Source: Myxococcota bacterium
GTDB lineage: Bacteria > Myxococcota_A > UBA796 > UBA2385
NCBI GenBank assembly: GCA_044344255.1
Contig: JBIJDH010000022.1
Location: 76,044-140,043 of the forward strand
Reading direction: 5' to 3'
DNA length: 64,000 nucleotides
The notes below the pieces were generated by a model. The model did not search any database and was not told where the DNA came from. It saw only the letters and a list, made by a program, of their open reading frames with translations. The position numbers and the translations under genes were made by a program. Positions within the stretch are counted from its first letter, which is position 1; every line of letters starts with the position of its first letter. Below, piece by piece: positions 1-64,000 of this stretch.

Positions 1-1017
1 GGAGACCTCCGCCGCGCCGCCGCCGTGCCGCGCTGCGTTCTCGAGCAGGTTGCGCAACAGGCGGCGGAGGAGCCGAGGGTCCCCCTGCAGGAAAGAGGGC
101 TCACCCTCGACGGTGGCGCCCGTGCGGACGGCCTCTTCGGCGGCGAGGGCGAGGAGCTCCACGGCCTCGCTGCGCGGGGGACCGAGGACCGTGTCCAGGC
201 GGCTCGCGAGGAGCACATCCTCGATGAGCGCGTCCAGCTCAGCCACGTCGCGGGTGGCGTCGGCCAGGAGCGCGGCGCGGGCGGCGGGCTCCGGGTCCCC
301 GTCCAGCAGCAGCTCGAGGGCCATCCGCAAGCGGGCGAGCGGGCTCCGGAGCTCGTGGGAGGCGCTGGCCAGCACCCGCCGCTGGCCGAGGACGAGGGCC
401 TCGATCCGCTCCGCCGCTCGGTTGAAGGCCCGCGCCAGCGCTGCGACCTCGTCGCCGCCCCGCACCGTGACCCGCGCGCCCAAGGCCCCACCACCGAAGC
501 GCTCGACCCCCGCTTGGAGGGCCTCGAGGCGGCGGGTGATGCGCCGGGCCAGGGGGTGGCTGCCGACCACGATCGTGAGGAGCAGCACGCCCAGCACCGC
601 AAAGAAGTGCTGGAACATCCCCGTGGTGTGGTCTCCCGGCAGGCTCACGCCCAGCCACCGCTCGTCGCGCAGGTGGATGGCCAGCGCTCCGCGGCCCACC
701 CACTGGACGGGGTCGGGATCGGAGACATCGGGCGCCGCTGGGGCCCCGCCCGAGCTCTGGAGGAGGCGGCCGCCCGCGTCCCACAGGCTGAGCGAGACCT
801 GGAGCTGCGCCGCCCGGGCCGATAGCGCCGCGCCCGTGGCCGAGGGATCGGCGGGGAGATCGGCCACCACGAGCTCGGCGAGGGCCACTGACTGTCGAGG
901 TGGCGGCCACCGGCTGGGGTCGGGGCCCGTCAGGCGCGCGGTCAGCGCGGCGGCCCCCACGCAGGCCACCGCCACCGCGATGAAGCCGACCGCGATCTGC
1001 CGCGAGAGGGAGCGCAT
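1..1017 (-). CDS. Membrane sensor histidine kinase (HAMP + HisKA + start of HATPase), CpxA-like; 3' end lies outside the window
   Basis: Missing from the ORF track because it has no stop in the window. My translation from ATG 1017 gives MRSLSRQIAVGFIAVAVACVG (TM), HAMP DEVAALARAFNRAAERIE, H-box ASASHELRSPLARL and N-box LLRNLLENAARHG. It lies directly downstream of the response regulator. Confidence 0.92.
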   Translation of the reverse strand, partial: MRSLSRQIAVGFIAVAVACVGAAALTARLTGPDPSRWPPPRQSVALAELVVADLPADPSATGAALSARAAQLQVSLSLWDAGGRLLQSSGGAPAAPDVSDPDPVQWVGRGALAIHLRDERWLGVSLPGDHTTGMFQHFFAVLGVLLLTIVVGSHPLARRITRRLEALQAGVERFGGGALGARVTVRGGDEVAALARAFNRAAERIEALVLGQRRVLASASHELRSPLARLRMALELLLDGDPEPAARAALLADATRDVAELDALIEDVLLASRLDTVLGPPRSEAVELLALAAEEAVRTGATVEGEPSFLQGDPRLLRRLLRNLLENAARHGGGAAEVS

Positions 1018-1019
1018 CC

Positions 1020-1703
1020 TCAATCTTGCCGGCTGGAGAAGAGGTAGCCCGAGCCCCGCACGGTGAGCACCCGCCGAGGCTCCTTCGGGTCGTCCTCGAT
1101 CGCGGCGCGGATCCGAGAGATGTGGACGTCGACGCTGCGGTCACCGTCTCCCTCCTCCCCCGTGACCCGCTCGGAGATCTGCTCCCGCGACAAGATGCGC
1201 CCCGCGCTCTCCGCCAGCACCCGGAGGATGTCGAACTGGTGGGCCGTGAGCGGCCGGGGCTCCCCGCCCAGCGTCACCTGCCGGCCCTCCCGATCGAGCT
1301 CCAGCCGACCGAAACGAAGGGGGGCGCTGGGAGTCGCGCTGGACACCCGCCGCCGGAGCACCGCGCGGAGGCGGGCCAAGAGCTCCCGGGGCTCAAAGGG
1401 CTTCGGGAGGTAGTCGTCGGCCCCGAGCTCGAGGCCGACGATGCGGTCGGTGGGGTCACCCCGGGCGGTGAGCATGAGCACGGGCACGTCGCTCTCCGCC
1501 CGCAGGCGCCGCAGCACCTCGAGGCCGTCCAAGTCCGGCAGCATGCCGTCGAGGATGACCGCGTCGAAGCCGCGCCTCCCGGCCGCGAAGCCGGAGGCGC
1601 CGTTGAGGCGCTGCTCCACGGTGAAGCCCGACGCGCCGAGGTAGGTCCCGAGCATGCGCCCGAGACGCTCGTCGTCGTCGATGATCAGGATGCGGGAGCT
1701 CAA
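1020..1703 (-). CDS. OmpR/CpxR-family response regulator
   Basis: Receiver motifs ILIIDDD, VILDGMLP, MLTARGD and DYLPKPF; winged-helix end DRSVDVHISRIR...LTVRGSGY. Start uncertain (TTG at 1703 chosen; ORF is open to 1766). Confidence 0.93.
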   Translation of the reverse strand: MSSRILIIDDDERLGRMLGTYLGASGFTVEQRLNGASGFAAGRRGFDAVILDGMLPDLDGLEVLRRLRAESDVPVLMLTARGDPTDRIVGLELGADDYLPKPFEPRELLARLRAVLRRRVSSATPSAPLRFGRLELDREGRQVTLGGEPRPLTAHQFDILRVLAESAGRILSREQISERVTGEEGDGDRSVDVHISRIRAAIEDDPKEPRRVLTVRGSGYLFSSRQD

Positions 1704-1726
1704 GGCGACGTGACCATCCGCAGAGC

Positions 1727-2380
1727 TTAGCGCGCGCGGCCGGGCCGCTCGCCTCGCTCCGACCAACCTTCGACGAGCTCCTGGCGCTGCTCGACGGTGA
1801 GGATGGCGGAGAGGCCCACCACGGCGTCGACGACGACGCGGCTGCCCTGGTCCGCGAGGGCGAGGCCGCGCTGCCGCACCCCCTCGAGGGCGGCCGGATC
1901 GACGGTCTCGGCGGAGACCGCGTCGAGCGCCTCCTCGTGCAGGTCACCCTTCTCGGCGTGGAGGGCCGCGAGGCGCGGGGCCAGGTCTCCGATGAGGGTG
2001 TCGATCTGCGCCATCTGCTCGTCGGTGGCGTCGACCCGGCCGAAGAGGTGCTCAGCGCCGCGGCTCATGTGCGACTCGATCGAGGCGGCGTCGACCTCGC
2101 CACCCCAGCCGTGGCGGCCACAGGAGCCGCCGTGGCCCATCGGACCGGCCCAGGCCCAGGAGATCGGCACGGCGATGAGGGCGAGCAGGGCGGCGCCCTT
2201 GAAGAGGCGTCGCAGGCCGCCCCGGCCGCCCCGGCTTCCCCGGTGGGCACAGCGGCCACCGGGACCGCAGCGTCCCGCGCGCCCCTCGGGGCCGGCGCCG
2301 GGGGTGGAGTCGGCGGAGGTGGGATCGGCGGGGCTGGCAGAGGGGGTGGGGTTCTCGGAGGACATATTCTCGGAGGACAT
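1727..2380 (-). CDS. Spy/CpxP-family periplasmic chaperone or metal-sensor protein
   Basis: Signal-like hydrophobic stretch, G/H-rich segment, and two LTxxQ-like motifs (DATDEQ, ILTVEQR). Upstream of the RR-HK pair, as in cpxP-cpxRA-like clusters. Confidence 0.75.
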   Translation of the reverse strand: MSSENMSSENPTPSASPADPTSADSTPGAGPEGRAGRCGPGGRCAHRGSRGGRGGLRRLFKGAALLALIAVPISWAWAGPMGHGGSCGRHGWGGEVDAASIESHMSRGAEHLFGRVDATDEQMAQIDTLIGDLAPRLAALHAEKGDLHEEALDAVSAETVDPAALEGVRQRGLALADQGSRVVVDAVVGLSAILTVEQRQELVEGWSERGERPGRAR

Positions 2381-2525
2381 GGGAGCTCCAGGGCTGGGTT
2401 GAGTCCACCGCGGCTCGCGGTGGCTCTCCTCACTTCGCCCCCGACCATTTCGCCCCCGTTTCGCCTCCGTGAAGAAGTGTGAAGCGACCGTTCACCCGGG
2501 GCCGCTCCTCGGCACCAAGGGGCGA

Positions 2526-4322
2526 CTATCCGCCGAGCCGCTCCAACATCGCCGAGCAGCGGCCCTGCTCCGCTCCCTCGAGGCGCGGGCAGGCCGAGCC
2601 GAGCACCCGCCGGGCGTCCTCCCGCCGCTCGGCCTCGGCGAGCTTGGAGCCGAACCAATAGAGGTCAGTCGGCGAGGTGCCCGGGCGGGTGGCCACCCGG
2701 AGCGCGCCGGTCCAGTCGCCCTGCTCGACGTAGATGCGGAGGCCGAGGCCGGCGATGCCGCGGTCGAGGTCGGCGTTGTCGGAGGCCGGGGCCTGGAGCG
2801 CCTCCGCGATGAGGGCGAGCGCGCCCGCCCCGTCGTTGGCCTTCTTGCGCATCAGCGCGTGGTTGTAACGCGTGACCGTGGGCACCTTCGCCCCGGTCGT
2901 CTGGGCGAAGAGGAGGTCGGACCGCCGCAGGTCGCCGAGGTCTACCGCGCAGCCGTGGCCCATCACCGACATCTTCGCCGCGTCGCCGCCCTGCAGCTTG
3001 AGCTCCTCGAGGGCGGCCCCCACGGTAGACAGGCAACCCTCGGCGTCGCCGGCCTTTCGGAGGGCGACGGCGAGGTTGTAGCGGTCGGCCGAGTCCGTCG
3101 AGCGGCCGAGGGCCTCCCGGGCCTTCGGGCCCAGGTGCTGCGGGCTCGTGGTGGCGAGCTGCCCGGCGGCCTGGAGCAAGCGGAAGTGGCCCGGCCAGCC
3201 CGCGAGCCCGCCTTCGACGGCCGCCCCGGCCTCGGCCCCCTTGCCCTGGGCGAGCCGGAGCCGGGCGGTCGCCGCGGCGAGGTTGGCCTGGTCGCCCATG
3301 CTGCCCTTGAGCTCGCCGAGCCGCTTCTCGGCGGCGGAGTAGTCTCTTGCTTCGATGAGGAAGACCACGAGCTGCCCGGCCCCGTCCCCCATCATCTCGC
3401 GGAGGCGCGCCTCGTCGGAGGCGGTGAGGATGCCCGTCATCGTCCCGTTCTGGTGCAGATCGATCCAGGGCTTCCCTTGGAGGCCCAGCGTATAGTCGGC
3501 CTTCGCCCCCGCCCGGTCCCCCGACATCTCGCGGGCGCGGCCGCGGAGGAGGAGGGCCTGCACGTCATCGGGCCGCTCCTGGAGCAGGGGCTCGAGCACG
3601 GTCTTCACCGCGGCCCAGTCATACTCATTGGCGTGATCGACCGCCTGCGCCAGCACCACCATCCGGTCGAGCCCGAGGCGGCTGGCCACCGTGCCCACGC
3701 TGTCGACCCGCCCGCCCACCCGCGTGATGGCGGCGGCGATGAGGTCGAAGGTGGCCGCGTTCTTACAGGCGGGGAGCCGGGCCTCGGCGGTGGCGGAGTC
3801 ACCCGCCTCGGCGGCGAGCTGGACCTCGAAGCAGGCGATCACCGGGTCAGGGAGCTCGGCGCGGGCGGCCTCGATGTCGGCCCGGGCGGCCGTGAGCTCG
3901 GCGGTGCGCAGGTAGACCTGCTGTAGCGTGGCGTGGGCCTCGATCGAGCCCGGATCGGCGCTCACGGCCTTCTTCGCGTAGCTCCGCGCCGCGTCGAAGT
4001 CCTGGCGCACGAAGGCGAGCTCGGACAGGGCCACCAGCAGCTCGACCTGTCCGGGGAAGGCGAGGATGGCCGCGTCGAGGGCCGCCTTGGCCTCCTCGAG
4101 CCGCCCTTGCCGCAAGAGCGTGAGCGCGAGGCCGTGCTGGGCCATCCCGCAAGAGGGGTCCCGCGCCAGCACGGACTTGAAGGCGGCCTCGGCCTCCGAG
4201 AGGCTGCTCCCGCCGAGCGCGGCGATGCCCTTGCTGTAGGCCTTCTGGTCGCGGGCCTGGGGTGCCCAGTCGGCCCGGGCGGGCGCGAGGAGGAGCGAGA
4301 GAGACAGCAGGAGGGTCCACAT
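2526..4322 (-). CDS. Secreted tetratricopeptide-repeat protein
   Basis: Signal peptide MWTLLLSLSLLLAPARA and repeated TPR-like helices (e.g. AEAAFKSVLARDP...AQHGLALTLLRQGRLEEA). Confidence 0.8.
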   Translation of the reverse strand: MWTLLLSLSLLLAPARADWAPQARDQKAYSKGIAALGGSSLSEAEAAFKSVLARDPSCGMAQHGLALTLLRQGRLEEAKAALDAAILAFPGQVELLVALSELAFVRQDFDAARSYAKKAVSADPGSIEAHATLQQVYLRTAELTAARADIEAARAELPDPVIACFEVQLAAEAGDSATAEARLPACKNAATFDLIAAAITRVGGRVDSVGTVASRLGLDRMVVLAQAVDHANEYDWAAVKTVLEPLLQERPDDVQALLLRGRAREMSGDRAGAKADYTLGLQGKPWIDLHQNGTMTGILTASDEARLREMMGDGAGQLVVFLIEARDYSAAEKRLGELKGSMGDQANLAAATARLRLAQGKGAEAGAAVEGGLAGWPGHFRLLQAAGQLATTSPQHLGPKAREALGRSTDSADRYNLAVALRKAGDAEGCLSTVGAALEELKLQGGDAAKMSVMGHGCAVDLGDLRRSDLLFAQTTGAKVPTVTRYNHALMRKKANDGAGALALIAEALQAPASDNADLDRGIAGLGLRIYVEQGDWTGALRVATRPGTSPTDLYWFGSKLAEAERREDARRVLGSACPRLEGAEQGRCSAMLERLGG

Positions 4323-4491
4323 GGCGGGCTACCTCGTCCGATCAGCGGCGGGGTGGGAGGTCGACGTGGCAGTCTGACACGCGGGAGGCCGGGCCGTTCC
4401 CCCCGCGGCGCGGCGGCCTCGCCAAGGGGCTGTCAAGGGCAGGAGCCGACGCCGGGAGGCGACGACCGGGCAAGCTAGTTAGGTCCATGGG

Positions 4492-5688
4492 ATGACGCTC
4501 CCCGACCAGCTGATCCTCGAACGATTCCGATGCTTCCCAACCTGGGTCACGCTGCCGCTTAGTCCCATCACCCTGGTGTACGGCTCCAACAACTCAGGGA
4601 AGAGCGCGTTGCTCCGGTCGCTCGCCTTGCTCGGAGCGTCGCTCGAACCGAACGGGACCACAGCCATCCGTTTGCCCGAGCAGGCGTTCCCCGGTTGCCG
4701 CTTCCAAGACCTCGCCTGGCAGGGAGATTACGGCAGCTACGCTTGGAAGCTGGGCGTACGCTGGTCGCAGTCGGAGATTTCCGAGGCGTTGTTCACGCTC
4801 AATGGCGCAACAGACACGCCCCCCTTCATCGCCCGACTGGACTTGCGGAGCCCAGGGTCGGTCCCCCCTTGGCGAGCCATGGCCGACGAGGATCGACGGC
4901 TGATCGATCCGCGAGCCGGTACCCCGCTTCCGTTCGACGGCCTGATACCTGCCACGGACGCCTTGGACGACCTGCGAAGTCAGCTACTGCCGCTCCGCGG
5001 AAAGGTGCGCTGGCTCGCCGGGGTGCGCCAAAAGGTCCCGAGAGTCATAGAGGCCCCCACGCAAGCGATACCGTCGATGTTCGGTGATGGAGAGGGATCC
5101 GCCCACGCCGTGGCGTTCGACTCCGACCTCCGTGAGGACGTTGCGAGTTTCTACGAAAACCTCGACTCGCCACGTCGATTGGAGGTGCACGAGTCGCCGC
5201 CACTTGGTCGTTGGCTCTCCCTCAACCCGAAGAGCCAACCGCTGTGGAGGGTCCACATCAACGACACGGGGGAGGGGATGGCCCAGGTCCTCCCTGTGTT
5301 GACGCAGGCGGCCCTGACAGCCCGAGAGGGGGGCTTGCTCGCGGTTGAAGAGCCAGAGAGCCATCTCTACCCCTCGGCGCAGCGCACTTTGGCCCGACAC
5401 ATCTGCTCGCTCAGCATGCGCAACAGCTCCCCCAGGTACATCCTGGAGACTCACAGTCGCGTTTTCCTATTGGCCGTCCAATTGGAGGTCGCCAACGGAT
5501 ACCCTGCAGACAACGTACGAATCGTGTGGGTCGACCAGCTGCCCAGCGGACGAAGCAGCACCACGGTGCTCAAGCTACGCGATGACGGGCACCTCAGCGA
5601 CGGTTGGCCTCCCTCCGCGCTGGGTGAAGACCTCGCGTTAGCGCGAGAGCTGTCGAGGTTGGGTCGTCGTCGAGAGGAGGGTCGATGA
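4492..5688 (+). CDS. ABC-type (AAA_15/AAA_21) ATPase with DUF3696-like C-terminus; probable defence ATPase
   Basis: Walker A GSNNSGKS, signature-like DTGEGMAQVLP, Walker B/D-loop LAVEEPESHLYP, H-loop ILETHS and C-terminal LRDDGHLSDGWP. No transporter membrane partner nearby. Confidence 0.85.
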   Translation: MTLPDQLILERFRCFPTWVTLPLSPITLVYGSNNSGKSALLRSLALLGASLEPNGTTAIRLPEQAFPGCRFQDLAWQGDYGSYAWKLGVRWSQSEISEALFTLNGATDTPPFIARLDLRSPGSVPPWRAMADEDRRLIDPRAGTPLPFDGLIPATDALDDLRSQLLPLRGKVRWLAGVRQKVPRVIEAPTQAIPSMFGDGEGSAHAVAFDSDLREDVASFYENLDSPRRLEVHESPPLGRWLSLNPKSQPLWRVHINDTGEGMAQVLPVLTQAALTAREGGLLAVEEPESHLYPSAQRTLARHICSLSMRNSSPRYILETHSRVFLLAVQLEVANGYPADNVRIVWVDQLPSGRSSTTVLKLRDDGHLSDGWPPSALGEDLALARELSRLGRRREEGR

Positions 5689-6830
5689 TAATCCACCTTT
5701 CGAATGATCTGTTTGACCATCCAAACGAAACCGAGGACCGGACCCTTCGAAGATTGATCTCGCGCATTGCAGACGATGACGATATCCACGCGCTTCTTAT
5801 CGAGCCCGAAAGCGTTCCAGCGGACGAGCAAGATCCAATAAGGACGTGGATGAGTCGGCTTCACGAGTCCGACCAGCGTACATTCATTTCCTTGTGCAAT
5901 CATGGGCCTCTCGTTCAACAAATGAATTACCCAGGAGCACCTTCCCATCGGCCACACTGCTGGCGAAGGCCCGGACCGCTTGAGGTCCACGTCCAGCGAA
6001 GGGCTGGTAGCGACTGGAAGAGCCTCCACCTCTGCCTGTCGGACACTCTGGACCTCCTCCAAGAACCTATTCACCTATATCTTGAAAACGCTCGGCACGA
6101 CTTCCGATTTGTACACTTTCTAGGCAGCTCTCATCACCGAGCAAGCCTATCGCGCTTAGAGACGTTGCCAGCACGAATGGTAATCCATGGAGGAGGCACC
6201 GGGGAACTTCACGGGTGGCTGCGCCCGTTGGCCGAAAAGGATAACATCAGCGCGGTTGAGATGCGCCGTATTTGGAAGAGTTGGGTCCTCTTTGACAAGG
6301 ACGCAGCCGAATCCGATGCGCGACAACCGAGCGACTCTATCCTTAAGCTCATCTCTCTTTGCGAGCGGGTTTTGGCACAACACGGGGTACCCATTTCCTG
6401 GATCTGCCTCCAACGAAGAGAGATCGAGTCATACATCCCCGATGCAGGATTGCCTCGCAACACACAGAAGCGGAAAAAATTTACGCGACTCCGGGACCGT
6501 CAAGACCGGCGAGACTGGGCCTGGGCCTACGACATGAAGGGAGGATTGCGAGGCGATTTGGTTGCATCTGTTCCCAAGGCACGGAGGGATCAGCTCAATG
6601 CGATTGGCCAAGTCCCGCAGGCACAAGAATTGAAGTCACCCTTCAACCAGCTCGATCCCACGGAACGACGGGAGCTCGCGCACGGATTCGGCAACAGCGT
6701 ACTGAACGCCGCACTCACCAAGGATCCTCCTCCCGAATGGCTCGATGAGCTCGCCGCCGAGTACGACCGAGGCCCCGACTACCAGCTCCCGCGCGCCGAG
6801 CTCCTCCAATCTATATTTGACAGGATGTGA
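5685..6830 (+). CDS. Hypothetical protein with TOPRIM-like motifs; putative nuclease effector
   Basis: Overlaps the ATPase stop (ATGA). Motifs LYLENARHD, HGGGTG, VLFDKD (DxD) and LQRREIESYIP. Lower GC than the flanks. Confidence 0.6.
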   Translation: MIIHLSNDLFDHPNETEDRTLRRLISRIADDDDIHALLIEPESVPADEQDPIRTWMSRLHESDQRTFISLCNHGPLVQQMNYPGAPSHRPHCWRRPGPLEVHVQRRAGSDWKSLHLCLSDTLDLLQEPIHLYLENARHDFRFVHFLGSSHHRASLSRLETLPARMVIHGGGTGELHGWLRPLAEKDNISAVEMRRIWKSWVLFDKDAAESDARQPSDSILKLISLCERVLAQHGVPISWICLQRREIESYIPDAGLPRNTQKRKKFTRLRDRQDRRDWAWAYDMKGGLRGDLVASVPKARRDQLNAIGQVPQAQELKSPFNQLDPTERRELAHGFGNSVLNAALTKDPPPEWLDELAAEYDRGPDYQLPRAELLQSIFDRM

Positions 6831-6831
6831 G

Positions 6832-8469
6832 ATGAGCGAAATGCTTGAGCGGACCAGTTTTGACACGCCGACCCTCCCTCGCCTCGCGATCATCATCGCG
6901 GAACTCCAGCGTGGGGTCTACCAAATTCCGGAGTTTCAACGACCCTCCGTTTGGGAAGACGACCAAAGACTGGGACTGATGGACAGCATCGCGAAGGGTC
7001 TACCCATCGGTAGCATTTTGGTATGGAGGTCGTCAAAGCACGTGCTCCAAACCTATCCCAGCGTAGCCGGTATTCCGGTTCCGAGATCGCCCAAAGAGGT
7101 TGACAAGCGCACCTACCTGATCGACGGCCACCAGCGGATCTCAACCCTGTTCGGAGCACTAGTTCGGCCCACTCACCCACGCACAGGTCGAGACGCCAAG
7201 CGTTGGCCGATTTACTACGAGCTTGGTACGTCCGAGAGCCCAGCATTTAAGCTTCCTCCGGTACGTGGGGAAGTGCCAGCGCACTGGCTGCCGCTGGACA
7301 TCCTGCTCGACAACAGGGCACTCTTCCGGTTTCGCGAGAGGCTATTTGCGAAAGGAGAAGACGCCCGAGCGGACGAGGTGGAGCGAATTGCCAATGTTTT
7401 CAAAGACTACATCATACCCGTCGTTCCCCTCGTAACGGAAACATTGGACCTCGTGACCGACGCATTCGTTAGGATCAACAGTCAGGGTTCCGATATGACC
7501 GAAGCACACATGCTCCGAGCATTAACCTTTCTCAAGGGTGACATCGACACTGACCGAGGGTTCAAGCGCATTCGGGAAGCGCTCGAGCCGCTCGGCTGGG
7601 GGGAAATCCCAGACCAACCGCTGGTCAACAGTCTGAAGGCGGCGCTAGACCTAGATGTGTATCGGTCCTCTGTCACCGAAGTCAACGCTGCACTCCAAGA
7701 GAATCCCACGGCGCTGCTTCGGCTGCAAAAAGCGCTTCTCGAAGCTGTGTCCCTGCTCGCCAACATCGGGGTGCGTGGCTGGGGCGCTTTGCCGTACGCC
7801 TACCAGTTCGTCACCCTCGCCGCGCTGGCCTATCGCGATCTTGGTAGTCTGCAACGCAAGGAAGGGCCGCTGCGGCAATGGTTCTGGCGAACAACATATA
7901 CGGAGCATTTCACGGGACAAACGGGCGGACAGATTCGCCGCGAAATTGACGTGCTCTCGATGATGCCCGACGACGGGGAAGCGGATATCGCGAAGGGGGT
8001 TGATGTCCCGGCGCTTAGCGGAAAGTTTAGGCAGGGAACAGTGCGAATCAAGGCCTTCCTCCTCTTTCTCGCGAGCAAGCCGAGCACAACCGAGGCGCGG
8101 GAGCGTAGACAGGAGGTTCTCGCTAAACTGCTTGGTTCGGGACGAGAGCGGAGGGCACTGTCCCTTATCATTCCGAAACTTGGGGCTATCCCCGGGAACA
8201 TTGTGCTCGCCGAGCAAGTAGAATTGGGCACAATTCGAAAGACAATGACAAGCGGTCACCTCTCTTCGGAGCAAGCTGACGAGTTTGCCGTTCAAGGGCA
8301 GTTCGCAAACGCCTCATCTCTTGAGAGTCAGCGGACTCCGCAATGGATGGAACAGCGAACTGCGGTTCTGATCGCCGATGAAGCCACCTTCATCCGCAGC
8401 TTTGGCATCTCCATCACCGCTGGGAGCGGGGCGGAGCGGCAGGACGAGGGCGACGACGACGACGCCTGA
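6832..8469 (+). CDS. DUF262 (ParB-like/GmrSD N-terminal) domain protein
   Basis: Hallmark motifs IPEFQRPSVW, LMDSIAKGLPIGSILVW, LIDGHQRISTL and FVRINSQG. ATG 6832 follows the upstream stop by 1 nt. Confidence 0.88.
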   Translation: MSEMLERTSFDTPTLPRLAIIIAELQRGVYQIPEFQRPSVWEDDQRLGLMDSIAKGLPIGSILVWRSSKHVLQTYPSVAGIPVPRSPKEVDKRTYLIDGHQRISTLFGALVRPTHPRTGRDAKRWPIYYELGTSESPAFKLPPVRGEVPAHWLPLDILLDNRALFRFRERLFAKGEDARADEVERIANVFKDYIIPVVPLVTETLDLVTDAFVRINSQGSDMTEAHMLRALTFLKGDIDTDRGFKRIREALEPLGWGEIPDQPLVNSLKAALDLDVYRSSVTEVNAALQENPTALLRLQKALLEAVSLLANIGVRGWGALPYAYQFVTLAALAYRDLGSLQRKEGPLRQWFWRTTYTEHFTGQTGGQIRREIDVLSMMPDDGEADIAKGVDVPALSGKFRQGTVRIKAFLLFLASKPSTTEARERRQEVLAKLLGSGRERRALSLIIPKLGAIPGNIVLAEQVELGTIRKTMTSGHLSSEQADEFAVQGQFANASSLESQRTPQWMEQRTAVLIADEATFIRSFGISITAGSGAERQDEGDDDDA

Positions 8470-8535
8470 CAACCCCGCCCGAGTCGGCCCGCACTCTCCG
8501 GTGGCGTTCCCCGTTTGCCGTGGCATGTTGTCCGA

Positions 8536-8574
8536 CCTGGACGACCGCCCTGGACGACCGCCCCTGGAGACGAC
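8536..8574. repeat. Short tandem repeat CCTGGACGACCGC x2 plus a degenerate third copy containing the RBS
   Basis: Exact copies at 8536-8548 and 8549-8561, then CCCTGGAGACGAC immediately before ATG 8575. Confidence 0.8.
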
Positions 8575-11736
<3,162 letters not shown>

Positions 11737-11741
11737 AGCCC

Positions 11742-12152
11742 GTGCGCTCCGCCCGCGACGCCCTGCTCGAGGCGATGATCCCCGCCCCGGGCGCCGGCCT
11801 CCCCGCGATGGCCGAGCTCAATCTCGCGCCCTTCTGGGCCCGGTTTGACGCGGTGGCGCCCCTCCCGCTCCGCCTCGGCTTCGGCGGAGTGGCGCTGCTG
11901 CTGGTCTACGCGATGCCCTGGCTCCTCGGCTTCGGCCGCCCCTGGGGGCGCCTCTCGCAGGGCGAGCGGGACCGGCTGCTCGAGCGCTGCGCCGCCTCGC
12001 CGCTGCTCGGGCCCACCCAGGACCTCGTGAAGCTCGTGGCCTGCTTCGCATACTTCGACGACGGGCGCGTGCAAGCCACCCTGCGCGCAGGGCGGGGCCT
12101 CGACGGTCGGGGCCGCGCTCGAGCGTCTATCGGGCTCGACCCCGCCGGCTGA
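11742..12152 (+). CDS. Small hypothetical protein, resembling the partner subunit often found beside GMC oxidoreductases
   Basis: RLSQGERDRLLE...LVKLVACFAYFDDGRVQ pattern; upstream of the GMC gene. Confidence 0.55.
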   Translation: MRSARDALLEAMIPAPGAGLPAMAELNLAPFWARFDAVAPLPLRLGFGGVALLLVYAMPWLLGFGRPWGRLSQGERDRLLERCAASPLLGPTQDLVKLVACFAYFDDGRVQATLRAGRGLDGRGRARASIGLDPAG

Positions 12153-12415
12153 GGAGGCCGGCGTCGCGCCGCCGGGCACCCCCGCGTCCGTCGAGGGGGA
12201 CCGCGTCCGCCCGTCGCCGGCGCCCTCGCCCGTCCCGGGAGGCTGCGCCGCTCCATCGCGCTCGCGCTCGACGGGCGAGGGTGAGCCTGAGGCGCCATCG
12301 GGCCCCTTCCCAAGCGTCGAGCCGCAGCGTACCTTGCCGACGTGGACGCCCGCATCGCCTGCCTCGACGACCCCCACCACCCGCGCGCGCACACCACCCG
12401 GCGCGGCGCTCCCCG

Positions 12416-13915
12416 ATGAGCGCCTTTGACGGTCGTGCCCTCCGCCAGCACGCCGCGATCGAGGCCGACGTCGTGGTCGTGGGCAGCGGCCCCGCAGGCT
12501 CCGCCGCGGCGCGCGTGCTCGCCCAGGGCGGCGCGAAGGTGGTCGTCCTCGAGGCCGGCCCGCGGGTCGCCCCCGCCGACTCCGCGCTCAGCGCCTTCGC
12601 CTCGATGGCCGCGACCTACCGCGGCCTCGGCGCCACGCTGGCCCTCGGGCGGGCCGCCACCCCCCTCGTCCAAGGCAAGATGGTGGGCGGGAGCTCCCCC
12701 ATCAACGGGGCGATCTGCTGGCGCCTGCCCCGCGACGTCTACGAGGAGTGGCGGCAGGCAGACCCCGCCCTCCAAGACGAGCTCCCCTGGGAGGCGCTCG
12801 AGGCCGTCACCAATGAGGTGGAGGCGCGGCTCGACGTCGCTCCCACCGACCCCGCCGTCGCCGGGCGCAAGAACACGCTGATGGCCCAAGGAGCCGAGGC
12901 CCTCGGCCTCGCGCACCGCCCGATCCGCCGCAACGTCCAGGGATGCGAGGGCCTCGGCCGCTGCTTGCAGGGCTGCCCCGCAGGCCACAAGCGCTCCGCC
13001 GACCAGACCCTCCTCGCCGACGCCGAAGAAGCGGGGGCCGCGGTCTACGCCTCCGTGGAGGCCCGCGCGGTCACGGTGCGGCGCGGGCGGGCCACCGAGG
13101 TCGTGGCAGAGGCCGCCGGGGGCGCCAGGCTCCGCGTCTCGGCCCGCCACGCCGTCGTCCTCGCCGCGAGCGCCGTGCAGACCCCCGCCCTGCTCTTAGA
13201 GAGCGGCATCCGCCACGGCCCCGTCGGTGAGGGCTTCCAGGGCCACCCGGGGGTGTCGATGGCGGGGCGCTTCGCCGAGCCCGTACGCATGTGGGAGGGA
13301 GCCACCCAAGGCCACGAGGTCACGGGCCTCCGCGGAGAGGGCCTGAAGTTCGAGGCCCTCGGCTTCGACCTCACCCTGCTCGCGGCCCGCCTGCAGGGGT
13401 CCGGCAGCGCCTTCGCGGCCCGCCTGACCGACCTCGACCACTGGCTCGAGTGGGGGGCCGCCGTGCGCTCCACCGCGCGCGGGCGGGTGCGGGTGCTCTT
13501 CGGCCAGACCCTCGTGACATGGAGCCCCACGGCGCTCGACCTCGCCCGCTACCGCCGCGGCCTTCGTGTGCTGGGCGAGCTGATGTTCGCGGCGGGGGCC
13601 GAGTCGGTCGCGCCGGGCCTCCGCGGCTTCCCGCACCGGCTCGACCACCCGAGCGCGCTCCGCGCCCTCGAGACCGACGGCCCAGAGAGCGCCGCGGCCT
13701 ACCCCGCCGTCATCACGCACATGTTCGGCACCTGCAGAATGGGCACCGCCCCCCGCCGCTCGGTCGTGCGCCTCGACACCCGCCACCACGTCGTGGAGGG
13801 CCTCTACGTCGCCGACTCCAGCATCTTCCCCACCAACATCGGGGTCAACCCGCAGATCCCGATCATGGCCCTGGCCACGCTCTCCGCCCGCCACGTGCTG
13901 GCTCGGGCCCTCTGA
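12416..13915 (+). CDS. GMC-family FAD oxidoreductase
   Basis: VVVVGSGPAG, VVLEAG, GKMVGGSSPING, CEGLGRCLQGCP, HMFGTCRMG and DSSIFPTNIGVNPQIPIMALA. Confidence 0.92.
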   Translation: MSAFDGRALRQHAAIEADVVVVGSGPAGSAAARVLAQGGAKVVVLEAGPRVAPADSALSAFASMAATYRGLGATLALGRAATPLVQGKMVGGSSPINGAICWRLPRDVYEEWRQADPALQDELPWEALEAVTNEVEARLDVAPTDPAVAGRKNTLMAQGAEALGLAHRPIRRNVQGCEGLGRCLQGCPAGHKRSADQTLLADAEEAGAAVYASVEARAVTVRRGRATEVVAEAAGGARLRVSARHAVVLAASAVQTPALLLESGIRHGPVGEGFQGHPGVSMAGRFAEPVRMWEGATQGHEVTGLRGEGLKFEALGFDLTLLAARLQGSGSAFAARLTDLDHWLEWGAAVRSTARGRVRVLFGQTLVTWSPTALDLARYRRGLRVLGELMFAAGAESVAPGLRGFPHRLDHPSALRALETDGPESAAAYPAVITHMFGTCRMGTAPRRSVVRLDTRHHVVEGLYVADSSIFPTNIGVNPQIPIMALATLSARHVLARAL

Positions 13916-13968
13916 GCCCCCCGCCGAGGCTCGGCGTCGGCTACGCTCGCGGATGGAGGGCGCCCGCG

Positions 13969-14682
13969 ATGCGCGACTCAGGGAGAGGCAGCGCACGGCC
14001 CCCGCTCTTCCGCCGCCTGCCCGCCCCCGCCTCCCTCGACGAGCTGCGCGAACGCGCCGCGCTCATCGGCGGGCGCAGCCTCGCCGCCCTCGCCTGGGAG
14101 CTCGGCGCCACCGCGCCCGACGACCTCCGCCGCCACAAGGGCTGGGTGGGCCAGCTCATCGAGGCCGCCCTCGGGGCCCCGGGCGGCGGCGCGCCCACGC
14201 CCGACCTCGCCGGTCTCGGCGTCGAGCTCAAGACCATCCCCATCGACGCGGAGGGCCGCCCGCTCGAGTCGACCTGGGTCTGCTCGGCGCCGATGGACGG
14301 CTCGATGGAGCCCACCTGGGCGGGCTCCCACGTGCGCCAGAAGCTCGCGAAGGTGCTGTGGGTGCCCATCCTCACCGAGCCTGGGGCGCCGCCGGCCGCC
14401 CGCCGGGTGGGAGAGGCCCGCCTCTGGAGCCCGAGCCCCGCCGAGGAGGCCCTCCTCCAGGCCGACTGGGAGGAGCTGGCCGAGATCATCGCCCGCGGCG
14501 AGCGCTGGCTGCTCCGGGCCGACCGCGGCCGCGTGCTCCAGCTCCGCCCCAAGGCCGCCAACCGGGAGGACAAGGTCTGGGTCGTCGATGAGGAGGGCCG
14601 CTGGATCACCGCCGTGCCCCAGGGCTTCTATCTGCGCAGCCGCTTCACCGCGGACCTCCTCACCACCCTGCGCGACCGGTAG
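13969..14682 (+). CDS. mutH: MutH-family (Sau3AI-like) endonuclease
   Basis: KGWVGQLIEAALGA, PDLAGLGVELKTIPID (PD..ExK), WSPSPAEEALLQADWEEL, LQLRPKAAN and GFYLR match MutH motifs. Confidence 0.88.
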   Translation: MRDSGRGSARPPLFRRLPAPASLDELRERAALIGGRSLAALAWELGATAPDDLRRHKGWVGQLIEAALGAPGGGAPTPDLAGLGVELKTIPIDAEGRPLESTWVCSAPMDGSMEPTWAGSHVRQKLAKVLWVPILTEPGAPPAARRVGEARLWSPSPAEEALLQADWEELAEIIARGERWLLRADRGRVLQLRPKAANREDKVWVVDEEGRWITAVPQGFYLRSRFTADLLTTLRDR

Positions 14683-14685
14683 GCT

Positions 14686-15672
14686 GTGGGAATGCACGCC
14701 ACCGACGCCGACCCGCCCTCCGCCCTCCGCGTCGCGATCACGGGGGCCACGGGCTTCCTCGGCGGGCACACCACCCTCGCCCTCCAAGCGGCGGGGCACA
14801 CGGTCACCGGGGTGGTGCGACGACCGGAGGCCGGGGGCTGGCTCTCGGAGCGGGGCGTGGCGCTGCGGTCTGCCGACCTCCGCGACGAGGCCTCGCTCCG
14901 CCGCGCCTTCGAGGGCTGCGCGGTGGTGGTCGCCAACGCCGCGATGAGCTCCTACACCGGCAGCCTCGAGGAGATGGTGCGCACCAACGTGTCGGGCACC
15001 GAGGCCACGCTGCGGGCCGCCGCCGCGGCGGGTGTAGAGCGGGTGGTCTACATCTCCACGGTCGGCCTCTATGAGACCACCACCCGGCACCCGATGGGCG
15101 AGGATCAGCCCCGCTACGGCCCGGTCAAGCGGTGGTTCGCCTGGTCACACCTGACGACCGACTGGCGCTACTCGGTGTCGAAGGGCCTCGCGGAGGACCG
15201 CGCCTGGGCGGTGGCGGCCGAGCTCGGCCTGAGGGTGACGGTGCTGCGCCCCGGGCCCATCTACGGCTCGCGCGACCCCAAGTGGACCGCCCGCCTCCTC
15301 CGCCAGCACGCGCGGCGCGTCACCTTCGCCCCCACGCTCGGGGTGCCGCTCATCCACGCCGGGGACGTGGCCGCCTGCGTGGTCGCCGCGGTGGAGCGCC
15401 CGGGCTGCGCCGGTCGCCCGTACAACATCGCCGGGCCGCCGGTCTCCCCCTACACCGCCCTCCGCCTGCTGCGGGCCTTGAGCGGGCGGGGGCCGCTCCT
15501 CATCCCGGTGCCGGTCCCCCTCTCGGTCCGCTACGACACCCGCGCCGCCGAGGTCGCCCTCGGCCTCCGCTGCCGGAGCCTCGAGGCGGGCCTCCGTGAA
15601 GTGCTGGAGCCGCTCCCCGCCGCCCCGCGACCGGGCGGGGCCGTTGGACCAAACCAAGCGCGGCAGCTATAA
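14686..15672 (+). CDS. NAD-dependent epimerase/dehydratase (extended SDR)
   Basis: TGATGFLG, NVSGT, YISTVGLY, YSVSK (YxxxK) and LRPGPIYG. Confidence 0.9.
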   Translation: MGMHATDADPPSALRVAITGATGFLGGHTTLALQAAGHTVTGVVRRPEAGGWLSERGVALRSADLRDEASLRRAFEGCAVVVANAAMSSYTGSLEEMVRTNVSGTEATLRAAAAAGVERVVYISTVGLYETTTRHPMGEDQPRYGPVKRWFAWSHLTTDWRYSVSKGLAEDRAWAVAAELGLRVTVLRPGPIYGSRDPKWTARLLRQHARRVTFAPTLGVPLIHAGDVAACVVAAVERPGCAGRPYNIAGPPVSPYTALRLLRALSGRGPLLIPVPVPLSVRYDTRAAEVALGLRCRSLEAGLREVLEPLPAAPRPGGAVGPNQARQL

Positions 15673-18588
15673 ATGCCCCCGGACGGCGACGCCTCGGCGA
15701 GAGACCCCCGCCGCCCTCGACGCCCCCCCATAGGCGCCCCCCTCCGCACGGGTCCCACCGGAATGGCCCTCCTCCCGCCCTCTCCCTCGCTGACCGAGCA
15801 CCTCTCCCTACAGTCCAAGGTCGGTGAGGGCCGCCTGGGCGCGGTCTGGCGGGCCTTCCACCGGGAGACCGGCCAGCCCGTCGCCCTCCGCGTCGTCTCG
15901 GACGCCGGGCTGGTCGATGACCGCCTCCGCCTCGCCTGGTGGCGAGAGATCCGCCAGGGCCTGACCACGCTCCACCCCTACCTCTGCACCACCTACGGCG
16001 GCGGTGTGCTCTCCGCCGACGACGCCCGGCGGACGCGGCTGCCCGAGGGCTCCCTGTGGATGGCGACCGAGTGGCTCGAGGGGCCCTCCCTGTACGGGCA
16101 GCGGCTCCCCACGCTGGAGGCCGCCCCCATCATCTCGGCGGTCCTCCGCGGCCTCGCCCACCTGCACGCCCGTGGCCTCCGCCACGGCGCCGTGCGCCTC
16201 GCCAACCTCCGCCGCCCGGGCCCCGGCGCCTTGCCGCGCCTCTGTGACGCCGGCATGGACCGAATCGAGGCGGTCATCCACGAGGGCGGCGACCTCGGCA
16301 GCATCCAGGGCCCCGTGCTGACCGACCTCCAGGCGACGGCCGAGCTCGTCGCCAACCTCATCCCGAGCCCGCGCAGCCCGGCGATCGAGCAGTGGATCAC
16401 CACCGCCCGCGGCAGCCGCAGCCGACGGCCGTTCACCCACGCCGCCGACGCCCGCCTCGCCTGGGAGGCCGCCGTGGGGCCAGCCGGCCGAGCGCCCGAC
16501 CGCAGCAGCCGCTCCCTGCCACGGCCGCTCCGCCTCGGGAGCCAGGAGCGCCCCTGGCCCTTGATCGGCCGGAAGACCGAGCAGGACGCGCTCATCGCCG
16601 CGCTCCGCCGCGTCCGCGCCGAGGGGCGGCCCCGGGCCGTCGTCGTCCTCGGCGCGCCCGGCGTGGGTCGCACCGCGCTCGTCCACGCGCTCTCCGTTCA
16701 GTCCGACGAGCAGGGCTTCGCGCGCTCCCTCATCGCCTTCCACGGCCCGATCACGACGCGCTCGCACGGCCTCACCGGCATGATCGCGCGCTTCCTCGCC
16801 ACCGACGGCATGGCCCCGCCCCTCTCCACCATCCGCGCCGAGTCCCGCCTCGCTGACCTCGGCATCGAGGAGGAGATGATCCGGCGCTTCGTCCCGATGT
16901 GGGTGGAGGACGGGCGCGGCGCGATGCCCGTGAGCCCGGTCGAGCAGACCGACCTCCTGCTCAGCCTCATCAGCCGCCTCGCCGCCGACAAGCCCGTCGT
17001 CATCCGCCTCGACGAGGCCCACTGGAGCCTCGAGGCCCTCGACTTCGCCGAGCAGCTCCTCTCCCGCGCCGGTGAGCTCAACCTGCCGGTCCTCCTGCTC
17101 ATCACGGTTCGCTCCGATCTCCTCTCCAAGCGGCCCGCCGAGGCCGAGCGGGTCGACCGCCTCCGCGCCCGCCCCGAGTGTGAGACGCTCGTGCTCGAGC
17201 CCCTCGATGCGGAGGCCCAGAAGGGCATCCTCGAGGAGCTGCTGCTGTTCAGCGGGCCCACCGCCCGGCGGCTCTCCGAGGCCGCGCAGGGGAGCCCCCT
17301 CTACCTCCACGCGCTCGTGGCCGAGCTCCGCCGCCAGGGGGCGCTCACCCAGCAGATCAGCGGCACCTGGGCCCGCGTGGACGACTCCGCTCCCCTGCCC
17401 GCCGATCTCGCCCAGATCTGGGAGCAGCGCCTCTCCCATCTCCTCGACGAGCTCGCCCCCGATCAGTCCGACGCCGTTGAGCTCGCCGCGGTCCTCGGCG
17501 GCCTGGTCGACCCCCACGAGTGGCGAGAGGTCTGCGCCAATGAGGGGGTCTCGGTAGACCCCGGCCTCGCCGAGATGCTGCTCCACCTCGACCTCGCCAC
17601 CCCCCTCTCCCGCGGCGCGCCGGGGGCCTGGTACTTCAGCCACGGCCTCGTCGTCCGCGCGATCATCCACCGCGCCGTGCGCCGCGGCAAGCTGGCCGAC
17701 CACCACCGCGCCGTCGCCCGCACCCTCGAGGCGCAGGTCGAAGACAAGAGCCCCCTCCGTCAGCTCCGGCGCTTCCGACATCGCCTCGCCGCCGGTGAGC
17801 TCGACGCCGTCTTCCCGGCCGCCCTCCGCCAGGCCCGCGACCACCTCACCGGCGGGCTGCTCCGCCCGGGCCTCGAGCTCACCGACCTCCTCTCCCGCGC
17901 GGTCGAGGCCACCGAGGGGCCGAAGCAGGCCGAGCGCCGCGCCTGGATCCAGACCCTCCTCGCCGAGGCCCGCCTCGTAGAGGGCCGCCCCGACGAGGCC
18001 GCCATCCTCCTGCACCGCACCGAGATCACGGCGCGGGCCCAGGGCTGGACCCACCTCCTCGTGCTCACCCTGCTGCTGCGGGTTCGGGCCGACCGCGCCG
18101 ACCGTGACGGCGACGCAGCGCGGGAGCGCCTCGCCGAGGCCGACCGCCTCCTCCAGCCCTCCGGCCCCTCCTGGCTCCGCGCCCGCACCCGCATGGCGGC
18201 GGCGCGCCAGGCCATGGCCCACGAGGACTGGGAGCAGGCCGCCGACGAGCTCGCCGAGGCCATCCCCCTCTGGGAGGAGGCCGGCGAGGCGACCGGCCTC
18301 GGCCAGTGCTGGCTCGACCTCTCCCGCCTCGCCTGGGTGGGCGGAGACCCCGCCGCGGCTCGCCGCTGGCGAGAGGCGGCCCAGCGCCACTTCGAGGCCT
18401 CCGGCGCCTGGCTGGGCCTCGCCGAGGTGCGCACTGTGGCGGGAGATCAGCTCCGCCTGCAGGGCGACCTCGCCGGGGCCCGGGCCTCCTACGCCGCCGC
18501 CCTCCGCCTCGCTGACACCATTGGGATCCCGGGCCTCTTCGAGGCGGAGGTCGGCCGCGCCCTGCTGGCCCTGTCTTCCGCAGAGTGA
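15673..18588 (+). CDS. Pseudokinase + AAA/STAND-like NTPase + TPR protein
   Basis: Kinase-like N-terminus (GEGRLGAVW, VALR, HGAVRLAN, LCDAG), P-loop-like GAPGVGRT, Walker B VIRLDEAHW, GSPLYL and helical repeats at the C-terminus. Start may be 15763. Confidence 0.8.
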   Translation: MPPDGDASARDPRRPRRPPIGAPLRTGPTGMALLPPSPSLTEHLSLQSKVGEGRLGAVWRAFHRETGQPVALRVVSDAGLVDDRLRLAWWREIRQGLTTLHPYLCTTYGGGVLSADDARRTRLPEGSLWMATEWLEGPSLYGQRLPTLEAAPIISAVLRGLAHLHARGLRHGAVRLANLRRPGPGALPRLCDAGMDRIEAVIHEGGDLGSIQGPVLTDLQATAELVANLIPSPRSPAIEQWITTARGSRSRRPFTHAADARLAWEAAVGPAGRAPDRSSRSLPRPLRLGSQERPWPLIGRKTEQDALIAALRRVRAEGRPRAVVVLGAPGVGRTALVHALSVQSDEQGFARSLIAFHGPITTRSHGLTGMIARFLATDGMAPPLSTIRAESRLADLGIEEEMIRRFVPMWVEDGRGAMPVSPVEQTDLLLSLISRLAADKPVVIRLDEAHWSLEALDFAEQLLSRAGELNLPVLLLITVRSDLLSKRPAEAERVDRLRARPECETLVLEPLDAEAQKGILEELLLFSGPTARRLSEAAQGSPLYLHALVAELRRQGALTQQISGTWARVDDSAPLPADLAQIWEQRLSHLLDELAPDQSDAVELAAVLGGLVDPHEWREVCANEGVSVDPGLAEMLLHLDLATPLSRGAPGAWYFSHGLVVRAIIHRAVRRGKLADHHRAVARTLEAQVEDKSPLRQLRRFRHRLAAGELDAVFPAALRQARDHLTGGLLRPGLELTDLLSRAVEATEGPKQAERRAWIQTLLAEARLVEGRPDEAAILLHRTEITARAQGWTHLLVLTLLLRVRADRADRDGDAARERLAEADRLLQPSGPSWLRARTRMAAARQAMAHEDWEQAADELAEAIPLWEEAGEATGLGQCWLDLSRLAWVGGDPAAARRWREAAQRHFEASGAWLGLAEVRTVAGDQLRLQGDLAGARASYAAALRLADTIGIPGLFEAEVGRALLALSSAE

Positions 18589-20435
18589 GTGAAGAGCCGC
18601 AAGACGCCGGTCCCCTGGCGCCCGGCGCTGAGCTCGGCCGCTTCCGCGTGGTGGAGCTCGTGGGGGAAGGCGCGATGGCGCGGGTGTACCGGGTGCGCCA
18701 CCGCGCCCTCAGCACCGAGCACGCCGTCAAGCTGCTGCGGAGCGCCGATCCGTCCCTCCGCCAGCGCCTCCTCCAGGAGGCCCGTGTCCAGGCGCGCATC
18801 CGCCACGACCACGTCGTCGCGGTCACCGACGTCCTCGAGCACGAGGGCCTGCCCGCCATTGTCATGGAGTACGTGGCCGGCCGCTCGCTCGACCGCCGTC
18901 TCCACGAGGACGGCCCGCTGCCGCTCGACGTGGCCCGCCGTGTCTTCTCCGAGGTGCTCGACGCGGTGGGCGCCGCCCACGCGGCGGGCGTGCTCCACCG
19001 CGACCTCAAGCCGGGCAACGTCCTCCTCGCGGAAGAGGGCGAGCGCCTCATCGCGAAGGTCACCGACTTCGGCATCGCCAAGCTCGTCGCGGCCCCGGTC
19101 CGCGCCGACGAGACCCGCCACGGCGCCGCGATGGGCACCCCCGGCTACATGGCCCCCGAGCAGTGGGCCGACGCCCACTCTGTCGACGTCCGGGCCGACG
19201 TCTTCGGGCTCGGCGCGCTCTTCTACGAGTCGCTGACCGGCAAGACCCCCTTCGTCGGTCCGAGCCTCTTTACGGTGATGAAGCGCACCCTCGCGGGCGA
19301 ACACGCGCCCCTCCGCGAGGGGCGCCCGGACTGCCCCCCCGCGCTGGCGGAGGCCATCGAGCGGGCCCTTCGCCCCTCCCCCGAGGCGCGGTACCCCGAC
19401 GTCGCCGCCTTCCGTCGGGCGCTCGAGGCCGCGTGGACCCAGCCCGACGTCCCCACCGAGGCCCCCGCCACGGCCCCCGAGCCCGTGGCCGAGACACCCC
19501 AGCCTGAGACCCTCCAGCCTGAGACACTCCAGCCCGAGGCGCTCGAGCCCGAGGCGCTCGAGCCCGAGCCACCCCAGCCCGAGCCTCCCGCTCGCGCGCG
19601 CCGGCCGCGCAGCCCGCTTTGGCTGGGCCTCTTTGTGCTGCCGATCGGGCTGTTGGTCTTCGCCGGCCTCTCCGCCGCCGGGGTCGCCGCCTGGTGGTGG
19701 AAGGGGGCGAGCCCGGTCCGCCGAGCCGCCGAGCCGATCGAGCCTCCCCCACCCCTCGCAGCGCCCGCGCCCCCAACCCCGGTGGTCTTCATCCCCGCCG
19801 GTGAGCTCCTCCAAGGTGAGGCCGGCCGCCCGGTGAGCGTCGCCGCCTTCCAGCTCGACCGTTGGGAGCTGAGCGTGCTCCGTTACGACGAGTGCCACGC
19901 CGCCGGGGCCTGCAGCCGGCTCGCCGGCCCCGCTCCCACCTCCACCGAGCTGCCCGCTCGCGGCCTCTCTTGGGACCAGGCCTACACGGTCTGCGCCTAC
20001 GAAGGCGGGCGACTGCCCACGGAGGCCGAGTGGGAGCGCGCGGCCGCCACCAGCCCGGAGCCCGGCCCGCGGCGAAGCTGGCCCTGGGGAGAGGCGCCCC
20101 CCGACTGTGAACACGCCCAGCACTCCGCCTGCAGCCCCCCGGGGCCCGTGGTCGTCGACGCCCTGCCCCAGAGCGCCAGCGCCTGGGGGGTCGAGCAGCT
20201 CGCGGGCAACGTCTGGGAGTGGACCGCCAACCGGACCGCCAAGGGCCGCAGGGCCGGGCTCTTTCGCAAGGCCACAGAAGACCGCTACGCCCTCCGCGGC
20301 GGCGACTGGAGCTCGGACCCCGACGAGCTCAGCCCCACCGCCCGCCGATCCGCCGACCACGACGATCACAGCTCCGCCTTCGGGGTGCGCTGCGCCTATG
20401 ATGCCGGGGCCCAGCCCCGCCGGAGCCCCCCTTGA
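18585..20435 (+). CDS. Membrane Ser/Thr protein kinase with C-terminal FGE/SUMF1-like domain
   Basis: GEGAMARVY, AVK, HRDLKPGN, DFGIAK, GTPGYMAPEQ, a TM segment, then RLPTEAEWERAA, LAGNVWEWT, RGGDW and GVRCA. Confidence 0.93.
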   Translation: MSEEPQDAGPLAPGAELGRFRVVELVGEGAMARVYRVRHRALSTEHAVKLLRSADPSLRQRLLQEARVQARIRHDHVVAVTDVLEHEGLPAIVMEYVAGRSLDRRLHEDGPLPLDVARRVFSEVLDAVGAAHAAGVLHRDLKPGNVLLAEEGERLIAKVTDFGIAKLVAAPVRADETRHGAAMGTPGYMAPEQWADAHSVDVRADVFGLGALFYESLTGKTPFVGPSLFTVMKRTLAGEHAPLREGRPDCPPALAEAIERALRPSPEARYPDVAAFRRALEAAWTQPDVPTEAPATAPEPVAETPQPETLQPETLQPEALEPEALEPEPPQPEPPARARRPRSPLWLGLFVLPIGLLVFAGLSAAGVAAWWWKGASPVRRAAEPIEPPPPLAAPAPPTPVVFIPAGELLQGEAGRPVSVAAFQLDRWELSVLRYDECHAAGACSRLAGPAPTSTELPARGLSWDQAYTVCAYEGGRLPTEAEWERAAATSPEPGPRRSWPWGEAPPDCEHAQHSACSPPGPVVVDALPQSASAWGVEQLAGNVWEWTANRTAKGRRAGLFRKATEDRYALRGGDWSSDPDELSPTARRSADHDDHSSAFGVRCAYDAGAQPRRSPP

Positions 20436-20498
20436 GCACTCCTTGAGCACCCCTTGAGCAACCCTCTGCGCCCCCCTTTGAGCCCCCCTTTGAGCCCC
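20430..20498. repeat. Imperfect 11-12 bp tandem repeat (CCTTGAGCAC / CCCCTTTGAGC) over the kinase stop codon and the next start
   Basis: CCTTGAGCA at 20430, 20441 and 20452; CCCCCCTTTGAGC at 20471 and 20483. Confidence 0.75.
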
Positions 20499-21086
20499 AC
20501 TGCCCTCCACCGCTGGATCCCCTGGTCCCTCGTGCTGCTGCGCCTGGTGCTGGCCCCGGTGGCCGTGGCCATCGCGTGGGCCGACCTCCCCCGCGTGATC
20601 TGGCTCGCCCAAGGCGCCGCCGCCGCCCTCTCCGACATCTACGACGGCAAGCTCGCCCGCCGCTGGGGCACCGTCACCCCGGGCCTCCGCCAAGCCGACA
20701 GCGTGGTCGACTCCATCTACGCGGTGGGGGTCGGCGTCAGCTTCCTGATCGCCGAGCCCGAGATCGCCCGCGCCCACGCGCCGGCCATCCTCCTCGTGCT
20801 GGGCCTCGAGCTCGCCCGTTACCCGCTCGACTGGCTGCGCTTCGGCCGCGGCGCGAGCTACCACGCCTGGAGCGCGCGCCTCTTCGGGATCGCGCTCATC
20901 CCGGCCACCTTCTTCGTCATGGGCTTCGGCTGGGCTGGCCCCCTCCTCTGGATCGCCCTCGCCATCGGCGTCTGGTCGGAGCTCGAGGGGGTGGCCATCT
21001 CCCTCGTGCTCCCCCGCTGGACCCACGACGTGCCGCACTTCGGCGCCGCGCTGGCCATCCGCCGCGCCGCGAAGGGCCGCGCGTGA
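20454..21086 (+). CDS. CDP-alcohol phosphatidyltransferase family protein
   Basis: Signature DIYDGKLARRWG...GLRQADSVVD and multiple TM helices. The start lies within a repeat and is uncertain. Confidence 0.85.
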   Translation: MSNPLRPPLSPPLSPTALHRWIPWSLVLLRLVLAPVAVAIAWADLPRVIWLAQGAAAALSDIYDGKLARRWGTVTPGLRQADSVVDSIYAVGVGVSFLIAEPEIARAHAPAILLVLGLELARYPLDWLRFGRGASYHAWSARLFGIALIPATFFVMGFGWAGPLLWIALAIGVWSELEGVAISLVLPRWTHDVPHFGAALAIRRAAKGRA

Positions 21087-21517
21087 GCGTCGGGGCGCGG
21101 CTGCTGGCCCGCTACCGCGCGCTCCCCGAGCTCCCGCGCATGGCCCTCACCGCGCTCCTCGGCGCCCTCACCGGCCTCGTGACCTACGAGATCATCTACC
21201 GGCTCAACCCCTTCGAGCCGCGCGCCACGTCGAGCTGGACGCTCTCCTTCCTGCTCGGGGTGGTCCGCCAGCACGCGCTCCACCGCTCGCTCACCTTCTC
21301 CGGCGAAGCCGAGCGCCGGGGCGCCTACTGGCCGAGCCTCGGCCGGGCCTATGTGCTCTACTCGGGCTCTCTGCTCTGGGGCACCGGCCTCTCCTACGTC
21401 CTCACCGAGGGCCTCGGGCTCCACCACCGCCTGTCCTGGCTGCTCTGCCTCCTGTCCACGGCGGCGATCAGCCTCCTCTTCCTCAAGCGCTTCGTCTTTC
21501 GCCGCTCTGGCCCTTGA
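21083..21517 (+). CDS. GtrA-family membrane protein
   Basis: GTG start overlaps the previous stop; four TM helices, HRSLTF and C-terminal FLKRFVFRR. Confidence 0.75.
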   Translation: MSVGARLLARYRALPELPRMALTALLGALTGLVTYEIIYRLNPFEPRATSSWTLSFLLGVVRQHALHRSLTFSGEAERRGAYWPSLGRAYVLYSGSLLWGTGLSYVLTEGLGLHHRLSWLLCLLSTAAISLLFLKRFVFRRSGP

Positions 21518-22265
21518 GGAGGGGGGCGTCGAGGTCGTGGAGGTCGACCCGCAGGTCACAGGCCTCCGCGTGGCGGCCCACCAGCTCGGCGGCGAGGCGA
21601 TAGGCTGGCCCCACGCGGGCCAGCATCGAGAAGGCTATGTTTCGCCGCGTGAAGGGGTCGCGGTCCCGTTCGATGAAGCGGCGGCGGGCCACCGGGTGGG
21701 GGAGCTCGACGAAGAGGCTCGTATGATCGGGGAAGTGCGGGGCATAGACCGCGCGGGACAGGGTCCCCTCGATGATGAGCACGTCGCCCGGGTGGAGGTC
21801 CCAGCGTAAGGCCGGCGCCGGGCGCGGGTGGGCGAGGTTCCACCAGGCGACCTGAAGCTCCACCGCGGCCGATCTCCCCTCCCCGAGGCGGGCGCGGGCC
21901 TCTCGGAGGCTCTGGACGAAGGCACCGAGCCGCCGCTGGTCCAGGAAGCGCTGCGTCAGCTCGGCCTCCACGGAGGTCGCCGGAGCGCCGGAGAGGGCGA
22001 GGCGGAGGCCGCCGAGGATGGCCCGCGGGCTGCGGATCTGGGGCCCCAGGAACCAGTCGTTCTCGACCACCGCCACCTGCCGCCCCGCTGCCGAGAGGGT
22101 CGCCGACAGGCCGTGAGACAGGGTGGACTTCCCGCAGGCCGGCACCCCGTCGATCAGCAACAGGGCGAGGCCGGGGGCCGCGCGGCGGAGCAGACGCTCG
22201 CAGACCTCCTGCAACATCGAGGCATAGGCGGGCCCGGGGGGCCGCCGCTCCGTGCGCGCGGTCAT
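21483..22265 (-). CDS. Uridine-kinase-like P-loop protein
   Basis: LIDGVPACGKST, VVENDWF, VLIIEG and ARRRFIERD. Confidence 0.65.
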   Translation of the reverse strand: MTARTERRPPGPAYASMLQEVCERLLRRAAPGLALLLIDGVPACGKSTLSHGLSATLSAAGRQVAVVENDWFLGPQIRSPRAILGGLRLALSGAPATSVEAELTQRFLDQRRLGAFVQSLREARARLGEGRSAAVELQVAWWNLAHPRPAPALRWDLHPGDVLIIEGTLSRAVYAPHFPDHTSLFVELPHPVARRRFIERDRDPFTRRNIAFSMLARVGPAYRLAAELVGRHAEACDLRVDLHDLDAPLLKGQSGERRSA

Positions 22266-23189
22266 TCAGAACGGGCCGCCCACCCGACAGGGCTCCTCAT
22301 CGGCGCCGCTGCGCACGACGATGTCCTTCCAGGCGATGAGCACGCCGTCGGAGGCCCGAGACGTGGACAGGAGGTACGGCGCCACATCCACGCCGTCGAG
22401 CACGCCGTCCTCGTCATTCGTCGTCGCGGGCGGCCCCCGGTCGGCGTAGGCGGGGTGGGTTCGACAGATCTCGTCATTCAGGGCCTGATCGAAGAAGAGC
22501 TGTGAAGTGCCATAGGCCACGCCTCCCACCGTGACGGTGAAGTGGACGTGGATGGTGCGGCTGCCGTACCAACCTGGAAAGCAGGTGTTGAAGTCGACCC
22601 GGCCCCGGCTGTCCGTCGTCTGTCCGCCTCGGAAGAAACGATGCGCCACCGCGTCGGCGTCGCCGCCCGTGCACATCGGCTCGGCGTCATCCCCCGAATA
22701 GAGGCCCGCCCGCGACGTGTGCCAGACCTCCACCTTCGCGCCCACCACCGGCGCGCAGCGGGCGTCGAGCACCCGGAGGGCGAGGCGGGTGGGGAGACCA
22801 TCGTAGCCCTCGCTGATGTCCTGCCGCTCCGGCGTGAGCGCGTAGCAGGGCCCGAGCGTCATCTCGCAGGTGAGGGCGCAGGCGGTCTCGGTGATGTCGG
22901 TGAAGGGGTCTGGATAGGAGGCCGCCATCGCCGCGGTGCCGCCGGTCGCCCAACCGCCGATGTCGCCGGTCTCGCCCTCGCCCTCGCCCTCGCCCTCGCC
23001 TTCACCCTCGCCTTCACCCTCTCCTCCACCTCCGCCCGGGCTCGCGGTCCCCGCGCCGCCAGACCCCTTTGCTCCGCACGCGGTGAGCGCGAGCAGCGCA
23101 CCCGAGCCGCTGAGCAGGCGCCAGGCCACGAGACGACGGGTGGGGTGCCCCGAGAGGGGCTCCGGACCGACGAGGTGCTTCGGCCCCAT
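22266..23189 (-). CDS. Intradiol ring-cleavage dioxygenase-like lipoprotein
   Basis: Lipobox LTAC, (GE)n linker, [19 protein letters not shown] and [14 protein letters not shown] (RxxHxH). Confidence 0.85.
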
Positions 23190-23192
23190 CGC

Positions 23193-23618
23193 TCAACCGC
23201 CCGTGTCGCCGTCGCAGGCGGCTTCCAGCCCGGCGTCGACGGCCTGACAGGCCTCAGTGCCGGTGGCCACGGCCTGGCCACTCTCATCACACATGGTGTC
23301 GACGCCGCACTCGATCGAGTCGAGGTCTTTCGTGCAGGCCTCCGCCTCCGCCGAGTTCTCCGCGAACCAATCCTCCGCCCCCGGGCAGGCCGAGGCGATC
23401 TGCCCCACGAAAGACAGGCAGTCCGCCTCGCTCGAGAAGGACAGGGAGCCACCGCACTCCGCGGCCGTCGTGTCGGCGCAGTCCTGATCGGAGTACACAC
23501 GGCAGTACGCCGCGAGGTAGTCGTCGAGCAGGGCCGCGCCGTCCCCCTCGGGCTTTCCGCCGCAGGCGATCGAGAGGAGCGTGAGCAGGACAGGGAGACG
23601 GGTCAAAGTTGGCTCCAT
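23193..23618 (-). CDS. Small Cys-rich acidic lipoprotein
   Basis: Lipobox SIAC and about 10 further cysteines; co-oriented 3 nt upstream of the dioxygenase-like gene. Confidence 0.7.
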   Translation of the reverse strand: MEPTLTRLPVLLTLLSIACGGKPEGDGAALLDDYLAAYCRVYSDQDCADTTAAECGGSLSFSSEADCLSFVGQIASACPGAEDWFAENSAEAEACTKDLDSIECGVDTMCDESGQAVATGTEACQAVDAGLEAACDGDTGG

Positions 23619-23651
23619 CGGGGGACAAGCGGGTAGGCTCCAGCGGCGGGC

Positions 23652-25559
23652 TCAGGGACAGACCGTGTCGCCCCAGACGTCGTCGTTGTTGTCGGAGTGG
23701 CACTCGGAGATGGCACCGTCGCCGTTCACGCGCAAGCGGAGCTGACTCACCGGCGTCGAGAGGCCGGTGAGGTTGATCTCCACGGCGTCCGAGAGCCAGC
23801 CGGAGGGCACCGTCTCGGTCCAGGTCTGGCTGTGGATCACCGTGGGCGTGCCGCCGACGTCGGCCAGGAGCTCGACCAGGAAGGGCGTGCTGATGTCGCT
23901 CGTGCCGTTGTTCGCGACCGCGAACCAGACGGTGACGTCACCCGCCGCGCAGTTGTCGGCGCAGACGTCCATGATCCGCCCCGTGAGGTCAGGCAGGCCG
24001 CTACCCGAAACCGGGGTGATGTCGCCGGAGCGGAAATTGTTGTAGCCGGCCTCCCAGTTCTGCTCGGGGGTGCCGGGGATGGTCACGTCGTCGTTGACGT
24101 TCGTGATGCTGTAGGCGTGCTCGTTCCAGACCGGGCGGCCCGACATCCAGGTGTTGTCGGCGTCGCCCACCACCCGCACCCCCTGCTCGGAGCCCGAGTA
24201 GGCGCTGCTCGTGTAGATGATCTCGGCGTGCCCATCGTTGTCCACGTCGGCGATGGTGGGGTACTCCGAGCAGGTGGCCGAGCTGTGCTCGCTCTCCTCA
24301 AGCTTGGTGGCGCCGGTGGCCCCGTCGAAGACGAAGAGGTTGTTCTCGTCGGCGTAGACCACCTCGGCGGCGCCGTCCCCCTCGAAGTCGAAGACCGCGC
24401 TGCCGGTGAAGCCCGACGAGTAGTCGACCGTCGCCCGCGACCAGAGCACCGAGCCGGCCGAGTTCAGCACGATGTAGACGCCCGAGCCGGCGACGCCGAT
24501 GTCCGGCGTGCCGTTGCCATCGAAGTCGGCGACGGTGGGCGGCCCAGAGGTGGAGCCGGTGTAGCTGCCGCTCCAGAGCACGGTGCCGTCATCGTCCTGG
24601 AGGCGGATGGTGCCCACGTTCGAGACCACGATCTCGCCCTGGGGATCGGCGTCGAAATTGGCCACCGCCACGAAGCCGTCGGACTGGCCATTGTACCAGA
24701 TGGCGTTGCCGCTCGCGTCGTAGAGGGCGTTACCGACCACGGCCTCCTGGATGCCGTCGCCGTCGATGTCGGCGGCCACGCCCATCGCCGCGGCCCAGCC
24801 CCCGCTGAAGCCGGTGCCGGAGCCGTAGGAGCCGCGCCCACGCAAGCTGCCGTCAGAGCCGTTGAGGATGACGCTGCCGAGCAGGATCTCGACCTGCCCG
24901 TCTCCGTCGAGGTCTGCCGCGCCGACGGCGCCGCAGTAGGCGTTGCTCACGCCGGCCACCGACCAGACGGTCTCTCCGTTGCCGCGCACGGCGAGCGTCT
25001 GGTTGACGCCGGAGCCGATCACCTCGGGGCGCCCATCCCCGGTGACGTCGGCGAGGGCGGCGGTCATCGGCTCGCTGCCCATGCTGCCCGCCCGCCAGAG
25101 CTCGGCCCCGGTGTCGCCGGCGAGCGCCACCAGCTGGCCGCCCGTGGTGGCGACGACGACGGCGGGCATGTCGTTCTCGTCGACGAGGCCGTCGCCGTTC
25201 TCGTCGTAAATGCGCCCCACGACCGGGCTCGTGTAGGTGTCGCCCACCGCGTTGTTGCGCCACTTGATCACGGGGGTGAAGGTGCCGACCACGGGCTCGC
25301 TGGCGCAGCTCTCATCGAGCGTGGTGGCGGTGCCGGCGAAGGACTGGTCCGGGCAGGAGGCGACCTCGTCGGTGTCTCCCGGGGTCTCCTCATCCGGCTC
25401 TCCGGTGTCTTCCCCTCGGCCCGGCGGCTTCTCCCCGGCGGAGAGGCCGTTGTCGATCGAGCAGCCGGCCAGCCCGGCGAGCCCGATGAGGAGCCCGTGG
25501 AGGGGCCCGTTGAAGAGGGAGAGTCGGAGGGGAAGGCGGGGATCAAACGCGCGGCGCAT
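23652..25559 (-). CDS. FG-GAP/VCBS-repeat lipoprotein with CARDB-like C-terminus
   Basis: Lipobox LAGC, many ADxDGDG repeats, RPVWNEHAYSITNVND and PDLT...VANNG...ISECHSDNN. Start uncertain. Confidence 0.85.
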   Translation of the reverse strand: MRRAFDPRLPLRLSLFNGPLHGLLIGLAGLAGCSIDNGLSAGEKPPGRGEDTGEPDEETPGDTDEVASCPDQSFAGTATTLDESCASEPVVGTFTPVIKWRNNAVGDTYTSPVVGRIYDENGDGLVDENDMPAVVVATTGGQLVALAGDTGAELWRAGSMGSEPMTAALADVTGDGRPEVIGSGVNQTLAVRGNGETVWSVAGVSNAYCGAVGAADLDGDGQVEILLGSVILNGSDGSLRGRGSYGSGTGFSGGWAAAMGVAADIDGDGIQEAVVGNALYDASGNAIWYNGQSDGFVAVANFDADPQGEIVVSNVGTIRLQDDDGTVLWSGSYTGSTSGPPTVADFDGNGTPDIGVAGSGVYIVLNSAGSVLWSRATVDYSSGFTGSAVFDFEGDGAAEVVYADENNLFVFDGATGATKLEESEHSSATCSEYPTIADVDNDGHAEIIYTSSAYSGSEQGVRVVGDADNTWMSGRPVWNEHAYSITNVNDDVTIPGTPEQNWEAGYNNFRSGDITPVSGSGLPDLTGRIMDVCADNCAAGDVTVWFAVANNGTSDISTPFLVELLADVGGTPTVIHSQTWTETVPSGWLSDAVEINLTGLSTPVSQLRLRVNGDGAISECHSDNNDDVWGDTVCP

Positions 25560-25709
25560 GCAGTCTCGGGCCTCGGGCGACGGGGAGCTCACCCGACAAG
25601 GTAGCAGAAGTCGACGGACCCCGGGGTCCAGGATCGAGGTCGGCGCGCGCCCGCCCGGACCACCCACCCCGGCCGCGTTAGAGAGCCCGACCTTGGAGGT
25701 CCGCGGCCC

Positions 25710-27251
25710 ATGCTCAGCCCCATCCCCCGCACCGGCGGCCGCGCGCACCCTCTCGCCCCGTCATCCCTCGCCGCGCTCGCCGCGCTCGCCGTGCTCTCCG
25801 CCTGCGGCGCCGCCGATGTCTCTCTCGCGCCCCCGCCCGCTCCGCGTGAGCCCTGCGGGGCCTCCGTGAGCCCTCCGGAGGGCTTCACCGAGCTCGCCCT
25901 CGACTCCAAGCTCGAGGGCCGCCGCTACTCGGGGCCGGACGGCGCGCAGCTCATCTTCACCTGCATCCCCAAGTGGCGCTCCGGCCCCTCCCGCCTCGAA
26001 GACCACGCGCAGGAGGTGGTAGACGAGCTCGTGATGGGCATCCCGGCCGACCAGGTCGAGGTCGCGCCGGCCGGCTCCGCCGAGGAGATCGATGGCCACC
26101 GGGTCTATGCCTTCGAGATGAGCGTGCTCAGCCCCGAGGCGCCCACCCGCTCGGCCCTGGTCTTCACCGAGCGGGCGCAGATGTACTACTGGATCCGCTA
26201 CACCGCCCCCGTGGCCCAGTGGCCGGCCCAAGCCGAGAAGGTCCAGTCCGTCTTCCGCTCCTTCAAGGTGCTCGACCCGAGCGCCGACCAGGGCCCCACC
26301 CGCTGGTGGAAGAAGCGCGTGATGGCCGACCAACGCCGCTTCACGGAGGCCCGGGCGGCCTTCAAGACGCGGGTGCGTGACGGCCGTCCCTCCACCTTCT
26401 CGGGCCAACCGGCGCCGAAGCCCCCCGCCGACCTCTTCACCCTGGTCACCGTGCAGGGCCCGGTGGGCGGCCTCGCCACCTACGTCACGCCCGACCCCGG
26501 CGACGGCAAGCGGCACCCCGCGGTGGTCTGGGCGCACGGCGGGCACGGCGAGATCGGCGGCAGCGCCTGGGCCCCCGCCTCCCGGTCGAGCGACTCCTCC
26601 GGGCGGGCCCTCCGCGAGGTCGGCCTCGTGATGGCGGTGGGCTCCTGGCGGGCGGAGAACGACAACCCCGGCGACTTCGAGCTCTTCTACGGCGAGGTCG
26701 ACGACCTGCTCGCGGTGCGCGACTACGTCGCCACCCTCCCCTACGTCGATCCCGACCGCATCTACCTCGCCGGCTACGGCGCCGGCGGCACCCTCGTGCT
26801 GCTCGCCGCCGCCAAGGACGACCGCTTCCGCGCCGCCTTCTCTATCGGCGGCGACCCCTGGATCGACGACTTCGAAGACTACGGCTACCTCGGCGGCATC
26901 CCCTTCGGCAGCAAGGGCGAAGGTAAGAACGAGACCGAGGCCTTCTACCGCTCGGCCGCGCCCTTCGTGGGCTCGATCCGCCGCCCCACCTGGTACATCG
27001 AGGGCAAGGCCCGCCCCGCTGGCCTCGCCCAGTGGATGGAGGACCAGGCGCGGCCGAGCGGCGTGCCCTTCACCGCGCTCATCGCCCTGCAGGCCACCCA
27101 CAAGGACATCGCCGCGCCGGCGACCGAGCTCATCGCCCAGAAGATCCTCGCCGATACGGGCCCCGAGGTGGCGATCACGCTGACGCAAGCCGAGATCGAC
27201 GCCCTCGTGGTGGGCGACGCCCCCTCCGCCAAGACAGCCGCCGTCCACTGA
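25710..27251 (+). CDS. Lipoprotein with C-terminal alpha/beta-hydrolase (peptidase S9-like) domain lacking the nucleophile Ser
   Basis: Lipobox LSAC; HPAVVWAHGG, ENDNPG..ELFYGEVDD and YVDPDRIYLAGYGAGG. Confidence 0.8.
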   Translation: MLSPIPRTGGRAHPLAPSSLAALAALAVLSACGAADVSLAPPPAPREPCGASVSPPEGFTELALDSKLEGRRYSGPDGAQLIFTCIPKWRSGPSRLEDHAQEVVDELVMGIPADQVEVAPAGSAEEIDGHRVYAFEMSVLSPEAPTRSALVFTERAQMYYWIRYTAPVAQWPAQAEKVQSVFRSFKVLDPSADQGPTRWWKKRVMADQRRFTEARAAFKTRVRDGRPSTFSGQPAPKPPADLFTLVTVQGPVGGLATYVTPDPGDGKRHPAVVWAHGGHGEIGGSAWAPASRSSDSSGRALREVGLVMAVGSWRAENDNPGDFELFYGEVDDLLAVRDYVATLPYVDPDRIYLAGYGAGGTLVLLAAAKDDRFRAAFSIGGDPWIDDFEDYGYLGGIPFGSKGEGKNETEAFYRSAAPFVGSIRRPTWYIEGKARPAGLAQWMEDQARPSGVPFTALIALQATHKDIAAPATELIAQKILADTGPEVAITLTQAEIDALVVGDAPSAKTAAVH

Positions 27252-27275
27252 GCCCCTCCCCCGCCGCGGCCCCGC

Positions 27276-28142
27276 TCAGCCGCCCCCGCCGCCTCCGGCA
27301 CCCGCAGCGGGACCCTTGGCCTCCTTGGGCAACCAGAGCGTCGTGGCGAGGCCCGCGCGCCGGAGCGCCCGGAGGCACCACCACGTGGGGTCAAAGCCGC
27401 CGTGGAGGCCGTGGCAGGCGCTGCGCGGGTAACGGTGGTGGGCGTTGTGGTAGGCCTCGCCGAGCGTGAAGGGGGCGAGCCAGGGAACGTCCCGCGAGCC
27501 CTCGCCGGTGTCGTAGGGGGCCCGCCCGAAGGCCGCGCCGTGGCAGATCGAGTTCACGGCCCAGCTCGAGTTGGTCAAGCAGAGGTGCAGGGCCCACAGC
27601 CAGAGCAGCCCCGCCGGCCCGGCGAGCCACCACAGGGCGCTGAGCTGCAGGGTGAAGAGGGAGACCGTCAGGAGGGGCCGCTCGAGGGCCATCAGGACAC
27701 GATCCTCGCGGAGGTCCTTACAGAGCTCCAGCCAGACCGGCGGGTTCCGGCCTTGGAGGCGGCGGATGTCGTGGAGCAGCGTCAGTGCCTGCTGGCCGAA
27801 GCCCGAGGCCGCGAAGAGCAGGATCGGCAAGGCCCCCAGCCGCCGCCCGAAGGCCCGCTCGAGCAGCCAGCCGGCGTGCGCCTGGAGGAGCCCGCCGTTC
27901 ACCGGGCTGTGCGGGTCTCCCGGGCCGTCGCTCTCGAGGTGGTGGTGCCGATGGAGCCCGATCCACAAGAGCGGCGGCCCCGCGTGCAGCGCCCCCAGCA
28001 GCGCGAGCGCCGCCCGCAGCGCCGGCCGCGCCGTGAAGGCCCGGTGCGTGAAGAGCCGGTGGTAGCCGAGGGTGTTGCCGAGCCCGAGCGCCACGAAGGC
28101 GGGCAGGAAGCTGGCCATCAGGAGCGCGGTCGTCGTCGTCAT
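27276..28142 (-). CDS. Membrane fatty-acid desaturase (delta-9-like)
   Basis: Three His boxes (YHRLFTH, HRHHH, HNAHH), DPHSP, VNSICH and FDPTWW. GGAG upstream of ATG 28142. Confidence 0.9.
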   Translation of the reverse strand: MTTTTALLMASFLPAFVALGLGNTLGYHRLFTHRAFTARPALRAALALLGALHAGPPLLWIGLHRHHHLESDGPGDPHSPVNGGLLQAHAGWLLERAFGRRLGALPILLFAASGFGQQALTLLHDIRRLQGRNPPVWLELCKDLREDRVLMALERPLLTVSLFTLQLSALWWLAGPAGLLWLWALHLCLTNSSWAVNSICHGAAFGRAPYDTGEGSRDVPWLAPFTLGEAYHNAHHRYPRSACHGLHGGFDPTWWCLRALRRAGLATTLWLPKEAKGPAAGAGGGGGG

Positions 28143-28333
28143 GTGTCTCCGCCCCTCCCCGGCGGCCGGCCGGCCCCCGACCGAGCCTAAGCCGTCGGCG
28201 CCGCCCCGCCCCGTGCGCGCGCCGGCCCCTCGGATGAGCGGCCGGTGAGCGGCGCGGGGCCGATCGATGCGCGCGCGCATCCCTGTCCACGCTCGTCCCA
28301 CAAACAAACGCCCGTTTTTCACGAGGGTGGCGG

Positions 28334-28349
28334 TGGCACGCACCTTGCT
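28334..28349 (+). promoter_or_regulatory. Sigma-54 (-24/-12) promoter
   Basis: TGGCACG-CACC-TTGCT matches TGGCACG-N4-TTGCW exactly (GG 28335-36, GC 28347-48). It lies about 90 nt upstream of the halogenase ATG, on the coding strand. Confidence 0.85.
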
Positions 28350-28441
28350 CACACCCTCTGCGACGGCGCACCGGCGCACTCTCCCTCTCCACTTTTCCCT
28401 CTCTCCATCACTCCCTCTGTCCATCCAGTCAGGAGCACACC

Positions 28442-30085
28442 ATGTCCGAGTCTATTCGAAATGTCCTCATCGTCGGCGGCGGGACCTCGGGATGGATGAC
28501 GGCCGCCTATCTGCGCCGCGCCCTGCCGGCGGGCGTAGCGATCACGGTGGTCGAGTCGGACCGCGTGCCCACCATCGGGGTCGGCGAGGCCACCTTCAGC
28601 ACCATCAAGCTCTTCTTCGACTACCTCGGCCTCGAGGAGCGCGAGTGGATGCCCGAGTGTAACGCCACCTACAAGATGGCCATCCGCTTCGCCGGCTGGA
28701 ACGCCGAGGGCCGCGACTTCTATCACCCTTTCCAGCGGTACGAGACGGTGGACGGCTTCTCGATCGCCGACTGGTGGCTCCGCCTGCACAAGGACAAGCC
28801 CTTTGACCGCATGTGCTTCGCCATCCCCGAGCTCTGTGAGAGCAAGCGCTCGCCCCGCTTCCTCGACGGGGAGGTCTTCGACCCCACCGTGCAGCACGCC
28901 TTCCGCCGCGAGCACATCGAGCAGCAGAACATGCTCGGCGAGCACAAGATCCAGTACCCCTATGCCTATCACTTCGACGCCGCCCTCCTCGCCCGCTTCC
29001 TGATGAAGCGCACCGTCGCCGACGGCGTCCGCCACATCCTCGACGACGTCACCCACGTCGGCCTCCGCCCGGACGGCGCCATCGGCCACATCGAGACGCA
29101 GAAGCACGGCCGCCTCGAGGCTGACCTCTACATCGACTGCACCGGCTTCGCCGGCCTGCTCATCAACAAGGCGCTCGGCACCCCCTTCATCTCGTTCAAT
29201 GACACGCTCCTCTGCGATCGCGCCGTGGCGATGCAGGTCCCCGAGGACATCGAGGACGAGGGCATTCGCCCCTACACCACCGCGACGGCCCTGTCCGCCG
29301 GCTGGGCCTGGAACATCCCGCTCTATGGCCGAAAGGGCACCGGCTACGTGTACTCGAGCCGCTTCATCAGCCCCGAGCAGGCCGAGGCCGAGCTGCGCAG
29401 CCACCTCGGCCCCGCCGCCGACGGCCTCAAGGCCAACCACATCCGCATGCGCATCGGCCGCAGCCAGGACGCTTGGGTGAAGAACTGTGTCGCCATCGGC
29501 CTCTCCAGCGGCTTCGTCGAGCCCCTGGAGTCGACCGGCATCTTCTTCATCCAGCACGGCATCGAGCAGCTCGTCACCCACTTCCCCACCAAGGACTTCG
29601 ACCCGAGCCTCATCCGCAGCTACAACCGCGGCGTCGGCGAGTGTATCGACGGCGTGCGCGACTTCCTCACGCTGCACTACTACGCCAGCACCCGCGCCGA
29701 CACGCCCTTCTGGAAGGCCACGAAGGAGGTCACCATCCCCCCGGCGCTGGCCGAGCGCCTCGCCCTCTGGAAGCAGCGCCTCCCCGACGCCATGAGCATC
29801 AACCCCGCCTACCACGGCTTTGAGGCCTACTCCTACTCGGTGATGCTGCTCGGCCTCGGCTACGTGCCCGAGGGCCCCCAGCCCGCGGTCGCCGGCGCCG
29901 ATCCCCGCCGGGCCGAGGCCGCCTTCGCCCGGCTGCGCGCCCGCACCCGCTCCCTCGTGGACAAGCTCCCCAGCCAGTTCGAGTACCTCAGCCACGTGAG
30001 CGAGTCCCGAGGCGAGCTCTCTCAGGGCGGGATGCGGCTCTATCGCCGCCCGGTCGGCGCCGAGCAGGCCGAGGCCCGGTCGTGA
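28442..30085 (+). CDS. Flavin-dependent tryptophan halogenase, PyrH/SttH (5-/6-halogenase)-like
   Basis: AGGAG RBS; GGGTSGWMTA, GVGEATFST, catalytic-Lys region CNATYKMAIRF, YPYAYHFDA, WAWNIP (WxWxIP), FVEPLESTGIFFI and YHGFEAYSY. Confidence 0.93.
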   Translation: MSESIRNVLIVGGGTSGWMTAAYLRRALPAGVAITVVESDRVPTIGVGEATFSTIKLFFDYLGLEEREWMPECNATYKMAIRFAGWNAEGRDFYHPFQRYETVDGFSIADWWLRLHKDKPFDRMCFAIPELCESKRSPRFLDGEVFDPTVQHAFRREHIEQQNMLGEHKIQYPYAYHFDAALLARFLMKRTVADGVRHILDDVTHVGLRPDGAIGHIETQKHGRLEADLYIDCTGFAGLLINKALGTPFISFNDTLLCDRAVAMQVPEDIEDEGIRPYTTATALSAGWAWNIPLYGRKGTGYVYSSRFISPEQAEAELRSHLGPAADGLKANHIRMRIGRSQDAWVKNCVAIGLSSGFVEPLESTGIFFIQHGIEQLVTHFPTKDFDPSLIRSYNRGVGECIDGVRDFLTLHYYASTRADTPFWKATKEVTIPPALAERLALWKQRLPDAMSINPAYHGFEAYSYSVMLLGLGYVPEGPQPAVAGADPRRAEAAFARLRARTRSLVDKLPSQFEYLSHVSESRGELSQGGMRLYRRPVGAEQAEARS

Positions 30086-31269
30086 TCGCCGCCGACCGCG
30101 CGGTGGGCTCGGCCCGCGCTCGACAGATGCCGATGCCGCCCATCCGCGCCATCTTCGAGGCCGCCTCCCGCATGGAGGACATCGTGCGCCTCGAGGTGGG
30201 CGAGCCGGACTTCGGCCCCCCCGCCTGGCTCCGCGAGGCCCACATCGACGCGCTGCGGCGCGACAGCTCGCACTACACCTCCTTCAGCGGCCTCCTGGCC
30301 CTGCGCGAGGCCATCGCCCAGAAGCTGGCACGAGAGAACGGGATCACCCGGGACCCGGCGACCGAGATCCTCGTCACCTCGGGGGCCACCGGCGCGCTCT
30401 ATCAGGCGCTCCAGGCCACCGTGGACCCGGGCGATGAGGTGCTCCTCCCGGCGCCGGGCTGGCCCCAGTACATGGCGTCTACGGCCCTCGCGGGCGGCGT
30501 GCCGGTCTTCTATCCGCTACACGCGGCCAATGGTTTCGTCCCGCGGGCCGAGGACATTGCGCGCCTCATCACCCCGCGCACCCGCGTCCTCCTGCTCAAT
30601 TCGCCCGGGAACCCGACCGGCGGCGTGATCGACGCCGCGACCCTCCAGGCGCTCGCCGCCCTCGTCCAGCAGCACAACCTCGTGCTCATCTCCGACGAGG
30701 TCTATGAGCACATCCGCTTCGACGGGGCGGCGCACCTGAGCCCGGCCGCGCTCCCGGGGATGGCCGAGCGCACCCTCACGCTCCACAGCGCGTCCAAGAC
30801 CTTCGCGGTCACCGGCTGGCGCATCGGCTTCGCCGCCGGCCCCGCCGCCCACATCGGGCCGATGACGAAGATCGGCCTCTCCACCTGCACCCACCCGAGC
30901 ACCCCCGCCCAGCACGCCTGTGTGGCGGCCTATCGACGGAGCGCGGAGGGGGACATCTCCCGGATGGTCGACACGCTCCGGCAGCGGCGGGACTTCCTCT
31001 GTGACAGCCTCTCCGCGATGCCCGGCCTCCGCTGCACCCGGCCCGCCGGCGCCTTCTATGTGTTCGTGAACATCGAGGGCACCGGGCTCGACTCCGAGAG
31101 CCTCTCCTGGCACCTGCTCCGCAGCGCCGGCGTCTCGACCGTGCCCGGGGTCGGCTTTGGCCCCGGGGGAGAGGGCTTCATCCGCCTCTCCTTCGCCGCC
31201 TCGATGACCGAGCTCGAGCGGGGGGTCGAGCGGATCCACCGGGCGCTCTCCCAGCTCGCGCACGGCTGA
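30082..31269 (+). CDS. PLP-dependent class I/II aminotransferase
   Basis: GTGA overlap with the halogenase stop; LEVGEPDF, LNSPGNPTG, ISDEVYEH, SASKTFAVTGWRIG (PLP Lys), PAGAFY and IRLSFA. Confidence 0.93.
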   Translation: MIAADRAVGSARARQMPMPPIRAIFEAASRMEDIVRLEVGEPDFGPPAWLREAHIDALRRDSSHYTSFSGLLALREAIAQKLARENGITRDPATEILVTSGATGALYQALQATVDPGDEVLLPAPGWPQYMASTALAGGVPVFYPLHAANGFVPRAEDIARLITPRTRVLLLNSPGNPTGGVIDAATLQALAALVQQHNLVLISDEVYEHIRFDGAAHLSPAALPGMAERTLTLHSASKTFAVTGWRIGFAAGPAAHIGPMTKIGLSTCTHPSTPAQHACVAAYRRSAEGDISRMVDTLRQRRDFLCDSLSAMPGLRCTRPAGAFYVFVNIEGTGLDSESLSWHLLRSAGVSTVPGVGFGPGGEGFIRLSFAASMTELERGVERIHRALSQLAHG

Positions 31270-31322
31270 GCGCCCTCTCGCCCCGCCCCTCTCGCCTCCT
31301 CCCCTCCGCCTCCGGAGCCGTC

Positions 31323-32459
31323 ATGTTCAGCCTCTCGCTCGACGCCACCCCCGCCTACTCCCCTCGCTCCGCGGCCCCCTCCCTCTCCGCGCGCCTGCAA
31401 GCCGCCGCGCGGCTGGTCGACGCGCAGGACCCCGCCGCCGAGGCCGCGCTCGCGGCGCTCCGCTCCGACACGGAGGCCGCGCAGGGCCCCGAGGAGCGGC
31501 TCGCCCGCCTCTTCTTGGGTGCGCTCGAGGCGCGGCGGGCGGGCCTCGCCGCCGACCTCGGCAACCTCTACGGCGGCGGCGCCGGCCCCGCCGAGATGCT
31601 CGGCGCCTTCGAGGCCTTCGTCCAGGACACCCCGCTCGTCCGCTTTGCACACCACGCCGCCAACGCGGCCCACCTCGCGGCCATCGGCGACGCCGCCGCC
31701 GTCCGCATCATCGACGTCGGCCTCGGCTTCGGCAGCCAGTGGGAGCCCCTCCTCCAGGCCCTCGCCCGCCGCCCCGGCGGCCCGCCCGCGGTGCACCTCG
31801 TCGGCATCGACCTCCCCGCCCCCGGGGCAGACCCGGCCGCCGGGCTCACCGCGGTCGGGGCCCGCCTCGCTCGCCTCGCCGAGGGCTGCGGCGTACCCTT
31901 CACCTTCACCGCGCTCCCCGGGCGCGTCGAGGACCTGCCGCTGCCCGAAGTCGAGCCCGGCGAGCGCCTCACCATCAACGCCGCCTTCGCGCTCCACCAC
32001 ACCGGCCCCCTCGATCGCGACCCCACGCTGGCGCGCCTCGCGGCCACCGGCGCCCACGCCATCGTGCTCTGCGAGCCCGAGGCGGACCACGACGCGCCGG
32101 CCTTCCCGGCCCGCCTCCGCGCCGCGCTCCGCCACTACGGGCTCGTCTTCGACGTCCTCGACCGCTGCCTCCGCGAGCGCCCGGCCGCCCGGGCCGTCAT
32201 CGAGGGGCAGTTCTTCGGTCGCGAGATCCACAACGTCGTCGTCGGCGAAGGCGCCGCGCGGGTCGAACGCCACGCGCCCCACGCCGACTGGTCCCGCCGC
32301 CTCCGGGCCGCCGGCCTGTCGCCGGTCTCCCTCCGCACGAGGCCGGACAGCCAGCTCCGGCTCCCCGACGGCGTCGCGGTGGTGCCCCTGGGCTCGGCCA
32401 CGGCCCTCACCGTGGATGGAGAGCCCCTGGTGGTGGTCTCGGCGTGGCAGCCGAACTGA
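31323..32459 (+). CDS. Stand-alone bacterial GRAS-domain protein
   Basis: GRAS motifs in order: ERLARLFLGALEAR (LHRI); PLVRFAHHAAN and VRIIDVGLGFGSQWEPLLQALARRPGGPPAVHLVGID (VHIID); GARLARLAEGCGVPFTF (LHRII); RLRAALRHYGLVFDVLD (PFYRE); REIHNVVVGEGAARVERH...WSRRLRAAG; terminal VSAW. GGAG RBS. Confidence 0.93.
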   Translation: MFSLSLDATPAYSPRSAAPSLSARLQAAARLVDAQDPAAEAALAALRSDTEAAQGPEERLARLFLGALEARRAGLAADLGNLYGGGAGPAEMLGAFEAFVQDTPLVRFAHHAANAAHLAAIGDAAAVRIIDVGLGFGSQWEPLLQALARRPGGPPAVHLVGIDLPAPGADPAAGLTAVGARLARLAEGCGVPFTFTALPGRVEDLPLPEVEPGERLTINAAFALHHTGPLDRDPTLARLAATGAHAIVLCEPEADHDAPAFPARLRAALRHYGLVFDVLDRCLRERPAARAVIEGQFFGREIHNVVVGEGAARVERHAPHADWSRRLRAAGLSPVSLRTRPDSQLRLPDGVAVVPLGSATALTVDGEPLVVVSAWQPN

Positions 32460-32522
32460 GCGGGCGCCGCTCACCTCCCACTCACGCCGGATACGCGCTC
32501 CACACCTTCGGTCTGCTCGGCC

Positions 32523-33926
32523 TCAGCCCCGCCGACGCAGCCCGAGGGCCAGCCCAAAGAGGCCGAGGCCGACGAGGCCGGTGACCGGAGCGCGAGGCGC
32601 GGAGGCACAGCCGCAGCCGGCCTTCTCCGCGGGCTCCGCGGCGCCGCCGCCATCCTCGGCGGCGCCGTCGGCCCCGTCGGCCCCGTCGGCGCCGCCCGCC
32701 CCGTCGGCGCCGTCCGCGCCGTCCGCGCCGTCGCTGCCGCCGCTGTCACCCTCCCCGCTGGTGTCACAGAGCTCGATACACTCGCGATTGGCGGTGGTGT
32801 CGTCGGCGAAGCTCAGCACCTTGTCTTCGAGGATGTTCGAGGTGTAGAAGATGAGGTCAGCGGAGGCCTGCTCGGGGGTGTAGCGCATCCGCATGCGGGT
32901 CATGAAGTGACTGTCAAAGGCCCCGACGAAGCCCAGGTCCTGGAGGTCCTGCTCGGTCGGATAGACGCCGGTGCAGGGGTTGCAGGAGGAGATGCCTCCG
33001 CTGAACTCGGTGGTCCAGCCCGCGGTGCCGGTGGCGGCCCAGGCGCTCGTGAAGCGCTCCTCGTAGAAGGCCTTGAAGTCGTCGGTGGGGGCGCCCCAGA
33101 TGCAGCGGTCGGGGACGTCGAACTCTGTGTAGTTCGAGATGCCCACCTTCCCCGCCGCGCCGTCTACGATGGTGTAGATCACCATGTCCTGGCTGCCCGG
33201 GGAATTGAGCGTGGCGAGGCGAATGGGGACGGAGAAGACCTCGCTCTCATAGGAGACCTGGAGCGGCGACAGGGACGAGCCGTCGGCCATCGCTGCGGTG
33301 TCGGCCACCTGGGCCGCGAAGAAGAAGCTGCCGGCCTCGATGTACTCGGCGAGGATAGGGTCCGCGCCGGGGGCGAGCTGGAAGCCGTGCCCGTCGAGCC
33401 ACTCCTGGAGCGCGCCCGACTCCTCGGCCGAGAGGATGAAGACCCGGTACTCCCCCACGAGGTACTCCGCGACCACGTCCACCTCGCCGTCGTCTCCGCC
33501 GCCGCCCCCGGCGCCGTCTCCGCCCTCGGCGTTGGAGGGGATGCAGCCGGCGTCCGAGACGTGGCGGGGCCCCGTGTAGCCGTCGAGGCGGGCGAAGACC
33601 TCGGCGTCGAGGGTCTTGACCTCCTCCTCGGAGGGCACCTCGGGGACCGGGAGGAGGAGCGCGAAGTCTTGCGGCTCCCCGCTCGGGTTGACCGACACCG
33701 AGAAGGTGGTGCGGTTGCCCTGTCGCACCAGGGCGAGCCGCGCGACGTCAAAGCTGAGCTGGGAGGGGGTGCCGGTGACCAGCGTGGGGCAGGCCCAGGC
33801 CGAGCCGCCCACCGCCGAGAGGGCGAGGAGGAGGGACAGGGTGAGGCGCGCGGGGCGGGGCAGGGCGGTGGGCACGGGGGCTCCGGGGCGAGGGCGAGGC
33901 CCCGAGGATAGCCGGGCGTCGCTCAA
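32523..33926 (-). CDS. DUF2330-like surface protein with (GAD)n linker and MYXO-CTERM-like tail
   Basis: Signal ending AWAC, DFALLLPVP, LQEWLDGHGF, PLQVSY..IPIRL-like motif; C-terminus GCGCAS + hydrophobic helix + RRRG. Confidence 0.8.
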   Translation of the reverse strand: MSDARLSSGPRPRPGAPVPTALPRPARLTLSLLLALSAVGGSAWACPTLVTGTPSQLSFDVARLALVRQGNRTTFSVSVNPSGEPQDFALLLPVPEVPSEEEVKTLDAEVFARLDGYTGPRHVSDAGCIPSNAEGGDGAGGGGGDDGEVDVVAEYLVGEYRVFILSAEESGALQEWLDGHGFQLAPGADPILAEYIEAGSFFFAAQVADTAAMADGSSLSPLQVSYESEVFSVPIRLATLNSPGSQDMVIYTIVDGAAGKVGISNYTEFDVPDRCIWGAPTDDFKAFYEERFTSAWAATGTAGWTTEFSGGISSCNPCTGVYPTEQDLQDLGFVGAFDSHFMTRMRMRYTPEQASADLIFYTSNILEDKVLSFADDTTANRECIELCDTSGEGDSGGSDGADGADGADGAGGADGADGADGAAEDGGGAAEPAEKAGCGCASAPRAPVTGLVGLGLFGLALGLRRRG

Positions 33927-34996
33927 CCCGCCTGCGCACCCGCGTCGAGGGCCCAGCGGACAGGCGCCTCGTGCCGCCAGGGCCGGAGCTCGGCGCCCGC
34001 GCCGAAGGGCAGGCTCGGCGGCGGCGTCCAGTCGCGCCGCGTAAGGGTGACCGCCCCCTCGTTACGCGGCAGCCGATAGAAGTCGGGCCCGTTCTCGGAG
34101 GCGAAGGCCTCGAGGCGGTCGAGCGCCCCCACCGCGTCGAAGGCCTCGGCATAGAGCTCGATGCCGGCGTGGGCGGTGTAGCAGCCCGCGCAGCCGCAGA
34201 TGGCCTCCTTGCGGGAGACCGCGTGCGGCGCGCTGTCGGTGCCGAGGAAGTAGCGGGAGGGCCCGCGGGTGGCGGCCTCCAGAAGGGCCTGGCGGTCGGT
34301 CTCCCGCTTGAGCACGGGGAGGCAATAATAGTGGGGCCGGACCCCGCCCACCAGCAGGTCATTCCGGTTCGCCAGCAGGTGGTGGGCGGTGAGGGTCGCC
34401 CCGACCGCGGGCCCGGCGGCGTCGACGAAGGCCACCGCGGCCGCCGTCGTGAGGTGCTCGACCACCACGCGCAGGTCGGGCAGGCGGCCCAGCAGGGGCC
34501 CAAGCACCCGCTCGAGGAAGACCCGCTCCCGGTCAAAGATGTCGATGTCGGGGTCGGTCACCTCGCCGTGTACGAGCAGCGGCAGCCCGACCCGGGCCAT
34601 GTGCGCGAGCACAGGCTCGACCTGGGACAGGGACCGCACCCCGGCGGACGAATTGGTGGTGGCGCCCGCGGGATAGAGCTTCACGCCGACGATGCCCGCG
34701 GCGACCGCCTCGTCGATGTCTCCCTCTGTGGTCTCTTCGGTGAGGTAGAGGGTGAGCAGGGGCTGGAAGGGCCGCTCGGGACAGGCGGCCTGTCGGGCCC
34801 GCTCGATGCGCTCGCCATAGGCCAGGGCGTCGGCCGCCCGCCGGAGGGGCGGCAGCGTGTTCGGCATCACCACCGCCCGCACGAAGCGGCGCGCCGTGTC
34901 GCCGATGACGGCCTGGAGGGCCTCGCCGTCACGGAGGTGGAGGTGCCAGTCATCGGGGGCGCGGAGGGTGAGCCGGTCAACGGTGGGGGGCGTCAT
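33923..34996 (-). CDS. pyrC: Dihydroorotase (type II)
   Basis: PDDWHLHLRDG, VMPN, KLYPAGATTNS, LVHGEVT, VEHLTT, YCLPVLKRE and FLGTDSAPH. Confidence 0.97.
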   Translation of the reverse strand: MTPPTVDRLTLRAPDDWHLHLRDGEALQAVIGDTARRFVRAVVMPNTLPPLRRAADALAYGERIERARQAACPERPFQPLLTLYLTEETTEGDIDEAVAAGIVGVKLYPAGATTNSSAGVRSLSQVEPVLAHMARVGLPLLVHGEVTDPDIDIFDRERVFLERVLGPLLGRLPDLRVVVEHLTTAAAVAFVDAAGPAVGATLTAHHLLANRNDLLVGGVRPHYYCLPVLKRETDRQALLEAATRGPSRYFLGTDSAPHAVSRKEAICGCAGCYTAHAGIELYAEAFDAVGALDRLEAFASENGPDFYRLPRNEGAVTLTRRDWTPPPSLPFGAGAELRPWRHEAPVRWALDAGAQAG

Positions 34997-36726
34997 GTCA
35001 GTCCACGGGGGTCACGGGCCTGGACCCAGGAGAGGAGCGCGAGCCCGCGGGCCCGGGGGAGCGCCGCGGCCTGGGCGCGAGAGAGGGCGGCCCGATCGAC
35101 GACCGCGAGCAGCGCGGGCTCCGCGGCCAGCGCGGGGAGCGTCGCGATGAGGGCGGGCAGGGCGAGCTCGTCCGGCAGGCGGGAGAGGGAGCGGATAAAG
35201 CGCTGCAGTGCGGACTCGGCGAGGCCACCGGCGCTGGCGGCGGCGAGCCCGGCGGCCAGTCGACCGACGAGAGACGCCGCCGAGGCGACCTCTCCGCGGT
35301 GTCGGGCCTCGTCGAGGGCCCCCTCGGCCTCCTGATAGAGCCGAATGGCCGCGGCGGGCGCCCCACCCTCCGCCGTCGCCCCGGCGAGGTGGACGAGGAG
35401 CTCCGCCCGGAGCAGCGGGAGGCCCACGGTGCGGGAGAGATCGAGGGCCTCCACGAGCGCGCCAGCCGAGACGAGGGCGCGGGTGAAGAGCCGCTCGACG
35501 GGCTCTGGCCCCTGTCCGGGCAGATCGACCACCAGCGGGGCGGGCCACTCGCCGAGGGTCCGGTGCATTGCGCGGGTCGCCAGCCCGAGGTCGCCCACCG
35601 CCGCCCGGAGCAGCGCCCCATAGACCAGGGGCTCGGCCTCGGGCGGGCCCGCGGCGGCGCTCGCCTCCAGGGCCGCCGCCGCGCGCCGCGCCCGCTCGGC
35701 CTGGCCGGTGATGATCTCGAGCTGGCCGAGCGCGTAGCACCAGGCCGGCGGCACGACATCCTGGCGGCGGAGCGCGTCCCTCAGCGCCGGCGCGAAGGGG
35801 CGACGCCGAGTCGCCAGGGCATAGAGCGGCCGCCAGGCATAGGGCGACTGGGGCTCTGGGGGGAGAGGGTCTCTCGCCACCCGCCGGACGAACGAGTCAA
35901 AAGCAGCGACGGCGCCCTCTTCGTCTCCATAAACGAGCCGAGCCTCGAGCAGCCGACACAGCGCATCCGCCCCGGCGAGGCCTCCAGCGGCCGGCGCGTC
36001 CACCGCGGCCTCCCAGAGCGCGAGCGCCGCTGTGAGCGCCCCGTCGCCGAGCAGCAGCTCACCCACCTCGGCCGCGACGAGCAGGCCAGGGAGGCCCTGG
36101 GAGAGGCCGCTCCGGGCGAGGTCCAAGGCGCGGTCGGGCCGGCCCCCTGCGAGGGCCACCGCGGCGAGGCCCCGGCGGGCGACGCGCGCGTCGTCGGGAT
36201 CGGCGATCCGATCGGCGGCCGCGAGGGCGAGGGACCAGGGCGCTCCGAGGCCCGGATAGGCGACGTCCATCGGGCAGGCCGCGCAGAGGGCCGCCAGGGC
36301 CTGGGCCCGGGGCAGCCGCCCCTCGCCGATGTGCGGGAGCAAGACGAGCGCCTCCTCCACCGCGCCGAGCCCCGCGAGGCCCGCGAAGAGCCGCGCGCGG
36401 GCAATGTCGGGGCCCATCCAGCCCGGGCGCGCCCGCCACCGCTTGGGGGCGCGGAGCCCGTCTCGGGCCAGGAGCAGGTGGCGGAGGGCCTCCCCCGGCG
36501 CCTCCCCGGTCCGAGCGGCCGTGTCGGCCATCAGGGCGTGCAGCCAGGCGCACCCAAGCGGGTCGTCGAGGTCGAGCAGCACCTCGCGCGCGAGGTCCAC
36601 CGCCCCGGAGCCGAGGGCCGCGGCGCCCACCGCCTCGAGCAGCTCGGCGCGGAGCTCGGGCGGCTCGACGGTCCAGGCGAGGTCAAGGGCCTCTGTCAGC
36701 AGGCTACCGAGGGTCGACTCTGGCAT
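34993..36726 (-). CDS. Hypothetical alpha-helical repeat protein
   Basis: Long Ala/Leu-rich ORF whose stop overlaps the pyrC start; GGAG upstream of ATG 36726. Confidence 0.65.
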   Translation of the reverse strand: MPESTLGSLLTEALDLAWTVEPPELRAELLEAVGAAALGSGAVDLAREVLLDLDDPLGCAWLHALMADTAARTGEAPGEALRHLLLARDGLRAPKRWRARPGWMGPDIARARLFAGLAGLGAVEEALVLLPHIGEGRLPRAQALAALCAACPMDVAYPGLGAPWSLALAAADRIADPDDARVARRGLAAVALAGGRPDRALDLARSGLSQGLPGLLVAAEVGELLLGDGALTAALALWEAAVDAPAAGGLAGADALCRLLEARLVYGDEEGAVAAFDSFVRRVARDPLPPEPQSPYAWRPLYALATRRRPFAPALRDALRRQDVVPPAWCYALGQLEIITGQAERARRAAAALEASAAAGPPEAEPLVYGALLRAAVGDLGLATRAMHRTLGEWPAPLVVDLPGQGPEPVERLFTRALVSAGALVEALDLSRTVGLPLLRAELLVHLAGATAEGGAPAAAIRLYQEAEGALDEARHRGEVASAASLVGRLAAGLAAASAGGLAESALQRFIRSLSRLPDELALPALIATLPALAAEPALLAVVDRAALSRAQAAALPRARGLALLSWVQARDPRGLT

Positions 36727-36806
36727 GGTCCACTCCCCTTCGGCGGCGCGCCAGCGAAACAGCCTATCTCCCCATGCCGCCCGCGGGCCACCGACCATCG
36801 CGCCCC

Positions 36807-37250
36807 TCAGCCGAGCATGCGGGCCCGGGCCGCCGCCGCGGCGGGGGCGGCCTCCGCCTCGGGCGCCTCGGGGCCCGCCTGCCGGGGCCGAAGGGGCGGG
36901 GCGCCCTCGAGGGCGGCGAGCTCTACATGGGCTCGCACCAGGGCGCTCACCTCCCGCTCGACCCCCTGGGCCTGCTCGTCCACCCGCTCGAGGCCGGCGC
37001 CGGACTCGCCGACGAGGTCGAGCTGGGCGACGTCCAAGGCCAGCGACTTGACCGCCTGCCGGAAGCCCTCGATCCGCGCCGACACCCGGTCATGGGCCGC
37101 GACGAGCGATCGCCGCTCCTGGATGCGCCGCTCGACGGCCTGGGCGTTCTGGGATCAGAGGGCCTTCGCCGCCGCGTCCTGCCCTACGGCCTGCGCAGCC
37201 CGGGCCTGCCGGGTGAGGTAGCCCCGGAGGAGGGCGCCGCCCCGCCGTCC
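36807..37250 (-). pseudogene. Probable gene remnant (coiled-coil-like) with an in-frame TGA
   Basis: The frame of ORF 36807-37085 continues upstream as ...LRGYLTRQARAAQAVGQDAAAKAL*SQNAQAVERRIQERR..., with TGA at 37155-37157 and no clear start before the tandem repeat. Confidence 0.5.
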
Positions 37251-37255
37251 GGGAA

Positions 37256-37313
37256 CAGAGGTCGACGGGGTCAGAGGTCGACGGGGTCAGAGGTCGACGG
37301 GGTCAGAGGTCGA
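37256..37313. repeat. 16-bp tandem repeat CAGAGGTCGACGGGGT, about 3.6 copies, containing the nrtR stop codon
   Basis: Copies begin at 37256, 37272 and 37288, with a partial copy at 37304. Confidence 0.92.
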
Positions 37314-37986
37314 AGAGGAAGCCCCGCTCACAGAGCGCATCGTATCGTGTGCGGTCGAAACGATAGAGGCGCGCCGCCCGGTGGGCCACGCCCTGCTCCA
37401 CGGCGCCCGTCTCGACCAGGAAATTCATGGCCTGCAGCTTCCGCCGGAAATTGCGCTTGTCGAGCGGGCGGCCGAGGATGATCTCGTAGAGCCGCTGCAG
37501 GCGGGAGAGCGGGAAGGCCTCGGGGAGGAGCTCGAAGCCCACGGGCTGGTAGCGCACCTTGGCCTGGAGGCGCTGGAGCGCCACCGAGAGGATACGGGCG
37601 TGGTCGAAGGCGAGGGCCGGCAACCCATCGACCGGGAACCAGGCGGCGCCGCTGGCGTCGGAGGCGGCGCGCGGCACATAGGCCTCGGGGCGCACGAGAC
37701 CCCAATAGGCGGTGGAGATGACCCGCCCCCGCGGGTCCCGACCGGGGTCTCCGAAGGTGTAGAGCTGCTCGAGGAAGTGGAGCCCCACGCCCGCCTCCTC
37801 GCGGAGCTCGCGCTCCACGGCGGCCTCGAGGGACTCGCCGGAGAGCACGAAGCCGCCCGGGAGGGCCCAGCTCCCGAGGAAGGGGGGGATAGCCCGCTCG
37901 ATGAGCAGCACGAGCAGGCGCTCCGGCTCCGCCCCGAAGACGACCGCGTCGACCGCGAAGAGCGGAGCCTCGAAGCCCTCCTTCAC
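37303..37986 (-). CDS. nrtR: NrtR-family Nudix transcriptional regulator
   Basis: WALPGGFV..GESLEAAVERELREEAG (Nudix box), EQLYTFGDPGRDPRGRVIS, LAFDH and wHTH LDKRNFRRK...HRAARLYRF. Last gene of the NAD operon. Confidence 0.92.
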   Translation of the reverse strand: MKEGFEAPLFAVDAVVFGAEPERLLVLLIERAIPPFLGSWALPGGFVLSGESLEAAVERELREEAGVGLHFLEQLYTFGDPGRDPRGRVISTAYWGLVRPEAYVPRAASDASGAAWFPVDGLPALAFDHARILSVALQRLQAKVRYQPVGFELLPEAFPLSRLQRLYEIILGRPLDKRNFRRKLQAMNFLVETGAVEQGVAHRAARLYRFDRTRYDALCERGFLFDL

Positions 37987-39965
37987 TCCGCCTCCGACCG
38001 CGCCCGGAGCTGCCCGAGCTCCCGCGCGAAGCCCCCCGACAGGATGGGGAAGCGGCACCAGGAGCGGGGGTCGAGGTTCTCGTCGTCGAGGTGAAAGGAG
38101 GGGGCGTATCGCTCGCGCTTCCACTGGTTCGTGCACCAGAGGCGGAAGAAGCGCTCTACCCACATCGCCAGCATCGCCCGCGTGAACTGGGGGAACCAGA
38201 CACAGAGCAGCCGATGGACCTCCGAGGGCTCGAGCTTGTCGCGGATGGCCGCCCGCTCGATGGCGTCGAGCACGGGATAGGGCATCAGGTCGTCCTCGTC
38301 GGTCTGGTGCCGCTCGGGCGGCCGGAGCTCGGCGGTGGGCTGGAGCGCGTTGACCACATCGAGGCCGGCGACCGGGCCGAGCCCCTCGGGCCCCACCGCG
38401 CCCACCCAGCGCAGCCACTCGCGGAGGTAAGCCTTGTCGATGCCGGCGATGGGCGACAGGCCGCCGCAGGTGTCTCCGTCCATCGTCGCGTAGCCGACCG
38501 CGGCCTCGGAGCGGTTGCTGGTGGCGAGGAGGAGCTTGCCCTCGATGTTGGCGAGCATCCAGACGCCCGGCGCGCGCACACGCGCCTGGATGTTCTGGAG
38601 CGCGATGTCGTCGGTGCGCCAGTCGAGCGGGCGGCCGAGGGTGTCGGCAACCATCCCGGTGTATCCGTCTACCAGAGCGTCGATCTTCCAGAGGTGGAAG
38701 GTGGCGCCGAGCCCCAGGGCCACGGTGCGGGCGCTGTGGAGGGTCTCCTCGGAGCTGTTCTCGGTGGCCTGATAGACCGTCGTGAGGAGGCGCGCCGTCC
38801 AGTCGGCGGGATCGGCGGGCAGGTCTTTGATGTGCCGCAGGCGATGGGCCACCCGCTCGGCGCCGATCTCCCCCACCGCGAAGCGCAGCGAGAGGGCGCA
38901 GAGCGTGGCCACCGCCGCCGAGTCGGCGCCGCCCGAGAGGGAGACCATCCAGCCCCGCGCGCGCGACTTGACGAGGTAATCAAAGAGGCCGAGGGCGACG
39001 GCGCGTGTGAAGCTCTCGAAGCGCGCCGAGGGGCCGGTGTCCCAGGACTGGCGCACCGGGACGGGGAGGGCGGGCTCGACGTCGGGCCACACGAAGGGCA
39101 GCCGCACCACCTCGTCGCCCGGGTCGCCGGGATCGCTCCGCAGGCTGGCGGTGCGGCCGCGGCTGACGCGGTTGGCCTCCACGTCCACCACCGCGGTGGT
39201 CAGATAGACCTCGTCGAAGCCGAGCGAGGGCCCGTTAGCGAGGAGCTTGCCGCCGCTGCCGATGAGGCCCGCCCCGTCGTAGAGGATGCGGCCGGCCTCG
39301 TTGCCGACGAGGTTCGCATAGAGGTAGGTGACCCCGAAGGCGCGCGAGCCATCGACCACGAAGCGCTCGCGCACCGCTCGCTTGCCGAAGGCGAAGTGGC
39401 TGCCGCTCGGGTTGAGGAGGAAGTCAATCCCGTGCTGGGTGAGGGCGGCCCCGGGCCGCAGCGCCACCCAGGCCTCCTCACAGATCTCAAAGCCGACCCG
39501 CACGCCGCCGAGGTCAAAGAAGAGGTCGCCCATCGGGACGCCGGCCCCCTCCCCCACCCGCGTGCGCACCCCGAGCGGCCAGGGCTTGAACCAGCGCGGC
39601 TCGTAGTGGACGCCGTCGCCGGCGAGGTGCCGCTTGGCCACGAGGCCGGCGACCCGCCCATCGACCAGCAGGGCGGCCGAGTCATAGACGGCGGCGTTCA
39701 CCACCACCGGCAGGCCCACACAGACGATCATCCCACCCGTGGCGCTCGCGATCTCGCCCAGGATCTCCCAGGCCGTCCGGCTGACGAAGGGGCTGTGAAA
39801 GGCGTCCTCACAGCCGTAGCCGGTGATACACAGCTCGGGCAGCACGAGCAGGCTCACCCCGGCGGCGCGGGCCTCGCCGATGGCGCGGAGGATGCGGGAG
39901 AGGTTGCCCGCCCAGTCGAGGGGGGTCTGATTGACGGCGGCGACGCCGACCCGAATGAGCTTCAC
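37983..39965 (-). CDS. nadE: Glutamine-dependent NAD+ synthetase
   Basis: Nitrilase-type domain (PELCITGYGCED, YEPRWF, EICEE) plus synthetase domain (LSGGADS, QNIQARVR, TSNRSE, PTAELRP, NQWKR). Confidence 0.96.
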   Translation of the reverse strand: MKLIRVGVAAVNQTPLDWAGNLSRILRAIGEARAAGVSLLVLPELCITGYGCEDAFHSPFVSRTAWEILGEIASATGGMIVCVGLPVVVNAAVYDSAALLVDGRVAGLVAKRHLAGDGVHYEPRWFKPWPLGVRTRVGEGAGVPMGDLFFDLGGVRVGFEICEEAWVALRPGAALTQHGIDFLLNPSGSHFAFGKRAVRERFVVDGSRAFGVTYLYANLVGNEAGRILYDGAGLIGSGGKLLANGPSLGFDEVYLTTAVVDVEANRVSRGRTASLRSDPGDPGDEVVRLPFVWPDVEPALPVPVRQSWDTGPSARFESFTRAVALGLFDYLVKSRARGWMVSLSGGADSAAVATLCALSLRFAVGEIGAERVAHRLRHIKDLPADPADWTARLLTTVYQATENSSEETLHSARTVALGLGATFHLWKIDALVDGYTGMVADTLGRPLDWRTDDIALQNIQARVRAPGVWMLANIEGKLLLATSNRSEAAVGYATMDGDTCGGLSPIAGIDKAYLREWLRWVGAVGPEGLGPVAGLDVVNALQPTAELRPPERHQTDEDDLMPYPVLDAIERAAIRDKLEPSEVHRLLCVWFPQFTRAMLAMWVERFFRLWCTNQWKRERYAPSFHLDDENLDPRSWCRFPILSGGFARELGQLRARSEAE

Positions 39966-41431
39966 TGGGCACCCCCGCGGCGGAGGAGGTCATGGGTGGT
40001 GTCGGAGAGCTGGCCCTCCACGCCGACGAGATAGGGCTCGGGCGCCTCGAGGCGGCGATGCCGGTCCGGGAGGGACTGGAGCGCCTTCGCGGCGTGATCG
40101 CGGACGGCCGACAAGCTCGGCGCCGCCGCGACCCGCTCGCCGCCGCGCAGCGCGGGGACGAGGAGGTCTCGCTCTTCATCGGCCATGGGCAGCGTGAGGG
40201 CCTCGCCGCCGCGGCTTCGCCAGCTCGGGCACTCGGGAATTCCGGTGGGGACGTCGTAGAGGAGGTCTCCCACGAGCTGCCCGCGGAGCGCGTACCGGCG
40301 AACCTGATGCTCGCCGGGGAGGGAGATCTTGGCAGCCTCCTCGGAGCGTTTCACCCGCTGCTGCCAGGCGCCTCCCGCTCGCCGCACCGCCGAGAGCTTG
40401 TAGACCCCGCCGAGGGCCGACTGGTCTCCGCCGGTGACGAGGCGGGTGCCCACCCCGTAGATGCCGATGGGGGCGCCCTCCTTGCGGAGCGCGGCGATAC
40501 GGTGCTCATCGAGGTCATTGCTGGCGACGACCTTGGCGTTCGGGAAGCCTGCAGCGTCGAGCCTCTCGCGGGCGGCGCGGGCGAGGGCGCCGAGGTCTCC
40601 CGAGTCGAGTCGCACGCCGAGCATCTCGTGGCCCTCGGCGCGGAGCTTTCGGCCCACCTCGATCGCCCGGTCAACCCCGGTGAGGGTGTCATAGGTGTCG
40701 ACCAGGAAGATGCAGTTGTTCGGCAGGGCCTCGGCGTACCGCTCGAAGGCCTCGACCTCGCTGTCGTGGGCCAGCACCCAGGAGTGGGCGTGGGTGCCTC
40801 GCACCGGGATCCCGTACAGGCGCCCGGCCAGCACGTTGCTCGTCGAGGCGCAGCCGCCCACATAGGCCGCCCGGCTCGCCGACAGACCGCCGTCGATGCC
40901 CTGGGCCCGCCGCAGGCCGAACTCGAGCACCGGCGCCCCCTCGGCGGCCAGCGCCACCCGGGCGGCCTTGGTGGCCACGAGCGTCTGGAAATTGAGGATG
41001 GTGAGCAGGGCCGTCTCGACGAGCTGGGCCTCGATCAGCGAGCCTTTTACGCGCAGGAGGGGCTCGTGCGGAAAGACGAGGTCGCCCTCGGGGATGGCGT
41101 CGACGTCGCAGGTGAAGCGCAGGCCCCACAGGTAGTCGAGGAAGCCGGCCTCGAAGAGGGGCCGCCCGTCTGCGCCGACGAGGCCGCGGAGGTACTCGAT
41201 GTCTGCCCGCTCGAAGCGGAGCTCGGTGAGGAAGTCGAGCGCGGGGCCGAGGCCGGCTGCCACCGCGAAGCTCCCGCCGAACGGAGCCTTACGGAAGTAG
41301 AGGTGAAAGATCGCCTCGTCGGACTGACGGCCGGCGCGCCAGTAGCCATAGGCCATGGTGAGCTGGTAGAGGTCTGTCAGGAGGCCGAGCGAGGGCCGGT
41401 AGAGCGCGGCTTGAGGGGAGTCGTGAGACAT
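39962..41431 (-). CDS. pncB: Nicotinate phosphoribosyltransferase
   Basis: LLTDLYQLTM, EFGLRRAQG, GTHAHSW, LVDTYD, VRLDSGDL, SNDLDE and GVGT. Confidence 0.96.
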   Translation of the reverse strand: MSHDSPQAALYRPSLGLLTDLYQLTMAYGYWRAGRQSDEAIFHLYFRKAPFGGSFAVAAGLGPALDFLTELRFERADIEYLRGLVGADGRPLFEAGFLDYLWGLRFTCDVDAIPEGDLVFPHEPLLRVKGSLIEAQLVETALLTILNFQTLVATKAARVALAAEGAPVLEFGLRRAQGIDGGLSASRAAYVGGCASTSNVLAGRLYGIPVRGTHAHSWVLAHDSEVEAFERYAEALPNNCIFLVDTYDTLTGVDRAIEVGRKLRAEGHEMLGVRLDSGDLGALARAARERLDAAGFPNAKVVASNDLDEHRIAALRKEGAPIGIYGVGTRLVTGGDQSALGGVYKLSAVRRAGGAWQQRVKRSEEAAKISLPGEHQVRRYALRGQLVGDLLYDVPTGIPECPSWRSRGGEALTLPMADEERDLLVPALRGGERVAAAPSLSAVRDHAAKALQSLPDRHRRLEAPEPYLVGVEGQLSDTTHDLLRRGGAQ

Positions 41432-41464
41432 GGTCGCTCCGGGCGCCGGGGGCACCGGCGGGTG

Positions 41465-41485
41465 ATCGTGTCATATCGACACCAA
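41465..41485. promoter_or_regulatory. Putative NrtR operator
   Basis: Palindrome GTGTC-ATATC-GACAC (41468-41482) with the GT-N7-AC core, about 35 nt upstream of pncB. It overlaps a possible minus-strand TTGACC-N17-TATGAC promoter. Confidence 0.8.
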
Positions 41486-41534
41486 GCTGCCCGGTCAAGC
41501 GGGACGAGGCCCGTTCAGAGGACCTGAAGGGTTC

Positions 41535-41563
41535 TTGACACTTCTTCCAGCGCGAGACATATT
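41535..41563 (+). promoter_or_regulatory. Putative sigma-70 promoter for the NtrC-family gene
   Basis: TTGACA (41535-40), 17-nt spacer, CATATT (41558-63); 25 nt upstream of ATG 41589. Confidence 0.6.
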
Positions 41564-41588
41564 GTCATCACCCGTGACAAGGTGGCCC

Positions 41589-42947
<1,359 letters not shown>

Positions 42948-43024
42948 GCCAGCGGTCGCGGGCGCCGCTCTCCCCACAAACACAGCGGGCTCTACCTGCA
43001 TGCTCCCTCCCCGCCTCGTGGGGG

Positions 43025-43215
43025 AGGTCTGGGGTGGGGGCCAACGAGCTGCTGATCGGCGCGCCGAACGCCGAGGCCGCCGGCTCCTCGCTCCATCAGG
43101 CGGGCGTGACCGGGCGCTTCCTCGGAGGCCCGAGCGGCCTCGACCCCACCGCCGTCGCCGTTATCGGCCCCGAGGTCGACTTCGCCGACTTCGGCTGGAG
43201 CCTGGGCGGCGGCGG
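43025..43215 (+). pseudogene. Possible fragment of an FG-GAP (integrin-alpha-like) repeat gene
   Basis: ELLIGAPNAE...AG...FLGGPSGL...FGWSLG reads as a single FG-GAP repeat, with no credible start or signal peptide. Confidence 0.45.
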
Positions 43216-43248
43216 CGCGACGCGGGCCGCGCAAGTGGACCGCGCCCT

Positions 43249-44595
43249 TCAGGCCAGCATCGCCTCGACGAGGCCACCCTTGAGGCTCGGGTCACCGAAA
43301 CGCTCGATCGGGGCGCCGTCGGCCTCGCGGTGCCCTGTGGCCGTGAGCAGGGTGGCGAGGAGGCGGTCGTGGGTGACACCGCCCGCGTCCACGTACTCGC
43401 CGGTCCGGAGGGTGCCTTCACCGGCGCCGGCGATCACCCAGGGCAACTGATCGTAGCGGTGGGAGCCCGTCGCCACGTCGCTCACGAAGACGGCGACAGC
43501 CGCGTCTATCACACCGTTCTCGGTGAGCCGGTCGAGCAGATAGGCGAAGACATCCAGGTGGAGTCGATTGACGTCGGCGTGCATCTCCGGGGTGGAGGAA
43601 TAAGGCCCCAGGTCACCCGCGTTGACCAGCCCGTGGGTGACCTCGTGATAGGCCGGCAGCGTGAAGCCGCCGACGGTGTATCGACAGCGGTCTATCCGGT
43701 CACCGATCTGGAGCGTGGCCGCGCGGGCCTGCCCGCAATTGAGCACGAGGGCGATGAGGTCACAGTGGAGGCGCGCGACGTCGAGGGAGACGCTGTCTTC
43801 GGCGCTCTGGCCGACATGATCGGCCAGGGCCGCCTCCCGCTCGGCGGTCAAGGTGCCGCAGAGCCCCTCGAAGTCTCGCACGCTGTCGGTGTGCTGCTCG
43901 AGGCGAGTGACGTCGGCGGCGGACAGGCGCGTGTCCCGTTGGAGGTCGTGGAGCTGGTCGAGCACGAGGTCGTTGACCGACCCCCGCAGGGCCTCCCCCA
44001 CGCCCCCGCCGAGCATGCGGCGGTAGACCGTCCAAGGATCGCTGTCGGCGCCCCGGAGCTGCCCGGGGCCCCGGTACGAGAGCACCTCCTCGCCGTTGTT
44101 GTCGCGGCGGCCGGCGTAGAGCGTCAGCGGCTCCCCGCCGTTGACGTCGGACTGACGGGCGATCCAATTATCAATCGACTCCCCCATGGCGTAGGTCATC
44201 AAGGTCTCGGTCAGCGGGCCGCAGCGCGCGCCGGTGAGGAGCTGATTGCCGCCGCCCGCGTGCTGATCGCTCGTCGCCTCGAAGGGATACTGGGTGCCGC
44301 GGACCAGCAGGAGGCGCTCGGCGTGAGCGGCGAGCCTGGACACGACCCGATCGGCGTTGGTGTCCGCCAGGGTGCTCCGGCTGAGGCGCCCGAGCGAGCG
44401 CGGCCAGAACCGCTCCGGCGCGTCGCCGTCCTGCTGGGCGACCCCAGAGGCGGCGCGGAGGACGACCAGGGGCGAGGCGGTCGAGGCGGGGCCCCGAGGG
44501 AGCCGACCGCAGCCGGCGAGGGAAGACAAGAAAGGAATGGGCACCGCGAGCCCGGAGGCGGCCGTCAAGAACTGGCGTCGGGTGAAGGGGGCCAT
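43249..44595 (-). CDS. DUF1552-family protein with Tat-like signal
   Basis: MAPFTRRQFL...PFLSSL, ESIDNWIA, RLEQHTDSVRDFE, LIALVLNCG..RAATLQ, HEVTH, H.YDQLPWVIAG and HDRLLATLL. GGAG RBS. Confidence 0.85.
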   Translation of the reverse strand: MAPFTRRQFLTAASGLAVPIPFLSSLAGCGRLPRGPASTASPLVVLRAASGVAQQDGDAPERFWPRSLGRLSRSTLADTNADRVVSRLAAHAERLLLVRGTQYPFEATSDQHAGGGNQLLTGARCGPLTETLMTYAMGESIDNWIARQSDVNGGEPLTLYAGRRDNNGEEVLSYRGPGQLRGADSDPWTVYRRMLGGGVGEALRGSVNDLVLDQLHDLQRDTRLSAADVTRLEQHTDSVRDFEGLCGTLTAEREAALADHVGQSAEDSVSLDVARLHCDLIALVLNCGQARAATLQIGDRIDRCRYTVGGFTLPAYHEVTHGLVNAGDLGPYSSTPEMHADVNRLHLDVFAYLLDRLTENGVIDAAVAVFVSDVATGSHRYDQLPWVIAGAGEGTLRTGEYVDAGGVTHDRLLATLLTATGHREADGAPIERFGDPSLKGGLVEAMLA

Positions 44596-44643
44596 GCCGG
44601 AGCTCCTCCGTTCGGATAGCCCACAGCCAGGCCAAGGTCCATC

Positions 44644-46236
44644 ATGCTCCTCCTGCTGCTGCTGTCCTGCACACCCCCGCCGGCGGACACCGCGCCCGGA
44701 CATGCCTATCGACTGACCCACCGGCAATGGGAGAGCACGGTGGTCGACCTGCTCGGCCTGTCTGAGCCCAGCGGCCTGTCCGAGACCTTCGTGAGCGACC
44801 CCTCGGTGTCCACCTTCGATACGGACCCCTCCTCCCTCGCCGTGCCCCCGGTGCTGTGGTTGCAGTACCAGCTCGCGGCGGAGGCGCTGGCCGTCCGGGT
44901 GGTCGAGGAGGAGGGCCCCTACGCGGTCGTCGTCCCCGCCGGCCTCCGCCCCGACGGCCCGGCGTACACCCGCGCCGAGCGGGACGCCTGGCTGCTCGAC
45001 TTCGGCGGCCGCGCCTTCCGCCGCCCCCTCGACGGTGAGGAGCTGATGCAGCTCGGACGGCTCTTTGACGCCGGCGCCAGCGTGTTCGCCTCGGGGGATC
45101 CCTTCGTGGACGGTGTGCGGGCCGCGGTCACCGGCACCCTCCAGGCCCCGGGCTTCCTCTACCGCACCGAGGGCCTGCAGCCGGGGGGCGAGCCGGGGGA
45201 GCTCTCGCCCGAGGAGCTCGCCTCGCGGCTCTCCTATGCGCTGTGGAACACCATGCCCGACGCCGAGCTGCTCGCCGCGGCCGAGGCCGACGGGCTCGGC
45301 CCCGAGACCCTGCGGGCTCAGGCGGAGCGCCTGCTCGACGACCCGCGGGGGCACGCCGCGGTGGCCGACCTCCACCGCCAGCTCCTGCACATCGACAGCT
45401 ACGCCCAGATCGTGCAGTCGAACACCACCGTCCTCGACGGCGGGGGCCACGGAGACCCGGGCGGTCCTCCCAGCCCCGAGGTGATGCAGGCCGAGGTCTA
45501 CGCCTTCGTCGACGACCTCTTCTACACCGAGGGCGCCCTGCGCGACCTCCTGACGAGCCCCGACACCTTCGCCACCGGCGAGCTGGCGGCGGTCTATGGC
45601 GTCGAGGGAGTCGAGGGCCCCGAGCTCCAGCCCGTCACGCTCGACCCCACCCAGCGCGCGGGCCTGCTCACCCTGTCGGGCTTCCTCGCCTGGCAGGCCA
45701 ACAGCAGCGAGCCCAACCTGATCGAGCGCGGCTACTTCATCAACGATGCGCTGCTCTGCGCCGAGGTGCCGCCGCCGCCGCCCGGCGCGACCCCGCTCCC
45801 CACCGACGCCGATGCGGAGACCCTGCGCGAGCGCGTCGAGGCCCACACATCCGGCTGCGGCGGGAGCTGCCACAACGCGCTCATCAACCCCGTCGGCTTC
45901 GCGCTCGGCCGCTATGACAAGGACGGCCGGTACGCGGAGCAGGAGGGGCGCGGCGAGGCGGCGACGCCCATCGACGCGAGCGGGAGCTACACCTTCGCCG
46001 ACGGCACCTTCACCTTTGACGGCGCCGTCGAGCTCGCCGAGATCATGGCGGACCGCGAGGAGGTGCACCGCTGCTACATGGGCCACCTCACCGGCTACCT
46101 CACCGCGCGGCCGGTGGCCGAGGTGGACGGCGCCCTCCTCGACGCGCTGACCGCGAGCTCACAGGCCGATCGGCCCCTCCGCTCCCTCGTCCTCGACATC
46201 GTCACCGATCCGAGCTTCCGCAGGGTCCGCCCCTGA
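44644..46236 (+). CDS. DUF1587/1595/1592/1588/1585 multidomain protein
   Basis: RLTHRQWESTVVDLLG, RAFRRPL, ELASRLSYALWNTMPD, QRAGLLT, IERG, CGGSCH..INPVGFAL and IDASG. Confidence 0.88.
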   Translation: MLLLLLLSCTPPPADTAPGHAYRLTHRQWESTVVDLLGLSEPSGLSETFVSDPSVSTFDTDPSSLAVPPVLWLQYQLAAEALAVRVVEEEGPYAVVVPAGLRPDGPAYTRAERDAWLLDFGGRAFRRPLDGEELMQLGRLFDAGASVFASGDPFVDGVRAAVTGTLQAPGFLYRTEGLQPGGEPGELSPEELASRLSYALWNTMPDAELLAAAEADGLGPETLRAQAERLLDDPRGHAAVADLHRQLLHIDSYAQIVQSNTTVLDGGGHGDPGGPPSPEVMQAEVYAFVDDLFYTEGALRDLLTSPDTFATGELAAVYGVEGVEGPELQPVTLDPTQRAGLLTLSGFLAWQANSSEPNLIERGYFINDALLCAEVPPPPPGATPLPTDADAETLRERVEAHTSGCGGSCHNALINPVGFALGRYDKDGRYAEQEGRGEAATPIDASGSYTFADGTFTFDGAVELAEIMADREEVHRCYMGHLTGYLTARPVAEVDGALLDALTASSQADRPLRSLVLDIVTDPSFRRVRP

Positions 46237-46304
46237 GCGCCGCGCCGCAGCCAGGAGGGACGGGCCGCCCCTCGCCGAGGCGCGGCGCCGCCCGGGGGGG
46301 CCCG

Positions 46305-48035
46305 TTGGAGGCCCGCGCGGCCACCTGGGCGGGGCCCCTCCTCGTCCAGAGCGCGCTCCTTACCCTCCTCACCACCTGGCCGATGGCGCGCTCCCCCCTC
46401 ACGCAGGCCATCGGGAGCCCGGAGTCCGACACCGTCAAGCACCTCTGGACGCTCTGGTGGATGCGGGCGGAGCTGCTCGGCGGCGAGCCCGGCCAGCGCA
46501 CCACCCTCATCGGCTACCCGGACGGGCTCCCGCTCTTCCCGATCGAGCCCCTGCACGGCCTGCTCTCGCTCCTCCTGCCCTTGCCGACGGTGCTGCTCTC
46601 GAACGTGCTCGCCGGCCTCGACACGCTGCTCACCGGCCTCGCGGCGGGCTGGCTGGCCACCGTGCTCGTCCCCCCGCCGCCTGCGGCCTCGGTGACCCCC
46701 GCGCTTCGGTGGCCTCGGCTCAGCCCGACCTTGCTCGCCGCGCTCGGGGCGGGCGCGCTGCTGCAGACCTCGGCCTGGGCCGCCTTCACGCTGCACGTCG
46801 GCGTGGGCGAGCTCCGCCAGCTCTGGTGGCTGCCGCTCTCGCTCGGCGCGCTCGTGCGCCTGCAACAAGCCGAGGCGCCGGCGGTTGTGGCCAAACGAGC
46901 CATCCTGGCCGGCCTCTGCCTCGCCGGAGCGGCGCTCTCCTGCTTCTACTATGGGCTGCTGCTCGGCGTCGCCGCGGTGGTGCACAGCGCCCTCACCCTG
47001 TCCGTCCGCCCCCGGCGCTGGGCGGGGCTCACCCTCTGCGCGGCGCTCGCGCTCTCGATCGTCGTCCCCGTCGCCGGGAGCTTCAACCAGACCTACGGCG
47101 AGCAGGGCGCGGCGCCTCCGCCCGACGTCGGCGCCGACGGCGCCCTCCGCCCCGGCCTCACCCGCGATCTGCTGCACCTCGACGACCTCTGGACCCCCCG
47201 CCGCGCCGAGCGCCCCACCGCCGACCGCCAGCGCCTCGCCTACGAGGGGGGCCGCTACATCGGCCTGCTCGGCCTCGGGCTCGCGGCAGCGGGCCTCCTC
47301 GCCCGCCCCCGCGCCGCCCTGCCCTTCGCCGCGATGGGCGCGGCGGGCCTCCTGCTCGCGCTCGGTCCCGTGCTGATCATCGGCGATGGCGCGGTGCAGG
47401 GCGCCTCCGGCCCCCTCCGCCTCCCGGGCGGGCTGCTGCTCGACGCCCTCGCCCGCCACGCCTCCCCCATGCACTTCCCCGCCCGCTTCGCCGCCCTCGG
47501 CGCGTTGGCGGCCGCCGTGCTCGGCGGGCTCGCGATCAGCCGCTGGCGGCCCCTGGCGCTGGTCCTGCCGCTCGCCGTCGGGAACGTGCTCTACGAGGAC
47601 CTCACCCCCTGGCCGCGCGCGCGCACGGCCCTCCCCGACCTCGGCGCGCTCCGGGCCCTGTCGGTCGAGGGCCCGATGGCTGATCTCTCCTTGGCGGCCA
47701 CCGCCAACATCGAGCACCGCGGCCTGCTGATCGCGGCGCAGATCGCCACCGACCGCCCCACCCAGGCCGTGCCGCTCGAGCGCCTCGACCTGCGGACCGC
47801 TGGCGGCCCCGTCGGGGGCCTCGCGATCGTCGAGGCCATGCGCAGGGGTTCGGGCTGGCCGACCTCCCTCGACGTGGACGCCGCTCAGCTCTGGGCCTCG
47901 GGCTTCCGGGTGGCCTTGCTCACCGGTCCGGACAGCCAGCGGGGCTCGGGGCCGCGCCGGCTCCTGGAGGCCCAGTGGGGCGCGCCCGTGGAGGCAAAGG
48001 GAGCCGCGCTCTGGCCGATCCCCGCGCCCCGCTGA
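46305..48035 (+). CDS. Multi-pass membrane protein, possibly GT-C-fold glycosyltransferase-like
   Basis: Many hydrophobic helices; N-terminal loop SDTVKHLWTLWW...YPDG, plus YYG, YIG and PARF motifs. Confidence 0.6.
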   Translation: MEARAATWAGPLLVQSALLTLLTTWPMARSPLTQAIGSPESDTVKHLWTLWWMRAELLGGEPGQRTTLIGYPDGLPLFPIEPLHGLLSLLLPLPTVLLSNVLAGLDTLLTGLAAGWLATVLVPPPPAASVTPALRWPRLSPTLLAALGAGALLQTSAWAAFTLHVGVGELRQLWWLPLSLGALVRLQQAEAPAVVAKRAILAGLCLAGAALSCFYYGLLLGVAAVVHSALTLSVRPRRWAGLTLCAALALSIVVPVAGSFNQTYGEQGAAPPPDVGADGALRPGLTRDLLHLDDLWTPRRAERPTADRQRLAYEGGRYIGLLGLGLAAAGLLARPRAALPFAAMGAAGLLLALGPVLIIGDGAVQGASGPLRLPGGLLLDALARHASPMHFPARFAALGALAAAVLGGLAISRWRPLALVLPLAVGNVLYEDLTPWPRARTALPDLGALRALSVEGPMADLSLAATANIEHRGLLIAAQIATDRPTQAVPLERLDLRTAGGPVGGLAIVEAMRRGSGWPTSLDVDAAQLWASGFRVALLTGPDSQRGSGPRRLLEAQWGAPVEAKGAALWPIPAPR

Positions 48036-48048
48036 CCCGGCCGGCCGC

Positions 48049-48849
48049 CTACTTCGGCGCGGGGGTGGCCGCGCCCGCCGCAGGAGGGACAGCGCCTGCG
48101 GCGGGAGGGGCGCCCGCGGCGGGAGGGGCGCCCGCGGCGGGAGGGGCGCCCGCGGCGGGAGGGGCGCCTGCGGCGGGAGGGGCGCCTGCGGCGGGAGGGG
48201 CGCCCGCGGCGGGCGGCGGGGCGCCCAGGGCGCCCTGGTTGGGCGTGTCGGCCACCATCGGCGCCGACGGATCGACCTGCCCGTTGCCCGCGGCAGGGTC
48301 CTTCGAGCCGGACCCACCGACCGCATTGGCGTCGAGCGAGATGTCGAGCACGATCGGCGTCTTGCTCAAGTCAATGGGGTTGCCGGGGTACTCCTGCATG
48401 AGGTCGGTCTGATCGGGCCCGTTACCCTCAAAGTCGAGGATGGTGGAGATCTTCACCCCGGCCGTCCCCTCAGGGAGGTAGATCTCGAAGGGCCCCGGGT
48501 TCTGGATGCGCACCACGGTCAGCGGCGCCTCGCCCTTGGTGCGGTCGGCAGTGGGAGTGTGAATGTCCATCTGGATCGCCCCCTTCGTGTAGTTGGCGAT
48601 CGCGATGGTGCCCGTGATCTTGATCGCGCCCGCCGTCTTCGCGAGGGCGGCCTGGTCATAGCTCATGCCGCCACCACCACCACCACCACCACCACCACCG
48701 GCGGCGTTGGGGTCACCCGGCTGCTGGCCCCCCATCGGGGGGGCGGTGCCGCCGACCGTCTCGACCGGCTCGGAGCAGGCGCCGAGCAGGCCGATCAGCA
48801 GGGACAAGCCGGCCAGCGGAGCAAAGGTGAGGCGACGTGCACGAGGCAT
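48049..48849 (-). CDS. Lipoprotein with poly-Gly linker and C-terminal (PPAAGA)n repeats
   Basis: Lipobox LGAC; 18-bp tandem repeats at about 48080-48215. Confidence 0.75.
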   Translation of the reverse strand: MPRARRLTFAPLAGLSLLIGLLGACSEPVETVGGTAPPMGGQQPGDPNAAGGGGGGGGGGGMSYDQAALAKTAGAIKITGTIAIANYTKGAIQMDIHTPTADRTKGEAPLTVVRIQNPGPFEIYLPEGTAGVKISTILDFEGNGPDQTDLMQEYPGNPIDLSKTPIVLDISLDANAVGGSGSKDPAAGNGQVDPSAPMVADTPNQGALGAPPPAAGAPPAAGAPPAAGAPPAAGAPPAAGAPPAAGAPPAAGAVPPAAGAATPAPK

Positions 48850-48947
48850 GAGGAGACTCCGGGTGCGGCGCACGAACGGCGGCCACGGGACAGTCAAGGT
48901 GGGGGGCCGCGCGCCCGGGCTGCGCGAGCGGCCGCAGCGGGCTGAGC

Positions 48948-50771
48948 CTAAAGAGCGCGGCGGCTCCGCGCAAGCGAGGCCCCCGGCGCTCGACGGCGCC
49001 CGGTCAGGATCAACAAGAGGCCGAGGCCAGCGGCCCCGAGGCGCCCCGACCCCGCGGCCGCGCAGCTACAGCCCGGCTGCTTGCCGATGTCACCGTTGTC
49101 GATGACGATGATCGGCGAGGGCCCACCGCCGGAGCCGCCGTCTGACCCACCATCGGCGGCGCCGTCCGACCCGCCCGAGTCGGCGGAGGGCTCCGCGCTG
49201 TCGTCCTCCCCGCCCGAGTCCGGCTCCGGGGCGACCTCGTCGATCTCGCCGTCACAGTCATCGTCCACGCCGTTCCCGAGCAGCTCTTCGGGGCCGGTGC
49301 ACTCCGCGGCGCAGCTCGTACAGTCCTCGGAGGGGTCACAGATGCCATTGCCGCACCACTCCCCCACCCGGCTGAGGCGGATCGAGTCGACGGCGATGTG
49401 CTGGCTGGAGGCGACGGTGCTCGACTCATTGTCGGTCACCTTGAGGAACTGTCCACCGCCCGCGGCGAAGTGGTAGGTACCGAGCGCCTGCCAGCCGTCG
49501 ACCGCGCTCTGGTCGATGGTCACGTCGCTCATCACGCCGTCTGCGTAGACGTGGTAGTCTGTGCCCGCGTGGACGTTGAAGCCCCCGCCCGTGTAGACCT
49601 CGACGAGGTAGTCCCCCTCCTCCTCAAGGTGGAGCTTCCACCAGGCCCAATTGTCGGGGTCGTCGCTCTTGAAGGCGTTCGTCCAGTAGAGGTGGCCGCC
49701 GTCGCCGGTGGTCTCGTCGCGCCAGTATTCGTCGGGGCCGAACTTCTCGAAGCAGTCGCCCTCCTCGTCGAGGCTGCCCCCAGCGGCCGGGATGAGCGAG
49801 CAGGCCCCGGCGCTCGGGCAGTGGCCAGGCCAGGCGGCGCGCCCGGAGCCCGAGCCTGCCCAGACCCCCCAGTGGTTGGCCACCGAGCGGGCCCCGCCGC
49901 CGCTGTTGTTGCCGTCGTAGTCGTTGACGTAGCCGTCCCCGTCCACCCACATCTGCGAGGAGCCGCCACCGTCCAGGTTGAAGGCTACCCAGGCCCCGAG
50001 CTGCCCCATCAGATCGGCGAGCTCGCTGCCGTACATCCCCGAAGAGTCGCTGGTGCGACCGTCTACGACGGCGAGGATGAGAGTGCCCTTGTCAGCGGTC
50101 AGGCCCATCGCGGTGCGGGGGTGGCGGTCGCGCATGTCGGAGCGATCGGGGAAGCAGGTCGAGGCCTCGGGATCGGAGCAGGTCTCGACAAAGCCCTCCA
50201 CCACGAGCTCGGGGAAGCCGCTCACGAGCGCGAGCGTGCCCACCGGCGGGTCGGGGTGCTTGTCGGTGATCTCCCAGCCGCCGCTCACGCCATAGTCGCC
50301 GAGGTTGTTCTTGACGTGGGCGCTGTGGGTGAACTCTACCCAGTCGTCGCCGAAGGCGATCCAGCCGTAGTGGCTGTAGTACCACTCCCCACTGTAGCTG
50401 CTGTCATCGCCGGTCTGGATGGAGGGCCAGGCGTTTCCGTCCCCCACCGCGTTCCCATAGACACGGAGCGGGCTCGTCTTGTAGAAGTCGCCGTTCGTGG
50501 CCACCTGGACGCCGGCGTCAGAGGCCCAGGAGCCCGTGCTCTGCGTGCTGTCGGAGGCCTCGGTGGCCGTCACATGCACATACGAAGTGCACAGATCGAC
50601 GAGGGTGACGAAGGTGTTGGTGGTGGGGCTGCTCGTCCGGTACTCTCGAAGGGTGATCCCGGGGTAGGGCGAGCTCTCCGACTCGAGGCTCAGCGTGAGC
50701 GCCGCGGCCGGGCCACCCCAGGCGACGAGGCCGAGCAGCACAGCGCCCCGACTGGCAGAGGCGAGGCGCAT
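48948..50771 (-). CDS. Phosphodiester glycosidase (NAGPA/DUF2233)-family secreted protein with CBM-like domain and MYXO-CTERM-like tail
   Basis: ATNGDFY, RHPRTAMG, VVDGR, NLDGGGSS, TIDQ..GWQALGTYHF...AVDSIRL, GNGVDDDCDGEIDE and GCSCA + TM + RRR. Confidence 0.85.
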   Translation of the reverse strand: MRLASASRGAVLLGLVAWGGPAAALTLSLESESSPYPGITLREYRTSSPTTNTFVTLVDLCTSYVHVTATEASDSTQSTGSWASDAGVQVATNGDFYKTSPLRVYGNAVGDGNAWPSIQTGDDSSYSGEWYYSHYGWIAFGDDWVEFTHSAHVKNNLGDYGVSGGWEITDKHPDPPVGTLALVSGFPELVVEGFVETCSDPEASTCFPDRSDMRDRHPRTAMGLTADKGTLILAVVDGRTSDSSGMYGSELADLMGQLGAWVAFNLDGGGSSQMWVDGDGYVNDYDGNNSGGGARSVANHWGVWAGSGSGRAAWPGHCPSAGACSLIPAAGGSLDEEGDCFEKFGPDEYWRDETTGDGGHLYWTNAFKSDDPDNWAWWKLHLEEEGDYLVEVYTGGGFNVHAGTDYHVYADGVMSDVTIDQSAVDGWQALGTYHFAAGGGQFLKVTDNESSTVASSQHIAVDSIRLSRVGEWCGNGICDPSEDCTSCAAECTGPEELLGNGVDDDCDGEIDEVAPEPDSGGEDDSAEPSADSGGSDGAADGGSDGGSGGGPSPIIVIDNGDIGKQPGCSCAAAGSGRLGAAGLGLLLILTGRRRAPGASLARSRRAL

Positions 50772-50920
50772 CGGCGCGAAGCGCGGGCGGCTACGGGCGT
50801 CGAGACCGTGGGATCCAGGCATGGGACCTCTTCCCAGCGGCGTTAACCCGCCCGCGCCGGCGGGGGTCCCTGTTCGTCGGGGGCCGAGCGCGTTAGCCGG
50901 CACACCCCCCGGAGGCACCG

Positions 50921-51271
50921 ATGAAGGCCGAGCTGATCAAGCTCCTGCAGAAGGGCCAGACCTTCTCCGATCTCAAGTCCGCGCTGGACGGCAAGTCCAT
51001 CGGCGGCGGCAAGGTCCGCATCACCGTCGACAACCGGGCCCTGCCCTACCTCGCTCACGTCGTCGCCGGCTGGGTCGACGGCCCCCCGGGCTCGAACGTC
51101 GCCGCGGTGCTCTCGGGCGCGGACCCTGCGGGCGGCAAGTGGCGCCGCTTCTCGCTCTCCTGCAAGGGCCCCTACCGCTACGAGATCGACGTCTTCCCGA
51201 CGCCCTTCACCGACGCCGCGCAGCCGCTCTCCCCCGGCATCCCCCCTGCGGGCCGCACCGCGGCGCACTGA
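50921..51271 (+). CDS. Hypothetical protein, 116 aa
   Basis: GGAGG RBS and host-like codon usage; no family recognised. Confidence 0.7.
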   Translation: MKAELIKLLQKGQTFSDLKSALDGKSIGGGKVRITVDNRALPYLAHVVAGWVDGPPGSNVAAVLSGADPAGGKWRRFSLSCKGPYRYEIDVFPTPFTDAAQPLSPGIPPAGRTAAH

Positions 51272-51375
51272 GCCGCCCAGCCCGGAGCGGCGCCCCCGGC
51301 TCGAAGCGGCCGGCATATTCGGGGCCGCTCATGGGCTCATGCTACACTACCCCCCTCGTCCCGGAAGGAGTCCTC

Positions 51376-52320
51376 GTGGCACTCAGCCTCCTGCGCCTGC
51401 TCAGCCTCGTCTCCCTGGCCACGCTGGCCCTCCCCGCCTTCGCGGGTGCCACCGCCTCTGACTTCAAGAAGGAGACGAAGAAGGGCGCCAACTACTGGAA
51501 CGCCCAGGCCGCCATCGACGGCGACATGAAGACCTGCTGGATGGTGCCCGGGGAGAGCCAGAACAAGGGCGAGTGGATCATGCTCGAGGCCCCCAAGTCC
51601 AAGATCGACAAGATCGGCATGGTGGTGGGCTGGGGCAAGGATGACGCCATCTTCAAGGACTACGCCCGCGTCAAGACGGTCAACGTCATCGCCTACAAGT
51701 ACGACGACGACAACAACATGGTCGAGGCCGCCCGTCAGGTCGCCACCTTCGAAGACAAGCCGGGGATGCAGGTCGTCGACATCGAAGACATGCAGATCGG
51801 TGACGAGAACTTCGGCGGCAAGGTCAAGATCGAGGTGACGGACTTCTACGAGGGCAAGGACTTCCCGAACCTCGCCGTGAGCGAGGTCCTGATGGTCCTC
51901 ACCGAGTTCGACGCCAAGCCCGTGGTCAAGAGCGTCTCCTCCGAGGACGCCGGCCACGACGGCGGCATGATGATCGACCTCAGCCCCAAGACCTTCTGGT
52001 CTGGTGACGCCGCCGGGGCCGCCCTCACCTTCGAGGCCTCCGGCTTCTCGCTCGCCCGCGTGGGCATCACGCCGGGGCCGAAGGAGTACGCCCGCCCGAA
52101 GAAGGTGAAGGTCACCGCCAACGAGCGCAGCGTCGAGGCCGAGCTCCCCGACAAGGCGGGGGCCCAGTGGGTCGAGATCCCCGCCGTCGTCGGCTACACC
52201 GGCAGCGCCTGGGGCATGATCAAGGTCGAGATCCTCGAGACGTACCCCGGCACCAAGTTCCCCACGAAGGTCGCGATCAACGAGCTCGACGCCAAGGCCA
52301 CGGCGATGGACGGCATCTGA
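51376..52320 (+). CDS. Secreted protein with two discoidin/galactose-binding-like domains
   Basis: AAGGAG RBS and signal peptide; AAIDGDMKTCW...GEWI...KIEVTDFYEG..LAVSEV, repeated as MIDLSPKTFW...KVEILETYPG..VAINEL. Confidence 0.75.
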   Translation: MALSLLRLLSLVSLATLALPAFAGATASDFKKETKKGANYWNAQAAIDGDMKTCWMVPGESQNKGEWIMLEAPKSKIDKIGMVVGWGKDDAIFKDYARVKTVNVIAYKYDDDNNMVEAARQVATFEDKPGMQVVDIEDMQIGDENFGGKVKIEVTDFYEGKDFPNLAVSEVLMVLTEFDAKPVVKSVSSEDAGHDGGMMIDLSPKTFWSGDAAGAALTFEASGFSLARVGITPGPKEYARPKKVKVTANERSVEAELPDKAGAQWVEIPAVVGYTGSAWGMIKVEILETYPGTKFPTKVAINELDAKATAMDGI

Positions 52321-54387
52321 GTGCCCGCCGGCCGCCGCCTCGGCCTCGCCCTCTGCGTCGCGCTCTCCCTCCTCCACGGCTGTCGGGAGGGCGGTGACAA
52401 GGGCGGGGGCGCACCGGGCGGCGACGGCGACAGCGGGGAGGACACTGGCCCCGTCGGCGGAGACGCGCGCTACTCCCTGCTCCCCGACGGCCGGCTCAAC
52501 CACCTCCTGCCGCAGTACATCGGGCTCGACCGAGACAGCCGCCGGCTTTACTTCACCTCGAACGCCTCCCGCACCCTGGCGGCGGTCGACGTGGACGCCG
52601 GCGAGCTGCTGGGCGTCTACCCCTTGCCCGACACCGCCCAGCCGCGGACGGGCCTGCGGGTCGATTACACGGGCCTCGTCTGGGTGAGCGCTGGGGCCGA
52701 GCCCGCCCTCACCCGCTTTGACCCCGCCACCGGCGAGGCCACCGCCGTCGACAGCGGCCTCGTCGCCATCGCCGGCCTCGCCCGGCGGCCGGAGGGCGGC
52801 GTGGTGGCGCTCGGGGCCACCGCGGTCGAGGGTGAGTCGGCGATGGTGGTGATCGATCCCGACGGCGCCGTGCTCACGTCGGTCCCGGTCACTCGCTCCA
52901 CCTTCGGCTTCTCCGAGTCCGGGCGCGGCCAGGTCGCCGTCCTCGAGGCCCAGGGGAGCCACCTGCCGAGCGTGCTCCGCCTGCTCGACCCCGACGACCT
53001 CTCCGAGCAGGGCCGCGTCGCCGCCGAGGACCTCGTCGAGCACCCCGGCACCTTCGCGCCGCTGGTCGACCTCGGCGAGGGTCGTTTCGCCGCCGTCTGG
53101 GGCGACACGCTCCTCGTCATCGACGGTGACACCAACACCTGGACGCTGCGCGCCGAGGGCACCGAGAACAAGTCGGCCGTGCCGGTCGAGGGCGGGCTGC
53201 TCGTCTTCGACCGCCTCTCCGCCGACCCCGCCACCGCCCCGCTCCACGGCGAGCTGCGCGCTTACGACGACGACCTCAACCCGCTCGGCGAGGCCCTGCC
53301 CACCGGCAAGAACACCGGCTACGCCACGCTCGACCCCTTGACCGGGCTCGTCTGGATAAACTCCGAAGGCAGCACGGAGGTCCTGGCGATGGACCCTGCG
53401 AGCGGCGAGGTCCGCCTCCGAGTGCGCTCGGGCGAGCACCTCGAGAGCGTGGCCGCCCTCGCGGCCGCCGACGGCGAGGCCGCCGACGACGCGGAGGAGG
53501 CCGACGCCGTCTGGTTCACCGGCCGGCTCACCAACACCGTCGGGCGCATCGACCTTCAGACCGGCGCCACCACCGTGACCGAGGCGCTGACCTGGCCGGT
53601 GGCGCCGCTGCTCCAGGGCGGCGCGCTCTACGTCGTCACCCAGATGAGCAACGAGCTCGTCACCCTCGACCCCGACACGCTCGCCGTCCGCGCCTCGGTG
53701 CCCCTCGACCTCACGCTCAACGGCACGCTCACCTTCGACGACCTCGCGGGAGACCCGGCCCGCGGCAGCCTCTTCCTCAGCCAGACCCTCGACCATGTCC
53801 TGGTCGAGCTCGACGCCGCCACCGGCCTCGAGCGTGGCCGCTGGGCGCTCTCGGGCGCGGCCCCCACCGACGAGGACAAGCCCGGGCACGATCAGCTCAT
53901 GGCCATCGGCCCCCGCTGGCTCGTGCTCTGCACCCACTCGGGCGAGGCCACCCTGATCGACCCCGATCGCGCCCTGGCCGAGCCCCTGCCCGTCCCCGAG
54001 GCCCTGCGCCGCAGCCTCAGCCGGGCCGCCCGCTTCGAGCACCTCTCGCCCGTGCTGAGCGTCGGCAGGGGCCACTTCTACATCGACGGCGTCGCCTTCA
54101 ACGCGAGCACCTTCGAGCCCGCACCCGCCTACGACGTCGACGCCGATCTGCTCATCGGCGAGCTCGACGGCCAGCGTCTCGCCTACGCCGGGTCCGACGG
54201 GGGTGAGCTGCGCCTCCTCGACGAGGCCGGCGCGGTCATCGCACGTCGGGCGCTCGGCCTCGGCGCCGACGCGGCGCCCACCTTCACGCTCCAAGTCTCT
54301 GGCGGCCGGCCGCGGCTCATCGTCTCCGACTTCGAGACCGCCGCCGTCTCCGTCCTCGACCTCCGCGACCTCGCCGCAGGCGGCTGA
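52321..54387 (+). CDS. Beta-propeller (YncE/Vgb-like) lipoprotein
   Basis: Lipobox LHGC and repeated beta-strand/DPATG-type blades. Starts immediately after the previous stop. Confidence 0.7.
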   Translation: MPAGRRLGLALCVALSLLHGCREGGDKGGGAPGGDGDSGEDTGPVGGDARYSLLPDGRLNHLLPQYIGLDRDSRRLYFTSNASRTLAAVDVDAGELLGVYPLPDTAQPRTGLRVDYTGLVWVSAGAEPALTRFDPATGEATAVDSGLVAIAGLARRPEGGVVALGATAVEGESAMVVIDPDGAVLTSVPVTRSTFGFSESGRGQVAVLEAQGSHLPSVLRLLDPDDLSEQGRVAAEDLVEHPGTFAPLVDLGEGRFAAVWGDTLLVIDGDTNTWTLRAEGTENKSAVPVEGGLLVFDRLSADPATAPLHGELRAYDDDLNPLGEALPTGKNTGYATLDPLTGLVWINSEGSTEVLAMDPASGEVRLRVRSGEHLESVAALAAADGEAADDAEEADAVWFTGRLTNTVGRIDLQTGATTVTEALTWPVAPLLQGGALYVVTQMSNELVTLDPDTLAVRASVPLDLTLNGTLTFDDLAGDPARGSLFLSQTLDHVLVELDAATGLERGRWALSGAAPTDEDKPGHDQLMAIGPRWLVLCTHSGEATLIDPDRALAEPLPVPEALRRSLSRAARFEHLSPVLSVGRGHFYIDGVAFNASTFEPAPAYDVDADLLIGELDGQRLAYAGSDGGELRLLDEAGAVIARRALGLGADAAPTFTLQVSGGRPRLIVSDFETAAVSVLDLRDLAAGG

Positions 54388-54412
54388 GGCTGGTCCCCCG
54401 CGGCGCGCGGCC

Positions 54413-55081
54413 TCAGAGCCAGGCGTAGGCCGCGCGGAGGGCCTCCTTGCCGTCGGCCTCGAGGAGTGCGCCGTGGGCGAGCACCACCTTGTCGATGTCC
54501 CACGCGAGCATCCGGTCGACCTCCCGCCGCGCGACCCGCCGATCGCGCACCATCAGCGGCTCCATCCAGCCGAGGCCGGGCCCGCGGTTGCCCATCAGCC
54601 CAGCGACGAAGCGGGTGGAGGCGTAGTCGTGCGTCGAGAGGTTGAGCAGCGCGTCGGCGCAGATGAAGGTGCGGCTCTTCGGGTGGTAGAAGTCGACCTC
54701 GTCCTCCCGCCGCGCCGAGAAGTAGACCTGCTGCAGATCGGCCGCCCAGCGTTCGTGCGGCCTGTCGCCGAGCACGAGGTGAAAGGCGAGGTCGGGCCTC
54801 TTCTTCGCGAGCCCCGGGCAGCCGCCGTAGACGGCGTCCGGGTAGGCCCGCAGCCAGTCGCCGACGTGCAGGTGGTGGAAGCGGCTCGGCGCCACCACCG
54901 CCCGCACCGGGCCGAGCGTGTCGATCGCCGCGCGCAGCTCGGGGTCGAGGGCCACGGGCGAGTGGATGAAGAGCCCGCCGTCGGCGAGGCGGACGACGGT
55001 CATGCGCGTGCCGGTCTCGAGCCCAAAGAAGCGGACGCGGCGGGCGACGACCCAGAGGTCTTCGGCGAAGGGGGTGAGCAT
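54413..55081 (-). CDS. DUF4336-family (metallo-beta-lactamase-like fold) protein
   Basis: TRMTVVRLADGGLFIHSP, VAPSRFHHL, FYHPKSRTFICAD and VLAHG. Confidence 0.85.
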   Translation of the reverse strand: MLTPFAEDLWVVARRVRFFGLETGTRMTVVRLADGGLFIHSPVALDPELRAAIDTLGPVRAVVAPSRFHHLHVGDWLRAYPDAVYGGCPGLAKKRPDLAFHLVLGDRPHERWAADLQQVYFSARREDEVDFYHPKSRTFICADALLNLSTHDYASTRFVAGLMGNRGPGLGWMEPLMVRDRRVARREVDRMLAWDIDKVVLAHGALLEADGKEALRAAYAWL

Positions 55082-55231
55082 CTCCGCATCCTACCTGAGG
55101 GCAGGGGCCGCTGCAGGGGGCCAGAGCTGGGCGCCGCCCGACCCCTGACCGACCGCCCGCCCTTCCCATCAGGTCAGGCTCGCCACCCCCCCCGCGCCGG
55201 TGGTAAACCCACGGCCTGCCTCGGAGCCTCG

Positions 55232-58200
55232 ATGTCCCGCCCTGTAGAGCCCATCGCCATCATCGGCCTCGCCTGCCGTTACCCGGGCGCGCCCGACGCC
55301 CGAGCGCTCTGGGAGAACATCCTGGCTCGACGCCAGCAGTTCCGGCAGATGCCCGACTGCCGGCTGCCGATCGCCGACTACCACAGCCTCGACCGGGCGG
55401 TGGAGGATGTGACCTACGGCAAGCGGGCCGCGGTCATCGATGGTTGGAGCTTCGATCCGGCCGCCCATCGGGTGCCCCGCTCCTCCTTTGAGTCCACCGA
55501 TGTGGTGCATTGGCTCACCCTCGACATCGCCAAACAGGCGGTGGAGAGCGCCGGCCTCAACCTCGACGGCATGGACCGCGACCGCATCGGCATGGTCCTC
55601 GGCAACACGCTCACCGGAGAGGAGACCCGCGCCAACACCATGCGCCTCCGCTGGCCCACGCTCCGGCGGGCGCTCCGCCACGCCGCGCTCGCCACCGGCC
55701 TCGACCCCGACGAGGGCCCTGAGCTGGAGCTGGCGCTCGAACAGACCTGGAAGAGCATCTTCCCGCGGATCACCGAGGACTCCCTGGCCGGCGGCCTCGC
55801 CAACACCATCGCCGGGCGGGTGTGCAACGTCCTCGATCTGCACGGCGGCGGCTGGGTGGTGGACGGAGCCTGCTCCTCCTCGCTGCTCGCCGTAGCCACC
55901 GCCGCCGAGCTCATCGCCTCCGGCCAGCTCGACATCGCGCTCTGCGGCGGGGTCGACGTCAGTCTCGACCCATTCGAGCTCGTGGGCTTCGCCAAGGCCA
56001 CCGCGCTCTCGGCCGGCGACATGAACGTCTATGACAAGCGCGGCAAGGGCTTCATCCCGGGCGAGGGCTGCGGCGTGGTGGTGCTCCAGCGCCTCGACCA
56101 CGCGCGCCGTGACGGACATCCGGTGCTGGCCCAGCTGCGCGGCTGGGGCATCTCCTCGGACGGGAAGGGGGGCATCACCGCGCCCTCTGCCCGCGGTCAG
56201 GCCCTCGCCCTCCGTCGGGCCTACGAGCGGGCCGGCTACAGCCCGCACAGCCTCGACTTCGTCGAGGGCCATGGCACCGGCACCGCGGTGGGCGACCGCG
56301 TCGAGCTCGAGGGCATCTCGGAGGCCGTCGACGCCTTCGGGGAGAAGCGGAGCCGGAGCATCGGCGTCACCTCCTTCAAGTCGATCGTGGGCCACACCAA
56401 GGCGGCGGCGGGCATCGGCGGCTTCATCAAGGCGGTGCTCGCGGTGAACCAGCGGGTGGTCCCTCCCACCGCCGGCTGTGTCGAGCCCCACACGGTCTTC
56501 GGCGAGCGGGCCCGGGCGCTCTACCCGGTGCTGCGCGGCGAGCAGCGCCCCCTCACGGACCGCCTGCGGGCCGGCGTGTCGGCGATGGGCTTCGGCGGCA
56601 TCAATTCCCACGTGACCTTGGAGAGCGGCGACGCGCCCGACCCCGCCTTCGCCCTCGGCCGCGACCCCTCCACCCTCAAGCCCTGGGAGTCGGAGGTCTT
56701 CCCGATAGCGGCGCCGAGCCGGGAGGCCCTGCTCGCCGCAGCTCAGGCCCTCTCCCTGGACGCCGCCGGCATCTCCGTCGCCGAGCTCGGCGACCTCGCC
56801 ATCCGCACCGCCGCCCGGCTCGGGCAGGGGCCCTGCCGCGCCGCGGTCGTCGCCTCCAGCCCCGATGAGCTGGTGGCGGCCCTCGGGGCCCTCCTGGTGC
56901 GGCTCCAGAGCGGTGAGCCGCTGGAGATCGATCGAAAGGTGGGCCTCTTCGCCGGGGCCAGAGCGACCGGCGAGGTCGATGCTGCGCCCCGCGTGGGCTT
57001 CCTCTTCCCCGGTCAGGGCTCCCAGCTCCTCGGCATGGCCGGCGGCCTCCTCGACCGCTACGCCTGGGCCCGGGAGCTGGCCGCGGAGGCCGATGGCTGG
57101 GTCGCGGGTTTCCCCGCCTTTCAGGCGGAGCCACTCTCCGCCTTCATGCAGCGTCCCACCTGGCGGGACCCCGCGGGTGAGTCCCAGGCCGAGTGGAAGG
57201 CGGCCCTCACCCGCACCGAGGTGGCCCAGCCGGCGATCGCGCTGGCATCGCTGCTCTGGTTCGAGCTGCTCCGTCGTGTGGGCCTGTCCCCCGCCGTGAC
57301 CGGCGGCCACAGCCTGGGCGAGCTCATGGCCCTCTGCGCCTCGGGGGCCTTCGACGCCGCCACGCTCCTGCAGATCGCGGCCCTGCGCGGCCAGGCCATG
57401 GCCGCACCCGCTGCTGACGCGGGCACGATGGCGGCCCTCGTCTGCGACCCCGCGCTCGCGCTCTCGCTCTTGGAGGGGACGGCCGCGGTGCTGGCCAACC
57501 GAAACTCCCCCGAACAGTGTGTGGTCTCCGGCACCCTCGCGGACGTGGAGCGGGTGGTGGAGCGGGCGGCCGCCGCGGGGCTCCGCGCTCGGCGCCTCAC
57601 CGTGTCGAACGCCTTTCACTCCCCCCTGGTCGCCGCCGCCGCCGCCCAGGTGGCCGCCGACCCGCGTGTCCCCCGCCGGGCCGCGGGGCTTACAACCACA
57701 ACCCTCTCCTGCACCGATGGGGCGCCGTTCTCCGCCGATGCCGACCTCCGGGCCCACCTCGGTCGTCAGATCACGGCCCCGGTCGACTTCATCCGCCTCG
57801 CCGCCGCGATGGCCGAGTCGGCCGACCTCCTCATCGAGGTGGGCCCCGGTCGGGTGCTCTCCGGGCTCGTGGAGCGCTGCGCGGTGGGCCGCGCTTGCCT
57901 GCCCGCGGAGGGACAGCCTGGGCGAGACCGCGACGCCGCGCTGCTCTTCGCGGAGGCCTTCACCCGCGGCTGCGACCTCTCCTGGTCTGCCCTCTACGAG
58001 GGGCGGTTCGCGCGGCCCTTCGTCCCCGCCCGCGAGCTGCACTTCTACGAGAACCCCTGCGAGCGGCCCTTCGCCCGGGTGGTGCTGCCCGAGCTTCAGG
58101 CCCTCCCCCGCGCGCTGCGCCTCCGCCCGGGGGGCCGGGCCTCGGGGCAGCTCGGCGAGCTCGTCACCCTGCTCAGCACCGCGCTCTCGGCCACCCACGT

Positions 58201-61200
58201 CGCGATCTACGTCTCGCAGGCCTCCTCCCTCGATCTGCTGTCGGCCCTCCCCGAGCGCAGCCGCCGGAGCCTCCCCTCCGGGCAGGGCATCGTGGCCCAG
58301 GTGCTCGCCGCTGGCCTGATGCGCGCCGTCCCCCTGCTCGCCGCGGAGCCCGGCTTTCGCCCCGAGGTGGACGGCTGGCCCGCCACCCTGCTCCAGGGCG
58401 CGCTCTACCTTCCGGTGCCCCTGGAGGCCGGCACCGCGGTGGTGATGGTGGCCCGAAGCGGCGCCGAGCCCTTCACCGAGGCCGACCAGCGCACGCTCTC
58501 CGCCCTCGCCGGCTCGGCCCGGCCCTTCATCGGACAGGCCCACCTCGAGCTCCAGGTCGAGAACGCCCACGCGCTGGAGGCGAAGCTGCGCGGCTGGGCG
58601 ACCGAGATCGAGAGGGACCAGCCGGTCTCCACCCTCATCGAGAGCTGGATCGAGGCCGCGGTCTCGTCCTATGGCACCGAGGCGGGCTCCCTCTTCCTCT
58701 ACGATCGACGCCGGGAGGAGCTCGTGAGCGTGGCGGCGGTGGCGCCCGGCGAAAAGGGCAGCCTCCGCGCCGTGACGTTACGCTTCCCCGCCAACCGGGG
58801 CATCGCCGGCCATGTGCTCACGACCGGCGAAGATGTACACATCGACGATGCGTACGGTGACCCCCGCTTCAACCCCGCCGTAGACAAACAGACGGGCTTT
58901 CGCACCCGCACCATTGACTGTATGGCCCTCGTCGACGATGCCGGGCAGGCCATCGGCGTGCTCCAGCTCCTCAACCGCGACGACCGGCGCTGGGGCCCGG
59001 CCGAGCGGGACGGCCTCCGACGCCTCGCCACGCAGCTCTCGGCCCTCCTCCGCCTCTCGAAGCTCGTGGAGGGCGTGCAGGGCAGCGTCGAGGCCCCCGC
59101 CGCAGCCCCCGCCGAGGGCGCGGCCTCTGCCGGTAGCGCCGCCTCTGCCGCGGGTGCTCCTCGGGCCCTGCTCTATGGCCTCGTCACCCGGTTGACCGGC
59201 TTCGCACTCGACTCCCTGCACGGCGGGCTCCGTCTCCTCGACGACCTGAACCTCGACTCCATCAAAGCCGGCTCGCTGCTCGCCGAGCTCGGGAAGGGGC
59301 TCGGGCTCCCCCCCGGCAAGCTCGAGGGGCTCGCGAATGGCACGCTGGACGAGATCCTCGGCCGGGTGGGCGGCTCCGCCACCGACGCGGCGGCCCTGGA
59401 GGCGAAGCTCTATGCCCTCGTAGAGGAGCGCACCGGCTTCGCCCGCTCCACCCTGCACGGCGGGCTGCGCCTCCTCGACGACCTGAACCTCGACTCCATC
59501 AAGGCGGGCTCGCTGCTCGCCGAGCTCTCGAAGGCCGCCGGCCTCTCTGCCGCCCCCGAGGGCCTCGCCAACGCCTCGCTCTCCGACATCCTGGCCCGGC
59601 TCCAGCCCTCGGCGGCAGCCGAGGTCCACATTCAGGACCCCCTGCCGCCGGCCTGGGTGCGGGACTTCACCGTCTCGTGGTCCCCCGCGCCCCTCCTCCC
59701 CCCTCCGCTTCCTCCGATGGGGGAGGCCGAGAAGGGCGATGGCGCCGGCCTCCTCGTGGTGAGCGACTCGGACGACGCCCTCCGCGTCGCCCTCCAGGCC
59801 GCACTGCCGGCCGCCCGCTTCTCCGATGACGAGACGAGCGGGATCAACGAGGAGGGCGGCCCGGTTCGCCACCTCGTGGTCCTCGCCCCCACGGGACCAC
59901 CGGATGTGGAGCGGGATGTGCGTCGGCTCGCGGTCACCCACCGCCTCCGCGAGGGGGGCCTCGACGGGGCCCTCGCCGCCATCACCTTCGTGCAGCGGGG
60001 TGATGGGCGGATGGGCCAGCAGGAGCCCGAAGGAGGGCACCACCTGGGCCTCCGCGCCTTCGCCGCCTCCGTCAGCCAGGACCGCCCCGGCCTCATCGTC
60101 CGCGCCCTCGACCTCCACCGTCACCTCTCCGATGAGGCTGCCCTCCAGGCCCTCGGCGGCGAGCTCCGCCTCCCTCGCTCCGGGGCCGCCGGGGTCGACG
60201 CCCTGGGCGCTCGCCTCGAGCCCGCCCTCCACACCCTCTCGGCGAAGGAGGCCCGCGGCGCCGTGGCGCTCCCGGGCCCGGGGGAGCTCATCCTCGTGAC
60301 CGGCGGCGCCAAGGGCATCACCGCGGAGTGCGCCCTGGCCCTCGGCCGCGAGACCGGCGCCCGCTTCGTGCTCATCGGCAGCTCCGCCGCTGAGCCCGGT
60401 GGCGAGGTGGAGGGCACGCTCCGCCGCTTCGCCGAGGCCGGCCTGCTGGCCGAGTACCGCCGCTGCGACGTCGGCGACGCCGGCGCGGTCACCGCCCTCG
60501 TCGCCGCGGTGCAAGCAGAGCGGGGGCCCATCGTGGGCTTCATCCATGGGGCCGGCCTCAACAAGCCCCGGCCGGCCGAGCAGGTGCCCGCCGAGGCGGC
60601 GCTCCGCGAGATCCGCCCGAAGCTCCTGGGCGCCACCCACTTCCTGGCAGCGCTGGAGTCGGCCCCGCCCCGCCTGATCATCGGCCTCACCTCGATCATC
60701 GGCGTGGTCGGCATGCCGGGAAATGCCTGGTACGCCTTCTCGAACGAGCGCCTCGACCTCGCCCTCCGCGACTTCGCCGCCCGCCACCCGGGCACCCACG
60801 CCGTGAGTCACGCCTGGTCGGTGTGGGATGAAGTGGGCATGGGCGTGAAGCTCGGCAGCGTCGATCACCTCGCGCAGAAGGGCATCTCCGCCATCCCGGT
60901 CGAGGAGGGCCTCCGGCACTTCCTCCGGTGGGTGAAGCGCAGCCCGCCGGACACCCAGGTGGTGATGACGAGCCGCCTCGGCGGGCTTGGGGCGGCGGGC
61001 GGGTCCCTGCCCGATCCCGGTCGATACACCGGCAGCCCCCGGGCCTTCACCCCCGGCGTGGAGTGGGTGAGCCGGGTCCGCCTGTCGGCTGACACGGACC
61101 GCTTCGTCTACGATCACGACTTCAAGGGCTCCCTGCTCTTCCCCACCGTCTACGGCCTCGAGGCCATGGGACAGGCCGTGCTCGCCGTCACCGGCCGCCC

Positions 61201-63661
61201 GGCCTTCGGCGACACCCGCATCGAGGACATCGAGCTGTCGCGCCCCATCGTGGTCCACCCCACCGAAGGCGTGGAGATCGAGCTCCGCGCCCTCGTGCGA
61301 GAGGCCGAAGAGGACGGCTCCACCGTCATCGTCGAGGCCGCTATCCACGTCTCGACGAGCGGCTTCTCTGCGGCCCACTTCAGCGCCCGCTTCGTGCTCG
61401 ACGCCCCAGCCCCGGCCTCCGAGCCCGCCCCCGCCGAGACCCGCGCCCTGGACCTCCTCCCGGCAGACGACCTCTACTCGGGCCTCCTCTTCCAGGGCCC
61501 CTGTTTCCAGCGCATCCGTCGGGTCTTGTCCCTCGACCAGCGCGCCGTCACCTACGAGACGGAGTGGCGGGACAGCACCCTGTCGGCCCCCGAGGGCTTC
61601 TCGGAGGCGGCCCGGCGGCCCCTCGTGCTCGGCGACCCTTACCACCGCGACACGCTGCTCCAGGCGGCCCAGCTCGTCGTCACCCCCGAGGTGGCGCTGC
61701 CTGTGCGCATCGACTGCATCGAGCTCGCCGCCCCTTCGCGCCGCGCCCCCGGCCCCGCGCTGGCCCGCTCGTGCCACCTCGGCCGCGAGGGGGCGGTGCT
61801 GCTCGGTGAGGTGGAGGCCTGGGACGCCGATGGACAGCTCGTGGAGCGCATCCTCGGCTACCGGCTGCGGGTGCTCGAGCGCGACGAGCGCCTGCCAGAC
61901 GTGGCCCGCCTGCTCAACCCCGAAGCGGGCGACACGGTCGAGCTCCAGTCCCGCCTGGACGGGCTCGCTGCCAGCTTCGGGCGCGTGGCCCCCCGCGTGG
62001 CGCTGCTCCATCGACGGGGCCTGCACGGCATCTCCCGAGAGGCGCGCCGCCTCGTCACCGGGCCCCTGCTCGGCCTCGCCGCCGAGCGCGCCGGCCTCTC
62101 CGGGGAGCCGCGCTGGGAGGACAGCGGTCGCCCCATCCTCTCCGGGGCGGAGGGCGCGGGCATCTCTCTCGCCCATGACGAGGCCACCTGCCTCGCCGTC
62201 GCGGGGAGCGGGCCCCAGGGCTGCGACCTCGTCCAGGCGGTGACGCACCCGGCCGAGCACTGGGGGCGGATGCTCTCCCGAAACGCAGGCGTCTACGGTC
62301 GCCTGCGGGTCACCGAAGGGGTGGACCGCGCCGGCCGATTGATCTGGGCCGCCCAGGAGGCCGCGATGAAGGCGCTCGGCACCGACGCCGCCCGCCTCGA
62401 CCGGGAGCGGGGGCGCGGTGGGGGCTGGATCTTCGAGGCCCATGCCCCCGATGGCAGCGGCAGCGTCGATGTTCTCGCGTTGGTCGTGCGCCTCGCCCGA
62501 GGTGGAGATCGGGTCGTGGCGGCGGTGGTCCCCCGCCCCGCTCCGTCGGTGTCGGCTCCGCGGGAGTCGGCCCCGGTGGCCCCGCCGCCCGCCGCTCCGA
62601 TCGCGCCGCGACCCACACCCTCGACGCCGGGCCTGCCCGCCGCCGACGAGGCGCGCGATGGACACGGCATGCAGATGCGTGCGGACGGCCCCGAGGGTCA
62701 GCTCTGCTTCCACCAGCCCTCGATGGTGGTCTTCAAGGAGGCCTCCGAGCCGAGCGGGGTGCTGCGCCCGAGCCACCTCTTCCGTCGAATGGGGGAGCTC
62801 CGCGAGCTGGCCGCCCGCCCGGTGCTGGACAATTGGGTCGCGGACTTCCGCACCGGTCGATGGGGGGCGGTGACCAATTACAGCCGGCTCCACCTGCTCG
62901 GGACCGCCGAGACAGGGGACACGCTGGAGGGGCGGGTCTGGTCCTCCGGCCTGTCGGGCCCGATGGACGCGACGATCGAGCTGCGCTTCGCCTGGGACCG
63001 CGTCTCGGCCTCGGGCGAGCGGGGCCCGGTGGCGGAGGGGTCGATGGCGACCACCTGGGTGGAGATCACGGGCCACGGGGAGGCCAAGGTGGCGCCCAAC
63101 CCACCCTACTTCCAGGCCTTCGCCGAGCGTATCGGCCCGCCGACCGCCGCCCCTGTCGCGCCCATGCCCGAGCCCCCCGCCTTCGAGCGCGGACCGCTCG
63201 TCTACGAGGCCGCGCGGCGTCCGGGGCGGCAGCCGATTCACCGGAGCCGTTTCCAGACGAGCCGCGAGCACTCGAATATCGTGGGCAATATCTACTTCGC
63301 CCACTACCCGACCTGGCAGGGAGAGGCCGTGGACCAGATGCTCAACCGCCTCGACCCCTCCACCGCTCGGGACCGCTCGGGCGAGCTCCGACTCCAGCGC
63401 GCGGGGGTGGAGCATTACCGCGAGGCGATGCCCTTCGATGAGATCGAGGTGGCCGTGCATGTAGACGAGCTCCACGCACAGGGCCTCAAGCTCACCGTCG
63501 AGCTCTTCCGCGCGACCGGGGGGGGCCCAGGGGAGGGTGGCTCCGAGAAGCTGGCGGTCGGCCAGGTGGAAGGGGTCTGGTTCGCCCCCGAGGGAGCGGA
63601 GTGGCGACCCGCTCCATTCCCCCCGCAGCTCGCGGCCGGGCTTCGACGCGGGATGGCCTGA
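55232..63661 (+). CDS. Enediyne-PKSE-like iterative type I PKS: KS-AT-GAF-GAF-ACP-ACP-KR-DH-PPTase-TE-TE (2809 aa)
   Basis: GGAG RBS. KS: DGACSSS, EGHGTGT, GHTKAA and PKSE-typical GNTLTGE..RAN.MRLRWP and EDSLAGGLANTIAGRVCN. AT: GHSLG, AFHS. Two LNLDSIK ACPs (Ser codons 59258 and 59495). KR: GGAKGIT, NAWYAFSNE. DH: HDFKGSLLFP, GDPYHRD. PPTase: SLAH, GCD, WAAQEAAMK. Hot-dog TE: SNIVGNIYFAHY. Confidence 0.92.
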   Translation: MSRPVEPIAIIGLACRYPGAPDARALWENILARRQQFRQMPDCRLPIADYHSLDRAVEDVTYGKRAAVIDGWSFDPAAHRVPRSSFESTDVVHWLTLDIAKQAVESAGLNLDGMDRDRIGMVLGNTLTGEETRANTMRLRWPTLRRALRHAALATGLDPDEGPELELALEQTWKSIFPRITEDSLAGGLANTIAGRVCNVLDLHGGGWVVDGACSSSLLAVATAAELIASGQLDIALCGGVDVSLDPFELVGFAKATALSAGDMNVYDKRGKGFIPGEGCGVVVLQRLDHARRDGHPVLAQLRGWGISSDGKGGITAPSARGQALALRRAYERAGYSPHSLDFVEGHGTGTAVGDRVELEGISEAVDAFGEKRSRSIGVTSFKSIVGHTKAAAGIGGFIKAVLAVNQRVVPPTAGCVEPHTVFGERARALYPVLRGEQRPLTDRLRAGVSAMGFGGINSHVTLESGDAPDPAFALGRDPSTLKPWESEVFPIAAPSREALLAAAQALSLDAAGISVAELGDLAIRTAARLGQGPCRAAVVASSPDELVAALGALLVRLQSGEPLEIDRKVGLFAGARATGEVDAAPRVGFLFPGQGSQLLGMAGGLLDRYAWARELAAEADGWVAGFPAFQAEPLSAFMQRPTWRDPAGESQAEWKAALTRTEVAQPAIALASLLWFELLRRVGLSPAVTGGHSLGELMALCASGAFDAATLLQIAALRGQAMAAPAADAGTMAALVCDPALALSLLEGTAAVLANRNSPEQCVVSGTLADVERVVERAAAAGLRARRLTVSNAFHSPLVAAAAAQVAADPRVPRRAAGLTTTTLSCTDGAPFSADADLRAHLGRQITAPVDFIRLAAAMAESADLLIEVGPGRVLSGLVERCAVGRACLPAEGQPGRDRDAALLFAEAFTRGCDLSWSALYEGRFARPFVPARELHFYENPCERPFARVVLPELQALPRALRLRPGGRASGQLGELVTLLSTALSATHVAIYVSQASSLDLLSALPERSRRSLPSGQGIVAQVLAAGLMRAVPLLAAEPGFRPEVDGWPATLLQGALYLPVPLEAGTAVVMVARSGAEPFTEADQRTLSALAGSARPFIGQAHLELQVENAHALEAKLRGWATEIERDQPVSTLIESWIEAAVSSYGTEAGSLFLYDRRREELVSVAAVAPGEKGSLRAVTLRFPANRGIAGHVLTTGEDVHIDDAYGDPRFNPAVDKQTGFRTRTIDCMALVDDAGQAIGVLQLLNRDDRRWGPAERDGLRRLATQLSALLRLSKLVEGVQGSVEAPAAAPAEGAASAGSAASAAGAPRALLYGLVTRLTGFALDSLHGGLRLLDDLNLDSIKAGSLLAELGKGLGLPPGKLEGLANGTLDEILGRVGGSATDAAALEAKLYALVEERTGFARSTLHGGLRLLDDLNLDSIKAGSLLAELSKAAGLSAAPEGLANASLSDILARLQPSAAAEVHIQDPLPPAWVRDFTVSWSPAPLLPPPLPPMGEAEKGDGAGLLVVSDSDDALRVALQAALPAARFSDDETSGINEEGGPVRHLVVLAPTGPPDVERDVRRLAVTHRLREGGLDGALAAITFVQRGDGRMGQQEPEGGHHLGLRAFAASVSQDRPGLIVRALDLHRHLSDEAALQALGGELRLPRSGAAGVDALGARLEPALHTLSAKEARGAVALPGPGELILVTGGAKGITAECALALGRETGARFVLIGSSAAEPGGEVEGTLRRFAEAGLLAEYRRCDVGDAGAVTALVAAVQAERGPIVGFIHGAGLNKPRPAEQVPAEAALREIRPKLLGATHFLAALESAPPRLIIGLTSIIGVVGMPGNAWYAFSNERLDLALRDFAARHPGTHAVSHAWSVWDEVGMGVKLGSVDHLAQKGISAIPVEEGLRHFLRWVKRSPPDTQVVMTSRLGGLGAAGGSLPDPGRYTGSPRAFTPGVEWVSRVRLSADTDRFVYDHDFKGSLLFPTVYGLEAMGQAVLAVTGRPAFGDTRIEDIELSRPIVVHPTEGVEIELRALVREAEEDGSTVIVEAAIHVSTSGFSAAHFSARFVLDAPAPASEPAPAETRALDLLPADDLYSGLLFQGPCFQRIRRVLSLDQRAVTYETEWRDSTLSAPEGFSEAARRPLVLGDPYHRDTLLQAAQLVVTPEVALPVRIDCIELAAPSRRAPGPALARSCHLGREGAVLLGEVEAWDADGQLVERILGYRLRVLERDERLPDVARLLNPEAGDTVELQSRLDGLAASFGRVAPRVALLHRRGLHGISREARRLVTGPLLGLAAERAGLSGEPRWEDSGRPILSGAEGAGISLAHDEATCLAVAGSGPQGCDLVQAVTHPAEHWGRMLSRNAGVYGRLRVTEGVDRAGRLIWAAQEAAMKALGTDAARLDRERGRGGGWIFEAHAPDGSGSVDVLALVVRLARGGDRVVAAVVPRPAPSVSAPRESAPVAPPPAAPIAPRPTPSTPGLPAADEARDGHGMQMRADGPEGQLCFHQPSMVVFKEASEPSGVLRPSHLFRRMGELRELAARPVLDNWVADFRTGRWGAVTNYSRLHLLGTAETGDTLEGRVWSSGLSGPMDATIELRFAWDRVSASGERGPVAEGSMATTWVEITGHGEAKVAPNPPYFQAFAERIGPPTAAPVAPMPEPPAFERGPLVYEAARRPGRQPIHRSRFQTSREHSNIVGNIYFAHYPTWQGEAVDQMLNRLDPSTARDRSGELRLQRAGVEHYREAMPFDEIEVAVHVDELHAQGLKLTVELFRATGGGPGEGGSEKLAVGQVEGVWFAPEGAEWRPAPFPPQLAAGLRRGMA

Positions 63662-63692
63662 ATGGACCGGCCCAGGATTCACTGCAGAGGAC

Positions 63693-63998
63693 ACGGCGGA
63701 GGGGGACTGTTCGCGTCCCCCGAGACGACCATGCTTCCAGCCTCCCCCATCATATGGGGGAGGTGCCGTCGCATCGACGGCGGAGGGGGACTGTTCGCGA
63801 ACCCCAAGACGACCCTGGTTTCAGCCTCCCCCATCATATGGGGGAGGTGCCGTCGCATCGACGGCGGAGGGGGACTGTTCGCGACCCCCGAGAGTGCGGG
63901 AGAGTGGCCTGTTCGCGAAGCCAACAGGAGGGCATACGCCCCCATTCGACTCGTTCATCGGCTTGGCATCGCGAGCAGTCCCCCTCCGGTGCCGATGC
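63693..63998. repeat. 84-bp-period palindromic repeat cluster (REP/BIME-like) with an inverted copy
   Basis: ACGGCGGAGGGGGACTGTTCGCG at 63693, 63777 and 63861; hairpin CCTCCCCCAT-CAT-ATGGGGGAGG at 63741 and 63825; degenerate inverted copy at 63970-63998. Confidence 0.88.
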
Positions 63999-64000
63999 GG

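Follow-up and report, generated by a model that had tools for sequence, protein, structure and literature searches.

The thienodolin pathway uses a tryptophan 6-halogenase. In chuangxinmycin biosynthesis the PLP aminotransferase CxnB converts Trp to its keto acid (PMC12087186), and both pathways require sulfur-transfer proteins and a P450 and are not known to involve a GRAS protein. Among the free-Trp halogenases, PyrH is a Trp 5-halogenase and SttH a Trp 6-halogenase (PMC5071727). The precedent for an aminotransferase working with a methyltransferase on indolepyruvate is StnR/StnQ1 of streptonigrin biosynthesis (PMC4742848); methyltransferases of the MppJ/SgvM/StnQ1 type carry an N-terminal dimerisation domain, and SgvM has a two-His metal site, H244 and H296 (PMC10502145). 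In CysG/BelI, which act on alkylmalates in β-lactone clusters, His122-His123-Asp191 binds a catalytic Ca2+ (PMC11408123). Bacterial GRAS proteins have been predicted to methylate small molecules (Zhang, Iyer & Aravind 2012, through PMC9474926 and PMC4279901), and plant GRAS proteins are thought to derive from soil bacteria (PMC9942845). Our literature search did not find a paper demonstrating the reaction of any GRAS domain.

The locus described here lies in a 64,000-nt stretch of Myxococcota DNA, the window, and joins three genes on the plus strand. A flavin-dependent tryptophan halogenase (28442..30085; 547 aa; PF04820, 490 bits) is followed by a PLP-dependent class I aminotransferase (30082..31269; 395 aa; PF00155, 237 bits), whose GTG start overlaps the halogenase TGA by 4 nt, and, 53 nt beyond the aminotransferase stop, by a stand-alone GRAS domain protein (31323..32459; 378 aa; PF03514, 216 bits). 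On balance, we favour a pathway in which these proteins would take Trp to 5-halo-Trp and then to 5-halo-indole-3-pyruvate, which GRAS would methylate. The original prediction had described three co-oriented genes with this overlap and gap, opposite-strand flanking genes, a consensus sigma-54 promoter and no NRPS, and all of this is borne out: the ORF coordinates agree, opposite-strand genes lie on either side, encoding a fatty-acid desaturase (27276-28142) on one and a DUF2330/MYXO-CTERM protein (32523-33926) on the other, and none of the 10 window proteins scanned with Pfam contains an NRPS domain. The divergent desaturase was considered as an operon member and rejected, as it is missing from the second copy of the locus, L027. 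The operon lacks genes for a flavin reductase or an exporter, and the P450 and sulfur-transfer genes typical of thienodolin and chuangxinmycin are absent among the scanned neighbours in both the window and L027.

Upstream of the halogenase, an exact sigma-54 (-24/-12) consensus, TGGCAC-N5-TTGCT with no mismatch, lies on the plus strand at 28334..28349 and is the sole one in the window. The motif alone would be weak evidence, because a one-mismatch version is expected 0.83 times per window by chance; genome-wide, the exact consensus occurs 42 times against about 4 expected, the motif is also found upstream of the L027 triplet, and the genome encodes sigma-54 activators, with rpoN found in both this genome and that of L027. 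One such activator gene lies within the window, at 41535-42947. The midpoint of a perfect 16-bp palindrome (28266..28281; no strand) falls 60 nt before the -24 box, and in L027 the palindrome at the identical -60 position is also perfect, spans 18 bp and differs symmetrically. Such a palindrome occurs in 0.9% of random 200-nt stretches of the genome, and one with arms of at least 8 at 1 of the 42 consensus promoters, which suggests a candidate binding site for a sigma-54 activator. The palindrome in the window is partly a CG repeat. Scans for a sigma-70 promoter and a terminator gave nothing above chance, and three RNA runs from the same study yielded short motif matches only and are uninformative on expression.

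The original prediction had offered conservation of the triplet in other genomes as a check, and L027, from a second Myxococcota family, has the same triplet, promoter and palindrome spacing amid different flanks. Identity to the L027 counterparts is 87% for the halogenase, 84% for the aminotransferase and 73% for GRAS, and in each of the genes the differences fall mainly at the third codon position. Each protein also falls into a sharply bounded orthologue group (halogenase, 7 clusters at 80-87%, next 67%; aminotransferase, 8 at 77-84%, next 58%; GRAS, 9 at 67-75%, next 48%). Two copies were seen as DNA, those of the window and L027; a third may exist, as suggested solely by one member per group carrying the same assembly entry ('2 contigs, longest 10453'). 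Within the order, the triplet turned up in 2 of 154 genomes. A metagenome scan with a single protein query brought up 10 GRAS loci, all distant and none carrying the triplet, and a 401-genome sample of the phylum, queried with the window aminotransferase, held no further orthologue of it. Judged by genomics, the triplet is a real, conserved but rare operon.

The halogenase had been assigned to the free-Trp, PyrH/SttH type, and its closest PDB matches, SttH (5hy5, 635 bits) and PyrH (2wet, 630 bits), point the same way, with Thal, RebH and PrnA lower at ~405-422 bits. Every motif that marks the PyrH/SttH group (PMC5071727) is present, including all catalytic and Trp-binding signature residues: GxGxxG (G12-G17), WxWxIP (W288-P293), K78, E363, H95-P96-F97 and Q(F/Y)PYAYHF (Q171-F178). 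The regioselectivity motif, F460-E461-A462, shares two of three residues with PyrH (F-E-T; the alternative is L-P-P), its third position being Ala rather than Thr, and is a partial determinant only; F-E-T does not fix the halogenation site, because in an SttH triple mutant 5-chloro-Trp reached only 32% (PMC5071727). A further difference from PyrH/SttH is that a partner reductase gene is absent nearby. We place the enzyme in the PyrH/SttH group and regard C5 selectivity as probable.

The aminotransferase best matches an aromatic aminotransferase (1dju) in the PDB. Its residues K239, D205, Y208, N177, R247 and R368, which we take to be the Schiff-base Lys, the PLP-binding Asp, Tyr, Asn and Arg, and the α-carboxylate Arg, are invariant across 23 aligned homologues, and by these residues it is a catalytically intact class I PLP enzyme. 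Aromatic specificity is what we infer from sequence; residues 101-103 are G-A-T, without the Lys that marks acidic-substrate aminotransferases. The nearest relatives outside the orthologue group (54-58% identity) have no assigned function.

Genetic coupling to an aminotransferase, a trait of the 2-oxo-acid C-methyltransferases, is seen for GRAS in both the window and L027, where the genes are adjacent, and it recurs, because at other bacterial loci GRAS is joined to, or sits beside, an aminotransferase of a different, HisC type. At 7 of 30 loci a PF00155 partner is fused to GRAS or lies directly upstream, a share that becomes 7 of 12 once the Sorangium loci, 18 in number, are counted as one and a contig-edge locus is excluded; 22 of the 30 (18 Sorangium and 4 others) have GRAS with no neighbouring aminotransferase. 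The HisC-type gene beside GRAS is, in two genomes, the top or sole hisC match and could encode the housekeeping enzyme. The Sorangium copies are stand-alone, beside an FHA/sigma-54 activator, and the GRAS gene of locus L024 adjoins one for a 910-aa protein that by eye resembles a DNA-binding ATPase regulator.

In a possible but unlikely reading, the substrate of the aminotransferase-GRAS pair is a 2-oxo or 2-hydroxy acid other than an indole, or that of the halogenase is a different aromatic compound, and the final product would be no simple halo-indole. At all other loci examined the aminotransferase-GRAS pair lacks a halogenase, the operon aminotransferase falls below every curated cut-off among the 25 NCBIfam matches listed, and the CysG/BelI substrates are alkylmalates (PMC11408123). 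Against this stand the three matched orthologue groups with their sharp drops in identity, the whole Trp-pocket signature kept in the halogenase, and an aminotransferase from another subfamily (26-30% identity to the usual HisC-type partner), as would be expected had it been recruited for a new substrate.

GRAS matches PF03514 over positions 4-374 of 374, and its predicted structure (pLDDT 90.8) is closest to solved plant GRAS proteins (Z 38-41). The top non-GRAS folds are CysG/BelI (9fcx, 9fce; Z 17.9-18.2, rmsd 2.6-2.7, 205-210 aligned), followed closely by EgtD (4pio; Z 17.9, rmsd 4.5, 236 aligned) and CmoA (Z 17.8), with SgvM-type 2-oxo-acid C-methyltransferases at Z 15.6-15.8; O-, N- and carboxy-SAM enzymes are nearly tied, so the fold alone cannot single out a reaction. 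GRAS might thus N-methylate the amino group of halo-Trp, as EgtD would, or the indole nitrogen, with the aminotransferase degrading or recycling. EgtD does tie CysG/BelI in Z, and it acts on histidine (PDB titles); the aminotransferases fused to GRAS at other loci belong to the HisC family. We nevertheless regard this as rather improbable, since EgtD superposes less closely (rmsd 4.5 versus 2.6) and the repeated GRAS-aminotransferase fusion would be left unexplained.

Bacterial GRAS proteins conserve D131-x-G-x-G-x-G137, D163, E203, H225-H226, E251, H256, H271, E315 and H317, and the residues expected of a SAM site (D131, G133, G135, G137, D163, E203) fall in the class I positions on the strands of the model, with motif I following strand 1, one acid closing strand 2 and another following strand 3. 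As in CysG/BelI, the His-His pair directly follows strand 4 (215-221), in by-eye aligned contexts (A-A-F-A-L-H-H-T in GRAS, S-G-L-A-I-H-H-L in BelI), and acidic SAM ligands occupy matching places; identity is 15-19%, however, GRAS has a large helical cap, and for CysG/BelI's Asp191 ligand, listed among its traits with Arg22, the GRAS counterparts are candidates only: E315, E251, H256, H271 and H317 as possible third metal ligands. Neither a truncated model (residues 98-276) nor a short profile gave a residue-level alignment to SgvM or CysG; the truncated model placed no equivalent of SgvM H296, and profile A4 (113-143) matched 3dtn (105-134) at E 1.1 only. No BelI-like protein bridging GRAS and BelI was found among the genomes searched, and an ESM Atlas search returned GRAS clusters only. 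Sequence and model together make GRAS a candidate metal-dependent SAM methyltransferase. It belongs to the family of the earlier methylase prediction, with the SAM motifs intact as that prediction requires; what differs is that the operon context suggests a substrate and that a His-His metal-type site is proposed.

All 9 triplet-clade rows keep the SAM motif with D/E163, as do 58 of the 62 near bacterial rows and 8 of the 107 from plants, and H225, H226, E251, H256, H271 and H317 are kept in 86-89 of 89 bacterial rows versus 28-49 of 107 plant rows; by alignment, plant GRAS proteins have largely lost both the SAM motifs and the His-His pair. In the tree, a HisC-GRAS fusion (P0050) joins the triplet clade at 100/99, and plants fall in another sub-branch, so the operon GRAS was rejected as their nearest relative. 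The original prediction had left GRAS as either an enzyme or a receptor; the recurrent coupling strengthens the former. If GRAS were instead non-catalytic, a receptor or regulator that responds to a halogenated, auxin-like product, this would suit the closest solved relatives, plant GRAS regulators (Z ~40), and the regulators beside the Sorangium and L024 copies. The idea is weak and we think it improbable, because the 378-aa protein has PF03514 only, with no output, DNA-binding or long N-terminal domain, and keeps in full the catalytic-type SAM and His/Glu residues, near-invariant in bacteria and eroded in plant regulators. That the genes are chance neighbours on a mobile island sharing no pathway is very improbable, for despite their patchy spread (2 of 154 genomes) two families with unrelated flanks share the gene order, the overlap, the promoter and the palindrome, and the genes are under purifying selection.

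The halo-indolepyruvate pathway of the original prediction is supported in part, by the conserved operon, the free-Trp halogenase type, the intact aminotransferase and the intact SAM site. In the operon model, for which we infer every reaction, the regiochemistry, the metal, the step order and co-transcription, sigma-54 activation of the three enzymes would yield a small methylated halo-indole. The halogenase would chlorinate or brominate free L-Trp, probably at C5, using FADH2 supplied by a flavin reductase encoded outside the operon, and the aminotransferase would convert halo-Trp to halo-indole-3-pyruvate. A divalent metal held by H225-H226 and a further ligand of GRAS would chelate the 2-oxo acid, and SAM-dependent methyl transfer would follow. 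The methyl may go to the carboxylate, giving a methyl ester by analogy with CysG/BelI, or to C3, giving a β-methyl keto acid that the same aminotransferase would re-aminate to β-methyl-halo-Trp, as with StnQ1/StnR; each outcome is tentative, and we hold them about equally likely. The C-methyltransferase analogy, drawn in the original prediction for the enzyme branch, becomes one of two equal options because the top non-GRAS folds are CysG/BelI (Z ~18), not SgvM. StnR/StnQ1, MarI, MppJ and SgvM resemble the operon in acting on an aryl-pyruvate with an aminotransferase, a SAM methyltransferase and a His-bound metal (proposed for GRAS), but their methyltransferases are of another family, with His244/His296 far apart in sequence, and they sit in large clusters that are not known to include GRAS.

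We tentatively suggest that the bacterial GRAS subfamily ancestral to plant DELLA/SCR/SHR may consist of metal-dependent aromatic 2-oxo acid methyltransferases fed by aminotransferases, this operon being an indole version acting on halo-indole-3-pyruvate. If so, its substrate would be a halogenated counterpart of the compound from which plants make auxin, and plant GRAS proteins would be dead enzymes with an ancestral pocket for an auxin-pathway-like acid. The operon names a concrete candidate GRAS substrate, a halogenated indole keto-acid, and narrows the question of the GRAS reaction to three soluble genes and a few purchasable substrates; it adds a specific active-site hypothesis, a His-His metal site lost in plants, and a Pontibacter HisC-type-GRAS fusion offers a cultured model. 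For uncultured Myxococcota, the operon itself would represent a halo-indole pathway of minimal size.

The candidate operon occupies one strand of the window, whose source genome (8.18 Mb, 95% complete) encodes no second GRAS gene and no other strong halogenase. A MYXO-CTERM match, together with how its relatives are labeled, suggests that the genome belongs to Myxococcota. The halogenase ORF (28442-30085; PF04820) is followed by the aminotransferase ORF (30082-31269; PF00155), whose GTG start shares 4 nt with the halogenase end at TGA. The GRAS ORF (31323-32459; PF03514) begins 53 nt beyond the aminotransferase. Opposite-strand desaturase and DUF2330 genes border the triplet, and a terminator scan found no + strand terminator-like site inside the unit. 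This arrangement, first read from the sequence alone, is seen in the ORFs and their Pfam matches. The proposed sigma-54 promoter is likewise borne out: an exact consensus lies upstream of the halogenase at 28334-28349, the exact motif has 42 genome copies against about 4 expected, and rpoN is present; with one mismatch allowed, 0.83 copies per window are expected by chance. The bordering desaturase, of the fatty-acid desaturase family (27276-28142, - strand), is divergent to the operon promoter and lies 300 nt away from where the halogenase starts. In this genome, one and the same 14-bp palindrome precedes two further sigma-54 consensus promoters (contig C69 near 28371, C75 near 3644) by 121 and 145 nt and may be a site for an activator. 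Elsewhere in the window, positions 4001-8575 have a GC content of 0.58-0.65 against about 0.73 in the remainder; no typical gene was called from 4322 to 8575, and the region may be foreign DNA or an RNA operon. A 2,809-aa ORF spans 55232-63661 (+).

On balance, we favor a pathway in which the halogenase would convert Trp to 5-halo-Trp, which would yield 5-halo-indole-3-pyruvate, to be methylated by the GRAS protein using SAM and a His-bound metal. As originally predicted, the halogenase is of the PyrH/SttH type: its closest solved enzymes are the Trp 6-halogenase SttH (635 bits) and the Trp 5-halogenase PyrH (630 bits), with RebH, PrnA and Thal at about 405-422, and it carries every residue named in the excerpts consulted of PMC5071727 (GxGxxG, WxWxIP, K78, E363, H95-P96-F97 and Y463). 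Because positions 460-462 read F-E-A, compared with F-E-T in PyrH and L-P-P in SttH (PMC5071727, same excerpts), the residues favor but do not fix C5 selectivity. Flavin reductases are encoded outside the operon in both triplet genomes. The aminotransferase retains all of what we take to be its PLP and carboxylate residues, and among solved structures it matches an aromatic aminotransferase best; it reaches no curated family cut-off among the 25 matches listed, and no other homologue in the genome exceeds 33% identity to it. Its context points to Trp specificity. That the operon acts on another substrate is the strongest of the alternatives, and we consider it unlikely.

The predicted GRAS model (pLDDT 90.8) matched plant GRAS at Z 38-41. 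Its top non-GRAS matches were CysG and BelI, metal-dependent carboxyl O-methyltransferases (Z 17.9-18.2, rmsd 2.6-2.7, 205-210 aligned); EgtD (17.9, rmsd 4.5), CmoA (17.8) and MM_2633 (17.2) lay within 1 Z of these, and SgvM, a 2-oxo-acid C-methyltransferase, ranked lower (Z 15.6-15.8). Column counts cover 196 domains out of 203, the other 7 rows having been set aside as duplicates or partial, and we labeled rows bacterial or plant from length, motif and tree. D-x-G-x-G-x-G with D/E163 occurs in 9/9 triplet-clade rows, 58/62 near bacterial rows, 8/18 distant bacterial rows (in the remaining 10 the motif starts with Glu) and 8/107 plant rows. H225, H226, E251, H256, H271 and H317 are present in 88, 86, 89, 89, 86 and 87 of 89 bacterial rows and in 45, 28, 48, 37, 49 and 39 of 107 plant rows; E315 is retained in both. 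According to the excerpts consulted of PMC11408123, CysG and BelI methylate a carboxylate adjoining a hydroxyl, hold Ca2+ through His122-His123-Asp191 and contact SAM through Gly54, Asp77 and Asp102. By topology and spacing, GRAS G133, D163, E203/D204 and H225-H226 would stand at places matching these SAM contacts and the His-His pair, a proposed mapping that points to a candidate metal site.

For the favored methylation of the indolepyruvate, the modeled structure leans toward a methyl ester. A requirement for an aminotransferase that is dedicated or fused speaks, by analogy, for C3-methylation followed by re-amination, as for StnQ1 and its aminotransferase partner StnR (PMC4742848, in excerpt), with a further parallel in metal C-methyltransferases (PMC10502145, in excerpt). 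N-methylation by GRAS we judge improbable. Slightly more doubtful still is a receptor role, which the close match to plant regulators would suit and the SAM motif, so sparse in plant rows, would not.

The triplet itself is real and conserved. A species-genome scan with a 22-row GRAS alignment returned 30 loci, and the co-occurrence of the three Pfam families called for by the original prediction was found at L027, the same locus as in G127, a genome of another family in the same order: the whole triplet recurs there at 87, 84 and 73% identity. The overlap is unchanged, the gap measures 21 nt, and the neighbors are unrelated to those of the window. The desaturase has no counterpart in L027. GRAS occurs in 9 of the 154 genomes of the order and the halogenase orthologue in 2, the window's own counted in each. 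The sigma-54 motif is retained in L027, and in both loci a perfect palindrome is centered 60 nt upstream of it, the changes in the L027 copy being symmetric. Differences between the loci by codon position (46/35/158, 52/28/138 and 60/51/141 for the three genes) argue for purifying selection. Chance as the origin of the neighborhood is very improbable. At L027:6600-6830, in intergenic DNA that precedes the triplet promoter, a unit of roughly 50 nt stands in four tandem, imperfect copies. In the protein collection, the halogenase belongs to a tight group of 7 clusters at 80-87% (next 67%), the aminotransferase to one of 8 at 77-84% (next 58%) and GRAS to one of 9 at 67-75% (next 48%), to which a separate search adds P0050, a HisC-GRAS fusion, at 57%. 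One entry, "2 contigs, longest 10453", is common to P0199, P0321 and P0003, another, 4539, to P0202 and P0323, and the termini are compatible with the same 4-nt overlap; these protein records suggest further triplet copies.

In trees of 102 rows (FastTree) and 48 rows (IQ-TREE), rooted on the distant group, the triplet GRAS proteins make up a single clade (100/100), which joins P0050 and the GRAS of locus L024 (100/99). Plant GRAS fall inside this bacterial subfamily too (100/100 relative to the root group), but on a different sub-branch, where their placement close to other HisC-linked rows is weakly supported. The window GRAS is therefore not their nearest relative. Every main sub-branch holds aminotransferase-linked members. 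The 30 loci comprise 1 triplet, 3 with a HisC-type gene directly upstream, 3 with one fused, 1 truncated by the end of its contig, and 22 lacking an aminotransferase (18 Sorangium, 4 others). Since the window aminotransferase is only 26-30% identical to the HisC-type partners, the GRAS partner has, judged by sequence, been replaced while the pairing was retained. In G498 and G130 the GRAS-adjacent gene is the top hisC match or the sole one, whereas the three Pontibacter genomes carry a better hisC in addition, so that their fused domain is a second copy. At L024 (4668-9827, genome G010), GRAS, a 910-aa protein and a HisC-type gene follow on one strand; the middle protein has no Pfam match and, inspected by eye, resembles a DNA-binding ATPase/TPR regulator, and the last gene is 53% identical to the P0050 fusion domain. 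The Sorangium GRAS genes (L030-L046, L055) are unaccompanied; the one in L033 has a gene for an FHA/sigma-54 activator about 1 kb upstream.

The pathway's parts and logic are already known; searches of open-licence papers turned up neither the gene combination nor a substrate lead for a GRAS domain, and Zhang et al. (2012) may already list such neighbors. HisC-type aminotransferase-GRAS fusions lie at L051:8780-10936, L053:8963-11104 and L054:8906-11086, with further examples at loci L107 and L110-L136 and in proteins P0050, P0061, P0068 and P0129; a separate protein search contributed four of the fusion proteins. They are open frames of 716-774 aa that retain the catalytic Lys motif. The family of G496 has GRAS in 27 of 201 sampled genomes, 27 of 28 matches being fusions, which represent one lineage and not 27 events; fusions also occur in several other lineages. 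These fusions offer a cultured model for bacterial GRAS function.

Follow-up and report, generated by a model that had tools for sequence, protein, structure and literature searches.

A bacterial GRAS-domain protein with an intact SAM-type motif, encoded behind tryptophan halogenase and aminotransferase genes in one block

The window analysed here, a 64,000-nucleotide stretch of DNA from a Myxococcota bacterium, encodes a GRAS-domain protein in the last gene of a co-directional block of three, behind a tryptophan 5/6-halogenase and an aminotransferase (Table 1). The stop of the halogenase gene overlaps the start of the aminotransferase gene by 4 bases, a short spacer separates the latter from the GRAS gene, and no terminator-like site is predicted on the + strand between positions 27900 and 32700; a scan for sigma-70 promoters, which is uninformative for this organism, returned 0 sites. 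The halogenase translation contains the stretches VGGGTSGW, GWAWNIP and GVGEAT...K, which we take to be halogenase signature motifs (the first two corresponding to GxGxxG and WxWxIP). Its closest solved relatives are a free-tryptophan 6-halogenase (5hy5, E 1.1e-189) and a 5-halogenase (2wet, E 4e-188), and the tryptophan 5-/6-halogenases so named by their depositors (5hy5, 2wet, 8fov, 6nsd and 5lv9) all match over the full length at E 1e-181 to 1e-189, the two regiospecificities being inseparable by sequence; we assume these solved relatives to be the free-tryptophan enzymes SttH, PyrH, Tar14 and Th-Hal. The aminotransferase is most similar among solved structures to an aromatic aminotransferase (1dju, E 1.8e-90) and then to aspartate aminotransferases, reaches the cut-off of no NCBIfam model, and carries an SASK...GWRIG stretch that is presumably its PLP-lysine motif. 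No cupin epimerase family is found among the Pfam matches of the block and its neighbours, and no NRPS or other halotryptophan consumer adjoins the block.

Table 1. Genes and sequence features of the halogenase-aminotransferase-GRAS block, in window coordinates
Feature	Position	Strand	Basis
Flavin-dependent tryptophan halogenase, first gene	28442..30085	+	PF04820, E 1.2e-146
PLP-dependent class I/II aminotransferase (AspC/aromatic type), second gene	30082..31269	+	PF00155, E 6.1e-70
Spacer ahead of the GRAS gene, 53 bases	31270..31322	+	GGAG six bases 5' of ATG
GRAS-domain protein, predicted SAM-dependent methyltransferase, third gene	31323..32459	+	PF03514 match over the whole profile; structure model
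VRIIDVGLGFG, strand beta1 and glycine-rich loop (motif I of class I methyltransferases)	31701..31733	+	Read directly; V127-R-I-I-D131-V-G133-L-G135-F-G137; beta1 is residues 126-132 in the model
VGID, closing strand beta2 with the acidic D163	31800..31811	+	V160-G-I-D163; AlphaFold places beta2 at residues 156-163
TINAAFALHH, strand beta4 and following loop, with N219, H225 and H226	31971..32000	+	Conservation across bacterial GRAS
RVERH motif, residues 313-317	32259..32273	+	Read in translation; conservation across bacterial GRAS

The GRAS gene is an open reading frame free of internal stops, and its 378-residue product matches the GRAS family (PF03514) in a Pfam profile search with an E-value of 8.6e-64 and a score of 216.2 bits, far over the cut-off of 27, residues 24-376 aligning with profile positions 4-374 of 374. 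No second Pfam family matches even at E<=10, and no Pfam methyltransferase family is found at that limit; in distant bacterial GRAS proteins, sub-threshold matches link P0026 to Methyltransf_12 (E 0.011) and the protein of locus L041 to CheR (E 3.9e-4) and Methyltransf_28 (E 8.6e-4). The window protein is essentially the GRAS domain alone, as an earlier note on this DNA had described it: 23 residues precede the domain, low model confidence is confined to the ~20 N-terminal residues, and the regulatory or disordered N-terminal region of plant members such as DELLA is absent. The motifs that the same note had listed are likewise borne out by the translation, in which VRIID (residues 127-131) runs directly into DVGLGFG, VGID follows with its acidic end, and the QW.. 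stretch QWEPLLQALARRPGGPP (139-155), RVERH (313-317) and SAW (373-375) are all in place; we take VRIID, RVERH and SAW to correspond to the family signatures known as VHIID, RVER and SAW. Homology to the plant co-regulators (DELLA/RGA, SCR, SHR, SCL3 and SCL7) extends across the whole domain, with sequence matches in the PDB to DELLA (9x5i, E 1.1e-38) and SCL7 (5hyz, E 1.5e-36) and common motifs of the forms VHIID, QW..LL.ALA.RPGGPP, RVER and SAW. The GRAS assignment reflects homology and not a chance motif.

Plant or algal contamination, or a recent transfer from a plant to a bacterium, might be suspected from the ~30% identity to plant GRAS proteins and from the several motifs near the plant consensus, but is refuted by the setting of the gene, and the earlier conclusion that it is native therefore holds. 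Third-position GC is 0.96 in the GRAS gene and 0.91-0.95 in neighbouring genes, the bin holding most of the gene has a GC content of 0.75 against 0.58-0.77 across the window, and the gene is part of a bacterial contig at least 140 kb long, in a genome of 8.18 Mb (95% complete, 2% contamination) that holds this one GRAS copy only. The plant-type N-terminal region is missing, and homologues occur in complete Sorangium chromosomes, where proteins named 'GRAS-like transcription factor' are 41-42% identical to the window protein, and in other bacteria; the window protein is a typical member of this bacterial group, a GRAS-only protein in a myxobacterium-like genome with intact SAM-type motifs. The plant family is thought to derive from soil bacteria by one horizontal transfer, according to PMC12448838 and PMC9942845. 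In a careful phylogeny, plants form a single clade (100/100) nested within a polytomy of bacterial GRAS proteins from which no bacterial sister lineage emerges, and the window protein belongs to a different, well-supported bacterial clade, no nearer to plants than other bacterial members are. The plant-built PF03514 profile likewise scores it at 216 bits, below Sorangium (294 bits) and below proteins in which an aminotransferase and a GRAS domain are fused (313-315 bits). The suggestion that this protein would be especially informative about the bacteria-to-plant transfer thus finds no backing in the tree or the profile scores.

The gene neighbourhood, which the earlier note overlooked together with its recurrence elsewhere, is in our opinion a more informative lead than the motif itself. 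The closest relative of the window locus (L002, GRAS protein 77% identical) repeats this three-gene order among other flanking genes, and these two loci are the only ones in which a halogenase is seen as a partner of GRAS. Four lineages that diverged deeply (L003, L011, L024 and L032) carry an aminotransferase gene immediately upstream of GRAS and in its orientation, and a further locus (L079) has one 2.9 kb away on the same strand. When GRAS loci are clustered at 60% identity, 5 of the 20 clusters are linked to an aminotransferase, all 5 being among the 11 clusters of the window protein's subgroup; the coupling is frequent but not universal, since an aminotransferase is missing from the vicinity of GRAS in the other six clusters of that subgroup (from Sorangium, Undibacterium and others). 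The linked GRAS proteins occupy at least six separately supported positions in the careful tree. Their partner is of the HisC type elsewhere and of the AspC/aromatic type in the window, which suggests that the role has been kept across non-orthologous aminotransferases.

Aminotransferase and GRAS domains also occur in single chains (P0028, 57% identical to the window GRAS protein, P0039, P0046 and P0107). Such fusions make up at least 48 protein clusters (48/120 among the matches listed), many of them named from cultured Pontibacter and Botryobacter genomes, and in the four aligned fusions the FSKA stretch with the PLP-lysine, the DLGxGxG motif and the acidic residue of beta2 are all invariant. 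An apparent in-frame fusion at L003 and L011 was rejected, the aminotransferase lying in another frame and the long frame being an open-frame artefact of high GC; among 401 sampled genomes of the phylum of L011, three GRAS matches and no fusion-length frame were found. That the neighbourhood is a coincidence, and that the GRAS protein acts as an enzyme or binder in some role apart from the halogenase and aminotransferase, agrees with the unlinked clusters of the close subgroup and with the restriction of the halogenase linkage to two related genomes; we nevertheless consider it very unlikely, given the recurrence of the linkage across the tree with two non-orthologous types of aminotransferase, the single-chain fusions in cultured isolates, and the tight spacing of the window genes with no predicted terminator between them.

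The AlphaFold model of the GRAS protein has a pLDDT of 91.9 and overlays plant GRAS structures at Z 39-40 and rmsd 2.1-2.6 A over 345-362 residues (5b3h_E, Z 40.2, rmsd 2.5 A, 362 residues; 6kpd_C, Z 39.7; 5hyz_A, Z 39.7; 9o4j_A, Z 39.0), the last of these also being the top Foldseek match (E 1.1e-28). Next after plant GRAS come ~45 different SAM methyltransferases at Z 14-18, many of them SAM- or SAH-bound (for example CmoA, 4gek, Z 18.1, and BelI, 9fce, Z 18.0), whose overlays extend from about residues 80-110 to the C-terminus (377-378). The model has an alpha-helical cap and an alpha/beta core like the solved plant proteins, the core having the seven-stranded class I methyltransferase fold. 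On the strength of this model, the window protein is a genuine bacterial GRAS protein built on a class I SAM-methyltransferase fold. No one class stands out among the top structural neighbours, which include N-, O-, S- and C-methyltransferases, and the alpha-keto-acid C-methyltransferase SgvM (8ftr, Z 15.6) falls within the bulk of unrelated methyltransferases, so that its likeness names no methyl acceptor. A complex prediction of the window aminotransferase and GRAS protein with SAM gave no support (score 0.00, mark 0.32), a run made without controls and uninformative on binding either way.

In class I methyltransferases the glycine-rich loop of motif I, after strand beta1, and the acidic residue that ends strand beta2 are established cofactor-site positions of the fold, and the position of D163 is presumably the ribose contact. 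Because both are intact in the window protein, its catalytic competence is plausible. Conservation was counted in 114 non-redundant bacterial GRAS domains and 106 plant-clade sequences, the plant clade being the FastTree clade with local support of 1.0 that holds the Spirogloea, DELLA and grass anchors; two previous definitions, one by the MRCA after midpoint rooting and one by the MRCA of every row with a long N-terminus, gave mixed sets, and their counts were discarded. [DE]xGxGxG occurs together with an acidic residue closing beta2 in 109/114 bacterial domains versus 6/106 plant-clade sequences. By position, the bacterial domains have D or E at D131 in 112/114, glycine at G133 in 114/114 and at G135 and G137 in 112/114 each; the last position of beta2 is acidic (D or E) in 113/114 bacterial and 75/106 plant-clade sequences. 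An intact motif is the rule among bacterial GRAS proteins, and the window gene is consequently not the special survivor of an ancestral type that the earlier note had suggested.

The same contrast extends to other residues, since the window protein keeps, besides motif I and the beta2 acid, a set of His and Glu residues lost in most plant members. N219, H225 and H226 are conserved in 111, 113 and 112 of the 114 bacterial domains, respectively, while the plant clade retains H225 in 44/106 and H226 in 26/106; within RVERH, R313 (112/114), E315 (110/114), R316 (112/114) and H317 (111/114) are bacterial constants, of which plants keep the first three and have H317 in 38/106. Taken together, H225, H226, E251, H256, H271 and H317 are each present in at least 111/114 bacterial domains and mostly lost in plants, a pattern that fits a chemistry abandoned by plants. 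Plant SHR and SCR do not carry the SAM-type motifs. In PMC5873383, these two proteins are reported to bind neither SAM nor SAH by ITC, and the beta4-alpha9 loop of plant GRAS proteins to border a central cavity.

These observations bear on whether the window protein might instead be a non-catalytic binder or regulator like plant GRAS, sensing SAM or the product of the operon and controlling other proteins. Every GRAS protein characterised to date acts as a transcriptional co-regulator, the plant domain retains a large cavity without SAM binding (PMC5873383), and in a more distant GRAS subgroup (L033, L037 and L041) the genes that follow GRAS encode SpoIIE/PP2C phosphatases and place it in a signalling context. 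We judge a regulatory role to be improbable all the same: the persistence of SAM-type motifs across several bacterial phyla argues for selection on cofactor binding, neither a DNA-binding domain nor any other regulatory one is found in the window protein, and the GRAS gene stands third behind two enzyme genes and is elsewhere fused to an enzyme. Partnership with a transcription factor, as practised by plant members, is as far as known not the mode of a protein encoded in such an operon.

Taken together, fold, motifs and gene linkage make it probable that the window GRAS protein works as a SAM-dependent enzyme, presumably a small-molecule methyltransferase, in functional partnership with the aminotransferase. 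On balance, its substrate is slightly more likely than not to derive from tryptophan, because the halogenase is close to free-tryptophan enzymes and the solved structure nearest to the aminotransferase belongs to an aromatic one. The window aminotransferase resembles aspartate aminotransferases too, which counts against a tryptophan substrate. From these elements we infer SAM binding, a methyl acceptor, an order of steps and a product, as follows: the halogenase would chlorinate or brominate free L-tryptophan at C5 or C6; the aminotransferase would turn the halotryptophan into halo-indole-3-pyruvate; the GRAS protein would move the methyl group of SAM onto this keto acid, most likely at the beta carbon; and the same aminotransferase could re-aminate the product to beta-methyl-halotryptophan. 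The specific assignment of the reaction as beta-C-methylation of halo-indolepyruvate is tentative, being drawn by analogy, and we hold it somewhat short of an even chance.

The analogy is with the beta-methyltryptophan pathway in which the PLP aminotransferase StnR works with StnQ1, a SAM-dependent C-methyltransferase acting on indolepyruvate (PMC4742848). Like the StnR/StnQ1/StnK3 cassette, the window block places an aminotransferase gene beside a gene for a class I methyltransferase fold in a tryptophan-directed context; it differs in adding a halogenase, in lacking the cupin epimerase, an optional cassette member, and in having a GRAS protein as its methyltransferase. To our knowledge, keto-acid C-methylation has never been assigned to the GRAS family. 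An active methyltransferase with another acceptor would be served equally well by the evidence of fold, motif and operon, and would act by N-methylation at the amino or indole nitrogen of tryptophan or halotryptophan, or by O-methylation of the carboxylate or enol of indolepyruvate or a derived product. The mixture of N-, O-, S- and C-methyltransferases among the structural neighbours and the absence of the cupin epimerase sit comfortably with such acceptors. The one-to-one fusion of aminotransferase and methyltransferase is, however, most simply explained, arguing by analogy, if a labile keto acid is the shared intermediate, as it is in the beta-methyl amino acid pathways already described (PMC4742848), and we regard the alternative acceptors as rather unlikely, though less so than a regulatory role.

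The idea that bacterial GRAS proteins are methylases is already published, Zhang, Iyer and Aravind reportedly having predicted in 2012 (Bioinformatics 28:2407, cited in PMC4279901) that they act on small molecules; the halogenase-aminotransferase context is the new part. Text searches yielded no publication tying a bacterial GRAS protein to an aminotransferase or halogenase other than through an incidental joint mention within one reference list, and the literature searched contained no biochemical activity, substrate or experiment for any bacterial GRAS protein. The operon and the widespread adjacency and fusion to aminotransferases narrow the search for bacterial GRAS function to amino-acid and alpha-keto-acid chemistry, and suggest a specific chemistry, open to experiment, for the ancestor of a plant family whose members (DELLA, SCARECROW, SHORT-ROOT and NSP1/2) are central regulators. 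If correct, the proposed reaction would be the first function assigned to any bacterial GRAS protein, would define a new family of methyltransferases for aromatic amino acids that are beta-branched or methylated in some other way, and would offer a basis for asking what ligand the plant cavity formerly held.

A more speculative extension, which we think unlikely to hold in full, is that GRAS proteins originally methylated aromatic alpha-keto acids (indole-3-pyruvate, for example) supplied by a partner or fused aminotransferase, that the conserved plant cavity is a relic of an arylpyruvate/SAM site, and that the window operon leads to a halogenated beta-methyltryptophan or related indole metabolite not yet described. 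Indole-3-pyruvate is the direct precursor of auxin, and under this ancestral scheme the hormone-linked regulators of plants would have begun as an enzyme acting on an auxin precursor. The three-gene cassette and the natural fusions in cultured Pontibacter strains provide concrete material for testing these proposals.

Further beta-methyl amino acid cassettes include MarG/MarI/MarH, MppJ, SgvM and MrsA/MrsB/MrsC. The last of these has a methyltransferase-aminotransferase-exporter layout comparable to that of L024, in which the aminotransferase-GRAS pair is followed by an MFS transporter.

The best-supported reading of the GRAS protein in the window is that it is a predicted SAM-dependent methyltransferase sharing an intermediate with an alpha-amino-acid aminotransferase. 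Its gene is the third and final one of three co-directional genes, preceded by a flavin-dependent tryptophan halogenase, whose nearest solved entries are tryptophan 6-halogenase 5hy5 (E 1.1e-189) and 5-halogenase 2wet (E 4e-188), and by a class I/II aminotransferase, whose gene shares 4 bases with the end of the halogenase gene and whose best solved relative is an aromatic aminotransferase (1dju, E 1.8e-90), with aspartate aminotransferases ranking next. No terminator-like sites were found on the + strand across the block, which lies between a divergent fatty-acid desaturase gene upstream and a convergent DUF2330 gene downstream. A Myxococcota MAG (locus L002) carries the same three genes in identical order (87%, 83% and 77% identity for halogenase, aminotransferase and GRAS, respectively); a search for the desaturase and DUF2330 genes found neither of them there, and a kinase-WD40 gene follows the block. 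Thus, the conserved unit is the three-gene block. Pfam annotation of its neighbours in the window reveals no adjoining NRPS, and the sole large synthase in the window, a KS-AT-KR-DH protein with no link seen to the GRAS block, is 22 kb away. The listed start of the desaturase ORF is about 94 codons too early: its hydrophobic part starts near MTTTTALLMASF, and with a start there the divergent intergenic region between the desaturase and halogenase genes would span about 300 bases.

Features of the window and of comparison loci (L-numbers)
Feature	Position	Strand	Details
AAA_15/AAA_21 ATPase gene	4492-5688		within low-GC stretch
Kinase-AAA_16 protein	15673-18588		
Ser/Thr kinase/FGE-sulfatase	18585-20435	+	formylglycine-generating enzyme-like domain
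Fatty-acid desaturase ORF	27276-28424	-	listed start
Tryptophan halogenase	28442-30085	+	PF04820, E 1.2e-146
Class I/II aminotransferase	30082-31269	+	PF00155, E 6.1e-70
Spacer before GRAS gene		+	53 bases; GGAG six bases 5' of ATG
GRAS ORF	31323-32459	+	378 aa (translation)
VRIIDVGLGFG	31701-31733	+	read in translation
QWEPLLQALARRPGGPP	residues 139-155		read in translation
VGID	ends at D163		read in translation
RVERH	residues 313-317		read in translation
SAW	residues 373-375		read in translation
Multidomain synthase	54203-63661	+	3152 aa; KS, AT, KR, PS-DH
L024 cassette	4269-10444		
L079 GRAS	7661-8827	-	
L079 HisC-type aminotransferase	3668-4798	-	
L033 SpoIIE/PP2C	9091-10587		
L037 SpoIIE/PP2C	6420-7370		
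L041 SpoIIE/PP2C	9457-10380		

The earlier note had recognized a GRAS domain from its motifs, every one of which is present in the translation where that note had placed it, and profile and structure comparisons agree. Residues 24-376 match positions 4-374 of the 374-position Pfam GRAS model (E 8.6e-64; 216 bits against a cut-off of 27), with no second Pfam family even at E ≤ 10 and no matching NCBIfam model. The earlier note's suggestion that the gene is native also holds: third-position GC is 0.96, similar to that of the neighbours; regional GC is 0.75, typical of the window; the gene is the only GRAS copy in the host genome (8.18 Mb in 83 contigs, 95% complete, 2% contaminated); and the nearest homologue, 75% identical, is assigned in its source record to a Myxococcota MAG, with Sorangium 'GRAS-like transcription factor' proteins at 41-42% identity. 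The gene therefore looks native to its host.

An AlphaFold2 model built from a 26-row alignment is confident (mean pLDDT 91.9, pTM 0.89). Compared with all structural representatives, it matches first the plant GRAS domains of SHR (5b3h_E, Z 40.2), SCL3 (6kpd_C, Z 39.7), SCL7 (5hyz_A, Z 39.7) and RGA (9o4j_A, Z 39.0), at rmsd 2.1-2.6 A over 345-362 residues, and then an unbroken run of class I SAM-dependent methyltransferases (Z 14-18), including CmoA (Z 18.1), BelI (Z 18.0), the keto-acid C-methyltransferase SgvM (Z 15.6) and numerous other C-, N-, O- and S-methyltransferases of natural-product biosynthesis; Foldseek, used as a second search, returns the same two tiers. In the model, the DxGxGxG loop follows beta1 (residues 126-132) and D163 closes beta2 (residues 156-163), both being canonical cofactor positions of the class I methyltransferase fold; E203 comes after beta3, and N219...LHH after beta4. 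The catalytic competence proposed in the earlier note is made plausible by these motifs and this fold; the absence of any match to a curated methyltransferase profile (Pfam, E ≤ 10) counts against an enzymatic reading.

The intact SAM-type motif, which that note had singled out, is not special to this protein. GRAS domains were collected from the homologue search, a representative library (best 150 of 1567 matches at E ≤ 0.001), 55 genome loci and 19 metagenome loci; 242 of 251 domain matches covered at least 250 profile positions and were kept, and P0001 (the same sequence as the window protein), 18 nearly identical Sorangium loci and exact duplicates were then removed. The plant clade was defined by FastTree (local support 1.0) as that containing the Spirogloea, DELLA and grass anchors. 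[DE]xGxGxG with an acidic beta2 end occurs in 109 of 114 bacterial domains, as against 6 of 106 in the plant clade, which makes the window protein typical of bacterial GRAS. The same comparison gives 113 and 44 for H225, 112 and 26 for H226, 114 and 47 for E251, 113 and 35 for H256, 111 and 47 for H271, and 111 and 38 for H317; R264, R313, E315, R316 and W323 are retained in both groups alike. Bacterial GRAS proteins were reportedly proposed as methylases by Zhang, Iyer and Aravind in 2012, a paper cited in PMC4279901, and the window protein is a further member of this already predicted enzyme class. Plant SHR/SCR are without SAM motifs and bind neither SAM nor SAH by ITC, but retain a large cavity to whose lining the beta4-alpha9 loop and the alpha11-alpha12 loop contribute, among others (PMC5873383). 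If homology holds, the corresponding cavity of the window protein would be lined by the LHH and RVERH residues.

A phylogeny of 67 chosen rows (13 from the plant clade, 54 bacterial; IQ-TREE, LG+C20+F+G4), omitting most plant rows and near-duplicates, recovers plants as a single clade (100/100) that emerges from an unresolved polytomy within the closer of two bacterial subgroups (60 rows, 100/99 against the distant subgroup). Because the plant sister group is not resolved, the window protein says no more than other bacterial GRAS proteins about the transfer to plants, on which the earlier note had thought it might be informative. The window protein groups with P0002 and P0009 (100/100), next with the fusion protein P0028 (96/58) and then with P0029 (100/99). 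The 1486-aa protein P0058 (ankyrin repeats, PARP catalytic domain and C-terminal GRAS) is sister to Spirogloea muscicola GRAS proteins in both trees and thus presumably comes from a streptophyte alga. Among relatives the gene is patchy: of 40 other genomes from the same family or order, many of them incomplete, 2 have a match above the cut-off, as do 3 of 401 genomes searched in the phylum of the Rhodothermales locus L011, its own genome included.

Nine aminotransferase queries against 76 further loci and Pfam annotation of 20 representative GRAS neighbourhoods place a class I/II aminotransferase directly upstream of GRAS, on the same strand, in L002, L003 (Myxococcota), L011, L024 and L032 (a MAG with 37% GC). 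In L079 (genome G010, of the same family as the window's genome), a HisC-type aminotransferase lies about 2.9 kb downstream of GRAS on the same strand, across a long open frame that matches no Pfam family; a weak aminotransferase-like match 4 kb from GRAS in L068 was left out of the count. When the 73 locus-encoded GRAS proteins are clustered at 60% identity, linkage occurs in 5 of 20 clusters, comprising 5 of 11 in the window protein's subgroup and 0 of 9 in the distant subgroup (Corallococcus, Myxococcus and others); clusters in which it was not found include Sorangium, Undibacterium, Kofleriaceae and an Acidimicrobiia MAG. The L024 cassette consists of LysR, a TauD/TfdA dioxygenase, a short ORF on the opposite strand that matches no Pfam family, a HisC-type aminotransferase, GRAS and an MFS transporter, a layout resembling a small biosynthetic cluster; the contig has 73% GC, so its Enterobacteriaceae label looks doubtful. 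In the distant subgroup, a SpoIIE/PP2C phosphatase gene follows GRAS in three of nine annotated representative loci, with a SpoIIAA-like gene nearby in L037, which points to a signalling context of partner-switching type, unlike the aminotransferase context.

Among the best 150 of 1567 representative matches, four proteins carry an aminotransferase at the N-terminus and GRAS at the C-terminus of one chain: P0028 (720 aa, with 57% identity between its GRAS part and the window protein), P0039 (716 aa), P0046 (751 aa) and P0107 (717 aa). With a profile built from these four and matches clustered at 90% identity, PF00155 and PF03514 occur together in at least 48 clusters among the 120 matches listed, many NCBI-named from cultured Pontibacter/Botryobacter (Hymenobacteraceae) genomes, including 4.7-5.3 Mb records. 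These single chains of about 715 aa (P0177-P0223 and the four above) are usually annotated publicly as 'histidinol-phosphate transaminase', hiding the GRAS half. An alignment of the four fusions shows no variation in the FSKA lysine stretch, in DLGxGxGxQW or in the beta2 aspartate, so that both halves look functional. Linked or fused rows occupy at least six separately supported positions in the tree. HisC model TIGR01141 scores above cut-off for the aminotransferases of L003, L011, L024, P0039, P0046 and P0107 and slightly under it for P0028, and that of L032 has no NCBIfam match at E ≤ 1e-45; those of the window and L002 are of AspC/aromatic type, so that the aminotransferase role is kept across non-orthologous partners. 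Among the matches listed, the proteins without GRAS that come closest to the fused aminotransferase include fusions to chorismate mutase and to prephenate dehydrogenase, a weak hint of aromatic amino-acid chemistry.

Since a free-tryptophan-type halogenase precedes the aminotransferase-GRAS pair, we propose a halotryptophan route: tryptophan would first be halogenated, the aminotransferase would convert halotryptophan to halo-indolepyruvate, GRAS as a putative methyltransferase would then act, and the methylated product might finally be re-aminated. The modelled fold, motifs, operon, recurrence and fusions are direct observations, to which the route adds, as what we infer, SAM binding, the acceptor atom, the step order and the product. 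Analogues of such beta-methyl amino acid logic are MarG/MarI, MppJ, SgvM and MrsA/MrsB/MrsC. A precedent for the proposed pairing is the pathway in which StnR both converts tryptophan to indolepyruvate and, after C-methylation of the latter by StnQ1, re-aminates the product (PMC4742848). Against this chemistry count the lack of an acceptor-specific signal among structural neighbours of the model and of any cupin partner found at the block; against the coupling counts the missing partner aminotransferase beside many bacterial GRAS genes. As far as the literature could be searched (most subscription papers fell outside), neither the cassette of halogenase, aminotransferase and GRAS nor the wide occurrence of aminotransferase adjacency and fusion has been published: the one paper that mentions both bacterial GRAS and an aminotransferase names the former in its reference list only, and none was found for the GRAS family with a tryptophan halogenase. 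Cassette and fusions make bacterial GRAS function directly testable.

Elsewhere in the window, positions 4001-8000 have low GC (0.58-0.65 versus about 0.73) and may be a foreign island, with no confident gene at about 5700-8500. A kinase-AAA_16 protein directly precedes one that combines a Ser/Thr protein kinase with an FGE-sulfatase domain in a fusion.

Follow-up and report, generated by a model that had tools for sequence, protein, structure and literature searches.

What is a pair of sensory GAF domains doing inside a polyketide synthase (PKS)? The question is raised by one gene in a 64,000-nt stretch of DNA from a lake-dwelling Myxococcota bacterium, the whole of which is referred to here as the window. 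The open reading frame at 55232-63661 on the plus strand (ATG at 55232, stop at 63661; 2,809 aa) encodes a PKSE-like iterative type I PKS with the domain order KS-AT-GAF-GAF-ACP-ACP-KR-DH-PPTase-like-double hot-dog, and two of its orthologues are annotated 'enediyne polyketide synthase' by one source. The original prediction placed tandem GAF domains in frame between AT and ACP, and all the motifs it quoted do lie in frame in this gene, starting on the plus strand at 58280 (GQGIVAQV), 58469 (PFTEADQRTLSALA), 58688 (SLFLYD), 58784 (FPANRGIAGHVLTTGE), 58847 (DAYGD...CMAL) and 58952 (IGVLQLLNR). The features of the locus are as follows.

55232..63661, plus strand: whole gene, an iterative, PKSE-like type I PKS carrying tandem GAFs as an insert and a double hot-dog thioesterase as a fusion (Pfam, ORF)
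55247..56641, plus strand: KS domain (Pfam PF00109 and PF02801; C214, H347 and H388 present)
56984..58069, plus strand: AT domain and post-AT segment with the conserved NPCE motif at its end (Pfam PF00698; GHSLG S694, H796)
58133..58522, plus strand: GAF-A, GAF fold retained, cNMP pocket motifs gone
58523..58612, plus strand: helix linking GAF-A and GAF-B (AlphaFold2 model helix H133-161)
58613..59092, plus strand: GAF-B, PKS-specific, cNMP-type, including C-terminal output helix (Pfam PF01590, PF13185 and PF13492; PDB matches; fold; clade)
58916..58918, plus strand: signature Asp1229, equivalent to PDE5A Leu267 (gap-free alignment to PDE5A)
58973..59008, plus strand: altered NKFDE motif, N1248, R1249, W1254, E1258 and R1259 (sequence, alignment)
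59159..59605, plus strand: two ACP domains (Ser1343, Ser1422; sequence, Pfam)
60281..60841, plus strand: KR catalytic domain (Y1834, N1838; Pfam PF08659)
61049..61906, plus strand: DH domain (H1962, D2140; Pfam PF21089 and PF14765)
61979..62521, plus strand: PPTase-like region (GxD and WxxxEAxxK-type motifs, position; no Pfam match)
62699..63631, plus strand: fused double hot-dog (PF13279; PDB 2xem at E 5e-9, 4i4j, 2w3x)
63693..63999, no strand: REP-like palindromic repeats of 84 nt where the contig ends (sequence)

The catalytic motifs are intact, the motif residues of KS, AT, KR and DH presumably having catalytic roles, and the KS-AT-ACP-KR-DH-PPTase order is present, with the PPTase recognized by motifs and position alone; we take the GxD and WxxxEAxxK-type motifs to mark a PPTase at 61979-62521. 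Its position fits the PKSE order given in PMC9992847; the KS-AT-ACP-KR-DH-PPTase order is common to the window enzyme and to PKSEs paired with a thioesterase (SgcE/SgcE10, DynE8/DynE7 and CalE8/CalE7). In a PDB search, the second half of the hot-dog was homologous to the enediyne thioesterases DynE7 and CalE7 and to an ACP-polyene thioesterase; in the window this C-terminal hot-dog is fused and doubled. Neither the second ACP nor the double hot-dog figured in the original prediction. Compared with PKSE, the window enzyme further adds two ACPs and a tandem GAF insert of approximately 330 residues, and such an insert, said earlier to be foreign to canonical PKSE, was indeed absent from the ordinary PKSE-like enzymes compared. 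The AT ends at about residue 900-946 and ACP1 starts at about 1310. The output helix is separated from ACP1 by an Ala/Pro/Gly linker of approximately 25 residues, which would weaken mechanical coupling and in that respect speaks against gating of the ACPs by the GAF pair. The GC3 of the insert (0.87-0.98) resembles that of the remainder of the gene.

Three further genes of the enediyne cassette are UnbU-like, ASPIC/UnbV and DUF1702. The DUF1702 family was found in the control genome G025 and in none of three GAF-PKS genomes (G000, G034 and G332; 95, 93 and 90% complete), an UnbU-like gene was not found in the same three genomes with one query, and UnbV-like sequences gave only approximately 25% matches elsewhere in G000, where the contig ends 340 nt past the PKS gene. 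The GAF-less loci of the order all (4/4) carry at least one neighbour of the enediyne cassette type. The earlier label 'PKSE' therefore applies at the level of architecture only. As the cassette partners were not found in the three genomes, an enediyne pathway was rejected, and the enzyme probably works on its own as a (halo)polyene synthase. A halogenase-like gene lies 3' of the PKS in G034 and probably also in G000, where the REP-like repeats probably interrupted the assembly and so separated the PKS from the halogenase gene that starts contig C75. At the putative join of contigs C48 and C75, 26 nt match within a repeat, but C75 diverges over its first 27 nt, and the continuation was not seen in the lake-run contigs examined.

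The genome is metagenome-assembled and the gene lies close to a contig end, so an assembly chimera might have produced the KS-AT-GAF-ACP order. This can be dismissed with near certainty. The same insert is present in orthologues at 29-52% identity from other genomes and data sets, and the junctions, for which misassembly had been raised as a concern, are spanned unchanged by contigs of three other lake runs that are not marked as possible sources of the genome (X5, X6 and X7, over 56780-58593, 57582-58693 and 58064-59340, respectively, with zero differing letters).

A Pfam search of 58100-59200 detected GAF-B with PF01590 (E 3.4e-16, 60.4 bits, cut-off 22.4). The GAF_2 and GAF_3 profiles each found two stretches in this region, GAF-A being the weaker second one, and PF01590 itself detects two stretches in the orthologue P0009. 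An AlphaFold2 model of 58124-59107 (mean pLDDT 81) consists of two GAF folds and a single long connecting helix, which, with the Pfam result, bears out the predicted GAF identity of both inserts. The best-listed structural match of GAF-A (model residues 1-141) was a GAF-fold methionine-R-sulfoxide reductase, 4mmn (Z 16.8, rmsd 2.5 over 136 residues, 15% identity), while GAF-B (model residues 150-316) matched PDE10A GAF-B (2zmf; Z 21.7, rmsd 2.3); these Z scores come from an alignment-based model, a single-sequence model of GAF-A alone being poor (pLDDT 60). The kinship with cNMP-binding GAFs of CyaB and PDEs proposed from the sequence is supported by the best PDB sequence matches of the insert, 1ykd (E 3e-24) and PDE2A, and the fold search was topped by solved tandem-GAF structures of PDEs and CyaB2. 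An ESM Atlas search with the insert returned generic GAF clusters only. Like the window enzyme, CyaB2 of Anabaena and PDE2A, PDE5A and PDE10A have two GAFs and a long helix; the window module differs from theirs in its internal position and in having an ACP next to it instead of a cyclase, PAS or phosphodiesterase domain. Some metabolic enzymes, such as PtsP (enzyme I-Ntr), likewise carry in cis a GAF regulator that is under ligand control. PtsP GAFs (3trc, 3ci6) were among the fold matches; PtsP differs from the window in having a single, N-terminal GAF, at approximately 15-17% identity, and in not being a megasynthase.

The two GAFs differ in their pockets. GAF-B retains the PDE5 pocket-side residues I266, C268, V281 and Q283 (I1228, C1230, V1243 and Q1245) within a pocket-lining set that also comprises the GIAG helix start, D-x-x-T/N, a Thr and the strand 1 Ser/Thr, and the CyaB2 GAF-B contacts T293, D356 and N359 correspond to S, D and T. 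The pocket-lining residues of cNMP GAFs were not found in GAF-A, so that the description of the first GAF as degenerate and the second as well kept holds. The sequence D-x-x-T-G-F-x-T is present in seven of nine PKS GAF-B clusters, and the absence of the Thr pair from GAF-A (kept in 0/4 rows compared) serves as an internal control for this retention. At the positions of the CyaB2 GAF-B adenine contacts R291 and I308, the window and its three closest relatives have Ala; P0058, P0011 and P0221 have Arg and Val there, and cGMP-binding PDE2A also lacks the Arg. In P0009 and P0012 the pocket is eroded (D to E, Q to L). This erosion and the lack of GAF-A in P0012 and P0221 are further observations that count against gating, as may the Ala residues of the window at the R291 and I308 positions.

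In PDE5, Leu267 and Phe295 form a hydrophobic pair of critical coupled residues, and L267A raised the EC50 for cGMP approximately 5,800-fold in the isolated GAFa and approximately 2.5-fold in the full-length enzyme (PMC11977230). The same paper cites NKFDE alanine mutants of PDE2 GAFb in which cGMP binding was lost. The hydrophobic pair is replaced in the window by Asp1229 and Trp1254, and NKFDE reads N-R-W-E-R, the alteration (NR..W...ER) already noted in the original prediction. This back face is altered in all PKS copies, with Leu changed to Asp, Lys to Arg (9/9 PKS GAF-B), Phe mostly to Trp (Phe kept in 0/9) and Glu mostly to Arg or His; Asp1229 falls on the side of the domain away from the pocket. 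Judged by its pocket motifs, then, GAF-B is of the cNMP type, but the back-face Leu267/Phe295 and NKFDE positions that PDE GAFs need for binding are changed.

Sequence comparison further places GAF-B in a PKS-specific subfamily, not recognized in the original prediction, which also occurs inside two unrelated FAAL-PKSs. These (P0058, known from one contig, and P0221, from two) carry a GAF-B-type domain between ACP and KS. Nine PKS GAF-B domains form a single clade (98/99), Asp occupies the PDE5 Leu267 position in 14/14 PKS GAF-B records and in 0/595 non-PKS GAF domains, and the module adjoins an ACP in every member of the clade, PKSE-like or FAAL-PKS. The nearest non-PKS relatives of the insert profile are metagenomic GAF-GAF-PAS class III adenylyl cyclases (P0166-P0176), which fall outside the PKS clade and, unlike PKS GAF-B, keep Leu and NKFDE in both GAFs. 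In the PKS tree, four enzymes without GAFs nest among seven that have them, and a clade confined to the latter is rejected (p-AU 2.6e-6); the module was probably lost several times and is thus dispensable, as expected for a regulator rather than a core part. Both GAFs are absent from the close relatives P0265/P0017, P0057, P0035 and P0043. A scan of a genome collection with the GAF alignment gave two loci from 17 matches, and none of 30 pattern matches in metagenome contigs was confirmed. A search with P0058 (60 matches) found no other protein of precisely this architecture and missed the PKSE-type proteins; such word-based searches miss family members, and family counts are lower bounds.

GAF-B is under strong purifying selection in one genome pair (L014/L018), with a dN/dS of 0.038 (2 non-synonymous and 17 synonymous changes), against 0.24 for GAF-A, 0.11 for AT and 0.06 for ACP1. 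Ratios between the window and G034 (GAF-A 0.98, GAF-B 0.53) were near saturation and were left out. Across four orthologues, identity averages 63% in GAF-B and 62% in AT.

We propose, with a probability of about 0.5, that the enzyme is a ligand-gated PKS, probably gated by cAMP or cGMP. On this view it would be a PKSE-type synthase that builds a polyene iteratively, self-priming and self-releasing through its fused PPTase-like region and hot-dog thioesterase, and its product would most likely pass to the neighbouring flavin halogenase and not to an enediyne pathway. An ancestor of this PKS lineage may have acquired a pair of GAFs like those of CyaB and the PDEs, which was then retained as an accessory regulator in cis. 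In PDE2, PDE5 and PDE10, one GAF of each pair binds ligand; by analogy, GAF-B would be the binding member here, most likely for cAMP or cGMP, while GAF-A and the long helix would form a dimerising stalk placed on the KS-AT dimer's two-fold axis. Pocket closure would move the output helix of GAF-B with its rebuilt back face, altering ACP access to AT and KS, so that polyketide output would track messenger level.

The changed NKFDE and Leu267/Phe295 positions in every PKS copy and the constant ACP neighbour would suit a ligand-free scaffold, in which the GAF pair dimerises into a rigid stalk that places the ACPs or keeps them tethered, or that joins the PKS dimer halves, the rebuilt back face representing one locked state. 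In the solved PDE and CyaB2 structures ranked highest by the fold search, tandem GAFs do form dimers, and a dimer is also named in the title of 1ykd. However, GAF-B keeps pocket and lid motifs that GAF-A has lost over 40-45% identity, and many relatives manage without a stalk, their NPCE-to-ACP distance being merely 59-90 residues. A scaffold is doubtful, though the main rival to gating. It is rather improbable that the Asp/Arg/Trp face is a new site, either for sensing something other than a cNMP (product, acyl-CoA, or a redox or nutrient cue) or for docking a partner such as the halogenase. The strictly PKS-linked signature, the divergence of the purine-contact positions of the window's subgroup from CyaB2 and the halogenase-like gene 3' of the PKS are consistent with this idea, but the best-kept motifs are the phosphate- and ribose-side ones of cNMP GAFs, halogenases of this family occur with GAF-less enzymes as well, and FAAL-PKSs make different products.

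If the insert were a piece of a captured sensor that the flexible AT-ACP linker tolerates and that is now in decay, this would explain the degenerate GAF-A, the recurrent full or partial absence among close relatives and the rarity of the insert (3/401 genomes sampled from the phylum). Such a neutral passenger is very unlikely given the low dN/dS of both GAFs in the one pair, the invariant PKS-specific signature retained across unrelated megasynthases and a GAF-B tree congruent with the PKS tree wherever both resolve a group. Hardly any likelihood attaches to a catalytic GAF acting on the ACP-bound chain in the manner of methionine-R-sulfoxide reductases: the domain does sit in cis next to an ACP, with an invariant Asp and the reductase match of GAF-A, but that match is at just 15% identity, the Asp faces away from the pocket and no invariant Cys or His was found in PKS GAF-B.

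Returning to ligand gating, the recurrence of the same GAF type in unrelated PKSs suggests that a small-molecule signal acts as a direct switch for some assembly lines. More broadly, and somewhat short of even odds, such GAF modules may form a dedicated family that can be transferred and has been used again in two or more PKS families that are unrelated. In these, a second messenger (cAMP/cGMP) or some other small signal would exert direct allosteric control over the PKS through gated ACP shuttling, and the module, with its rebuilt Asp-Arg-Trp output face, would amount to a portable on/off switch. To our knowledge, PKS output is controlled by transcription, phosphopantetheinylation, precursor supply and sometimes phosphorylation. 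A sensor within the assembly line would act at another level, coupling specialised metabolism to second-messenger signals in a matter of seconds, and could explain the silence of some expressed clusters; it would also offer engineers a natural ligand switch already moved between PKS types. In line with the original prediction, which knew of no described example, no description of a sensor GAF inside a PKS was found among the mostly open-access articles covered, so that a mention in a genome-mining supplement is possible. Replacement of both Leu267 and Phe295 in a lineage retaining the pocket provides a natural test of GAF allostery, and Asp at the Leu267 column a marker motif for mining the PKS GAF family. 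PKSE-type enzymes are easy to assay because their polyenes can be read at 370 nm in E. coli (PMC9992847). Class III cyclase domains number 11, 14 and 11 in the three GAF-PKS genomes searched; cyclases being common in such genomes, their presence lends weak support to cNMP gating.

The polyketide synthase (PKS) gene occupies a single plus-strand frame from the ATG at 55232, its likely start codon, to the stop at 63661, and encodes a protein of 2,809 aa. Pfam assigned KS, AT, GAF, ACP, KR, DH and 4HBT_2 hot-dog domains to this protein, and a local scan gave the order KS-AT-GAF-GAF-ACP-ACP-KR-DH-PPTase-like-hot-dog-hot-dog. Motifs that we take to be catalytic were found in KS, AT, both ACPs, KR and DH. 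Every motif quoted in the original prediction for the insert (GAF-A and GAF-B, between AT and ACP) was found in frame at its given position. Among PDB sequences, the insert matched the tandem GAFs of CyaB2 best (1ykd, E 3e-24), followed by PDE2A, PDE10A and PDE5A. An AlphaFold2 model built from a 7-row alignment contained two GAF folds separated by a 29-residue helix (pLDDT 81, pTM 0.58), with structural alignment Z scores of 16.8 for GAF-A and 21.7 for GAF-B, and the relative placement of the two domains is unreliable (rmsd of 10-24 Å against solved tandems). The predicted pair of GAF domains was thus upheld by both fold and PDB matches.

That the insert is an assembly chimera is scarcely credible. 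Among the matches listed, 20 of 21 sequencing runs contain 50% or more of the words sampled from the stretch; these runs belong to 19 lake or freshwater studies, and four are possible sources of the assembly. Contigs of four runs were compared with the window. Those of X5, X6 and X7, runs not flagged as possible sources, cover 56780-58593, 57582-58693 and 58064-59340 with zero letter differences, and therefore bridge both insert junctions; no single contig piece from those runs covers the gene end to end. The insert also occurs in three further protein clusters at 47-51% identity, in genomes G034 and G332 of the same order as the window's genome (G000) and a different family, and in the more distant proteins P0009, P0011 and P0012. 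Bridged junctions and shared orthologues thus speak against the assembly chimera that the original prediction named as a possible refutation.

The insert is rare, being present in 3 of 401 genomes sampled across the phylum, and a search of the species collection for its pattern returned two loci besides the window's. In a survey of the order, 6 of 154 genomes had a KS-AT match at E < 1e-150; G000 and G332 carry the insert, and none was seen in the other four (G025, G403, G445 and G431). G034, whose contig lacks a KS, falls outside these six.

In a gap-free alignment to full-length PDE5A, D1229 of GAF-B corresponds to Leu267, N1248/R1249 to N286/K287 and Q1245 to Q283, while a profile alignment places W1254 at the F295 position; the predicted alteration of NKFDE is thereby borne out. 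One study lists V230, I266, Q283 and I285 at the PDE5 cGMP site, with C268 and V281 near it, and finds L267 and F295 to be coupled to each other at a distance from that site; L267A raised the cGMP EC50 approximately 5,800-fold for the domain in isolation, compared with a rise from 73 to 181 nM in full-length PDE5 (PMC11977230). GAF-B of the window keeps the I, C, V and Q, with V230 replaced by Ala and I285 by Leu, and both the L267/F295 back-face pair and NKFDE are altered. For CyaB2 GAF-B, a second source names residues R291, T293, I308, D356 and N359 (PMC4411481); their counterparts are A, S, A, D and T in the window and R, S/T, V, D and T in P0058, P0011 and P0221. The motif D-x-x-T-G-F-x-T is present in seven of nine GAF-B clusters, eroded in P0009 and P0012, and lost in GAF-A. 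With pocket motifs kept and the back-face pair and NKFDE changed, the domain has a conserved pocket and a rebuilt output face. D1229 may form a salt bridge with one of the newly acquired Arg residues.

This Asp was first spotted in GAF-B of the orthologue set and then tried on separately gathered proteins, where it was absent from all 385 non-PKS GAF domains of 96 proteins and present in the one new PKS. Overall, it is found in 14/14 PKS GAF-B records (nine clusters at 90%), in 0/595 non-PKS GAF domains (169 proteins) for which that column is occupied, and in none of the nine other GAF domains detected in G000. One branch separates the nine PKS GAF-B from the 29 nearest non-PKS domains (SH-aLRT 99), and the split persists at 98/99 with the five signature columns removed. 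Eight GAF-A rows also cluster, with support of 99 in a quick tree with long branches. The same GAF type occurs in two unrelated megasynthases, P0058 (FAAL-ACP-GAF-GAF-KS-AT-ACP-C, 2,417 aa) and P0221 (FAAL-ACP-GAF-KS-AT-DH-ER-KR-ACP-sulfotransferase-reductase, 3,690 aa), which may share one common origin because they are 41-44% identical to each other. In both PKS families, PKSE-like and FAAL-PKS, the GAF module adjoins an ACP. Besides its single GAF, P0221 has a sulfotransferase and, at its end, a reductase domain.

A KR tree of 70 PKSE-like proteins places seven GAF bearers and four GAF-less proteins together on one 11-member branch, with support of 98 (KR) and 96 (AT) in a 21-protein subset that rejects a GAF-only clade (p-AU 2.6e-6). 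The simplest reading is that the GAF module was gained once and lost several times, change counts by themselves not separating gain from loss. Over KS and most of AT, GAF-less P0265 hardly differs from GAF-bearing P0002, and identity then falls to 62%; paralogues have exchanged a module here, or one of the two records is chimeric. P0057, P0035 and P0043 are therefore better evidence of loss than P0265, which a swap or a chimeric record would also explain. Past the divergence point, P0265 and P0017 lack the GAF pair and one ACP present in P0002.

The pocket motifs and the PDE and CyaB matches agree with the cNMP-type GAF of the original prediction, but NKFDE and Leu267 are changed, and the insert is not to be classed as a proven cNMP-binding GAF. 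Our reading has it working in the same way as the regulatory segment of PDE and CyaB proteins, from which it differs in lacking an intact NKFDE and Leu267. We put the probability of a ligand-gated PKS, with GAF-B sensing a small messenger (cAMP or cGMP being the likeliest), at about 50%. GAF-B would bind the messenger, GAF-A and the connecting helix would serve as a stalk for dimerisation, and access of the ACP to AT and KS would change through the rebuilt output face. The GAF-PKS hosts G000, G034 and G332 each encode 11-14 class III cyclase domains, which allows cNMP gating and does not demonstrate it.

A ligand-free scaffold, as the altered NKFDE might suggest beside the kept pocket, is a weaker and rather doubtful candidate, and a different ligand or a docking site is unlikely. 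It is quite improbable that the insert is a passenger: for a single pair of loci from two genomes of the same genus (L014 and L018), simple counting gave dN/dS of 0.038 for GAF-B, 0.056 for ACP1, 0.11 for both AT and the connector, and 0.24 for GAF-A. Mean identities among four orthologues were 83% (KS), 62% (AT), 50% (GAF-A), 63% (GAF-B) and 69-71% (ACP). A catalytic GAF domain is more improbable still. Were the GAF domains shown to gate the enzyme, for which the odds are somewhat less than even, control of megasynthases would have a new level. As the original prediction knew of no described example, so our literature search, with most subscription papers outside its scope, found no account of a GAF domain within a PKS; one preprint (bioRxiv 10.1101/2025.05.27.656397) is unrelated. 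The component parts are known, and their combination appears to be new to the literature, as does its recurrence in two PKS families as a single marked subfamily.

Pentadecaheptaene is the product of PKSE together with a thioesterase, and three additional genes complete the minimal cassette (PMC9992847). The last hot-dog of the window's PKS matches DynE7, CalE7 and an ACP-polyene thioesterase. All four GAF-less loci of the order have UnbV/ASPIC, RnfD-like (UnbU) or DUF1702 neighbours, which we take to be enediyne minimal cassette genes; searches of G000, G034 and G332 found neither DUF1702 nor a UnbU-like protein. The PKSE label thus holds for a PKSE-like host enzyme but not for its setting, which is outside any complete enediyne cassette. 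In G034 a flavin halogenase-like gene follows the PKS. Its G000 counterpart, 67% identical, starts contig C75, where the same kind of repeat occurs as at the end of C48, the contig ending 340 nt past the PKS gene:

L035 (G000:C75), 222-3452: flavin halogenase-like gene, then RPE65-family carotenoid oxygenase gene
Window 63693-63999: 84-nt palindromic repeats (REP-like)

The L035 genes probably continue the PKS operon. The halogenase-like protein of G000 and G034 resembles tetracycline 7-halogenase and PltM. The product may plausibly be a polyene that is halogenated or cleaved and acts as a pigment, protectant or signal. Copies of the repeat lie throughout the genome, frequently at contig ends, and a second halogenase paralogue of G000 is on contig C51. 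In the double hot-dog (62699-63631), the second half keeps N-x-x-G-N-x-Y with V-D in place of the DynE7 R-E, and the first half has R-E in the matching helix in 8/9 relatives checked; these residues are presumably catalytic, and the predicted active site may be split across the halves. The fused double hot-dog is common within this PKSE-like group. In P0135 (PKSE-like, 2,999 aa) a C-terminal flavin amine-oxidoreductase domain is fused after a hot-dog domain.

PKSE-like loci with UnbV/ASPIC, RnfD-like and DUF1702 neighbours in uncultured relatives (L015/L016 on G025:C2, L043, L044 and L045) are candidate enediyne-type cassettes; a halogenase also occurs at L015/L016 and L045, and G025 has a second UnbU-like copy and two ABC1 kinases upstream. 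Other genes in the window are:

54413-55081, minus strand: DUF4336 gene, divergently oriented to the PKS with 150 nt between them
50695-52320, plus strand: gene with a 'NAD glycohydrolase translocation' F5/8-type C domain (PF25302)
44644-46236, plus strand: ORF with DUF1592/1588/1595/1587/1585 (Pfam)
43249-46086, minus strand: ORF with HXXSHH (DUF1552; Pfam), overlapping the plus-strand ORF 44644-46236

The actual start of the 50695-52320 gene probably lies further downstream.
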